A DNA stretch of 38,571 nucleotides from Candidatus Peregrinibacteria bacterium (GTDB lineage: Bacteria; Patescibacteriota; Gracilibacteria; UBA1369; LOWO2-01-FULL-3), in contig JACPLZ010000024.1 in the NCBI GenBank assembly GCA_016186245.1, positions 17,941 to 56,511 of the forward strand. Reading direction: 5' to 3'. Positions 1-38,571 of the stretch are shown in pieces. Each line of letters opens with the position of its first letter. Positions within the stretch are counted from its first letter, which is position 1. The notes under the pieces were generated by a model. That model was given only the letters and a program-made list of their open reading frames with translations. It searched no databases and had not been told where the DNA came from. The position numbers were made by a program, and so were the translations under genes.

Positions 1-13
1 TCCTCTCCCGTAT

Positions 14-28
14 CTTGTTTCAGGATCT
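14..28. repeat. Partial copy of the hairpin-repeat family (CTTGTTTCAGGATCT)
   Basis: This 15-mer is identical to the end of the third unit at 26853-26867. It lies at the window edge, so the element is probably truncated by the window. Confidence 0.5.
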
Positions 29-50
29 CATATCACCTGACGAAAAAAAA

Positions 51-59
51 TGATACAAT
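51..59 (+). promoter_or_regulatory. Extended -10 element TGATACAAT upstream of pyk
   Basis: It matches TGnTAnAAT and ends 27 nt before the pyk ATG. The identical TGATACAATCCC string precedes manC at 4466. Confidence 0.45.
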
Positions 60-86
60 CCCACAAGATCGCAAACCTTCCTCCTC

Positions 87-1097
87 ATGCTCCGCAAAAC
101 AAAAATTATTTGCACTCTGGGACCGGCCTCAGATTCACTGACTGAAATTACCAGACTCATTCAGGCCGGCATGGATATCGCGCGCCTTAACATGTCTCAT
201 GGCAGCTACAAACATCATGCCAAGATGATTAAAAACATCCGCGCTGCCGAAAAAAATCTTCACAAAAAAATCCCCATTCTTCTCGATTTACAGGGGCCAA
301 AAATCCGCATCGGAAAGCTAAAAAATCCAATCAATATCAAACATGGCGAAATAATCGCGCTCGGAAATTCTGCAAAAAACAGCATCCCTGTCACCTATCC
401 GCGCCTCACAAAATATCTCAAAAAAAATGACCTTATCCGAATCAACGACGGACAATTGGAAGTAAAAGTTCTGAAAAAATCAGATCACAAATTGGTATGC
501 AAGGTTTTGACCGGAGGCACGATAAACTACGGCAATGGCCTAAACTTCCCCACAAACACAATCTCACAAAACACCATTACGTCAAAAGACAAAAAAGACC
601 TCAAATTCGGGCTTAAACAAAAAGTAAATATAATCGCTCTTTCGTTCGTCAAAGAAGCAAAAGACATCAAAAATCTCCGCAAACTGGCGCCAAAGACACC
701 AATCATCGCCAAAATTGAACGCCATGAAGCCATAAAAAATCTGGAATCAATCATTAAAGAATCCGATGGCGTGATGGTCGCGCGCGGCGATCTCGGAGCA
801 GACATCCCTCCGGAGCAGGTACCGATAATCCAGAAAAAAATCATCACCCTGGCCAACCTCATTAACAAACCGGTAATTACAGCAACCCAGGTTATGTACA
901 GTATGATCCAAAATCCAACGCCCACGCGCGCCGAAGTTTCCGATGCTGCAAATGCAGTATTTGATCACAGCGATGCAATTTTATTATCGAATGAAACATC
1001 TGTAGGAAAATATCCGTTTAAAGCCGCAAAAATTCTGAAAAAAATTATTATCGCCGCAGAAAATAGCACAGCTGACCATGAGGCAAGCTCAGGGTAA
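87..1097 (+). CDS. pyk: Pyruvate kinase, A and B domains only (336 aa, no C-terminal domain)
   Basis: The N-terminus MLRKTKIICTLGPAS, the motifs LLDLQGPKIRIG and MVARGDLG, and the ending ETSVGKYP are all pyruvate kinase signatures. The ORF stops about 130 aa short of typical bacterial pyruvate kinases. Confidence 0.85.
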   Translation: MLRKTKIICTLGPASDSLTEITRLIQAGMDIARLNMSHGSYKHHAKMIKNIRAAEKNLHKKIPILLDLQGPKIRIGKLKNPINIKHGEIIALGNSAKNSIPVTYPRLTKYLKKNDLIRINDGQLEVKVLKKSDHKLVCKVLTGGTINYGNGLNFPTNTISQNTITSKDKKDLKFGLKQKVNIIALSFVKEAKDIKNLRKLAPKTPIIAKIERHEAIKNLESIIKESDGVMVARGDLGADIPPEQVPIIQKKIITLANLINKPVITATQVMYSMIQNPTPTRAEVSDAANAVFDHSDAILLSNETSVGKYPFKAAKILKKIIIAAENSTADHEASSG

Positions 1098-1112
1098 ACT
1101 CCGCAATGCGCG

Positions 1113-1589
1113 ATGGATCCAGGCACCGCCACAACAGGATTCAGCATCATCGAAAACCAAAAGGGTAAAATCACTCTGCTGGATTATGGCTGCATAAAAA
1201 CAAAATCCGGCCTGCAACCGGCCATAAGACTCCAGCAGATCGCCGATGATCTGAAATATCTCCTCGCAAAATGGCAGCCGCAAAAAGCTTCCATCGAAAA
1301 AATATTTTTCAGAAAAAACATTAAGACGGCAATTGGAGTCGCCCAGGCCCGCGGCGTGCTTTTGCAAAAACTGACCGAGCAGGGCATCGAACCAAACGAA
1401 TACACACCGCTCGAAATCAAAGCTTCAATTTGCGGATATGGACGCGCAGACAAGGAAATGGTGCAAAAAATGATAAAATTAACGCTGGGATTGCAGGAAA
1501 CACCGAAACCGGACGATGCCGCCGATGCCATAGCCGCCGCAATCTGCCTTGCAAATTCATTAGCCTTAAGCCAGGCCATCCATCAATGA
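1113..1589 (+). CDS. ruvC: Crossover junction endodeoxyribonuclease RuvC
   Basis: MDPGTATTGFSII matches the RuvC IDPG..TG motif, and the protein has a conserved ...PDDAADAIAAAICLA C-terminal region. It is 158 aa. Its stop overlaps the next start (ATGA). Confidence 0.85.
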   Translation: MDPGTATTGFSIIENQKGKITLLDYGCIKTKSGLQPAIRLQQIADDLKYLLAKWQPQKASIEKIFFRKNIKTAIGVAQARGVLLQKLTEQGIEPNEYTPLEIKASICGYGRADKEMVQKMIKLTLGLQETPKPDDAADAIAAAICLANSLALSQAIHQ

Positions 1590-2875
1590 ACAAATTTCTC
1601 ACAATATTATGGATAATCATAGTCGCCGGAAGCATATTTCTGGCATTCAATTTATTTGAACCGGAAAGCGGCGGAGAAAACAGGCAAATCACGGAAAATA
1701 GCGACAGTAAAAAACCTGAAATATTATCACAATCCACAACCGAGCTCCTTCAACGCGGCGAAAAAAATCTTAAAAACAATGAGCCTACGCAAGCCAAAAA
1801 AGCTTTCACCACAGCCTTAAAACGCACTCCAAACTCTACTACTCTCAAACTGGCGCTCGCCCGCGCCCATTTAAATTCCCGCGAAATTGAAGAAGCCCAA
1901 AAAATCATCTGGCAGCTCAATGATCAAAATTCCGAGGTAAAATATTACAAAGGCATCATTCTTATTCTTTACAAAGAATTGGATAAAGCCAAAAATATTT
2001 TCCAGGAATTGGCAACAACAAAACTGGCCGATAAAAGCCAAAAATTCATTGACGCTTTCACTACATTTTCCTATTACAGCGAAGCGGATCAGGAATTTCT
2101 CACCCTCCTTCTCGCAAAAGCAATGACCGACAACGGTGAATTTGCAGCCGCCATTCCAATCATTTTTGATATCCTGGTCACAAAAAACAATTATCGCGAC
2201 GCATGGATTGTGCTCGGCTACGCCTACCTGAACACCGGAAAAACCAAAGATGCAATTGATGCTTTCTCTCAAGCTGAAGCGCTTGCCGCCAACAAGCCGG
2301 AAACCCTGTTTTTTCTCGGCCTGGCGCATGCCGCAAATAATGAAATAGACAAGGCCATTAAATATATCGAAAAAGCCGACCAGGCCGGATATGAACCGAA
2401 AGATCAAATTCAGCTGAAACTCGGAGATTTATATCTGCTGAAAGATGAATTCAAAAAAGCCGCGCAGAAATACCAGGAAGTCATCGCTCTCAACCATCAA
2501 AGCATCGATATTTTTGTCCGCACAGTCTGGCTGCATATAGAAAAAACCGGAAATCTGCAGGAAGCGGCAAAAGTGGCTTTGCAGTCAATAAAATATCATC
2601 CACAAAAAGCCATGGCATACAATCTTGCAGGCTGGGCATACACCGCTCTCGGAGACTACGGCAATGCAAAAAAGAATCTTGAAAAAGCGCTTTCTCTTGA
2701 TGATAAATTTGATATCGCACATCTCAATCTTGGCTGGCTTTATGAAAAAAAAGGCAACATAAAACTCGCGCAGGAATATTACAAACGCGCCTACATCCTT
2801 GGCAAAAAAAATTCCATTGGCAAGCTCGCCGCAATCCGCTTTAATAACTTACAGATAAACGTATCCAAACCATGA
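1586..2875 (+). CDS. Membrane-anchored TPR-repeat protein
   Basis: The internal ATG at 1586 gives MNKFLTILWIIIVAGSIFLAF, an N-terminal TM helix, and overlaps the ruvC stop. Repeated TPR-like A..Y/A..A.. helices follow (e.g. AWIVLGYAYLNTGKTKDAIDAF, AYNLAGWAYTALGDYGNAKKNLEKAL). The 1430 start in the ORF track would overlap ruvC. Confidence 0.7.
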   Translation: MNKFLTILWIIIVAGSIFLAFNLFEPESGGENRQITENSDSKKPEILSQSTTELLQRGEKNLKNNEPTQAKKAFTTALKRTPNSTTLKLALARAHLNSREIEEAQKIIWQLNDQNSEVKYYKGIILILYKELDKAKNIFQELATTKLADKSQKFIDAFTTFSYYSEADQEFLTLLLAKAMTDNGEFAAAIPIIFDILVTKNNYRDAWIVLGYAYLNTGKTKDAIDAFSQAEALAANKPETLFFLGLAHAANNEIDKAIKYIEKADQAGYEPKDQIQLKLGDLYLLKDEFKKAAQKYQEVIALNHQSIDIFVRTVWLHIEKTGNLQEAAKVALQSIKYHPQKAMAYNLAGWAYTALGDYGNAKKNLEKALSLDDKFDIAHLNLGWLYEKKGNIKLAQEYYKRAYILGKKNSIGKLAAIRFNNLQINVSKP

Positions 2876-3672
2876 TTTTATTCACAGCAGCACTGGTCTT
2901 CATTTTCGGAAGCATAATCGGCAGTTTTTTGAGTGTCGTAACCTACCGGCTTGATAAAGAGGACCGCGGAATGGTTTTTGGCCGATCAATTTGCCCAAAC
3001 TGTAAACAAAAAATCAAATGGCGGCATCTTGTGCCGATTTTCAGCTGGCTTTTTTTAAGAGGAAAATGTGCAAATTGCGGAAAAAATATTTCCTTTCACT
3101 ATCTCGCTCTGGAAGTAATTACCGGAATAATTTTTGCCGTTATTTTTTTGCGTTGGAATTTTATAGATACGATCCCAATAAATGGAATCAATTGGGAAAT
3201 TTTTCAGCAATTTTTCTTTTACATAATTGAGTTCAGCTTTCTCGTCGCAATATTTTTCTATGATTTTTTGCATAAGGAAATTCCGGACAAACTTTCGCTG
3301 CCGGCAATTGTCATCGCTTTCGCCGGAGGATGGATATTTAATTCTCCGACAATTATGAACATGCTGATCGGCGGTGGCAGCATCGCAGCATTTTTTCTCC
3401 TTCAATTTTTACTTTCAAAAGGCGCATGGATCGGCGGAGGAGACATCAGACTGGGAGCTTTGATCGGAATTTTGCTTGGCTGGGAACTCGGTTTACTGGC
3501 AACCGTAATAGCCTATTTTTCAGGAGCAATCATAAGCATTCCCCTGCTTTTGCAGAAAAAACTGACAAGGAAATCCACGATTCCTTTTGGACCATTTCTC
3601 ATCTTCGGAGCAACCATAAGTCTCTTTTTTGGAACAAAAATCCTTGAGTGGTATTTTTCGACGCTGATTTAA
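2872..3672 (+). CDS. pilD: Type IV prepilin leader peptidase (peptidase A24 family)
   Basis: It has an N-terminal TM and a zinc-ribbon-like CPNCKQKIKWRHLVPIFSWLFLRGKCANCG motif. It is a polytopic membrane protein with the GGGDIRL Asp motif. A 4-nt ATGA overlap links it to the TPR gene. Confidence 0.85.
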   Translation: MILFTAALVFIFGSIIGSFLSVVTYRLDKEDRGMVFGRSICPNCKQKIKWRHLVPIFSWLFLRGKCANCGKNISFHYLALEVITGIIFAVIFLRWNFIDTIPINGINWEIFQQFFFYIIEFSFLVAIFFYDFLHKEIPDKLSLPAIVIAFAGGWIFNSPTIMNMLIGGGSIAAFFLLQFLLSKGAWIGGGDIRLGALIGILLGWELGLLATVIAYFSGAIISIPLLLQKKLTRKSTIPFGPFLIFGATISLFFGTKILEWYFSTLI

Positions 3673-3702
3673 AAACAAATTATTTACCGTGAGCCGCCCG
3701 TT

Positions 3703-3750
3703 GTCATGGTGAGCCAAGCCTGCCCTGAGCCTGCCGAAGGGAACCATGAC
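3703..3750. repeat. Hairpin repeat (GTCATGGTGAGCC...GAACCATGAC) at the pilD/gpmA convergent junction
   Basis: The inverted arms GTCATGGT (3703-3710) and ACCATGAC (3743-3750) flank GAGCC...CCTGAGCC...CGAAGGG. The element is related to copies at 19331, 26800 and 38484. Confidence 0.7.
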
Positions 3751-4405
3751 ACTCCAAATAGTAATGCCTCACCGGCTTCAAATTCTCATCCAATTCATAA
3801 ACAAGCGGCACACCGGTCGGAATATTCAATTCAGGAATTTTCTCATCCGAAATATTATCCAGATATTTCACCAGAGCCCGCAAACTGTTGCCATGAGCCG
3901 AAATCAACACACGCTTTCCAGCCTGAAGCGCCGGCGCAATTTCCTCCTCCCAATACGGCAAAAATCTCTCCACAGTATCTTTCAGAGACTCCACCGGCGG
4001 CTCCCCTTCACGATACCGTGAATCATCTTTGGTCAAAGCCGGCGGCCTCACATCATAACTGCGCCGCCAAATATGCACCTGCCCATCGCCATATTTCAAA
4101 GCAGTTTCAGCCTTATTTAAGCCCTGCAAAGCACCATAATGTCTTTCATTGAGCCGCCATGATTTATGTACAGGAATTTCCGAATGCCCCATTTCCTTCA
4201 AAACAATTTCCATTGTCCGCACCGCCCTTTTCAACACCGAAGTAAACACAACATCAAAAACAAAACCCGCCTTTTTCAAAAGCCGCCCCGCAGTAATCGC
4301 CTCCTGCTCCCCTTTCTCGCTCAAATCCACATCCGTCCATCCTGTAAAACGGTTCTCCTTATTCCATAAACTTTCCCCATGCCTCAATAAAACAAGCTTA
4401 ATCAT
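3704..4405 (-). CDS. gpmA: 2,3-bisphosphoglycerate-dependent phosphoglycerate mutase
   Basis: [32 protein letters not shown] contains the RHGE catalytic motif, and GNSLRAL and [17 protein letters not shown] are also present. The start at 4405 was chosen over the 4537 start in the ORF track. The last ~16 aa are encoded by the repeat. Confidence 0.85.
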
Positions 4406-4412
4406 CAAAGTT

Positions 4413-4418
4413 ACTATA
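4413..4418 (-). promoter_or_regulatory. -10 box TATAGT, 7 nt upstream of the gpmA ATG (leaderless start)
   Basis: The reverse complement reads TTTATAGTAACTTTG-ATG, and no Shine-Dalgarno site is present. Confidence 0.45.
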
Positions 4419-4465
4419 AAGGAACCTATGAAAAACTTCCAACCTACTGCAATTTTCCCATTTTC

Positions 4466-4474
4466 TGATACAAT
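4466..4474 (+). promoter_or_regulatory. Extended -10 TGATACAAT, 7 nt upstream of the manC-like ATG (leaderless start)
   Basis: The sequence reads TGATACAATCCCCCAC-ATG, and no Shine-Dalgarno site is present. Confidence 0.55.
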
Positions 4475-4481
4475 CCCCCAC

Positions 4482-5483
4482 ATGAAAGCAGTAATCCTGG
4501 CTGGAGGAGGCGGTACAAGACTTTGGCCGCTTTCCACTCCGGAAAAACCAAAACAGTTTCAGAAACTGGTCGGAGACAAAACCATGCTAGAGCAGACCAT
4601 TGACCGGCTCGACTTCCTAAAGCCCGCAGACATTTATCTCGCCATCAATCGGCAGCACATAAACCTTGTCAAAAAACTTTGCCCAAAAATTCCTTCAAAG
4701 AACTTTATCATCGAACCTGCATTGCGCGATACAGCATCTTGTATCGGGCTTGCCGCAGCCATAATCCAAAAAAACACTCCCGATGAAATAATGGCCGTAA
4801 TTTACGCCGACCACCTCATTCAAAATAAAAAAGAATTCCAGACAAAATTGCAAAAAGCCGAAAAAATCGCCAGACAACATGACACCCTCAACATTGTTGA
4901 GGTCGAAGCCAAAGAACCAAACACCCACTACGGCTACATAAAACTCGGCAAACAGATTGATCAGGACACCTATCACCTCGGCAGCTTCAAGGAAAAACCC
5001 GATCTCAAAACCGCCAAAAAATTCCTAAAATCTGGAAATTATCTCTGGAACACGGGAATTTATGTATGGAAAGCCTCCACTCTCTTAAAATATTATCAGA
5101 AATTCCAGCCGAAAAGTTTTGATATTTTTCAGAAAATAATAAAAACCGGCGATTTCACTCCATATAAAAATCTCGAAAAAATCTCCATCGACTATGCAAT
5201 CATGGAAAAAATAGACACCAAAAACGTCCGCATAATAAAAGCAAATCTCGGCTGGTCGGATATCGGCAACTGGGAAGCAGTCTGGAAAGAATTCGCCAAA
5301 AAACCAACCGACAACATCACCCGCGGCCCGGTAAAACTCCTAGATTGCAGCGGATGTCTTGTCTATGCCGACAATAACAAAGAACTTCGCGCAATCGGCC
5401 TCAAAGACATGGCCATCATAGACACGCCAAAAGGCCTGCTGGTCTGCAAAAAAGACAAGAGCAGGAAGGTAAAAGACTTGTGA
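4482..5483 (+). CDS. Mannose-1-phosphate guanylyltransferase-like nucleotidyltransferase (GMP domain only)
   Basis: [26 protein letters not shown] is the sugar-nucleotidyltransferase G-loop, and the body is ManC-like ([19 protein letters not shown]). The 5' part of the ORF-track ORF (4149-) is antisense to gpmA and was rejected. Confidence 0.8.
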
Positions 5484-5498
5484 ACAGAAGCGACAAAA

Positions 5499-5507
5499 TG
5501 ATATAAT
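5499..5507 (+). promoter_or_regulatory. Extended -10 TGATATAAT upstream of the orphan ORF
   Basis: This is a perfect TGnTATAAT. It overlaps the first ATG (5506) of the ORF-track ORF, which favours the ATG at 5533 as the real start. Confidence 0.45.
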
Positions 5508-5532
5508 GAGGTGTCAAACATATAAGCATAGT

Positions 5533-6180
5533 ATGCCGGAAACACCTCCCGAAAACCTGGAAGTCGACACGGAAAAACATCGCAAAATAGTCGATAGGCT
5601 TAAACGTAAACAATCTCCAAAAAAACAACCGGTCAAGCCCGGACAAATCGACCCGCCGGCAGTCAAAACATCAATACACGCAAAAATAGTAAATACGCTT
5701 ACGGCAGCGCGGGAGCTCCACGTTCCTGCAGAAACAGATTTTTTGTCCGCAAAACGCAAAATAATTGCACATTTGAAAGATATCGAAGACAGGACATCGG
5801 ATGTACAGGGAATCCTCCATGAAACAAGCACAATTGCTTTCGGCCCATCGCTCGATTTAGTGTATTCCGACAATCCAAGAGATATCGAAATAGGAATTCG
5901 TTATCTGACAGAAGCACTGCATCAAATAGGCCAACTATTTGAATTGGAAAATATAAAATCTGAAATAGTCAAAGAAATATTCTTCAGTATCAAAACGTTT
6001 CTCAACGAAATCATAGATGCCTGGATAGAGAATGAACCAACGAAAAACGTAAATAGATTTCATGTTAGCATCCTGACAACCTACGAACAGCTAAGCTCTT
6101 TTCTCAAAGGTTTAAGGCTTGGCTACGAACTCCAGGAATCTCCCAACCCGGACACCGGCGAATATCCTCCACTTTCCTAA
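5533..6180 (+). CDS. Hypothetical protein (215 aa), no recognisable family
   Basis: It is a long ORF in the same orientation as its neighbours, with a basic N-terminus and a helical remainder. No motif was recognised. The start is uncertain (5506 or 5533). Confidence 0.5.
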   Translation: MPETPPENLEVDTEKHRKIVDRLKRKQSPKKQPVKPGQIDPPAVKTSIHAKIVNTLTAARELHVPAETDFLSAKRKIIAHLKDIEDRTSDVQGILHETSTIAFGPSLDLVYSDNPRDIEIGIRYLTEALHQIGQLFELENIKSEIVKEIFFSIKTFLNEIIDAWIENEPTKNVNRFHVSILTTYEQLSSFLKGLRLGYELQESPNPDTGEYPPLS

Positions 6181-6210
6181 AAACAGTTTTTCGAGTATAT
6201 TGCGCGGGAC

Positions 6211-6618
6211 ATGAATCACGACAAACCCGTCGAAATAAAACTCAAACCCTGGGGAAAAGAAATCTGGTTTGCCAATAACGACAAATACGCCGGTAAAATT
6301 CTTCATATCCTCGGAGGCCACCGCTACAGCCTCCAGTTTCATGAAAAAAAACAGGAAACCCAATATATTTACAGCGGCAAAGTCAAACTTACTTACGGCA
6401 CAGACCAAAACAACCTGCAAGAGAAAATTTTAAACAAAGGTGACAAAATAGACGTCCATCCATATACTATCCACCGCCTCGAAGCCATTGAGGACAGTGA
6501 AGTGTTTGAAGTATCAACCCCCGAGCTCGACGACGTGGTAAAACTGGCCGACGATTACGGCCGCAGCGGCAAGGGCAATGACCACGCTTTGGACTCCAAT
6601 TTACATAAGAATCTCTGA
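6211..6618 (+). CDS. Cupin-domain protein equivalent to the C-terminal cupin of type II phosphomannose isomerase/ManC
   Basis: KPWGKEIWF..KILHILGGHRYSLQFHEKKQETQYIYSG...IHRLEA...EVSTPELDDVVKLADDYGR parallels the ManC C-terminal motifs PWG, SLQ.H..R.E, HRLEN and EDDIVR.EDDYGR. Confidence 0.75.
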   Translation: MNHDKPVEIKLKPWGKEIWFANNDKYAGKILHILGGHRYSLQFHEKKQETQYIYSGKVKLTYGTDQNNLQEKILNKGDKIDVHPYTIHRLEAIEDSEVFEVSTPELDDVVKLADDYGRSGKGNDHALDSNLHKNL

Positions 6619-6637
6619 AAAACTATTAACCAATAAT

Positions 6638-9600
6638 ATGAAAAAATTCTTCAACTGGAAAACCATCGTTATTATCGTTTTTGCTCTCATACTAGGCTTT
6701 TTGGATCTTCCCGGAGAAACCCAGAAAAAAATCCTGCCATTTGTTCCAAAAGCAATCACAGAAACCAAATTTCAGCTTGGACTCGATCTGCAGGGCGGAG
6801 CACAGCTCGACTACAAAATCGATCTCAGAAAAGTGCCGGAAAATGACCGCGACAGCATCATCGATGGCGTACAGCAGGTTATCGAAAAACGGGTAAATCG
6901 TCTCGGAGTTGCCGAACCAAATATTTACCGGTCAGACCTGGCAGGTGAAGTGCATATCATTGTAGAGCTGGCCGAAAATGCCAATATTACCCAGGAAGAT
7001 ATCGATGAATATCTCGGTGAAAACAAAAATGTTTCAGAATTAAGCGACGACGAAAAAAAACGCGTCAGTCTGGAAAAAGCCAAAGCATTGGTTGGCAAAA
7101 CCATCCAGCTTGAATTCAAAGAAAAAAAAGAAGATACCACTCCCGATCCGGAAGAGGAAAAAAAGATCCGTTCACAGGCGGAAAAAACACTCAAAAGAAT
7201 CACCAATGGCACCGATTTTGCAATAGCGGGACAGGAAGAAACACAGGCTTATCCTGGGAAAGTCAGATATGGAAAATCTGATTACACTTTTGAAAGCAAT
7301 TTGCCGGACAACGTTAAAAACACCCTGAAAGAATTACAACCCGGAGAAACACATGACGAGATTATTTCCACGGAAGGAAGCTATACGGTCGATCCCCAGA
7401 CTGGCACACTGGTTGAAGACAAAGGGATAGCAATCATAAAACTTGTAGAATCAAAAGAAGAGACAAAGATTAAAAAAGAAGTGGATGCCAGCCACATTTT
7501 GATCGCCTACAAAGGCGCTGAAGGAGCTGCGGAAAGCGTAACCCGCAGTGAAAACGAAGCCGAAGATATCGCAAAAGACATCAAAAAACGTCTCGATGGC
7601 GGCGAGAGCTTTGCCGATTTGGCAAAAACATATTCCGATGATGCGAGCAATAAAGACAAGGGAGGCATACTCGATGCGCCGGTCAATGATACAGACAACG
7701 CATACGTTTTTGATTTTGAAAAAGCTGCGTTGGAGCTGGAAGAAAACGAGCTAAGCGGACCGGTCAAAACCCAATTCGGTTTTCATATTATCAAGGCAAC
7801 TAAAATCCGCACGGATATTAAGGAAAAACAATACATATATGAAAGTATCAGCTATTCCACCGCACCGGACCCCTGGAAAGAAACCGGCCTCACAGGAGAA
7901 CACTTTGTACATGCAGATGTCCAGTTAAGTCCATCGTTTGTGCCGTATGTAAGCATCCAATTTAATGAGGAAGGAGCAAGATTATTTGAGGAGATTACAG
8001 CAAGAAACATCAAGAAACCGGTGGCAATTTTTGTGGGAGGCGAGCTGATTTCCTGGCCAGAGGTAAAAGAAAAAATTGCAGGCGGCAATGCGCAGATATC
8101 GGGAGGTCAGGGAGGTTTTACAAATGAAGAAGCCCAGCAGCTTGCCCGCGATCTCAATACCGGAGCAATACCCGCGCCAATAGTCCTCACAGGTGAATAC
8201 ACCATTGGAGCTACGCTCGGACAGGAAGCCCTGGATAAAAGCCTTAAAGCAGGCGCAATCGGCCTCCTCATAGTCATGGTATTCATGATCATTTATTATA
8301 GAATTCCAGGAATCATCGCGAGCATCTCCCTGCTGGTTTACGGTGTCATTCTGCTTTTCCTGCTCAAAGCACAGCTGCATCTTGGCATAGCCCTTCTACT
8401 CGCGCTTATAATTCTCGGCTTCCTGGTGGTAAAAATCGTAAACAATCGGGACTCCGGTTGGGAAAAATTCCTCTCATTCATCCTCGCCTGTTTTGGATTT
8501 TTCTTTATTACCTTCCTTCTAAAAACCGGCGTAGTGCTCACTGTCGCAGGCATTTCCGGCATTATCATGTCTTTGGGAATGGCTGTCGATGCCAATATTT
8601 TGATTTTTGAAAGAGTGAAGGAAGAACTAAGAGAAGGCCACAAACTCGACGCAGCAATCCAAAATGGCTTTCATCAAGCTTGGAGCGCCATCCGTGATTC
8701 CAATTTTTCCACTCTCCTTACCTGCGCAATATTGTTTTATTTTGGCAGTTCCATCATTCGCGGCTTCGCTTTCAACCTTGCAGCGGGTATCCTAGTTTCC
8801 ATGTTCACCGCCATCACAATCACCAGAACACTGCTCCACAGATTTGTTGGCACAAAAATAGGAGAAAGCAAAAAAGCCATGGGCATCATCAGCGACAAAG
8901 AAAAAACAACAATAAAATTTACAAAAAACAGCAAACCGTGGTTCACATTGTCCGGCATACTTGTCGGAGCTTCCATCGTTGCAATGATAGTATTCGGATT
9001 GAATCTCGGCATAGATTTCAAAGGAGGAACACTGCTTGAGTATAAGTTTTCCGAAGCGGTAACCAAAGAAACGCTGGCCGGCGCTTTTGCCGATATAGGT
9101 AAAGAACTTAACGAAGAAGCTGCGCCGTCTGAATCTTCTTCCAAAACCACATTGGAAACAGACAGTTCGACAAAAATAGATTTTGAGAAAATCCAGATTC
9201 TCGAAGCTGGAGAAAACAGCTACATTATCAAAACAAAATATCTCACATCGGAACAGCACGACAAAGTAATCGAACAAATGGAAGCAAAACTCCCAAAATT
9301 CACCGAATCGCGTTTTACAACCACTGGGCCGACTATCGGAAAAACGCTGCTCCACAAAGCATCGATTGCAATTATTTTTGCTATCGTCATGATGGTAATT
9401 TATGTATCACTGGCCTTTAGAAAAATTCCAAAAGAAGTAAATCCATGGCGCTTCGGAGTCTGCGCAATCGCAGCGCTGATTCATGACGTGCTGATAGTAA
9501 CAGGAATATTTGTTGTCCTAAGCCAATTTTTAAATGTGGAAATAGACGCGCTGTTTATCACAGCGATGCTTACCGTCTTCGGTTACTCCGTCAATGACAC

Positions 9601-9877
9601 AATTGTCGTCATGGACAGATTGAGAGAAAGATTGATCCATTCGCCGGAATATTCCCTGGAAGACAACTCCGACATCGCGCTCACCCAGACTTTAAGACGC
9701 TCAATCAATACATCACTGTCGACATTATTGGCGATGCTGCCGATACTTTTCTTTGGCAGCCAGTCAATCTTCTACTTTATTTTGGCGCTCGTCCTTGGAA
9801 TAATCATCGGAACATACTCATCTATCTTTGTGGCCACACCGTTACTGGTATTCTGGAATAAGAAAAAAGCAGACTAA
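6638..9877 (+). CDS. secDF: SecD-SecF fusion protein-export membrane protein with inserted parvulin-type PPIase modules
   Basis: The start is MKKFFNWKTIVIIVFALILG. SecD P1 motifs are present (LGLDLQGGAQL, EKRVNRLGVAEPNI, PVAIFVGGELIS, IGATLGQEAL), followed by a 6-TM block, then SecF (GIDFKGGTLLEY, GPTIGK) and a second 6-TM block. An internal PpiC-like stretch reads ASHILIAY...FGFHIIKA. Confidence 0.85.
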   Translation: MKKFFNWKTIVIIVFALILGFLDLPGETQKKILPFVPKAITETKFQLGLDLQGGAQLDYKIDLRKVPENDRDSIIDGVQQVIEKRVNRLGVAEPNIYRSDLAGEVHIIVELAENANITQEDIDEYLGENKNVSELSDDEKKRVSLEKAKALVGKTIQLEFKEKKEDTTPDPEEEKKIRSQAEKTLKRITNGTDFAIAGQEETQAYPGKVRYGKSDYTFESNLPDNVKNTLKELQPGETHDEIISTEGSYTVDPQTGTLVEDKGIAIIKLVESKEETKIKKEVDASHILIAYKGAEGAAESVTRSENEAEDIAKDIKKRLDGGESFADLAKTYSDDASNKDKGGILDAPVNDTDNAYVFDFEKAALELEENELSGPVKTQFGFHIIKATKIRTDIKEKQYIYESISYSTAPDPWKETGLTGEHFVHADVQLSPSFVPYVSIQFNEEGARLFEEITARNIKKPVAIFVGGELISWPEVKEKIAGGNAQISGGQGGFTNEEAQQLARDLNTGAIPAPIVLTGEYTIGATLGQEALDKSLKAGAIGLLIVMVFMIIYYRIPGIIASISLLVYGVILLFLLKAQLHLGIALLLALIILGFLVVKIVNNRDSGWEKFLSFILACFGFFFITFLLKTGVVLTVAGISGIIMSLGMAVDANILIFERVKEELREGHKLDAAIQNGFHQAWSAIRDSNFSTLLTCAILFYFGSSIIRGFAFNLAAGILVSMFTAITITRTLLHRFVGTKIGESKKAMGIISDKEKTTIKFTKNSKPWFTLSGILVGASIVAMIVFGLNLGIDFKGGTLLEYKFSEAVTKETLAGAFADIGKELNEEAAPSESSSKTTLETDSSTKIDFEKIQILEAGENSYIIKTKYLTSEQHDKVIEQMEAKLPKFTESRFTTTGPTIGKTLLHKASIAIIFAIVMMVIYVSLAFRKIPKEVNPWRFGVCAIAALIHDVLIVTGIFVVLSQFLNVEIDALFITAMLTVFGYSVNDTIVVMDRLRERLIHSPEYSLEDNSDIALTQTLRRSINTSLSTLLAMLPILFFGSQSIFYFILALVLGIIIGTYSSIFVATPLLVFWNKKKAD

Positions 9878-9910
9878 AGAATCACAATTTGCACCCTGCA
9901 ACTAAACGAC

Positions 9911-9940
9911 CAAGAAAAATTTCCCAGGAAATTTTTCTTG
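9911..9940. terminator. Perfect 14-bp palindrome between secDF and tRNA-Arg (possible bidirectional terminator)
   Basis: CAAGAAAAATTTCC-CA-GGAAATTTTTCTTG lies between convergent genes. On the + strand the T-run begins only ~10 nt downstream, so the arrangement is not canonical. Confidence 0.45.
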
Positions 9941-9954
9941 GTATATCATTTTTT

Positions 9955-10031
9955 TGGTGCTCCCGAGAGGATTTGAACCTCTAACCTCCTGGTCCGAAGC
10001 CAGGCGCTCTATCCAGTTGCGCTACGGGAGC
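9955..10031 (-). tRNA. tRNA-Arg (anticodon UCG) with encoded CCA
   Basis: The reverse complement GCTCCCG-TA-GCGC-AACTGGATA-GAGC-G-CCTGG-CTTCGGA-CCAGG-AGGTT-AGAGG-TTCAAAT-CCTCT-CGGGAGC-ACCA folds as a 77-nt cloverleaf. The acceptor, anticodon and T stems are perfect, and the D stem has one G-A mismatch. Confidence 0.9.
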
Positions 10032-10402
10032 AAGTGCAAAGAAAATATCTATATCTTCATTCCTTATACCTCCAACCAACATCGTTGCCATCGACATTAA
10101 CAACATGTTTTTGTACTTCTACCATACCAATAAGGTTAATAAATAAAGGAGGCAATTGTACTAATTTGCATCAATCCGTACAACTATTCTACACCAACCA
10201 AACCCTGAAACGTTCGGATTTTTCCAGAATCCTATGCTCTCTGTTCAGATTAAACAGATAGGAAAAAATAGTCAAATTACCCAGTAAAGTAAGGTCATGT
10301 CCAAATTGCCTCTTAATTCCTTCATTTTTATGCCTGTTTTCCTGTGAATTGTTCATTTTAGGCTTGTTTAAGCCCAAAAGCTTACAGGAAAATCACAAAT
10401 TG

Positions 10403-11704
10403 TCAAGCCTCTCTCTCCTTCATTTTCCGTTCCCGTCTTGCCAATGCAACCTGCCTGAAAATTCCAGGATTCATTTCTCCCATGGAAAAATGTCCTCTAT
10501 CATTCTCAATACCGCCAACAAGTCCATATGCCTGCAAATACGGCTCGGCCATCTCCCAGTTTTGTATATCAACCGCCAATCCTTTCTCATGAAAAGATTT
10601 TCCAGGAGGAGCAGCTAAAGAATGACCTCCGGTTCCGGAAGGCTGCGAATCATCCGTATATCCAAATTCTTCACGTATTTCCCGCTGCTCCTCCACTGAC
10701 CGATAATCACTTATCACCACCAGATGCTCTCCGGTAGCAATATAAAAATCCCTATCTGCCAGCCTCAAAGCCATCAGCACCACAGGCTGCGCAGTTACAG
10801 GCCGACCGCCAATTATATCCGTCCTCACCGGATCATCCGGCAGATTATTTTCATTGAAATTTTCAACAGAAGAAAAAACATCGGGCTTTTCCATATCCTC
10901 AGCCTTAAACTCAAAATTAACCGCAGATGCATATTCTTTAACCACATCAATCCATAAAGTTTTATCCAACCCGGGAAAATACTTTTTCAGACCATTCAGG
11001 GCAAATCCCAAAAAAACCGGATTATAATGCCCTCCCTGCACAGTATCGCCAAAACCATAAGACGCTTCGATATTTTGCAGAATCATCGCAGCAACTTCAA
11101 CGAATTCCCTCACATTGCCTTTAAAGCCAGCCTTTCCTTCTCCGGCCTTTTTCAAAAAAGCCGCAAGAATATAACCATCCACGACAAAATCCTCGCCAAT
11201 GCTCCTCTCAACACCGCCAAAAGATTTTCCAAATTTTTCCTTATACTCAGCCGCCGCCGAATATTCATCCTCAATCGCCATCACCGTAATATCCAGTTTA
11301 TTCCACATCGTCAGATATTCGCCGCCGCAAAAAAATCCCTGATTGCCGCGGCGTTCATAAACATCCCCATCCCACTTCACAGCACGAACACCGTAAGGCA
11401 GCATATCTTCCACTCTTGTCTGATACGATAAAGCAATATTTTCTTTAAAATCCAGAATGAATCTATCGCCTACAACAGGCTTTGTTCCAGGCTTAAACCC
11501 GGCCACTAAAGCCAATCTCCCTTCCCATCCAAGCCGAAAAAATTTCTCCGGTTTCACGGATGAAATATCCCGGGAAATCAACTCCTTTGCCACTTCTCCG
11601 GACACCATATCCTTGGCCGGCTGTACCAGACTCATCGCCAGTTTATCCGCCTCGGACAAAGGAATCGCTTCCGGTCGTTTTACCGATTCAATTGTATTGT
11701 TCAT
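10403..11704 (-). CDS. Peptidase M15 (VanY/LAS-type D-Ala-D-Ala carboxypeptidase-like) C-terminal domain fused to a ~300-aa unknown N-terminal domain
   Basis: The C-terminal motifs are SDYRSVEEQ, PGKSFHEKGLAVDI (H and D zinc ligands) and NDRGHFS (third His). No N-terminal hydrophobic signal is present. Confidence 0.7.
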   Translation of the reverse strand: MNNTIESVKRPEAIPLSEADKLAMSLVQPAKDMVSGEVAKELISRDISSVKPEKFFRLGWEGRLALVAGFKPGTKPVVGDRFILDFKENIALSYQTRVEDMLPYGVRAVKWDGDVYERRGNQGFFCGGEYLTMWNKLDITVMAIEDEYSAAAEYKEKFGKSFGGVERSIGEDFVVDGYILAAFLKKAGEGKAGFKGNVREFVEVAAMILQNIEASYGFGDTVQGGHYNPVFLGFALNGLKKYFPGLDKTLWIDVVKEYASAVNFEFKAEDMEKPDVFSSVENFNENNLPDDPVRTDIIGGRPVTAQPVVLMALRLADRDFYIATGEHLVVISDYRSVEEQREIREEFGYTDDSQPSGTGGHSLAAPPGKSFHEKGLAVDIQNWEMAEPYLQAYGLVGGIENDRGHFSMGEMNPGIFRQVALARRERKMKEREA

Positions 11705-11725
11705 AAATTTTTACAAAATCCCACA

Positions 11726-11734
11726 ATTATAGCA
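11726..11734 (-). promoter_or_regulatory. Extended -10 TGCTATAAT for the M15 peptidase gene
   Basis: The reverse complement reads TTGCTATAAT, a perfect extended -10, 21 nt upstream of the ATG at 11704. Confidence 0.5.
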
Positions 11735-11761
11735 AAAAAAGACATGTTTTTCAATTAGGTA

Positions 11762-11770
11762 TGCTATATT
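11762..11770 (+). promoter_or_regulatory. Extended -10 TGCTATATT, 6 nt upstream of the priA ATG (leaderless start)
   Basis: The sequence reads TGCTATATTTCCCGC-ATG. The same TGCTATATT-N6-ATG arrangement occurs at the riboflavin kinase gene. Confidence 0.55.
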
Positions 11771-11776
11771 TCCCGC

Positions 11777-13753
11777 ATGAAATTCGCCGAAATCGTTTTT
11801 CAGAAAAAAACCGTACTTACCTATTCGATTCCCGGCAAGATGGAACTTTTAACAGGCCAGCTTGTCAAAGTGCCTTTGAGAAAAAAAATTGAGAACGGAC
11901 TTGTCTGGAAAATTCACGACAGCAAACCGGAATTTAAGACCCTGGCAATACAGGAAATCATCGATGCAAAACCGCATCTTTCCGCGACACAGATACGGCT
12001 TATTGAATGGATGGAAAAATATTATTTTTGCCAATTATATAAAATCCTAAAATTATTCATTCCAAAAAGAATTTTCGAACAAAAATTTTTCAGGAAAAAA
12101 TCCGCCGCAGAAAAACTTCAAGCCCAATCCACAATTCAAAAAAATCCGCAAAAAAAATTAACAGATGAACAAAATCAGGCGCTCAAGAAAATTCTCACCG
12201 AAAAATCCAACAAATCCCTGCTGCACGGCATAACCGGCTCAGGTAAAACGGAAATTTATGCGCGGCTGGCCGAACATTTTATCGCCAAAAATAAACAGGT
12301 TTTAATTTTAGTACCGGAAATTTCCCTCACTCCACAGACAATCGGCTACTTCGAAAACGCCCTCGGATCAAAAGCGACAGTCATTCACAGTAAAATTTCC
12401 GAAGGAGAAAGATTCCAGGCCTGGACGGAAATATGGCAGGGAAAAGCCAAATTTGTCATCGGTTCGCGCTCGGCAATCTTTTGCCCTTTTCAAAATCTGG
12501 GAGCCATCATCATCGACGAGGAGCACGAACATTCCTACAAACAGGAACAAAGTCCCCGCTACACAGTCCACAAAATCGCCGAAAAAATCCTGGAATTTCA
12601 GCCGGAAATAAAAATCATTCTTGGCTCCGCAACCCCGAACATTGAAACACTTGAAGAATTTAAAGACAGCACCATTTTTTTAACAAAACGTATCGGCGAT
12701 TTGCAGCTTCCAGATGTCGAAATCATCGATCTCAGGGAAGAATTCAAAAAGAAAAATAAGTCCATTTTCAGCGAAAAATTACAGACCGAAATCCAAAAAA
12801 CTCTCGACGCCAAAGAACAGATAATTTTATTTATCAACCGCCGAGGAGCAGCTTCATCGGTGGTTTGCAGGGATTGCGGTTACACCGAAAAATGCCCCAA
12901 TTGCGAATTGCCTCTTACGTATCACGCCTCCACCTTAAGCACTCCCGGCCTTATCTGCCACCACTGCGGAAAAATCGCGCAGGCGCCATCGACATGCAAA
13001 ACCTGCCAGGGCGGCAACATCCGCTTTCTTGGCATCGGCACGCAAAAAATCGAAAGTGAATTATTGAAAGAATTTCCTGGCATAAAAGTTTTACGCGCCG
13101 ACAAAGACACCACTTCCCGCAAAAACAGTTTTGAAAAAATATACCGCGACTTTAAAAACGGCCAGGCAGACGTGCTTATCGGCACACAGATGATTGCCAA
13201 AGGCCTGCACATGCCAAAAGTCCGGCTGGTCGGCGTGATCCTGGCGGATATTGGCTTGAATATCCCGGATTTCCGCGCCGCCGAAAGAAATTTTCAGCTC
13301 ATGACACAAGTTGCCGGACGCGCCGGACGGAGCAACAGACAAGGAAAAGTGATTATCCAGACTTATAACCCGGGACACGTTTCCCTGCTCTGCACAAAAA
13401 ATCATGACTACACCGGATTTATGAATTACGAACGGACACAGCGGCAAATTCTAAAAAATCCCCCATTCAGCCGACTCGCCAAAATAACGGTTGAGAATAA
13501 AATCTTGAAGAACTGCCGCGAGGAAAGCGAAAAAATCGACAATCTCCTCTGGAAACTTGCCCGCGAAAACAACCTCACCGACAATCTCGAAATCAATAAT
13601 TATCCTGCATATATCATGCGGCTTCACGGAAAATATCGCCACATTCTTCTCATCAAATCCCCCGCCCCTCACACTCTTTTGGAAAAATTGCCGGAAGAAT
13701 ATATAATGGCCGCAAATATCAAGATAGATGTTGATCCAATCCAGGTAACATGA
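11777..13753 (+). CDS. priA: Primosomal protein N' (replication restart helicase PriA)
   Basis: It has Walker A (LHGITGSGKTEIY), DEEH (IIDEEHEHSYKQ), a Cys-rich zinc region (CRDCGYTEKCPNCELPLTYH...CHHCG...CKTCQ) and GTQMIAKG. Confidence 0.9.
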   Translation: MKFAEIVFQKKTVLTYSIPGKMELLTGQLVKVPLRKKIENGLVWKIHDSKPEFKTLAIQEIIDAKPHLSATQIRLIEWMEKYYFCQLYKILKLFIPKRIFEQKFFRKKSAAEKLQAQSTIQKNPQKKLTDEQNQALKKILTEKSNKSLLHGITGSGKTEIYARLAEHFIAKNKQVLILVPEISLTPQTIGYFENALGSKATVIHSKISEGERFQAWTEIWQGKAKFVIGSRSAIFCPFQNLGAIIIDEEHEHSYKQEQSPRYTVHKIAEKILEFQPEIKIILGSATPNIETLEEFKDSTIFLTKRIGDLQLPDVEIIDLREEFKKKNKSIFSEKLQTEIQKTLDAKEQIILFINRRGAASSVVCRDCGYTEKCPNCELPLTYHASTLSTPGLICHHCGKIAQAPSTCKTCQGGNIRFLGIGTQKIESELLKEFPGIKVLRADKDTTSRKNSFEKIYRDFKNGQADVLIGTQMIAKGLHMPKVRLVGVILADIGLNIPDFRAAERNFQLMTQVAGRAGRSNRQGKVIIQTYNPGHVSLLCTKNHDYTGFMNYERTQRQILKNPPFSRLAKITVENKILKNCREESEKIDNLLWKLARENNLTDNLEINNYPAYIMRLHGKYRHILLIKSPAPHTLLEKLPEEYIMAANIKIDVDPIQVT

Positions 13754-14718
13754 AAAGAATTCTCTCCGGCGTACAACCCAGCGGCAAACCGCACCTTGGC
13801 AATTATCTCGGCGCAATGCGGCAGCACATCGAAATGCAGAAAGATTTTGAATGTTATCTTTTTATCGCTGACCTCCACGCATTGACCACCGTCCGCGATC
13901 CCGAATTAATGCGCAAACAAACTTATGACTTGGCGGTGTCCTACCTCGCCCTCGGCCTCGATCCGGAAAAAACCGTTTTTTTCCGACACTCTGATCTGCC
14001 CGAGCACACGGAATTATGCTGGATTTTGGATTGCATTATAAAAATGCCGTTTCTGGAACGCGCTCACGCCTGGAAAGACGCCCAGGAAAAGGGCCGCAAA
14101 GAAACCACAGTCGGCCTTTTTAATTACCCTGTTTTGCAGGCTGCAGACATTTTGCTGTATCAGCCGGATCTTGTGCCGGTCGGCCAGGATCAGAAACAGC
14201 ACGTGGAAATGACCCGCGACATCGCCATCACTTTTAATAATATTTTTGGTGAAGTTTTTAAACTGCCTGAGCCGTTTATCAAAGAAGAAGTTGCCGTCGT
14301 ACCTGGCACCGACAGCCAGAAGATGAGCAAATCTTACGGCAACACCATTGATATTTTTGCTGAAGAATCGGAGCTCAAAAAACAAGTTATGAGCATAGTT
14401 ACAGACTCCACTCCGCTGGAAAAACCTAAGGATCCGGGAAAATGCAATGTTTTCAAACTGTACAAACTCATTGCCGATAAAAAGTCCGTGAAAGACCTGG
14501 AACAAAAATATCGCAAAGGCGGTTTTGGTTACGGCGACGCAAAAAAATTGCTACTCAAAACAATCCTCAATCACTTTGCAGACGCCCGCGAACGCTACAA
14601 AGAGCTGACCCCCAAGAAAAAACTCATCCACGAAATCCTTGAAAACGGCGCCAAAATAGCAAAAAAAGTCGCCGCGGAAACACTGGAAAAAGTGAAGAAA
14701 AAGGTTGGATACCGATAA
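13750..14718 (+). CDS. trpS: Tryptophanyl-tRNA synthetase
   Basis: SGVQPSGKPHLGNYLGA is a HIGH-type motif and KMSKS is present. It is 322 aa. An ATGA overlap links it to priA. Confidence 0.9.
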   Translation: MKRILSGVQPSGKPHLGNYLGAMRQHIEMQKDFECYLFIADLHALTTVRDPELMRKQTYDLAVSYLALGLDPEKTVFFRHSDLPEHTELCWILDCIIKMPFLERAHAWKDAQEKGRKETTVGLFNYPVLQAADILLYQPDLVPVGQDQKQHVEMTRDIAITFNNIFGEVFKLPEPFIKEEVAVVPGTDSQKMSKSYGNTIDIFAEESELKKQVMSIVTDSTPLEKPKDPGKCNVFKLYKLIADKKSVKDLEQKYRKGGFGYGDAKKLLLKTILNHFADARERYKELTPKKKLIHEILENGAKIAKKVAAETLEKVKKKVGYR

Positions 14719-14764
14719 ACAAAGCCAGATTTTACAGGTGACGAATGAAACATCTCAAAAAGAC

Positions 14765-14794
14765 TTGATTTCGCAATACAATCCCAGCTATACT
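14765..14794 (+). promoter_or_regulatory. Putative sigma-70 promoter of the TA operon (TTGATT-18 nt-TATACT)
   Basis: The -35-like TTGATT is at 14765-14770 and the -10-like TATACT is at 14789-14794. An alternative -10, TACAAT, lies at 14777-14782. Confidence 0.35.
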
Positions 14795-14798
14795 TAAA

Positions 14799-14813
14799 GT
14801 AAGATTATCTTAC
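14799..14813. promoter_or_regulatory. 15-nt perfect palindrome GTAAGAT-T-ATCTTAC, candidate antitoxin operator
   Basis: It lies between the putative -10 and the antitoxin ATG. AbrB/SpoVT-type antitoxins typically autoregulate through palindromic operators. Confidence 0.4.
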
Positions 14814-14823
14814 CTCACAATTT

Positions 14824-15093
14824 ATGACCCAAGTACAAGTCACCAGCATTTCTTCAAAAGGCCAGGTCGTCATACCCAGCAATATCCGTGAAACAATGGG
14901 TATAGCAATAGGCACAAAAATGATCATATTTACTGATGGCGACAATTTACTCCTAAAACCAATTCAAGCACCACATTTTGAAACCTTTAAAAAACTGGTG
15001 AAAGAAAGCAAACAACTTATCACAAAAACCGGCTTCAAAAAGACAAATATACAAAAGCTGATAAAACAAGTGCGTAATGAAAATCATTCTTGA
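14824..15093 (+). CDS. AbrB/SpoVT (MazE-like) family antitoxin
   Basis: SSKGQVVIPSNIRETMGI is the swapped-hairpin AbrB motif. It is 89 aa and overlaps the downstream PIN gene by 17 nt. Confidence 0.75.
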   Translation: MTQVQVTSISSKGQVVIPSNIRETMGIAIGTKMIIFTDGDNLLLKPIQAPHFETFKKLVKESKQLITKTGFKKTNIQKLIKQVRNENHS

Positions 15094-15478
15094 TACCAAC
15101 GTTTTTATATCAGGTATTTTCTGGAGCGGGTCTCCGCATCAGGTAGTCGCGCTTTGGGCTTTGAATAAAATTCACCTCATCGTCACCAAAAAGATTTTGA
15201 GTGAATATCTTCACATACTACATAAAATTGACTCTAAAGGAGATATCGCCAAAAAATGGGGCACTTTTGTTCTCGAAAATTCCCAAATCCTTGAAGATAA
15301 AGAATTGGTAAAGATTTGTAGAGATACCGAAGACAATAAATTTCTAAATTGTGCGATTATAGGTAGAGCAGATTACCTCGTCAGCGGAGATGACGACCTG
15401 CTTTGTCTTAAAAAGATTGGATCAACAAAAATTATCACTCCATCCAAATTTTTAAAAATACATGGAAAGCAACGCTAA
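15077..15478 (+). CDS. PIN-domain ribonuclease toxin
   Basis: ILDTNVFISG carries the first acidic residue and ...DTEDNKFLNCAIIGRADYLVSGDDDLL carries the later acidic residues. It is 133 aa and paired with the upstream antitoxin. Confidence 0.75.
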   Translation: MKIILDTNVFISGIFWSGSPHQVVALWALNKIHLIVTKKILSEYLHILHKIDSKGDIAKKWGTFVLENSQILEDKELVKICRDTEDNKFLNCAIIGRADYLVSGDDDLLCLKKIGSTKIITPSKFLKIHGKQR

Positions 15479-15506
15479 TGCTTCATTCCAACCTCTCAGA
15501 TTTCAT

Positions 15507-15535
15507 TTGCACTTTTGAACACCTTCATCTAGATT
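15507..15535 (+). promoter_or_regulatory. Putative pyrG promoter (TTGCAC-17 nt-TAGATT)
   Basis: The spacing is canonical and the -10 ends 10 nt before the ATG. The palindrome TTAACTAGGTTAA overlaps the start region. Confidence 0.35.
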
Positions 15536-15545
15536 AACTAGGTTA

Positions 15546-17162
15546 ATGTGCAAATATATCTTTGTCACCGGAGGCGTATGCAGTTCATTAGGTAAGGGAA
15601 TAGCCAGCGCATCGATCGGAGCACTGCTCAAAGCCACAGGGCTGAAAGTGTTCACACAGAAGCTGGATCCTTACCTCAATGTCGACCCCGGAACAATGAG
15701 CCCCTTTCAGCACGGCGAAGTTTTTGTCACAGACGATGGCGGCGAAACCGATCTCGATCTCGGACATTATGAAAGATTTATCGACACAAATCTTTCCAAA
15801 CTTTCCTCCGTAACTACCGGAAAAATTTATGGCGAAGTTTTAGAAAAAGAAAGAAAAGGCAATTTTCTCGGCCGCACCATTCAGATAATCCCGCATATCA
15901 CCAATGCCATTCAGGAAAAAATCACACAGGCCGCAAAGGAAAGTGATTGCGATGTGATGATGATAGAAATCGGCGGCACTGTCGGCGATATCGAAGGTCT
16001 GCCATTTCTAGAAGCAATCAGGCAGATGCGCTATAAACTCGGCCAGGAAAATACTTTTTTTATTCACCTAACTCTGCTTCCGTATCTTGGAGCCTCAAAA
16101 GAGCTCAAGACAAAGCCAACTCAGGCATCCGTCCGCGAGCTGCGCTCTATCGGAATCCAGCCGGATATGATCCTCACAAGAGCAGATTACCCGATTAAAA
16201 AGGAACTGCTACAAAAAATCGCGCTGTTTTGCGATGTGGAAGAAAATTATGTAATTCCGGCACAGACAGTCAACTCGATTTATGAGGTTCCTTTGAACCT
16301 CGAAAAATACAAAATCACTGGACTCATCGCAAAAAAACTGCAACTTAAAAAAATCAAACCTGATCTCAGAGAATGGAAATCGCTTGTCAAAAAAATCCGC
16401 ACCAAGAAACCGGCGCTTAAAATCGCTCTTGTCGGAAAATACACCGGCCTCGATGATGCCTACTTGAGTGTTATTGAGTCATTAAAAATCGCCTGCTACC
16501 ATGCCAATCGCGAACCAAAAATCATCTGGATTTCTTCGGAAAAACTGGAGAAAAAAGACCGTAAATCCATGAGAGATCTCCGCAGCGTAGACGGCATAGT
16601 CGTACCTGGAGGCTTTGGCATAAGAGGAATAGAAGGCAAAATCATGGCCGCAAATTACGCCAGAGAAAATCAAATTCCATATCTTGGTCTTTGTCTTGGA
16701 ATGCAGATCATGACCATCGAGTTTGCCCGCACAACGCTAAAAAATGATCAAATTACATCGGAAGAATTCGATGAAGAAAAAAAACTCGACCCCGAAAATT
16801 ATGTGATTAACTTCCTTCCAGGACAATCTCACGAAAGAGAAAAAGGCGGCACCTTAAGACTTGGCTTATATCCTTGCAAAATCAAAGAAGGAACAAAAAC
16901 ATGGCAGCTTTACAAACAACCGCTCATCCACGAACGCCATCGCCATCGTTATGAAATAAACAACAATTATCGTGACAGACTGGAAAAAGCCGGAATGATT
17001 TTTTCCGGTATCTACCCAAAAGAGAACCTGGTAGAAATCGCTGAAATCAAGGATCATCCATTCATGATCGGCTGTCAATTCCACCCGGAATTCAAATCGC
17101 GCCCATTCAAACCATATCCCCTGTTCATAGGCTTCATAGAAGCAGCCAAAAAAACAAAATAA
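15546..17162 (+). CDS. pyrG: CTP synthase
   Basis: It has the N-terminus KYIFVTGGVCSSLGKGI, the GATase motif GLCLGMQ and HRHRYE. It is 538 aa. Confidence 0.95.
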   Translation: MCKYIFVTGGVCSSLGKGIASASIGALLKATGLKVFTQKLDPYLNVDPGTMSPFQHGEVFVTDDGGETDLDLGHYERFIDTNLSKLSSVTTGKIYGEVLEKERKGNFLGRTIQIIPHITNAIQEKITQAAKESDCDVMMIEIGGTVGDIEGLPFLEAIRQMRYKLGQENTFFIHLTLLPYLGASKELKTKPTQASVRELRSIGIQPDMILTRADYPIKKELLQKIALFCDVEENYVIPAQTVNSIYEVPLNLEKYKITGLIAKKLQLKKIKPDLREWKSLVKKIRTKKPALKIALVGKYTGLDDAYLSVIESLKIACYHANREPKIIWISSEKLEKKDRKSMRDLRSVDGIVVPGGFGIRGIEGKIMAANYARENQIPYLGLCLGMQIMTIEFARTTLKNDQITSEEFDEEKKLDPENYVINFLPGQSHEREKGGTLRLGLYPCKIKEGTKTWQLYKQPLIHERHRHRYEINNNYRDRLEKAGMIFSGIYPKENLVEIAEIKDHPFMIGCQFHPEFKSRPFKPYPLFIGFIEAAKKTK

Positions 17163-17163
17163 C

Positions 17164-18522
17164 ATGACATTTTTCAAATACACTGTCGCCAACAAGGAAG
17201 GGAAAAAATTGAGCGGGACAGTCGAGGGACCGGATGAACAGACAGCCCGCGCAGAGCTCAATAATCTCGGTTTTTCCATAATCGCGCTGCAGGAAACCCA
17301 GGAAATCACCCAACCGATAACCGGTAAAAAATTTATTTTCGAGGCCATTGATAAAAGCGGCCAACTGATCAGCGGCACCATTCCGGCGCCAAACGAAGAT
17401 GAAGCTTTCTCCAAACTGCAAGAGGAATACAGCCTTACCATAAGCGCTATTTGGGTCGAAGGTTCCAACGAAAAAGATATCACCGCAGCCCGTCAAAAAT
17501 ATGAACAATTTACCAGCAAAACCCTGGAACATCAGGAAAAAAGAAGGCTTGAGGAACAAAAACACGATCAGATTGTCCGGACAAAAATAGAAAATGTCCT
17601 CCATGAAGTACACCAGCTCCTGGAAATTTTTGAAAACGATTTTGAAACGCCTCAAAAACTGGAAATCAACAAAAAAATCGACAAACTTTTAAGAATAAAA
17701 AACAGCACCAATCTAGAATATATCCTTGAAACTGCAAATGATCTGTTGGAATTCATTCAAAATCAGGAAAAAGTTCTGGCAAAAAAAGGGCTGGATGAAA
17801 AGAAATTCCAGCTCAAACTGGAAACAAAAAAAATGCTTGATGAATTGAATGCGGATCCGGATGCAATAACACTGTCGGAAGACATTCTTAACAAAATTCG
17901 CGGCTGGAAAGAAAAACACATAGGAGATAATAAGCCGCCGACGCAGACAACAAGGCTGATCAATCGTATTCTTGATCGCATCAAAACGTTCTTTGAAACA
18001 CCGCCGGAAATTCAGAGAATAAAAAATCAGATACACGCGTATAACAAGCAGATATGGGCATTTATCCAGCTTTACTTTAAAGAATCGACGCCGGAATACC
18101 GCAACAAGGTGAAAAACAGCATCAAGGCGGTTTTGCAGCAAAAGAAAAAAGCCAAACATGTACTCGCATACATTAAACAAATCCGCAAAGAAAAAAAGAA
18201 AACAGTCTCTGAAGAGAGCGAAAATTTACTGTTTTCTCTTACCGAAGAAATCAATCTTTTTACCGGATGGGTACTGGCATTTTACATCATGTATTATTTT
18301 GCATCGCTCTATATCAGCACGAAAAACTTCGGCCTGGCCCAAATTCCGGCAGGCTTCCAGATTTATGACAGCAAAATTTTCAAATACGCCCTGGTAGTCA
18401 TTTTTTTTCTGCACGCCGCCACTGCGTTAAAGCTCAATTTCTTCCTCAGAAACAGGATTGCAAGTATGATAATTGCACCGGTTTTCTTAATCACAACAGT
18501 AATTACACTTTTTAATTTCTGA
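17164..18522 (+). CDS. Hypothetical membrane protein with two GspF/PilC-N-terminal-like repeats, a K/E-rich coiled-coil and three C-terminal TM helices
   Basis: FFKYTVANKEGKKLSGTVEGPDEQTARAELNNLGFSIIALQE and FIFEAIDKSGQLISGTIPAPNEDEAFSKLQEEYSLTISAIW fit the F.Y.A.D..G....G.iEA.....A...L...G pattern at the N-terminus of T2SS/T4P platform proteins. Canonical T2SSF domains were not recognised. Confidence 0.45.
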   Translation: MTFFKYTVANKEGKKLSGTVEGPDEQTARAELNNLGFSIIALQETQEITQPITGKKFIFEAIDKSGQLISGTIPAPNEDEAFSKLQEEYSLTISAIWVEGSNEKDITAARQKYEQFTSKTLEHQEKRRLEEQKHDQIVRTKIENVLHEVHQLLEIFENDFETPQKLEINKKIDKLLRIKNSTNLEYILETANDLLEFIQNQEKVLAKKGLDEKKFQLKLETKKMLDELNADPDAITLSEDILNKIRGWKEKHIGDNKPPTQTTRLINRILDRIKTFFETPPEIQRIKNQIHAYNKQIWAFIQLYFKESTPEYRNKVKNSIKAVLQQKKKAKHVLAYIKQIRKEKKKTVSEESENLLFSLTEEINLFTGWVLAFYIMYYFASLYISTKNFGLAQIPAGFQIYDSKIFKYALVVIFFLHAATALKLNFFLRNRIASMIIAPVFLITTVITLFNF

Positions 18523-18523
18523 C

Positions 18524-19312
18524 ATGCATCCAATCATTTTTAAAACGGATTTTTTCATATTGCATACCTATTGGATTTTTTTCGCGCTTGCAGCCATTAG
18601 CGGCACATACAGTCTGATCCATTTCAGCATCAAAAACGGCATGAAACTCCAATTTTTAAGCAGCAATTCCGCGCAACTGCTCCTATTTGCACTTATCGGC
18701 GCGCGCCTCGGCGCACTCCTGGTAAATTATCACATCTATTTCACAGAAATCAGTTTTGGCGCTTTAGCCAGGCTCTTTTACATTTGGGACGGAGGTCTTG
18801 ATTTTTGGGGAGCAATTACGGCATTTTTAATCATTCTTTACCATCTTTGCAAAAAACATGATCAGGATTTTTGGAAATGGCTCGACAGCATCATACCGTC
18901 AATGATTTTGGGACTCGGTTTCGCGCATATCGGAGCATTTTTCGAAGGAATCAATTATGGCCGGGAAACTTCTCTTCCATGGGGTGTTAATTTTGAAAGT
19001 CCGATTATAAAATATGCCGTACCGATCCATCCAACACAGATTTATGCAACGCTTTTTTCATTCGGCCTCGCATACTTTCTGATTTTCATGGCCGATACAA
19101 AAATAGTGCAAAAATTAAAAACCGGCGGATTCATCGGTATCCTCGGCATCACAATTTATAATTTTTTAAGATTTTTGGAAGAATTTGTGCGCGGCGACGA
19201 TACAATCACCGTTTTTGATATTCGCACTCCGCAGATAATCGCATTCATCATTACCACAGCTGGAATTGCCCTGCTACAGAGGCGTTTTCAGCTTCTCTGG
19301 ATTAAAAAATAA
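18524..19312 (+). CDS. lgt: Prolipoprotein diacylglyceryl transferase
   Basis: Lgt signatures are present: FYIWDGGLDFWGA, GRETSLPWGV, HPTQIYATLFSF and EEFVRGDD. It is polytopic and 262 aa. Confidence 0.8.
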   Translation: MHPIIFKTDFFILHTYWIFFALAAISGTYSLIHFSIKNGMKLQFLSSNSAQLLLFALIGARLGALLVNYHIYFTEISFGALARLFYIWDGGLDFWGAITAFLIILYHLCKKHDQDFWKWLDSIIPSMILGLGFAHIGAFFEGINYGRETSLPWGVNFESPIIKYAVPIHPTQIYATLFSFGLAYFLIFMADTKIVQKLKTGGFIGILGITIYNFLRFLEEFVRGDDTITVFDIRTPQIIAFIITTAGIALLQRRFQLLWIKK

Positions 19313-19330
19313 AATAATGTTATTCTCCGT

Positions 19331-19390
19331 TTCGACAAGCTCACAATGACAATTTTGTCACCCTGAGCTTGTCGAAGGGTCACAATGACA
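19331..19390. repeat. Hairpin repeat (TTCGACAAGCTCA ... TGAGCTTGTCGAA) downstream of lgt
   Basis: It has a perfect 13-bp stem (19331-19343 with 19364-19376) and an inner TGACAA-TT-TTGTCA stem. It is flanked by a direct repeat TCACAATGACA (19341 and 19380). Confidence 0.7.
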
Positions 19391-19392
19391 AA

Positions 19393-19803
19393 ATGAATTT
19401 TTTAGATTACTTATTCAATAGAATCCCGGGCCAAAATTTTTCCTACTATATTCCAATGGCTGTATTTGTAGCTCTTCTTTTTGTGGGAGCGATTTTCTTT
19501 TCAGGCATATATAAAAAAAGAAAACAGCACGACTTTGCGTTCAAAAGATTATTCAAAAAAACATCGGGGCGACTTACATTATTTGGAGTAATTTCCCTGC
19601 TGCTTCTGACTTTTCGATATGAAAACATCCCATACTTTGCAATGAGAATCTGGCTTTTTATCACCATTTTTTCCTTTCTATATTTCTTTTACAGAACACT
19701 TCGCGCCTACAAAATCGACTATCCACGCGAACGCGACAACGTGAACCGAAACATGCACATAAAGACCGAGAGCAAATATCTGCCGAACAAGAAGATGAGA
19801 TAA
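19393..19803 (+). CDS. Small hypothetical membrane protein (3 predicted TM helices)
   Basis: It has hydrophobic segments IPMAVFVALLFVGAIFFSGI, LTLFGVISLLLLTF and IWLFITIFSFLYFF. The start at 19393 was chosen because the 19369 start lies inside the repeat. Confidence 0.5.
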   Translation: MNFLDYLFNRIPGQNFSYYIPMAVFVALLFVGAIFFSGIYKKRKQHDFAFKRLFKKTSGRLTLFGVISLLLLTFRYENIPYFAMRIWLFITIFSFLYFFYRTLRAYKIDYPRERDNVNRNMHIKTESKYLPNKKMR

Positions 19804-19822
19804 CCGATGCACAAACTTAAAA

Positions 19823-19930
19823 CTGAAAATTGATGCAGTGCGAGGAAACAAGCTATTTCTGACCGAGCCGTATTTACTGATACTGCGAGTAAGAAATAGC
19901 GCAGCTGACAAAGCAATGCGCAATTTTCAG
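19823..19930. repeat. 108-nt structured repeat, copy 1 (long imperfect hairpin with 10-bp terminal inverted repeats)
   Basis: CTGAAAATTG...CAATTTTCAG ends enclose nested stems GCTATTTCT/AGAAATAGC and GCCGTAT/ATACTGC. It is about 80% identical to 28511-28619 and lies between convergent genes. Confidence 0.7.
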
Positions 19931-19935
19931 AGGTT

Positions 19936-20490
19936 TTAATCCACCCTTACGATTTCGTATTCTACAGGTCCAGACGGCGCATGAATCTTAACCACATCAC
20001 CTTTCTTCTTGTCCAAAACCGCATTTCCCACAGGTGATTCATTGGAAATCTTTCCAGTAAAAACATCTGATTCCGTCGCACCAACTATTGTATAAACTTC
20101 ATCTTCATCCTTCTTTTTGGTCAAATTTTTCAAACAAACCGTACTGCCGATTTGCACAGTCTTGGTTTTATGATGTTCGGAAATTATCTTCGCATTCTTA
20201 ACTTTTTCCTCAAGTTCCAAAATCCTTCCTTCCACAAATGCCTGTTCATTCTTGGCCTCCTCATACTCGGAATTTTCAGAAAGATCCCCATAGGAAATCG
20301 CCTCCTTAATACGCTGTGCGACCTCTTTGCGCTTGGTATCCTTCAAATATTGCAATTCCTCTTTGAGCTTGTCCAATCCCTCCCTGGTAACCAAAGTTAC
20401 TTTGCCATCATCACCGGTCCCGGATGAAAAATCCTGCTGAAGAGTAATGTCATCATCTCCGGCGGTTGCTTGTGTTTTTTTGTCTGACAT
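19936..20490 (-). CDS. greA: Transcription elongation factor GreA (with ~30-aa acidic N-terminal extension)
   Basis: TREGLDKLKEELQYLKDTKRKEVAQRIKEAISYGDLSENSEYEEAK is the GreA coiled-coil signature, and the C-terminal globular domain is present. Confidence 0.9.
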   Translation of the reverse strand: MSDKKTQATAGDDDITLQQDFSSGTGDDGKVTLVTREGLDKLKEELQYLKDTKRKEVAQRIKEAISYGDLSENSEYEEAKNEQAFVEGRILELEEKVKNAKIISEHHKTKTVQIGSTVCLKNLTKKKDEDEVYTIVGATESDVFTGKISNESPVGNAVLDKKKGDVVKIHAPSGPVEYEIVRVD

Positions 20491-20547
20491 ATAGTTTATA
20501 AATTAATAATTAAAAAGGGAGAAAAAACGCACCCGCTACACCCGTGC

Positions 20548-21723
20548 CTAATGCGGGCGAATCTTAACACTTGTCGGATGTTCCTTCAATTTCTGCAGAA
20601 CCTTGGCCTCGATCTGCCTTATACGCTCGCGGGTAACATGAAATTCCTGACCGACTTCTTCCAGAGTATGTCCGACACCATCCCTCAACCCAAATCGCAT
20701 TTCTATAATTTTTCTTTCACGCGGAGAAAGATATTGGAGCATTTCATGAATATTCTCTTTGATAAGCTGCCGATTGGTTGATTCCGCAGGAGACAAAGCC
20801 TCATCATCTTCAATAAAATCCCCCAGCTTGCTGTCTTCTTCAGTACCAACAGGCGCCTCCAGCGACACTATATCCTGGGAAATTTTCATTATGTGACGCA
20901 CTTTCTTGATATCCATATCCATTTCCGCAGCCAATTCCTCCACAAGCGGCTCACGACCAAGCTCCTGCACCAAACGTCTTTGCGCATGGGTAAGCTTGTT
21001 AATCGTTTCCACCATGTGCACCGGAATACGGATTGTGCGCGCCTGATCGGCAATTGCACGAGTTATAGCCTGCCTTATCCACCAGGTCGCGTATGTGGAA
21101 AATTTAAAACCACGGTTGGGATCAAATTTTTCAACCGCTCTAAACAAACCAATATTTCCCTCCTGAATCAGATCCAAAAAGGAAAGCCCGCGCCCAATAT
21201 ATTTCTTGGCAATACTTACCACCAGACGCAGATTCGCCTCGGCCAGCTTGCCCTTTGCCGACTGGTCACCCTTGGCTATACGCCGCGCCAACTCCACCTC
21301 TTCCTTTGCATTCAACAAAGACACTTTTCCAATCTCACACAGATAAAGCCTTATCGAATCGTTGGCAATTTCCCTAAACTCAGATTCTTTCTTTTTTTTC
21401 TTTTCCCGTCTGGCAGTCGCCGACATCTTTTTATCGCCGGCTTCACCGGAAAAGTCCATCACTTTCGCCTTCTCCCATTCCTTGTCATCCCAAACCAGAC
21501 TATCCTTGGTATCCAAAACCTCAATTCCCATATCCATAAAAAGGCTATAAATATCATCCAGAAGAATCAAATCCTCCTCGATATTTGGCATAGCCTTCAA
21601 TAATTCCTGATGTGTAACAAACCCCTGCCCTTTGCCTTTTTTGATCAAATCCCTCACCTCTTTGGAAAATTTTGCCAACTGATCATCAGAAGGATGGGCA
21701 ATAAATTTACTCGTTCTAGCCAT
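20548..21723 (-). CDS. rpoD: RNA polymerase sigma-70 family primary sigma factor
   Basis: Region 1.2 is [14 protein letters not shown], region 2 is [13 protein letters not shown]...[18 protein letters not shown]...[13 protein letters not shown], and regions 3 and 4 include [19 protein letters not shown]. It lies directly downstream of dnaG. Confidence 0.9.
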
Positions 21724-21729
21724 AGAAAA

Positions 21730-23496
21730 TTAAGATAACTTTAGTAACCCCTGCTGCGTCGCCAATAAACTTTTCAGTTTTTCCTTATCCCCGGAATCTT
21801 CAGCCTCTCCAATCTGTCTTTGTATTTCCTTTAGCTCTATATTTCTGCGATCTTTTCGCAGCTTGTCAATCAATTTTTTCACCTCCTCCTCAAGAGTTTG
21901 CTCGGAAAAATTTGCATACCGGTCTTCCGCGTACAAACGCCACACAGCAACTTTACCGCTTGCATCAGCCAAACAACCGTCATCAAAACTCCATCCCACA
22001 AATTTACCTCGGGTCGAATTATACTGATCGGTTAGAGCATTGTAAACATTTTTAAGGTAGACATCAGATTCTAAATTCTGATCAAGATTTTTCAACAAAT
22101 CCTTCACAGCCGGAAAAAGAAGCGGATATTCCAGAAGAATAGAAATAAGAACTTCCTGGGAAGGAAATTTCCTGCTTCCGGAAACATTTCCCTCAGCTCT
22201 CGCAGGATGGGTACGAGGCAATTTCATATTGGCAATTTCATCATAGAGAAATTTTTGATCCATGTTTAGTTTACCGGCCAGTTCCCTCACGAAATAATCG
22301 CGATTTACCGCCGACATCCCATCAAAACACGGCAGAAGCTGGGAAATCACTTCATTTCTGCCGCTTAAAGCAGCTATATCGTTTTCCAATATAAGTCGTT
22401 CAATAAAAAAACTCACAAAATTTTTAGCATTGTCCACCATCTTTTTAAATTCTCCTCCATGCTCCAAAACAAAATCCGCCGGATCTTTTTGCTCAAGAGC
22501 GATAGTTTTTATTTCAACACCTTCCTCTCTAAACATGAAATAAGCCCTTCTGGAAGCCTCAAATCCGGCCTTATCACTATCAAAACAGCTGATCACATTT
22601 TTAGTCAGTCTCTTTACTTGCCGCACCTGCCCCGCAGAAAACGCCGTTCCCGAACTGGCCACAACATTCTTAATCCCTTCCTGATGAGGCAAAATAACAT
22701 CAAAATATCCTTCCACTATCACAGCCTTATCTTCTTCTTTGATGTATTTCTTGGCATGTGAAAGCCCATAAATCACTTTGCTTTTACTGTAAACAGGATT
22801 TTCCGGAGAGTTAAGGTATTTTGGCTGCTGCTCTTTTTGCAAAGCACGTCCGCCAAAACCGCAAATTCTGCCGAGATAATCAAAAATCGGAAAAATAAGC
22901 CGCAAACGGTATTTATCATAAATTCTTTCATCACCGATATTTTTCGCGGAAGCCAGACCTGATTTCAAAATAACATTTTTGGGGATACGTTTTTTGAGAA
23001 GAACAGGATGCAAAGCATCAAAACTATCCGGCGCAAATCCAAGGCGAAATTCCCTGATTGTCCCATCATTCACTCCCCTTTTATAAAGATAGTTCAAAAC
23101 TTTTTTGCCTTCATCGGTCTGCAAAAGCTGCTCTTCAAAAAACTTCGCAGCAATTTCTTGGGCCTCAAAATAAATATCCTTCTCATCTTTATCAACTTTT
23201 TTGGCCAACTTTTTATCATCGATTTTCACACCGGCCCGATCAGCCAAAATCTGCAAAGACTCGCGGAAATTAACCCCTTCCAATTCTTGTATGAAAGTGA
23301 AAATATCACCGCCTTTATTACAGCCGAAACAATGGCATATCTGTTTTTCCGGACTTACCACAAAACTCGGAGTTTTTTCACTATGAAAAGGGCAGAGACC
23401 TTTCAAATTTCTGCCAAGTTTTTTCAGCTGGACATATTGGGAAACAACCTCTTCGATACCCAGCCGGCTTTTAATTTCTTCAACAACATCCGCCAT
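21730..23496 (-). CDS. dnaG: DNA primase
   Basis: It has a zinc finger (CPFHSEKTPSFVVSPEKQICHCFGCNKGGD) and a TOPRIM region (AVIVEGYFDV...SCFDSDKAG). The start at 23496 (MADVVEEIK) is preferred because TGCTATAAC lies 9 nt upstream, and the 23523 start would translate that promoter. Confidence 0.85.
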   Translation of the reverse strand: MADVVEEIKSRLGIEEVVSQYVQLKKLGRNLKGLCPFHSEKTPSFVVSPEKQICHCFGCNKGGDIFTFIQELEGVNFRESLQILADRAGVKIDDKKLAKKVDKDEKDIYFEAQEIAAKFFEEQLLQTDEGKKVLNYLYKRGVNDGTIREFRLGFAPDSFDALHPVLLKKRIPKNVILKSGLASAKNIGDERIYDKYRLRLIFPIFDYLGRICGFGGRALQKEQQPKYLNSPENPVYSKSKVIYGLSHAKKYIKEEDKAVIVEGYFDVILPHQEGIKNVVASSGTAFSAGQVRQVKRLTKNVISCFDSDKAGFEASRRAYFMFREEGVEIKTIALEQKDPADFVLEHGGEFKKMVDNAKNFVSFFIERLILENDIAALSGRNEVISQLLPCFDGMSAVNRDYFVRELAGKLNMDQKFLYDEIANMKLPRTHPARAEGNVSGSRKFPSQEVLISILLEYPLLFPAVKDLLKNLDQNLESDVYLKNVYNALTDQYNSTRGKFVGWSFDDGCLADASGKVAVWRLYAEDRYANFSEQTLEEEVKKLIDKLRKDRRNIELKEIQRQIGEAEDSGDKEKLKSLLATQQGLLKLS

Positions 23497-23550
23497 AGCG
23501 CCCAAGTTATAGCAGAGGAACAAAAAGTTTCCTAGGAAATTTATATATCA

Positions 23551-24591
23551 TCAATCCATCCTCCTCCTTCCCCCAAACACCAGCGCCACCGCCAAAAGCA
23601 ACATCATCAAACCAAGCGCGATAATCATAAACAGCTTCTGCCTGCTATCCACAAGCACCACAGAAGTAAATCCAAAAAACGCCGTAACGCCAAGATATAT
23701 CAGAATCACCATCCGCTCAGACAAACCCAGATCAAGCAGACGATGATGCAGATGCTTTAAATCGCCTTTCCAAAATTTCTGCCCCGACCAAAGACGGCGT
23801 AAAACCACCCAAATCATATCCAAAATAGGGATACCCAAGACCAAAAAAGCCGTCGCCACCTTTCCGCCGGAAAAAATCGCCAACGTAGCAATCACAAATC
23901 CAAGCAACGTACTGCCGGTATCCCCCATCAAAATCGCCGGCCGCGGAAAATCGAAAATCAGAAATGCCAGCGAAATCATCGCGACAATCAGCGCAATCGT
24001 AGCCACGCCAATCTGTGACTGCGGATCCACATGCAGTCCAGGATGAATACTCAAAATGAATAAAGTCAGCCCTGAAATAAAACCGATCCCGCTCGTCAAA
24101 CCGCTGACACCGTCAACAAAATTCATGGTATTTACAATCGCCATCACCCAAAAAATCGTAAAAATCGCACCGACAAGCGGCGCACTCATATCGATAATCC
24201 CCAAAAACGGAATATTTACAGACAGAATACCAATCCCCGACCACACCAGAATCAACGCTGCCAGAAAGTGAAAACCGATCCTCAGCAACGGACTGATCCT
24301 TTTGGAATCATCCCAAAATCCGATTGCCGCAATCATCAAAGCGCCAACAAGCAACCCCACAAGTTGCCTGGAAATCGGCACAAATATCAGGACAGAAACA
24401 ATAAAAGCCAGAAAAATGGCTATACCTCCATAGTAAGGTATCGGCTTACGCTTAAGCCCATATAGGAGTGGTCGATCAATCAACCCAAACTGCGGAAAAA
24501 TTTGAATTGCAATTGTCGTAAGCAGCCCCGACAGCCCAAAAGCAAAAAAGGCCGGCCGCCAATACTGTGCTAAAATTTCCTGAAAATTCAT
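23551..24591 (-). CDS. Polyprenyl-phosphate sugar-1-phosphate transferase, glycosyltransferase family 4 (WecA/TagO-like rather than MraY)
   Basis: It has GLIDRP...RKPIPYYGGIAIF, a DD motif (FWDDSKRISP), NTMNFVDGVSGL and MGDTGSTLLGF. It is polytopic and 346 aa. Confidence 0.75.
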   Translation of the reverse strand: MNFQEILAQYWRPAFFAFGLSGLLTTIAIQIFPQFGLIDRPLLYGLKRKPIPYYGGIAIFLAFIVSVLIFVPISRQLVGLLVGALMIAAIGFWDDSKRISPLLRIGFHFLAALILVWSGIGILSVNIPFLGIIDMSAPLVGAIFTIFWVMAIVNTMNFVDGVSGLTSGIGFISGLTLFILSIHPGLHVDPQSQIGVATIALIVAMISLAFLIFDFPRPAILMGDTGSTLLGFVIATLAIFSGGKVATAFLVLGIPILDMIWVVLRRLWSGQKFWKGDLKHLHHRLLDLGLSERMVILIYLGVTAFFGFTSVVLVDSRQKLFMIIALGLMMLLLAVALVFGGRRRMD

Positions 24592-24598
24592 ATGCGGG

Positions 24599-24607
24599 AT
24601 ATTACCA
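24599..24607 (-). promoter_or_regulatory. Extended -10 TGGTAATAT, 7 nt upstream of the GT4 transferase ATG (leaderless start)
   Basis: The reverse complement reads TGGTAATATCCCGCAT-ATG. Confidence 0.5.
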
Positions 24608-24612
24608 CAAAA

Positions 24613-25482
24613 TCATTTTATCTGTTTTTTGAATTTTATTCCTCCGCGAAAATTTTCAACAACTCCAACAAGTTTTCCTTTATTAAAAGCCATAGAACAG
24701 GAACCATGTTCGATTTTTTTATTCTCTAAAGTTTTACCATCGCCAAGCTGCAAGAGTTCTTTATCTGTTAAAATAGTACAAGGAAACTTTTCAGCTATTT
24801 TCTCAAGGCTCAGCAATTCTTGTTCGAAATTTTTATCCAGCTCACACACTTTTACCGCCCCGGAAACCAAAAAATCATTGATTGATAGTCTTCTCAACAA
24901 AGCCACATACGCCCCGCAACCAATTTTCTCTCCCAAATCAGAAATCAAAGATCTTATATAAGTCCCTGCACTGCATTGGACACGGAATCTGACCAGAGGC
25001 CAGTCATTTTTCAAAATTCTAAATTTATCAATAAGGATTTTTCTCGGTTTCATTTCCACCTCATTCCCGGAACGCATAATATCGGAGGCTCTCTTTCCGG
25101 CTATTTTCAGCGCTGAATATTTTGGCGGCACCTGTAAAATTTCACCGGAAAAATTGTCGGAAATGATTTTTTTCATCTCAAAATTTGTTTTCCGCGGAAA
25201 ATCAAACGAACTTTCAACAATTGTTCCATCCCTGTCTCCTGTTGACGACACAGCGCCAAACCTCGCAGCAACTTCATAGGTTTTGTCACAGCCCAGTAAA
25301 AATTCCAGAAGTTTCGTCGCCTCTCCAACAGCCACAATCAACAGTCCAGTAGCCAGCTTATCCAGTGTACCTGCATGGCCGACACGCCGCATGCCGGTGA
25401 GCTTTCTCACAGCCATAACAACTTCAAAAGAAGTCATCCCCTCTTCCTTGTCTATTAAAAAAAATCCGTTTATCATAATCAC
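24613..25482 (-). CDS. truB: tRNA pseudouridine(55) synthase
   Basis: GFFLIDKEEGMTSFEVV...VGHAGTLDKLATGLLIVAVGEATKL is the TruB catalytic Asp motif, and a PUA-like C-terminus is present. Confidence 0.9.
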   Translation of the reverse strand: MIMINGFFLIDKEEGMTSFEVVMAVRKLTGMRRVGHAGTLDKLATGLLIVAVGEATKLLEFLLGCDKTYEVAARFGAVSSTGDRDGTIVESSFDFPRKTNFEMKKIISDNFSGEILQVPPKYSALKIAGKRASDIMRSGNEVEMKPRKILIDKFRILKNDWPLVRFRVQCSAGTYIRSLISDLGEKIGCGAYVALLRRLSINDFLVSGAVKVCELDKNFEQELLSLEKIAEKFPCTILTDKELLQLGDGKTLENKKIEHGSCSMAFNKGKLVGVVENFRGGIKFKKQIK

Positions 25483-26783
25483 AACGCTATTTTTATTTCT
25501 CTGTTCAAAAGCTCGCCAATAACTTTTTTATCATTCCAGGGAATTTTACCGCGACGGTCAATCATAATCTCCTCTGCGCCCTTGCCGGCAACAAGCACAG
25601 TATCTCCATTTTTTGCCATCAATAAAGCAAGCCTGATAGCCTCTCTCCGATCAGGAATCTTCCAAAATCGATCACCCTCTGTACGTTTAATCCCTCCGCT
25701 CACCTGTTCAATAATTCCCCATTCATCCTCCGTATACGGATCATCATTTGTAACAATCACATAATCGGCCAACCGATCGGCAATTTCGCCCATCACCGGA
25801 CGCTTGGATTTATCACGACCGCCACCGGTACAACCAAACACAATAAACAATTTTCCCACAGTCAGCCCTTTATATAAAGCCAACAAACTCTCCAAAGCAT
25901 CAGGCGTATGAGCATAATCGACAACAACAGAAAAATCCTGCCCAGCCATCACTCGATCAAAACGCCCGGAAACCTGCCGCACCTCGGACAATCCTCTCGC
26001 AATAATCGGCAAAGGCAAGCCAAGACCAACACATACTGCTGCAACCGCCAGCGCGTTGTAAATATTAAAATCACCCGGCATCGGGATTTCCACATCTACA
26101 GAATCATTTGGAATGACCAGCTTGAATTTTGAGCCTTCCGCTTTTTTTTCAATATTTTCCGCGCGGATCGTACCACCATTAACGCCATAAATAAATTGCC
26201 TATCCGCCACAAACTGATCAAAGTAATTGAAATACTGATCATCCGCATTCAGCGCAAGAATTTTTGGAACATTCAACTTGCGGCGCCCCTCAACCACATG
26301 CCTAAACAAGCCACCCTTGGCGTTGAGATAACTATTAAAATCACCGTGATATTCCACGTGATCGGCGGTAACATTGGTAATCACAGCAACATCGATATTT
26401 ATTCCCAAAATCCGCGATTGATCCACGGCATGGGAAGTAACTTCAACCACCGCATATTTACAGCCCTCATCCACCATTCTTCTTAAAAGTTTTTGGAGAA
26501 AAAACGGCCCCATGGTCGTCTGCTTGGAAGCATTTATCCATTTCTCCTCGCCTATCTGAAAAGCAATTGTAGAACTCATCCCCACTCTGAAACCAGAGGC
26601 TGTCAAAACATCGGCAAGCATATTGGAAGTAGTGGTTTTGCCATTGGTGCCGGTTATACCAATCACAATCAGATCATCTGCCGGAAAACGGTAAATCACA
26701 GCCGCCAAAAACGCCATGATTTTATGATACATAAGCCGTAAAGGATGCCTGTCGGGAATTAAATTTCGGAGATAATTTAGCAT
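25479..26783 (-). CDS. murE: Mur ligase, MurE-like (UDP-MurNAc-tripeptide synthetase), lacking the canonical N-terminal domain
   Basis: It has GITGTNGKTTT at residues ~43-52, DYAHTPDALESL and FGCTGGGRDKSKRP. At 434 aa it is about 60 aa shorter at the N-terminus than model MurE enzymes. Confidence 0.8.
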   Translation of the reverse strand: MLNYLRNLIPDRHPLRLMYHKIMAFLAAVIYRFPADDLIVIGITGTNGKTTTSNMLADVLTASGFRVGMSSTIAFQIGEEKWINASKQTTMGPFFLQKLLRRMVDEGCKYAVVEVTSHAVDQSRILGINIDVAVITNVTADHVEYHGDFNSYLNAKGGLFRHVVEGRRKLNVPKILALNADDQYFNYFDQFVADRQFIYGVNGGTIRAENIEKKAEGSKFKLVIPNDSVDVEIPMPGDFNIYNALAVAAVCVGLGLPLPIIARGLSEVRQVSGRFDRVMAGQDFSVVVDYAHTPDALESLLALYKGLTVGKLFIVFGCTGGGRDKSKRPVMGEIADRLADYVIVTNDDPYTEDEWGIIEQVSGGIKRTEGDRFWKIPDRREAIRLALLMAKNGDTVLVAGKGAEEIMIDRRGKIPWNDKKVIGELLNREIKIAL

Positions 26784-26799
26784 ATTGATAGTTTACCGT

Positions 26800-26914
26800 G
26801 TCATCCTGAACTTGTTTATTTGTCATCCTGAACTTGTTTTTTGTCATCCTGAACTTGTTTCAGGATCTAACATTCCCAGTTAACCGTGAGATCCCGAAAT
26901 AAATTCGGGATGAC
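26800..26914. repeat. Hairpin-repeat cluster: three tandem GTCATCCTGAACTTGTTT units plus a GAGATCCCGAAATAAATTCGGGATGAC hairpin
   Basis: Units start at 26800, 26822 and 26843 (period 21-22 nt). The third completes the palindrome ATCCTGAA-CTTGT-TTCAGGAT. A second hairpin ATCCCGAA/TTCGGGAT lies at 26891-26911. Confidence 0.75.
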
Positions 26915-26920
26915 ACATTA

Positions 26921-27268
26921 TTACATCTTTCTCACCTCTTTCACATCTTTCTCAATTCTTTCCGCAAGCTCCTCCATGCTTCCAAATTTTTCCACATCGC
27001 GGATTTTTTTCAAAGTTCTCACAGTTAAAATCGAGCCGGGAAGAATCTCTCCATTCCAATCCAAAACATAAACCTCGCAAATTGGCTTTGGATCATCTAC
27101 GGTCGGCCTCGGCCCCAGATGCACCGCCGCCATCCGCCATTTTACATCAAGAAAAATTTCTCCGGCAAAAATACCGGAAATATCGCCATAGTATTCAATA
27201 TTAAGAGTTGGAAAACCAATTTTTTTAGCCAGCCCCTGACCTTTTATCAGCATTCCTTCTATCTCCAT
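26921..27268 (-). CDS. Riboflavin kinase domain protein (monofunctional, 115 aa)
   Basis: GQGLAKKIGFPTLNI...GIFAG...AAVHLGPRPT...EVYVLDW...LKKIRDVEKFGSMEELAERIEKD matches the C-terminal kinase half of RibF. No FAD synthetase half is present. Confidence 0.8.
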   Translation of the reverse strand: MEIEGMLIKGQGLAKKIGFPTLNIEYYGDISGIFAGEIFLDVKWRMAAVHLGPRPTVDDPKPICEVYVLDWNGEILPGSILTVRTLKKIRDVEKFGSMEELAERIEKDVKEVRKM

Positions 27269-27274
27269 GGTGCA

Positions 27275-27283
27275 AATATAGCA
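27275..27283 (-). promoter_or_regulatory. Extended -10 TGCTATATT, 6 nt upstream of the riboflavin kinase ATG (leaderless start)
   Basis: The reverse complement reads TGCTATATTTGCACC-ATG. Confidence 0.5.
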
Positions 27284-27320
27284 TTGCTTTTAGAAGATAC
27301 CTATTGTTTGATAAAAACAC

Positions 27321-28514
27321 ATGTTTCTAAATACGCTCAACAAAATTCTCCTCATCATCAATATATTGTTTATCCAGTCATATTTGATCCGCTTCCACAT
27401 AGGCCCGTATCCCAGCAATCTCCAGGAAATTCTGATCGCCGTCAACGCACTGACATTTCTTTCAATAACACCAATAAAAGAAATCTTTGCAGGATTGAAA
27501 CGCCACCGCGTAATTACATTGTTAATCGGCCTGACATTGCTAACCTCAATAATATCTCTTTTCGAAATTACAGAAATCATCAACCAACTCACCTACATCC
27601 GTCACTTAAAATTTACATTTTTCGGACTGGCGCTAAGTTTCATTTTTCTGGAAACATTCAGATCAGGACAGGAACGCCTGGCAGGGCTTAGAATAATGGG
27701 AATCGGCGCAGTAGCATTTGGAATTTTTTCGGCAATTTACAATCTGCTCGGCTTTAACGTAACCCATGATTACAGACTGCTCGGACCGCTCGATGGCGCA
27801 ATTTCAATGGCCTTTTACCTTGCGCCGTTTTTCATTTTTTTCACAATTGATTTTTTTGAAACCAAAAAGAAAATCAGCCTGGCATTCGCGCTGATCCTGG
27901 CAATCCTCATTGCCACCACCCGTTCCATGGGAACAATCGCCGGAAGCCTGGCCATACTCATTATTTATGCGCTGAAAAAAAGAATGACCAAAACAACTTT
28001 AATCATCACGGCAACAATAAGTCTATTTATAGTCGCGCTCATTTTCTACACAAAAATTCTGCCAACATTGAACACAAATTATTCAAGTTTGGATGAACGA
28101 AGAGATATTTGGCAAACATCCATGACCTTTCTCAGGGAACCGAAAAACTTTATTTTCGGGCTTGGCCTGGGACAATTTGAGGAAAACTATCTGCAAAATG
28201 TTTATCTGATACTTGGCCGCCCGCCACTCGATTATCACGTTCTCCATCCACATAATACTTTCCTGCTTTTTATATTCAATTATGGAATAGCAGGCCTGAT
28301 CTTTATCTCATGGCTTATTTACAACGCAATTAAAAATTTCTTTCAGTCCTCAAAAATTGATCTCAGGTTTATCGCCAGTCTTATTTTCCTTTATTTCGCC
28401 CTGCATGGAATGATAGACACTCCATTTTTCAGGAACGATCTGCTGTTTTTGCTCATATTATTTATGGAACTATTAGTAAAGAATCAAAAAGAGCATAGCA
28501 TTCAGGATTTCTAA
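27321..28514 (+). CDS. O-antigen ligase family (Wzy_C-type) polytopic membrane protein
   Basis: It has about 10 TM segments, a loop ERRDIWQTSMTFL...FGLGLGQFEE and HPHNTFLLFIFNYGIAGL, which is the typical H.HN....G..G signature. Confidence 0.7.
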   Translation: MFLNTLNKILLIINILFIQSYLIRFHIGPYPSNLQEILIAVNALTFLSITPIKEIFAGLKRHRVITLLIGLTLLTSIISLFEITEIINQLTYIRHLKFTFFGLALSFIFLETFRSGQERLAGLRIMGIGAVAFGIFSAIYNLLGFNVTHDYRLLGPLDGAISMAFYLAPFFIFFTIDFFETKKKISLAFALILAILIATTRSMGTIAGSLAILIIYALKKRMTKTTLIITATISLFIVALIFYTKILPTLNTNYSSLDERRDIWQTSMTFLREPKNFIFGLGLGQFEENYLQNVYLILGRPPLDYHVLHPHNTFLLFIFNYGIAGLIFISWLIYNAIKNFFQSSKIDLRFIASLIFLYFALHGMIDTPFFRNDLLFLLILFMELLVKNQKEHSIQDF

Positions 28515-28619
28515 AAATTGATGCAGTGCAAGGAAGTAAGCCATTTTCGACTGAGCCGTACTTACTGGTACGGCGAATAGAAAATTGGCGCAGCTGACGC
28601 AGCAATGCGCAATTTTCAG
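28511..28619. repeat. 109-nt structured repeat, copy 2
   Basis: It is homologous to 19823-19930 and has a perfect central stem GCCGTAC-TTACTG-GTACGGC. It also lies between convergent genes, and its last bases overlap the tpiA stop codon. Confidence 0.7.
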
Positions 28620-29278
28620 AAATCCAATCCCTTCACAATATCCAACAAAGCTTTCTTAGGATCATCCGCTTTTATCACTCCGGAAGCCAACAAAACCCCG
28701 CTCGCACCAAGCTGTAATGCAATCTTTACATCCTCGCCACTTTTTACTCCAGCGCCGACAAGCAGCCGCCCCTGCCCGGCAATTTTCACAGCCTCCACAA
28801 TCACACCCGGCTCCGCCCGGCTCACGGAAATATCTCCGCCGATCAAATCGGGCGGCTCCACGGCAATCAAATCCGGCTCAAATTTTTTAACCTCCGCCGC
28901 TCGCGCCGGCGTCTCCGCACAGGCGATCACAAACAGCCCCAGCTCATGACATTTTTTCACACTTTGCTCCAACTCCTCATTTCCAATCTGATACTCCGCA
29001 TGATTCAGCAAAGTGCCATAGCAACCGACCGCCTTTACCTGCTCCGCAAGCACTTTTCCTGTCCAGCTGCCATATCCGGTATGATCCACATGCTGCGCAA
29101 AAACCGGAATTTTCACAGTCCCGATCACATTTACCAGATCGACCGCATTCACCGCAATACCAATGGAAGCGCCCGTCTCCGCAGCTACTTCATCATGGAT
29201 TCTGGCCAACTTAAGAGCATTTTCCCCGGTCGCTTCCTGATAGACCTTAAAATTAACGATAATTACAGGCAACTTCAT
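28616..29278 (-). CDS. tpiA: Triosephosphate isomerase, archaeal-type short form (220 aa)
   Basis: IIVNFKVYQEATG, IPVFAQHVD...GS.TGKVL, GTLLNHAEY, AVEPPDLIGG and GAGVKSGEDVK...GVLLASGV.KADDP align along the whole length with archaeal TIMs. The start at 29278 (MKLPV) is preceded by TATATT at 6 nt. Confidence 0.85.
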   Translation of the reverse strand: MKLPVIIVNFKVYQEATGENALKLARIHDEVAAETGASIGIAVNAVDLVNVIGTVKIPVFAQHVDHTGYGSWTGKVLAEQVKAVGCYGTLLNHAEYQIGNEELEQSVKKCHELGLFVIACAETPARAAEVKKFEPDLIAVEPPDLIGGDISVSRAEPGVIVEAVKIAGQGRLLVGAGVKSGEDVKIALQLGASGVLLASGVIKADDPKKALLDIVKGLDF

Positions 29279-29313
29279 GCACCCAATATACTTGAAAAAA
29301 CATCTCCGCACAA

Positions 29314-29342
29314 TTGACCAAACAGGTTAAATTTGATATAAT
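29314..29342 (+). promoter_or_regulatory. Near-consensus sigma-70 promoter for the giant-gene pair (TTGACC-17 nt-TATAAT with extended TG)
   Basis: TTGACC is at 29314-29319 and TGATATAAT is at 29334-29342. The -10 ends 32 nt before the ATG at 29375, and the A-rich leader has no Shine-Dalgarno site. Confidence 0.6.
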
Positions 29343-29374
29343 TAAACGAAAATTTTGAAAACAAAAACAAACAG

Positions 29375-32300
29375 ATGTTTAAAGAAAGATTTCTGATATT
29401 CAGGGGTGAAAATTCAGAAAAACAGCCGGACTCCAGTGAAAGATCACACGGCGATAGAACTAATCTTATAGAAAACACAACCGAAGCTTTGGAAAATCTG
29501 GCCGAGACAATTGCCGTACTGGAAGATAAAAAAATCGATGAAAAAGTAAAAGAAGAAATTGCTCATAACATTGTAGATAATATATCGGAAGCGGCAATCA
29601 TCAAACTGCTGACAGACCGTAAAATCAGCCAGGAAACAAGAGACCTGATTTTCCGGCAATTGGGCAATAAATTATCCAATGATTTTTCCAGACTTGATAA
29701 TGAATCCACACGAACAATCGTAAATTACGCTCTGCTGGAATCAAAACAGGATTCACAACAATATAGAACTCTAAGCCAAAATCTCGACAGAGCCTGCATG
29801 GATAAACTCGATTTGCAGACAATTAAAGACTTGCTATCGCTAGCCTTCTGGCATGATAAAAATCTTTACAGAAAAATTCTGCCGTTGATTGGCAATGAAC
29901 AAAAAACAAAACTATTAGAAGATGAGGCTCTCGATATCCAATTCACAACGGATTTGAGAAATACCGTAGAATCCCCTATTCCGCAAAAAACCCCAGAAAA
30001 AGCCCCAAAAAAAATCACCAAAAAAACGCTGGAGAAAAAACTTTTCGCAAAATTATCAATCAAAGAAGGCAGATCGATCAACGAGCTTACCGGACAGCAA
30101 CTCAATGTCCTGGAAAAAAGCGTCAATAAAATCCGCGAAACAATCCAAAACGGCAAAGACATCAATGCCATAATGAGAGATATCGAAAAAACCGCGAAAA
30201 CCGCATACGGATTTCTTGGCTACTCGCCAATAGAATTCATAGAAATAGCCGGACCTGCGAACATAGACGCAAACACCTCAATAATTTGGAATCTGAAAAT
30301 AGAAAATGGCAATATTACCAAAATCGCCAATCGAAACACAATCCTGACTATAAAAGAGCGGCAACTTGTATTAAATTCACAGGAATACCAGAATTTTCTC
30401 GAGAGAGGCAAACGCACCGCCACGGAAATAGAAACCGACAAATCCCTTAAAGACAGCGAAAGGAGCCGAAAATACGAGTACAATCGCACTTACCAGGAAC
30501 TAACCGACAAGGTTTTTACGGTAAATTTGGATGACACCGACGAGGACAATATAATCGAAAATTGGAAATCGTTTCACGATTATCGTGAAGTAAACCGCAT
30601 TATGACAGGCTATCCATTCTCCGTGGATGAAATGGCCATCAGCAAAAAAGCAGCCGCCATCATCGCGGAAGGCTGGGACAGCGAGGTAAAATTTGAGGAT
30701 ATTTTCGCGCAAATGGATGGATTTAAAGCTGTCGACAGTCAAAAAATTCCAAAAGAATTTATGCGGGATTCCGCTGTATTTCTGGAAGAATTTAACAGGC
30801 TCAAAAATAACCAGACACCTCTCCCGGAAGAGGAAATCGCCAGACGGGATAATATGTTTAATGTTTTGAGCCGCTGTCTTGATCTGCTTTACGCGCTGTC
30901 AAATTTGCGGGCCAAAGAAAAGCAACCGGAGCCGGAAGAGTCGAAAATTCCTGAAACACTCTCCGATGCGGCGCGAACAGAGCAGGAAGAAATCTACGAT
31001 GCGCTCACCGAACTCACGGAATATGACATCGATTCAAGCAATGTCTGGCACGAATTTTACTCCTTGGCTTTTGAAGGAAAACACAAAACCGATATCACCA
31101 TGGCCGATATGGACGGTACAACTTTCACGGTTTCACAGGGAACTTTCAAGGATCGCTACAATCCAAGAGCCGCCTCCGACATTATCACGGAAACACCGGG
31201 AAATTATCACTTTGAAAATGGCATAAAACTTCTCGACAGATCAGCAATTCTCACATACATCAACGAAAGGATAAAACTTGGCAGCATCAATATCGCGCTG
31301 GCGGAAGCCAATGTTGCCAATCTGGAAGATTTTCACAGCAATATTGGACAAAAGATGAACAATCTTTATATCACTGATTTAACAGAGTTGTCCGATGAAC
31401 AAAAAGAAGCCTTTCAGCTTGGTTTCATAGTCGCTGAATCCAGAAAAAGCGCCGCCCAGCTTAGCGAAGCAGCGGAAAAAAATCCGATTTTCAGACAGCT
31501 TCATGAAAAAATGCGCCTTGAGGGAGTAAGCGCGGAAGATAGAAAAAAAATCGAAGACGGGTTGATCGCAGCAGGTGGCATCACAGTCGATACGCGCACA
31601 GGGGAAATCAACGGTTTTGGCGCAGGCGCAAACATTCTTAAAATTTCCGACAACATCACCATTTCCGCATTTGGCGGAAGTTTTGACGGAAACATAATTG
31701 TGGGAGGAAAACTTCAAATCAATATAGTCAATAACGAAAACAGAACAATCGCCATCGAAATACCAATCAGCATTGCCGGTATCGGCGCCGGCGCATCATG
31801 GAGAGAAAAAATCGGCGAATACAATCTGGATATTTTTGCCGGAGGACAACTGAATTTTGAGAACTTAATGCCAATTGCCGGAGGCGGCATCATGATTTCC
31901 GTAAATACCGAAGAAAGACTTAACAGAAATCTGGAAGAAGCGCAGAAGCAGGGAAATCTCGCGCAAATATGGAAAGAATGGAAAAATCTGCCCAAAAGCG
32001 ATATAGCAGGAAAATATGAAAAATTAAAAACGCTGCAACCGCTTTATAGCCGGTTACAACCGCTCGAAAGATACTACGGCCTGACAAAAGAAGACATTGT
32101 TTTTATCGTTGAAGGCGTCCAGGACAAAATCAAAGAGGAAGTTTTTGAAAATACCAGTTCTTCCTTGATTGAAGGAATCCCCCTGCTGTCGCATGCCGGA
32201 TTCATTATGCTCGGAGTAGTGCCTGTCCCGGCGGTAGGCATAGAAATCCTCGGCGCAAAAATTTCCATCCCAAACCGCAGTGAAATTTCCCGATTGATAA

Positions 32301-34411
32301 AAACCGCATCCGACATCCGTCTAAAAAACAGATTGGAAGATGCCGTCGCCGCACTAGATAACCCGGAAAACAGACAGCAGATATCATTCGTTGAAGAAAC
32401 CCCAAACATCATGTACAGCCGCGACGGCAAACTATTAAGCCTCACAAATAAATATGAAATCAATCTGGACTCATGGCTGACCAGTCCCGAAAGTTACAAC
32501 GAAGGGCTTAAAAAAGCCGAAATACAACTGATAGAGCTTCCATCCGGAGCAATAGAACTCCACGTCCTAAACACTCAAAACAAAGATGTGGAAATTTATA
32601 TCGATCCGGAGTTGAAAGAATTGGGAGTGATCAAAGACGGCCAGCATATCTTCCTGGAAGGAAATATGGATGATCTCATCATCAGCCGTGAAAGATTTAC
32701 TTTGCCTTTTGAGCAAACCGAAGACAACGCCAGCATCCGCGACATCATTACAATCCGCCAAAAATCATCCGTGGAAGGAAACCGCGACAGCTCATTCCTT
32801 CAAAATTATTCTCCGACCTTTTTGCAAAAACTGGCTCACGAAGCCTACTTTGATATTTACAAAGCAAACAGAACAAAAAAATCGACGAATATTTTTGAAG
32901 CGCCGGGATATTCCACAAACAAATTTCAGCAGGGACTGGACAATAAACCGGTATTTACGGCATCAATAAAACAGCGCCGCGCTTACCAGATTTTATCCGA
33001 GCTTCGCAGCCACCGCCCCGAGATGAGACATAAAATAGATAAACAGGATATCCGCAACATGGAAACATTTTTCAAGAACCGCCATGAAAGCATGGGAAAT
33101 ATAAGCCATGCCGGACAAATACGCTACAATCTCCTTCCAGATATCACCGCGCTTTTCCGTGAAGACCCAAATTTCAAAGAAAAAATTGGTGAAAACGCCA
33201 ACAAACCGGAAGAAATAATCAGACTTTTGAAAAGATACGGCACTGCCACCGACGGTTTACAAAATCTTTCCGAAACCGAATCAACCATGGCAGTAACACA
33301 TCTTCTCAACCTCTGGTATACCGATTTCTACAAGACCGGAGCGGAAAAAGCCGAACCAAACAATCTCGAAAAAATCAATCGTGAACTTCTAACAGTCCTT
33401 GATCAGCACATCGGATTCATAAAAAACCGGGTATTTATACCGGCATTCAAAACTGCAATCGCGCGGATAAATCCAAAACCGGCGATTACCGCCGAAAAAG
33501 CCGCCAACATATTGATCGAAGACACCGGCGGAGAACTGAGAAAAATAATTCTTGGAGATCTCAAAAAATTCGACTACACCAAAGACATAGAAATCAACCG
33601 CATCCCGGAAGACGCCTACTTTTTTTCAGGCTCGCGCATCGGCGAAGGCCAAACACGCAAAGGCGCCATCACCGGAACAATAGATTATAAAAATATCGAA
33701 AAAAATGCCGGCAATTTAATCCATGATCTTGGCTTTATCAATGGCACCAGCATGAGCTATAGACTCAATTCTCCGGACCCTGAAAAAAGAGCAATCGCCA
33801 GAATTTTGCTGGAAATCGCCAGTCCGATCCCGACAGACAATCTTGAATTTCTCAACAGCCCGCTGGCCATAAAAATTGCCAGCATGAAGAGCCATCTATT
33901 GTTGGCTTACAGCGATGATTTGCAATTTGAGGACTACAAAAATATTTCCAAAGTTTATCAGGATCCAAGCATCCTTAGCCGAAATAGCGACGCAATTATA
34001 GCGTTTCGGAAATTCAAAAAACTTATCATGGATATCCGCACGGCACAGATCAACGGCACAACTTTTGAAAAAAGAATCGGCTCAACCGGCCTGACAGTCC
34101 GCATAAAAATAGACACAAAAATTACCGCCGGTTCCTATTCCAAATGCGCCAATCCAAGTTTTTACGTCGTTGAAAACGGCCATGTGGAAATACTGAAAGA
34201 CAATAAGACAATCGCCGCATTTGAAATGTCCAATGAAACAGTCGACAGCGATCTTTCCAAATTATTCCGCTCGGTCGGATTCGGCGTAGGCATAACAGAA
34301 AGCGAGCCACCGGCCGCGCCAAAAATAAAAGGAAAACCATCGGGAGTTTCCCAAACCAGAGTATCCACCGGAGAAACACCGGAACAAATAATTTCATCCG
34401 ATTATGAATAA
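29375..34411 (+). CDS. Giant hypothetical protein A (1678 aa), no signal peptide and no recognised domain
   Basis: It is an uninterrupted 5-kb ORF with coding-like composition, a K/E-rich helical N-terminus and a central Gly-rich hydrophobic block. It has only 3 Cys. Confidence 0.8.
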   Translation: MFKERFLIFRGENSEKQPDSSERSHGDRTNLIENTTEALENLAETIAVLEDKKIDEKVKEEIAHNIVDNISEAAIIKLLTDRKISQETRDLIFRQLGNKLSNDFSRLDNESTRTIVNYALLESKQDSQQYRTLSQNLDRACMDKLDLQTIKDLLSLAFWHDKNLYRKILPLIGNEQKTKLLEDEALDIQFTTDLRNTVESPIPQKTPEKAPKKITKKTLEKKLFAKLSIKEGRSINELTGQQLNVLEKSVNKIRETIQNGKDINAIMRDIEKTAKTAYGFLGYSPIEFIEIAGPANIDANTSIIWNLKIENGNITKIANRNTILTIKERQLVLNSQEYQNFLERGKRTATEIETDKSLKDSERSRKYEYNRTYQELTDKVFTVNLDDTDEDNIIENWKSFHDYREVNRIMTGYPFSVDEMAISKKAAAIIAEGWDSEVKFEDIFAQMDGFKAVDSQKIPKEFMRDSAVFLEEFNRLKNNQTPLPEEEIARRDNMFNVLSRCLDLLYALSNLRAKEKQPEPEESKIPETLSDAARTEQEEIYDALTELTEYDIDSSNVWHEFYSLAFEGKHKTDITMADMDGTTFTVSQGTFKDRYNPRAASDIITETPGNYHFENGIKLLDRSAILTYINERIKLGSINIALAEANVANLEDFHSNIGQKMNNLYITDLTELSDEQKEAFQLGFIVAESRKSAAQLSEAAEKNPIFRQLHEKMRLEGVSAEDRKKIEDGLIAAGGITVDTRTGEINGFGAGANILKISDNITISAFGGSFDGNIIVGGKLQINIVNNENRTIAIEIPISIAGIGAGASWREKIGEYNLDIFAGGQLNFENLMPIAGGGIMISVNTEERLNRNLEEAQKQGNLAQIWKEWKNLPKSDIAGKYEKLKTLQPLYSRLQPLERYYGLTKEDIVFIVEGVQDKIKEEVFENTSSSLIEGIPLLSHAGFIMLGVVPVPAVGIEILGAKISIPNRSEISRLIKTASDIRLKNRLEDAVAALDNPENRQQISFVEETPNIMYSRDGKLLSLTNKYEINLDSWLTSPESYNEGLKKAEIQLIELPSGAIELHVLNTQNKDVEIYIDPELKELGVIKDGQHIFLEGNMDDLIISRERFTLPFEQTEDNASIRDIITIRQKSSVEGNRDSSFLQNYSPTFLQKLAHEAYFDIYKANRTKKSTNIFEAPGYSTNKFQQGLDNKPVFTASIKQRRAYQILSELRSHRPEMRHKIDKQDIRNMETFFKNRHESMGNISHAGQIRYNLLPDITALFREDPNFKEKIGENANKPEEIIRLLKRYGTATDGLQNLSETESTMAVTHLLNLWYTDFYKTGAEKAEPNNLEKINRELLTVLDQHIGFIKNRVFIPAFKTAIARINPKPAITAEKAANILIEDTGGELRKIILGDLKKFDYTKDIEINRIPEDAYFFSGSRIGEGQTRKGAITGTIDYKNIEKNAGNLIHDLGFINGTSMSYRLNSPDPEKRAIARILLEIASPIPTDNLEFLNSPLAIKIASMKSHLLLAYSDDLQFEDYKNISKVYQDPSILSRNSDAIIAFRKFKKLIMDIRTAQINGTTFEKRIGSTGLTVRIKIDTKITAGSYSKCANPSFYVVENGHVEILKDNKTIAAFEMSNETVDSDLSKLFRSVGFGVGITESEPPAAPKIKGKPSGVSQTRVSTGETPEQIISSDYE

Positions 34412-37400
34412 ACTAACAAAAAAATCAGTCATCGGCGCACTGGCAGCAGTAATCCTGACAGGAGCAGCATTTAACATCAGCACATACGCGGATGAAAATA
34501 CTTCACCGGATTGTTCAGAAATCATTCAATATTTCAGTGAAAGACTGGACACCATAGATGATTCAGCAGTCTACGAAGGAAGCACGGATTGTGACAACAG
34601 CCACTTCGAACCATTCCCGGGCAGACACACGGAAACAATTGATCCGTCAACCCATCAGGCTACTGATAAAACAGCGCATCAGCCATTTTCCGAACACAGC
34701 CACACCTATATCAACCAATCGGAAGAAAACATAGGTACACAATATAACTATTACACAAGAGCCATAATTGACACTTTCGAAATAAAACTCCACGAAGATT
34801 TTCAAGAAACAATCGATTTTGATTCCATAGAATGTTCCGGATTGCCGGAAAATAATAATTGTACAGGCGAAAAATCAAGCGGGAGTAGAACCTATACAGT
34901 AACTTTCGACAGAACAAATGGGATAATTCAATGGAGATTTACAGGAGAAAAACCAAAAATTGCCGGAAAGAACCCGCATCTAGATCAATTAAGGGGAACT
35001 CCAGGATATTCTTCCGAAGAAATAAATAGAATGGTCAAAGAAGGGATAAGCTTCAAAACCAACGAACAGGAAAAAGAATTTTGGAGCGCGACCTCCACCG
35101 CAAAAATACTGATAAAAGATCAATTCGCCAAACTTCCCGCTTCAGCAACAACATCAGTAATAGGAACTCTGGCATGGCAGGACGCAGAGCCGGCCGGCGC
35201 AGATCCGGACAATGATAAATTTTATTGGTTTGACATCGGCACAACCAGCACCGTCTGGCAAAAAGAAATCGCCCAAGTCGAAGAAGCCTGCAAGGACATC
35301 CAGATAGATCATCCCGAAGACATATACGAAGGAACATTATCACGATTCAGAGCCCGCGCAATCAGCGGCGGCACAGGAGAAACACTTGGCGGCAAAATCA
35401 GATATTCGGTTGAAAACGGCCATGGCGCTTTTTATGCAACCAGACCGGAGAATTTGCCAACATTCATATTAAATTCATCAAGAATGATCAACGAAATACC
35501 TCTGACATCATTTATGTCCACAAACATACTCGAGTTTATCAATGAATTATTCGGAGAGGAAAGATCACCAATCCCGTCAATCCCAACACCTGCAGATTTT
35601 GGCTCTACTTCAGTAGTTGAGGCAGCAACCGTATTCAGCGCGGGCGGCAATACCGTAGAAGTGGATCCATACAAAAATGTTTATTTCATGGCGGATCAGG
35701 CCGGAAACGATGTCATCCACATTCAGCCTATAAACGATCCGGGCAATTACTGCAAAAGAGATTTCGACATCATTCCAAAAAATGCCTGCGCAAATCTTGA
35801 GCTTATCAGTAATCCGACAGCTCCGCTGACAATCGGCCAAAACGCCGAATTAAATCTGGTAAACCCTCTCGACATCAACGGAAATCCGCTTCCTCCTTCC
35901 ACCAAAATAGTCTGGAGCAGCGGCAATACCCGGGGAAGATTTACTTATGGCGACCGGACAGGCAGGACACTCACGCTCAACCTTGACCAGCAGCCGGTGC
36001 AAATCAGCGGTATCGTATTGCCTGGCCTTATACAGGCCAAAGTCCAACCAGGCGATCTTGCCTATTCAAACAAATGCCAGCCGACAATCTCTGTAGAATT
36101 ACCACTTGCCTGCAAAAATTTACGTCTCCAGGTACAGGAATTCAACAAGAATGAATTCGGCGCAAACGAAACGAAGTATATTCTTGAATCAAACGGATTC
36201 TACAAAGTCGAAGGATATCCGGCATTCACACGCCCAAATTCAGAAATAACTGTAGGCTACACGATTGATCCTGATTTCGGCACTTTTGTAAAAATTTCCA
36301 GCGACAGTTCTTCTGTTTGGAATATTTTAACAATCAATGCGCTAAGACTTGCAAATAATCTCACGCCCGAAACTTTGGAAACGACTCTTGGAAGCGAAAA
36401 ACTCAACAAAACAATCACACTCCCCCAGGGCAAAAAAGCACACCTCATAACATTCAGCAATAATGAACACAGCAGCGACGCCGCTTTGAGAGTGAAGGCA
36501 ACCGGATTCAATTGCGGCGCGGCAATGGAATTTAAAGGCATCGCAGATGTCCTGCAATCCATGGAATGTCTCGACCTCGAGATTATTGAGCCTTCCGAAC
36601 CGTGGTACATAAATGACAAAGACACCGAAACAATAAAAATCAGCGCCACCACCGATCCCGCCGGCAAAGAAGAAGACCTGCATTTTACCTGGAAAGTTTC
36701 CAACGGCGGCAAATGGGAGGAAACAGATACAGCGCTGATCGAAGCCAAAAAAACAGACACAACTCAAACTCTAAAAGATTTCACCAAAGATACGGTTGTG
36801 GAAGTTTGGGCCGAAGAAAATAAAAATGCCTGCTACGATAAACTGACCGCCCGCGAACTTGAAAAGCCTGGAGAGGAGCCGGAGAAAGAGGTCCCAGAAA
36901 TCAACAAGTTTGCTTTCAGCGAAAACGATATTGACCATGCCGATGATGACATCATCAATATAAGCAGCGAGACCGATTATGTTACTTACATGATCGCCTA
37001 CACTCCGGGCGATTATAATTCCGTATCAATTCAGGAAACAAGCCTTGAAAACGGAGAGATCAGGAGCATCGGCAACCTCAACGGCTCGCTCAAATTTACC
37101 GCGATGAATATCACGATTTTGAAAGACGGCGCAAGCCAGGCTGTAAAAATTCTGCAGACTGCCGGCTATCGCGACGATTATCAGGATCGCCGGGCAAAAA
37201 CCACCGCCAAAGATTATTCCTGCGAAAATAATAACGACGATTTTTGTTTTGAAGATGATGCGGAAGAACTGGTGAATAAATTCAAAAATGGCCGGACAAT
37301 CCGTTTTAATAACACTGACGAACTTGGAACTGATGGCAAGCTGATCATCAAATATCAATTGGCCAACAAATCGGAAATAGATGAAGATACTTGCAAAAAA

Positions 37401-38465
37401 ATGAGCGCCGATAAGGGCTGCGGTGAAGAATTCCGCAATGAGGCAAAATTTGTCGCTTACACAAATGATAATTACGAAGGCGACAAATATGAAGATAAAG
37501 ACAGCGCCAAAGTGATTGTTATTTGCCCTTACATCCTCACAAGATCAGGAGGCGACATATTTTTCTATGATGCTCTTGATACCGGAGTCGATGTGGCTGC
37601 ATGCGCTCCTGTAAAAGGAAGCGACGGACCTGTTGTTACGCCGGAAAGGCCGGAAAAACCCCGCCCGCCGGTAACCGGCGCAGGCGACCTGCCGGAAGCC
37701 ATCAGCTATCTTAACCTCCCATCTCACGATATTTGCCGTTATAGCAACCTAGAAAGCAATATCGAAAATTACAACGATGCCCTGAAAAATTTCTCGAGCA
37801 CAATTTGTGAATTGCGCGCAGAAGTAGCCGACAGCTGGCAGGAAGAAAATATCGTAAAATCAATCGCCGCAAACATCACCAGGATCGCCCGCTTCGGCGA
37901 AAACCTACTCCAATCGGAGCTTGATAGCATTCTTGATCTTACAACCACTGCAAATCGGCAGAGCGGAGTTTTTGTAAGAACAAGCGGAGACCTCGAAATC
38001 GGCAATAACGGCGTATATTTCATCAAAACCGGAAACAACATCCCTGCCGCACAGACATATATAATCCGCGGCCATGATCTATATATCAATTCCAATATTG
38101 AATATGGTCCGACAGATTACAGCAAACCAAAATCAATTCCTTCAGCGGCATTTATCGTACTGGACGGAAATATTCACATTGATAAGGATGTCAGCAGAAT
38201 TGATGGAATTTTCATGGCGGTTGATCTAAACCGCGACGGCAGCGATGGAAAAATCACCAGTGAAGGCGGCAAAACCACAACCCGTTTGCTCATCAACGGA
38301 AATTTGATCGGAAATGTTTACGATCTGTTTAAGAACAGAACAGGCGTGGGCGATCCGCGCAAAGACGAAGGCTCGGTAACAATTTACTATGATGAAAGAA
38401 TTTTATTGAACACCCCGCCTGGAATAAGCGAACTGATTGACCTGCAGCAAGCCATCGTGCCATAA
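34404..38465 (+). CDS. Giant hypothetical secreted or surface protein B (1353 aa)
   Basis: The N-terminal signal or anchor is MNKLTKKSVIGALAAVILTGAAFNISTYADE. It has 20 Cys in sequential pairs and repeated modules that open with C-x-[ND]-L-x-[LI]. An 8-nt overlap (ATGAATAA) links it to gene A. Confidence 0.8.
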   Translation: MNKLTKKSVIGALAAVILTGAAFNISTYADENTSPDCSEIIQYFSERLDTIDDSAVYEGSTDCDNSHFEPFPGRHTETIDPSTHQATDKTAHQPFSEHSHTYINQSEENIGTQYNYYTRAIIDTFEIKLHEDFQETIDFDSIECSGLPENNNCTGEKSSGSRTYTVTFDRTNGIIQWRFTGEKPKIAGKNPHLDQLRGTPGYSSEEINRMVKEGISFKTNEQEKEFWSATSTAKILIKDQFAKLPASATTSVIGTLAWQDAEPAGADPDNDKFYWFDIGTTSTVWQKEIAQVEEACKDIQIDHPEDIYEGTLSRFRARAISGGTGETLGGKIRYSVENGHGAFYATRPENLPTFILNSSRMINEIPLTSFMSTNILEFINELFGEERSPIPSIPTPADFGSTSVVEAATVFSAGGNTVEVDPYKNVYFMADQAGNDVIHIQPINDPGNYCKRDFDIIPKNACANLELISNPTAPLTIGQNAELNLVNPLDINGNPLPPSTKIVWSSGNTRGRFTYGDRTGRTLTLNLDQQPVQISGIVLPGLIQAKVQPGDLAYSNKCQPTISVELPLACKNLRLQVQEFNKNEFGANETKYILESNGFYKVEGYPAFTRPNSEITVGYTIDPDFGTFVKISSDSSSVWNILTINALRLANNLTPETLETTLGSEKLNKTITLPQGKKAHLITFSNNEHSSDAALRVKATGFNCGAAMEFKGIADVLQSMECLDLEIIEPSEPWYINDKDTETIKISATTDPAGKEEDLHFTWKVSNGGKWEETDTALIEAKKTDTTQTLKDFTKDTVVEVWAEENKNACYDKLTARELEKPGEEPEKEVPEINKFAFSENDIDHADDDIINISSETDYVTYMIAYTPGDYNSVSIQETSLENGEIRSIGNLNGSLKFTAMNITILKDGASQAVKILQTAGYRDDYQDRRAKTTAKDYSCENNNDDFCFEDDAEELVNKFKNGRTIRFNNTDELGTDGKLIIKYQLANKSEIDEDTCKKMSADKGCGEEFRNEAKFVAYTNDNYEGDKYEDKDSAKVIVICPYILTRSGGDIFFYDALDTGVDVAACAPVKGSDGPVVTPERPEKPRPPVTGAGDLPEAISYLNLPSHDICRYSNLESNIENYNDALKNFSSTICELRAEVADSWQEENIVKSIAANITRIARFGENLLQSELDSILDLTTTANRQSGVFVRTSGDLEIGNNGVYFIKTGNNIPAAQTYIIRGHDLYINSNIEYGPTDYSKPKSIPSAAFIVLDGNIHIDKDVSRIDGIFMAVDLNRDGSDGKITSEGGKTTTRLLINGNLIGNVYDLFKNRTGVGDPRKDEGSVTIYYDERILLNTPPGISELIDLQQAIVP

Positions 38466-38483
38466 ACATGACCGGAATTCACT

Positions 38484-38571
38484 GTCATGGTGAGCTTGTC
38501 GAACCATCGTGTCATCCTGCAGATTTTTGCCTCGCAAAAATCCCTTCTCCTTCTCCTGTGTCATCCTGCAG
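38484..38571. repeat. Hairpin-repeat cluster downstream of giant gene B (runs off the window)
   Basis: It contains GTCATGGTGAGCTTGTCGAACCATC, then GTCATCCTGCAG with a 9-bp stem GATTTTTGC-CTC-GCAAAAATC (38522-38542), then a second GTCATCCTGCAG at 38559-38571. Confidence 0.65.

Follow-up and report, generated by a model that had tools for sequence, protein, structure and literature searches.

Two giant genes, here called A and B (Table 1), lie back to back on the forward strand of the window, by which we mean the whole 38,571-nt stretch of Candidatus Peregrinibacteria DNA that was analyzed. An earlier note, made from the sequence alone, had described them as adjoining ORFs of 1678 and 1353 aa that overlap by 8 nt. 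Both ORFs were re-found and the overlap is ATGAATAA, in which the B start codon lies within the end of A and is followed by the A stop codon. The TTGACC-17-TATAAT promoter claimed for the pair is also present, 32 nt 5' of the A start codon, and is near-consensus (11/12), with a TG two bases upstream of TATAAT. However, it is not the strongest promoter in the window, as the note had proposed, but one of three tied at 11/12, the others being at (-)11754, 5' of a VanY-like gene and also with the TG, and at (-)22046, inside dnaG. The promoter is conserved, with TTGAC(C/T/G)-17-TG-TATAAT upstream of the A homologue in five of six relatives (L001, L004, L006, L008, and L010) even at A identities of merely 23-36%; the sixth, L007, has a weaker match (9/12). 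The hairpin downstream of B has no clean T-run behind it, and the fold of 38466-38571 was not better than those of shuffled sequences (z = -1.0).

Table 1. Features of the A/B operon and of the two encoded proteins.
Feature	Position	Strand	Basis or remark
Sigma-70-type promoter TTGACC-17-TATAAT, extended -10 TG (29334-29335)	29314..29342	+	11/12 match
Gene A	29375..34411	+	1678 aa; 3 Cys (0.18%); signal peptide absent; in a Peregrinibacteria family, members 1.5-3.5 kaa
A, variable K/E-rich N-terminal region, residues 1-230	29375..30064	+	unalignable to relatives
A, N-terminal motif FKERFLIF	29378..29401	+	family pattern [FL]xExR[FLMV][VI][FY]
A, predicted Gly-rich amphipathic 8-strand beta-meander, residues 732-843	31568..31903	+	AlphaFold strands, model residues 254-365
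A, predicted hydrophobic beta-hairpin, residues 938-968, GFxxxGxxPVPxxGxxxGSxxxxIPNR	32186..32278	+	long hairpin in model; family-conserved
A, best-conserved beta-rich domain, residues 1001-1178	32375..32908	+	conservation peak; pLDDT about 85-95
A, C-terminal beta-sheet, residues 1564-1641	34064..34297	+	invariant C1591 and N1593
A/B overlap, 8 nt	34404..34411	+	B start codon within A's end, then A stop codon
Gene B	34404..38465	+	1353 aa; predicted secreted; 20 Cys
B, Sec-type signal peptide, residues 1-29	34404..34490	+	predicted cleavage TYA|DE; sequence and hydrophobicity
B, variable N-terminal two-thirds, residues 30-829	34491..36890	+	recurring Cys boundary motif
B, predicted Ig-like (Cna/pilin-type) beta-sandwich, residues ~830-1040	36891..37523	+	model residues 30-240, pLDDT about 85-94
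B, conserved Cys-containing segment and Pro-rich linker, residues 1041-1150	37524..37853	+	alignment A1
B, conserved beta-helix-like C-terminal domain, residues ~1189-1330	37968..38393	+	model residues 389-530, pLDDT about 86-95
B, C-terminal motif LLNTPPG	38403..38423	+	alignment A1; end of all B proteins compared
Weak terminator-like hairpin	38522..38542	+	57 nt past B stop codon

Neither protein is the orphan it had been taken for. Earlier word-indexed searches with full-length A and B missed every relative; when residues 479-1678 of A were searched exhaustively with HMMER against clusters at 50% identity, at least 88 representative clusters matched at E<=1e-3, including 51 at E<=1e-30, and the last 373 aa of B match 20 relatives at 39-62% identity. 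The A family consists entirely of giants that are colinear across ~1150 aa, share a conserved C-terminal body of ~1200 aa, and vary at the N-terminus apart from a short conserved motif, while the relatives of B have in common a C-terminal base of ~500 aa (35-62% identity). All named relatives belong to Candidatus Peregrinibacteria or Peribacteria, except that a few MAG records carry the label Gracilibacteria or Patescibacteria group. There was no match to A or B among the Pfam, NCBIfam, PADLOC, and PHROG models or the PDB sequences, and no structural match in BFVD. The view that neither protein has a named family stands, in that no characterized family was found for either by profile or PDB-sequence search. 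By sequence comparison, A and B are members of two uncharacterized families confined to Peregrinibacteria-type MAGs.

A homologue of B follows a homologue of A in all 14 related loci, at a distance of 2-45 nt (+2 to +45) filled by A-rich leaders with no obvious Shine-Dalgarno sequence. This co-occurrence in related MAGs agrees with the note's claim of selection, to the extent that the pair is a real, tightly linked unit that has been kept. The gene order is greA-rpoD-dnaG-GT4-truB-Mur ligase-Wzy (the last being Wzy-like), tpiA on the minus strand, A, B, and holA, and it is the same wherever the flanks are present (L004, L006-L008, L010, L012, L014, L015, L017, and L018). As judged from these loci, the A/B pair has been inherited vertically at a chromosomal site flanked by tpiA and holA. 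The note had described the pair as bracketed by repeats, and repeats do occur near both ends, as might be expected of a mobile, phage-derived, or defense cassette, or of an assembly artifact. These repeats do not mark cassette borders, however. Between A and the 110-nt element (28511-28620) lies tpiA, and this element has a second copy at 19823-19931, likewise between convergent genes. Further copies of the short TGTCAYCCTGARCTTGT repeats are present at 19331-19376 and 26797-26863. Both are repeats dispersed through intergenic DNA. Since the same position and neighbors are found in at least 10 divergent genomes, the 9-kb region is effectively refuted as a cassette or artifact and we give this origin a negligible probability; the end-to-end colinearity of the homologues, a GC content like that of the rest of the window, and the absence of PADLOC, PHROG, or BFVD matches also argue against it.

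The predicted signal peptide of B has a K/K n-region and a 14-residue hydrophobic core, and a similar signal starts all 13 B homologues tabulated as well as the B of L013. Within the variable N-terminal two-thirds, which may be composed of modular beta-sandwiches, the boundary motif C-x11-17-C-x-[ND]-L recurs at Cys 450/462, 558/570, and 704/722. Most of the Cys of B are in close pairs, and its homologues, where complete, have 20-35. The best Foldseek PDB matches of the B model (E 9e-6 to 1e-3) were Cnm, CNA, GBS80, SpaD, CppA, and TTHA1873, the collagen-binding domains of Cna/Cnm and the pilins of Gram-positive bacteria scoring E 1e-5 to 1e-4, and the 190-250 aligned columns of these matches fit the modeled sandwich at ~830-1040. 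The segment after the sandwich carries the motifs CPYILTRxGGDxFF, PxHDxC, and NFSSxICE and is mostly of low confidence in the model. The beta-helix-like domain, which has short regular strands, is the best-conserved part of the family, and all ten B proteins compared (that of the window and nine homologues) have LLNTPPG at the C-terminus. The sequence and model of B suggest that it is secreted, contains disulfides, and has a beta-sandwich domain, and the features attributed to it previously (a predicted signal, 20 largely paired Cys, and a beta-sandwich) were recovered, with one sandwich modeled.

In its Sec signal and one modeled Ig-like sandwich B resembles the MSCRAMM adhesins and sortase-assembled pilins (CNA, Cnm, GBS80, SpaD, and CppA), and it may share their modular, rod-like build. 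Unlike these proteins, B has no LPxTG, transmembrane segment, or charged tail past LLNTPPG and ends in the conserved beta-helix-like domain; in addition, the Cna_B and Collagen_bind Pfam models found no match in B. Gram-positive MSCRAMM adhesins and pilins use isopeptide bonds, whereas B would use disulfides.

Protein A is different in character, and here sequence analysis upheld several points of the note: 3 Cys (0.18%, versus 0.87% in the other proteins of the window), no signal peptide, and an internal Gly-rich region. None of its homologues has a signal peptide and each has 3-10 Cys. A has no transmembrane helix, and it lacks an N-terminal signal-like segment since its single long hydrophobic stretch (residues 930-966), where the predicted hairpin lies, is internal and proline-broken. 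BLASTP alignments to relatives begin at residue ~204-335 or later, and the N-terminal region is hypervariable across the family, with Pro/Ala-rich linkers. The confident AlphaFold model of A (pLDDT 79, pTM 0.65) had no Foldseek match with E<0.35, the sole, weak matches being ~120-column alignments to membrane beta-barrels (8uzl, NanC, KdgM, and Pla; E>=0.39). The region behind these matches is most probably the meander, in which Gly makes up 17-22% of residues ~732-843 and most of the modeled strands, 8-14 residues long, have one hydrophobic face (mean KD 1.7-2.6) and one small or polar face; such strands would be equally at home in a sheet that packs against the core of a protein.

Substrates of narrow-channel secretion systems are typically depleted in Cys, and it is conceivable that B docks onto a host bacterium while A is released through a non-Sec route recognizing its conserved N-terminal motif, its meander and hairpin forming a pore or conduit for nutrients in the host envelope. 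Most full-length A-family members carry this motif, in strict or loose form, and the strict form was absent from all other ORFs of the window and related loci (224 ORFs scanned), which would suit such a role, as would the low Cys content, the strand length and hydrophobic face, the barrels as the only structural neighbors, and the symbiotic lifestyle inferred for the lineage in the texts of PMC4736985 and PMC8080830. However, the barrel likeness is non-significant and falls where the model is least confident (pLDDT 46-77), and the locus has no associated secretion system. The N-terminal motif might just as well serve in folding or docking, and Peregrinibacteria are themselves only presumed to be host-associated. 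We consider a host-perforating A distinctly improbable.

Lacking both a signal peptide and a transmembrane helix, A may simply be cytoplasmic. It could then be a scaffold, biogenesis factor, or enzyme merely co-transcribed with the secreted B, possibly one that modifies B or the envelope polymers of the neighboring Wzy-like, GT4, and Mur ligase gene products, and its invariant residues, the C1591/N1593 pair among them, would form a catalytic or ligand-binding site. Consistent with this, the most conserved domain of A (KDVEIHIDP...GNIDDLIITRERF...SIRDxITIRQ) contains a cluster of invariant charged residues (invariant positions D1077, R1105, R1107, D1123, and S1132), envelope-synthesis genes lie nearby, and A and B have no co-evolution signal, their divergence being uncorrelated beyond phylogeny (partial r = 0.03). 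Against it, no known enzyme or NTPase domain was found in A (Pfam, NCBIfam, PDB profile, and Foldseek searches), the neighborhood is a general housekeeping block with no dedicated envelope operon, and the Cys depletion, hypervariable N-terminus, and Pro/Ala-rich linkers are more reminiscent of surface proteins that are exported than of housekeeping enzymes. On balance a cytoplasmic A is somewhat unlikely. A disordered Gly/Pro-rich tail follows the C-terminal sheet of A.

Our preferred reading, to which we assign a probability of about 40%, is that A and B are the two genes of a Peregrinibacteria-specific operon, inherited vertically and transcribed strongly, most likely for two parts of a surface attachment or coat structure; the attachment function, any contact between A and B, and the location of A are what we infer. 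B would be exported by Sec, cut after TYA, and displayed as a surface fiber, a disulfide-stapled chain of beta-sandwich modules. Because its N-terminal two-thirds varies between lineages, we take this part to be the distal, target-facing end. The base would be the C-terminal ~500 aa, comprising the Cna-type sandwich, the Cys-containing linker, and the beta-helix-like domain ending in LLNTPPG, and since neither a membrane anchor nor a sortase signal is present in B this base would have to hold it on the cell via a wall polymer or a partner. In this reading A is the co-expressed partner, a giant that is poor in Cys, lacks a signal peptide, and carries a conserved motif at its N-terminus. Its body of ~1200 aa, with the porin-like Gly-rich meander and hydrophobic hairpin, may associate with the membrane or envelope and serve as a platform that retains B or helps to deploy it. 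The note had likewise seen in A a plausible partner, scaffold, or export component for B. Weighing against such a link, no computed result ties the two proteins together physically: they have no detectable domain in common and, as given above, no correlated divergence beyond phylogeny, A may be cytoplasmic, and the barrel likeness of the meander is below significance.

A purely structural role, with A and B as two major S-layer or sheath proteins and no host contact, is unlikely in our estimation. A conserved promoter so near the consensus points to very high expression, A is low in Cys, S-layer genes have been reported in Peribacteria, S-layers are seen on CPR cells by cryo-EM, and an SLH-domain gene directly follows holA in L006, all of which are in keeping with an S-layer. 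However, no SLH domain or other known S-layer anchor is present in A or B, A lacks a signal peptide, and the N-terminal part of B is too variable for a lattice former.

An attachment structure would accord with what is described for the same and sister lineages. Large exported proteins with a presumed attachment role are noted for Candidatus Peribacter/Peregrinibacteria in the text of Anantharaman et al. (2016, PMC4736985), and giant membrane proteins thought to mediate attachment for the related Vampirococcus in that of PMC8080830. As these texts describe them, such proteins, like B, exceed 1000 aa, have a signal peptide, are unannotated and strain-variable, and are proposed to attach to other cells. 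They differ from B in averaging 7.2% Cys and often being Cys-rich (1.5% in B), and in that some carry integrin, FG-GAP, or DUF11 domains (no Pfam domain in B). A signal-less A and the fixed order tpiA-A-B-holA were not found in the passages compared from the two papers.

The A/B pair also recalls two-partner secretion (TpsB/TpsA) and autotransporters, in that a protein with a beta-barrel-like segment is encoded beside a giant, secreted adhesin-like protein with a beta-helix-like part. Unlike TpsB, A lacks a signal peptide, POTRA, and ShlB domain and would have at most ~8-14 strands of uncertain topology, while B lacks a TPS domain and the gene order is reversed in size logic; CPR bacteria are generally regarded as having no outer membrane. 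A further analogy, drawn at the level of gene organization, is with the reduced-genome Mollicutes, in which minimal genomes devote much coding capacity to a few adjacent, lineage-specific giants for adhesion and gliding (gli123-gli349-gli521 of Mycoplasma mobile; P1 and the HMW proteins of M. pneumoniae). The Mollicutes attachment apparatus combines surface and internal parts, although Peregrinibacteria, unlike Mollicutes, have a peptidoglycan wall.

The earlier note had described genes A and B, the two giant adjacent genes of the window, as an orphan pair, a description that database searches overturned. When residues 479-1678 of A were compared exhaustively by HMMER with 1.84 billion representatives, 88 clusters matched at E<=1e-3, 51 of them at E<=1e-30 (phmmer E-values down to 2e-220). 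For B, a query of the C-terminal 373 aa retrieved 20 relatives (39-62% identity, most cut off at contig ends). A word-indexed search with full-length A and B returned B itself only, the relatives emerging with the B C-terminus and with HMMER. Nearly all full-length A-family matches are 1500-3500 aa long with alignments that span almost the entire query, and by BLASTP A is 23-36% identical to its relatives over 1144-1533 aa. Assignment of A to this family is based on colinear homology across the ~1150-1200-aa C-terminal body, on the body motifs AFQLGF, KDVEIHIDP, LIITRERF, SIRDxITIRQ and YSKCxN, and on its position between tpiA, which encodes triosephosphate isomerase (TIM), and a B-type gene that is in turn followed by holA (known from relatives, as its position falls past the window end).

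The named members of the A family belong to Candidatus Peregrinibacteria, and the B relatives with source names to Candidatus Peregrinibacteria, Gracilibacteria or Patescibacteria. At least 10 A loci were found among the GTDB species genomes (eight labelled Peribacteria or Peregrinibacteria, one Gracilibacteria and one "Patescibacteria group"), a lower bound because the scan used two peptide patterns from a 10-sequence alignment; a 41-sequence alignment of A was too diverse for pattern derivation. Scanning genome contigs with A alone gave no relative.

The association of A with B holds outside this genome, as A is followed by B in all 14 related loci examined. The gap between them is +2 to +45 nt in the relatives versus -8 nt in the window, where the two ORFs overlap as originally described: the shared 8 nt are ATGAATAA, with the B ATG (34404-34406) inside the final A codons and the A TAA ending at 34411. 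L006, L007 and L008 lie on contigs of 84-591 kb, along which the genes run greA-rpoD-dnaG-GT4-truB-Mur ligase-(flavokinase)-Wzy, tpiA (-), an A homologue (2207, 3327 and 2221 aa, respectively), a giant ORF (1649, 2091 and 1699 aa) and holA, and the order 5' of A is that of the window. L004, which has the closest A homologue, shares this upstream order, B follows A in L005 and L001, and tblastn with A, B, TIM, Wzy and holA revealed the same arrangement in L009, L010, L012, L014, L015, L017 and L018. In L013 only the variable B N-terminus is present, and the ORF after A has a signal peptide and motifs common to other B homologues. The A homologues have 3-10 Cys and all are without a signal peptide; the B homologues all have one, and 20-35 Cys where complete. 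Upstream of A, the promoter TTGAC(C/T/G)-17-TG-TATAAT is kept in five of the six relatives checked, whose proteins are only 23-36% identical.

The conserved pair, position and promoter exclude both an artefact of assembly and a cassette that moves, and indicate that A-B is a vertically inherited operon, probably a highly expressed one. An origin in a mobile element, a defence system or a phage is likewise ruled out by the synteny together with the lack of any match to anti-phage defence or phage proteins in PADLOC, PHROGs and BFVD. The promoter of A is indeed near consensus (11/12), but the claim that it is the strongest in the window was not sustained, as it ties with sites at (-)11754 and (-)22046. 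The former (TTGAAA-17-TG-TATAAT) sits between genes, in the gap at 11705-11776, 5' of a VanY-like gene, of which it is plausibly the promoter, and the latter (TTTACA-17-TATAAT) lies within dnaG.

Two features of individual relatives were also observed. The B homologue of L001 is in two overlapping ORFs (5782-9723, 1313 aa, and 9683-11353, 556 aa), which could mean that the gene is truly split, that it is frameshifted or that the sequence is in error there. In one Peregrinibacteria genome, an SLH-domain protein of 745 aa (L006, 22732-24969) is encoded directly 3' of holA and the A-B pair, at a place that the window does not reach.

Features of the window and segments of the A model (nucleotide positions unless marked as residues)
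Feature	Position	Strand	Description
Gene A	29375..34411	+	ORF of 1678 aa
Gene B	34404..38465	+	ORF of 1353 aa
Promoter of A	TTGACC 29314-29319; TG 29334-35; TATAAT 29337-42	+	17-nt spacer; 32 nt 5' of A ATG
tpiA	28616-29311	-	TIM, 231 aa; then A, then B
Pyruvate kinase gene	87-1097	+	336-aa barrel domain, no C-terminal domain
SecDF-PpiC ORF	6578-9877	+	1099 aa; PpiC-type domain at residues ~287-409
452-aa ORF	17164-18522	+	starts 2 nt past pyrG stop
~110-nt repeat, two copies	28511-28620; 19823-19931		81-89% identity
~21-nt repeats	19331-19376		inverted pair 3' of lgt
~21-nt repeats	26797-26863		three tandem copies 3' of Mur ligase gene
~21-nt repeats	38483-38528		two copies 3' of B
A model, first part			helical segments and small alpha/beta unit
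A meander	residues 732-843		8-strand beta-meander; pLDDT 46-77, least confident part
A, between meander and hairpin			helical segment
A hairpin	residues 938-968		long, hydrophobic
A beta-rich domain	residues 1001-1178		well conserved
A, between beta-rich domain and C-terminal sheet			large helical region
A C-terminal sheet	residues 1564-1641		4-5 strands, invariant C1591 and N1593; then disordered tail

The descriptive part of the earlier note is accurate for both proteins: B has a Sec-like start and 20 Cys mostly in close pairs, and A has 3 Cys and no signal peptide, with many K and E in its N-terminal part and many Gly at residues ~730-845. B starts with a typical Sec signal (MNKLTKKSVIGALAAVILTGAAFNISTYA/DE, the slash marking the predicted cleavage site) and ends with ...LLNTPPGISELIDLQQAIVP, having neither a C-terminal hydrophobic segment nor an LPxTG signal, nor any hydrophobic window past the signal peptide. 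The conserved part of the family, in which we place B by its signal peptide and C-terminal base, is the C-terminal ~500 aa (CPYILTRxGGDxFF, NFSSxICE, PAAQTYI, PSAAFIV and a terminal LLNTPPG). The N-terminal two-thirds diverge fast and vary in length, with a recurring boundary motif, C-x11-17-C-x-[ND]-L, the only recurring element found, as self-BLAST of B gave no internal sequence repeats. Just past the predicted cleavage site many B homologues (L005, L006, L008, L010, L013 and L015) have [FY][TS]P-x(1,3)-R, which is not clearly present in the window B (ADENTSPDC).

Residues 801-1353 of B were modelled by AlphaFold together with 20 homologues (mean pLDDT 70.7). The model has a beta-sandwich at ~830-1040 (pLDDT ~85-94) and short regular strands at ~1189-1330 (pLDDT ~86-95); the Cys-containing, Pro-rich segment between these two confident domains is poorly modelled. 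Foldseek comparison with the PDB gave 31 matches at E<=1e-3, the top ones being the collagen-binding domains of Cnm and CNA, the Gram-positive pilins GBS80, SpaD and CppA, and TTHA1873. Matches to 8jl8, 7lgr, 1amx, 3pg2, 4hss and 5xcb at E 9e-6 to 3e-4 identify the sandwich, as modelled, as the Cna-type Ig-like fold of surface adhesins. Based on this sandwich, the conserved base, the variable N-terminus and the lack of a C-terminal anchor, B would be expected to work like a modular adhesin or fibre. Sortase anchoring through a PxTG-like string in the Pro-rich linker was rejected because that string is not C-terminal (it lies ~260 aa before the end) and is followed by no membrane segment.

In members of the A family the conserved body of ~1200 aa is preceded by an N-terminal region that varies, with lengths from 200 to >2000 aa, and followed by a disordered tail rich in Gly and Pro. 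The N-terminal extensions of three members, P0059, P0061 and P0044, contain a thioredoxin-like CxxC domain, MORN-like GEF repeats (by eye) and TPR repeats, and several have long Pro/Ala-rich linkers; a Pfam search of 20 members gave only stray TPR, thioredoxin and WG matches, which fall in N-terminal extensions. In A itself Cys make up 0.18% of residues versus 0.87% in the other window proteins, and its one long hydrophobic stretch (residues 930-966) lies inside the protein and is interrupted by prolines. The AlphaFold model of residues 479-1678, built with 40 homologues (mean pLDDT 79.4, pTM 0.65, 474 residues with pLDDT >=90), had no Foldseek match with E <0.35 in the PDB or BFVD. The best weak matches (E>=0.39, ~120 columns) are all to membrane beta-barrels: the designed TMB10 (8uzl; TM 0.50 on target, at E>=0.39), NanC, KdgM, Pla, OccK, VDAC and Tom40. 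Judging by their length, these matches probably fall on the meander of the model. Hydrophobicity averaged over the family shows a hydrophobic side (mean KD 1.7-2.6) and a small or polar side in most strands of the meander, a pattern that would fit a lipid-facing barrel and a sheet packed on a protein core equally well.

The best-conserved stretch of A (1039-1158) contains invariant D1077, R1105, R1107, D1123 and S1132, which could form a binding or catalytic site. Such a site, in a protein with no signal peptide, would suit the rival view of A as a cytoplasmic factor or enzyme. The amphipathic beta elements are suggestive of membrane or envelope association. Another rival takes A to be exported and A-B to be a dock-and-pore feeding device. 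Most full-length members of the A family open with the short motif [FL]xExR[FLMV][VI][FY] (MFKERFLIF in the window A), whose strict form is absent from all other ORFs of the window and loci; in that scheme A would leave by a non-Sec route via its N-terminal FxExRxVF and insert the Gly-rich, barrel-like meander into the envelope of a host bound by B. A would then be a new kind of exported giant effector with a fold that has no PDB counterpart, lineage-specific to an uncultured CPR phylum. The motif and the weak barrel matches are in keeping with this proposal, the low model confidence of the meander is not, and we consider it improbable. Should A insert in membranes or be exported, it would point to a pore type and an export signal not recognised so far, in an organism whose envelope is thought to have a single membrane.

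As the earlier note had maintained, no characterised family accommodates A or B. Neither protein matched Pfam, NCBIfam, PADLOC, PHROGs or PDB sequences; profile searches of the PDB with two alignments (A1, of 21 B-family sequences, and A2) found nothing, and Pfam came up empty for B itself, for five of its homologues and for all 21 sequences of A1. B shares the Cna-type Ig-like fold with MSCRAMMs and sortase-dependent pilins but lacks their LPxTG signal, hydrophobic segment and charged tail, and matched none of Pfam Cna_B, Collagen_bind, FctA and related models. Two-partner secretion systems have a TpsB with signal peptide, POTRA domains and a 16-strand Omp85-type barrel and a TpsA with an N-terminal TPS domain (Haemagg_act), whereas Pfam and NCBIfam gave no match here and A has no signal peptide. 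Outer-membrane beta-barrel proteins and autotransporters combine a signal peptide with a closed barrel recognisable by structure or profile; A has weak barrel matches and amphipathic meander strands, and no signal peptide. The YD/RHS repeats, TcB/TcC shell and GGxGxD nonapeptides of RHS/Tc toxins and RTX proteins had no counterpart by Pfam, NCBIfam or Foldseek, and by eye the Gly-rich segment of A has no 9-residue period. A two-protein S-layer composed of A and B is a further rival; however, S-layer proteins have SLH or another wall-binding module plus a signal peptide, while no SLH was found in A, B or their homologues and A has no signal peptide. Exported Cys-rich proteins of Peribacteria have a signal peptide, >1000 aa and 7.2 +/- 2.4% Cys (PMC4736985); B (1353 aa, with signal peptide) has 1.48% Cys, and A 0.18%, which places both outside that set.

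The best-supported reading for these uncultured organisms, in which we infer function, is that A-B makes up a surface module specific to this lineage. B, exported by Sec and stabilised by disulfides, would serve as a fibre whose distal part varies and whose conserved base requires some holder on the cell, and A would be its co-transcribed, obligatorily co-inherited partner, possibly associated with the membrane or envelope. Profile-profile comparison found A and the B base to be unrelated, and a mirror-tree analysis of 10 genomes, in which TIM served as control, gave an r(A,B) of 0.36, below that of either with TIM (partial r = 0.03). The surface-module reading agrees with the attachment role proposed in the literature for large exported proteins, an investment of Peribacteria and their relatives according to the portions consulted of PMC4736985 and PMC8080830; within those portions, and in the other literature searched, we found no description of the A-B pair. 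Giant surface proteins in CPR bacteria are of a known kind; what is new is the fixed two-gene architecture, its phylum-wide synteny with a conserved promoter, and the signal-less A family without structural neighbour. With ~9 kb of a small genome at one chromosomal position, kept in all the related Peregrinibacteria-type genomes examined, behind a kept promoter, and an adhesin-like secreted protein paired with a giant of apparently new fold, the locus is, for this phylum, a concrete candidate for the envelope or attachment apparatus, and a lineage-defining one. To our knowledge, little has been established about how CPR bacteria (Patescibacteria) recognise partner cells, hold on to them and exploit them, apart from the type IV pili of cultured Saccharibacteria. 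The two families also provide sizeable sets suited to Pfam-type models.

Apart from this locus the window is unremarkable chromosomal DNA of a bacterium with a reduced genome, with even GC content throughout, encoding a barrel-only pyruvate kinase, a prepilin peptidase, a SecDF-PpiC fusion, PriA, PyrG, Lgt, GreA, RpoD, DnaG, a MraY/WecA-type GT4, TruB, a Mur ligase, a Wzy_C protein and TIM. The pyruvate kinase and TIM fit the trimming of core enzymes noticed earlier. In the SecDF-PpiC ORF, SecD/SecF domains are joined to a peptidyl-prolyl isomerase domain of PpiC type, an unusual case of a foldase function fused to that of a translocon accessory, and the 452-aa ORF has no Pfam match and no Cys. 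Both copies of the ~110-nt intergenic repeat, which had no Rfam match at gathering score, lie between convergent genes (Wzy+/tpiA- and orf19369+/greA-) and form long imperfect hairpins (MFE -41.3 and -38.2 kcal/mol, z about -5); they could be bidirectional terminators or miniature repeat elements. A second intergenic repeat, of ~21 nt (TGTCAYCCTGARCTTGTYK), occurs at three places in the window.
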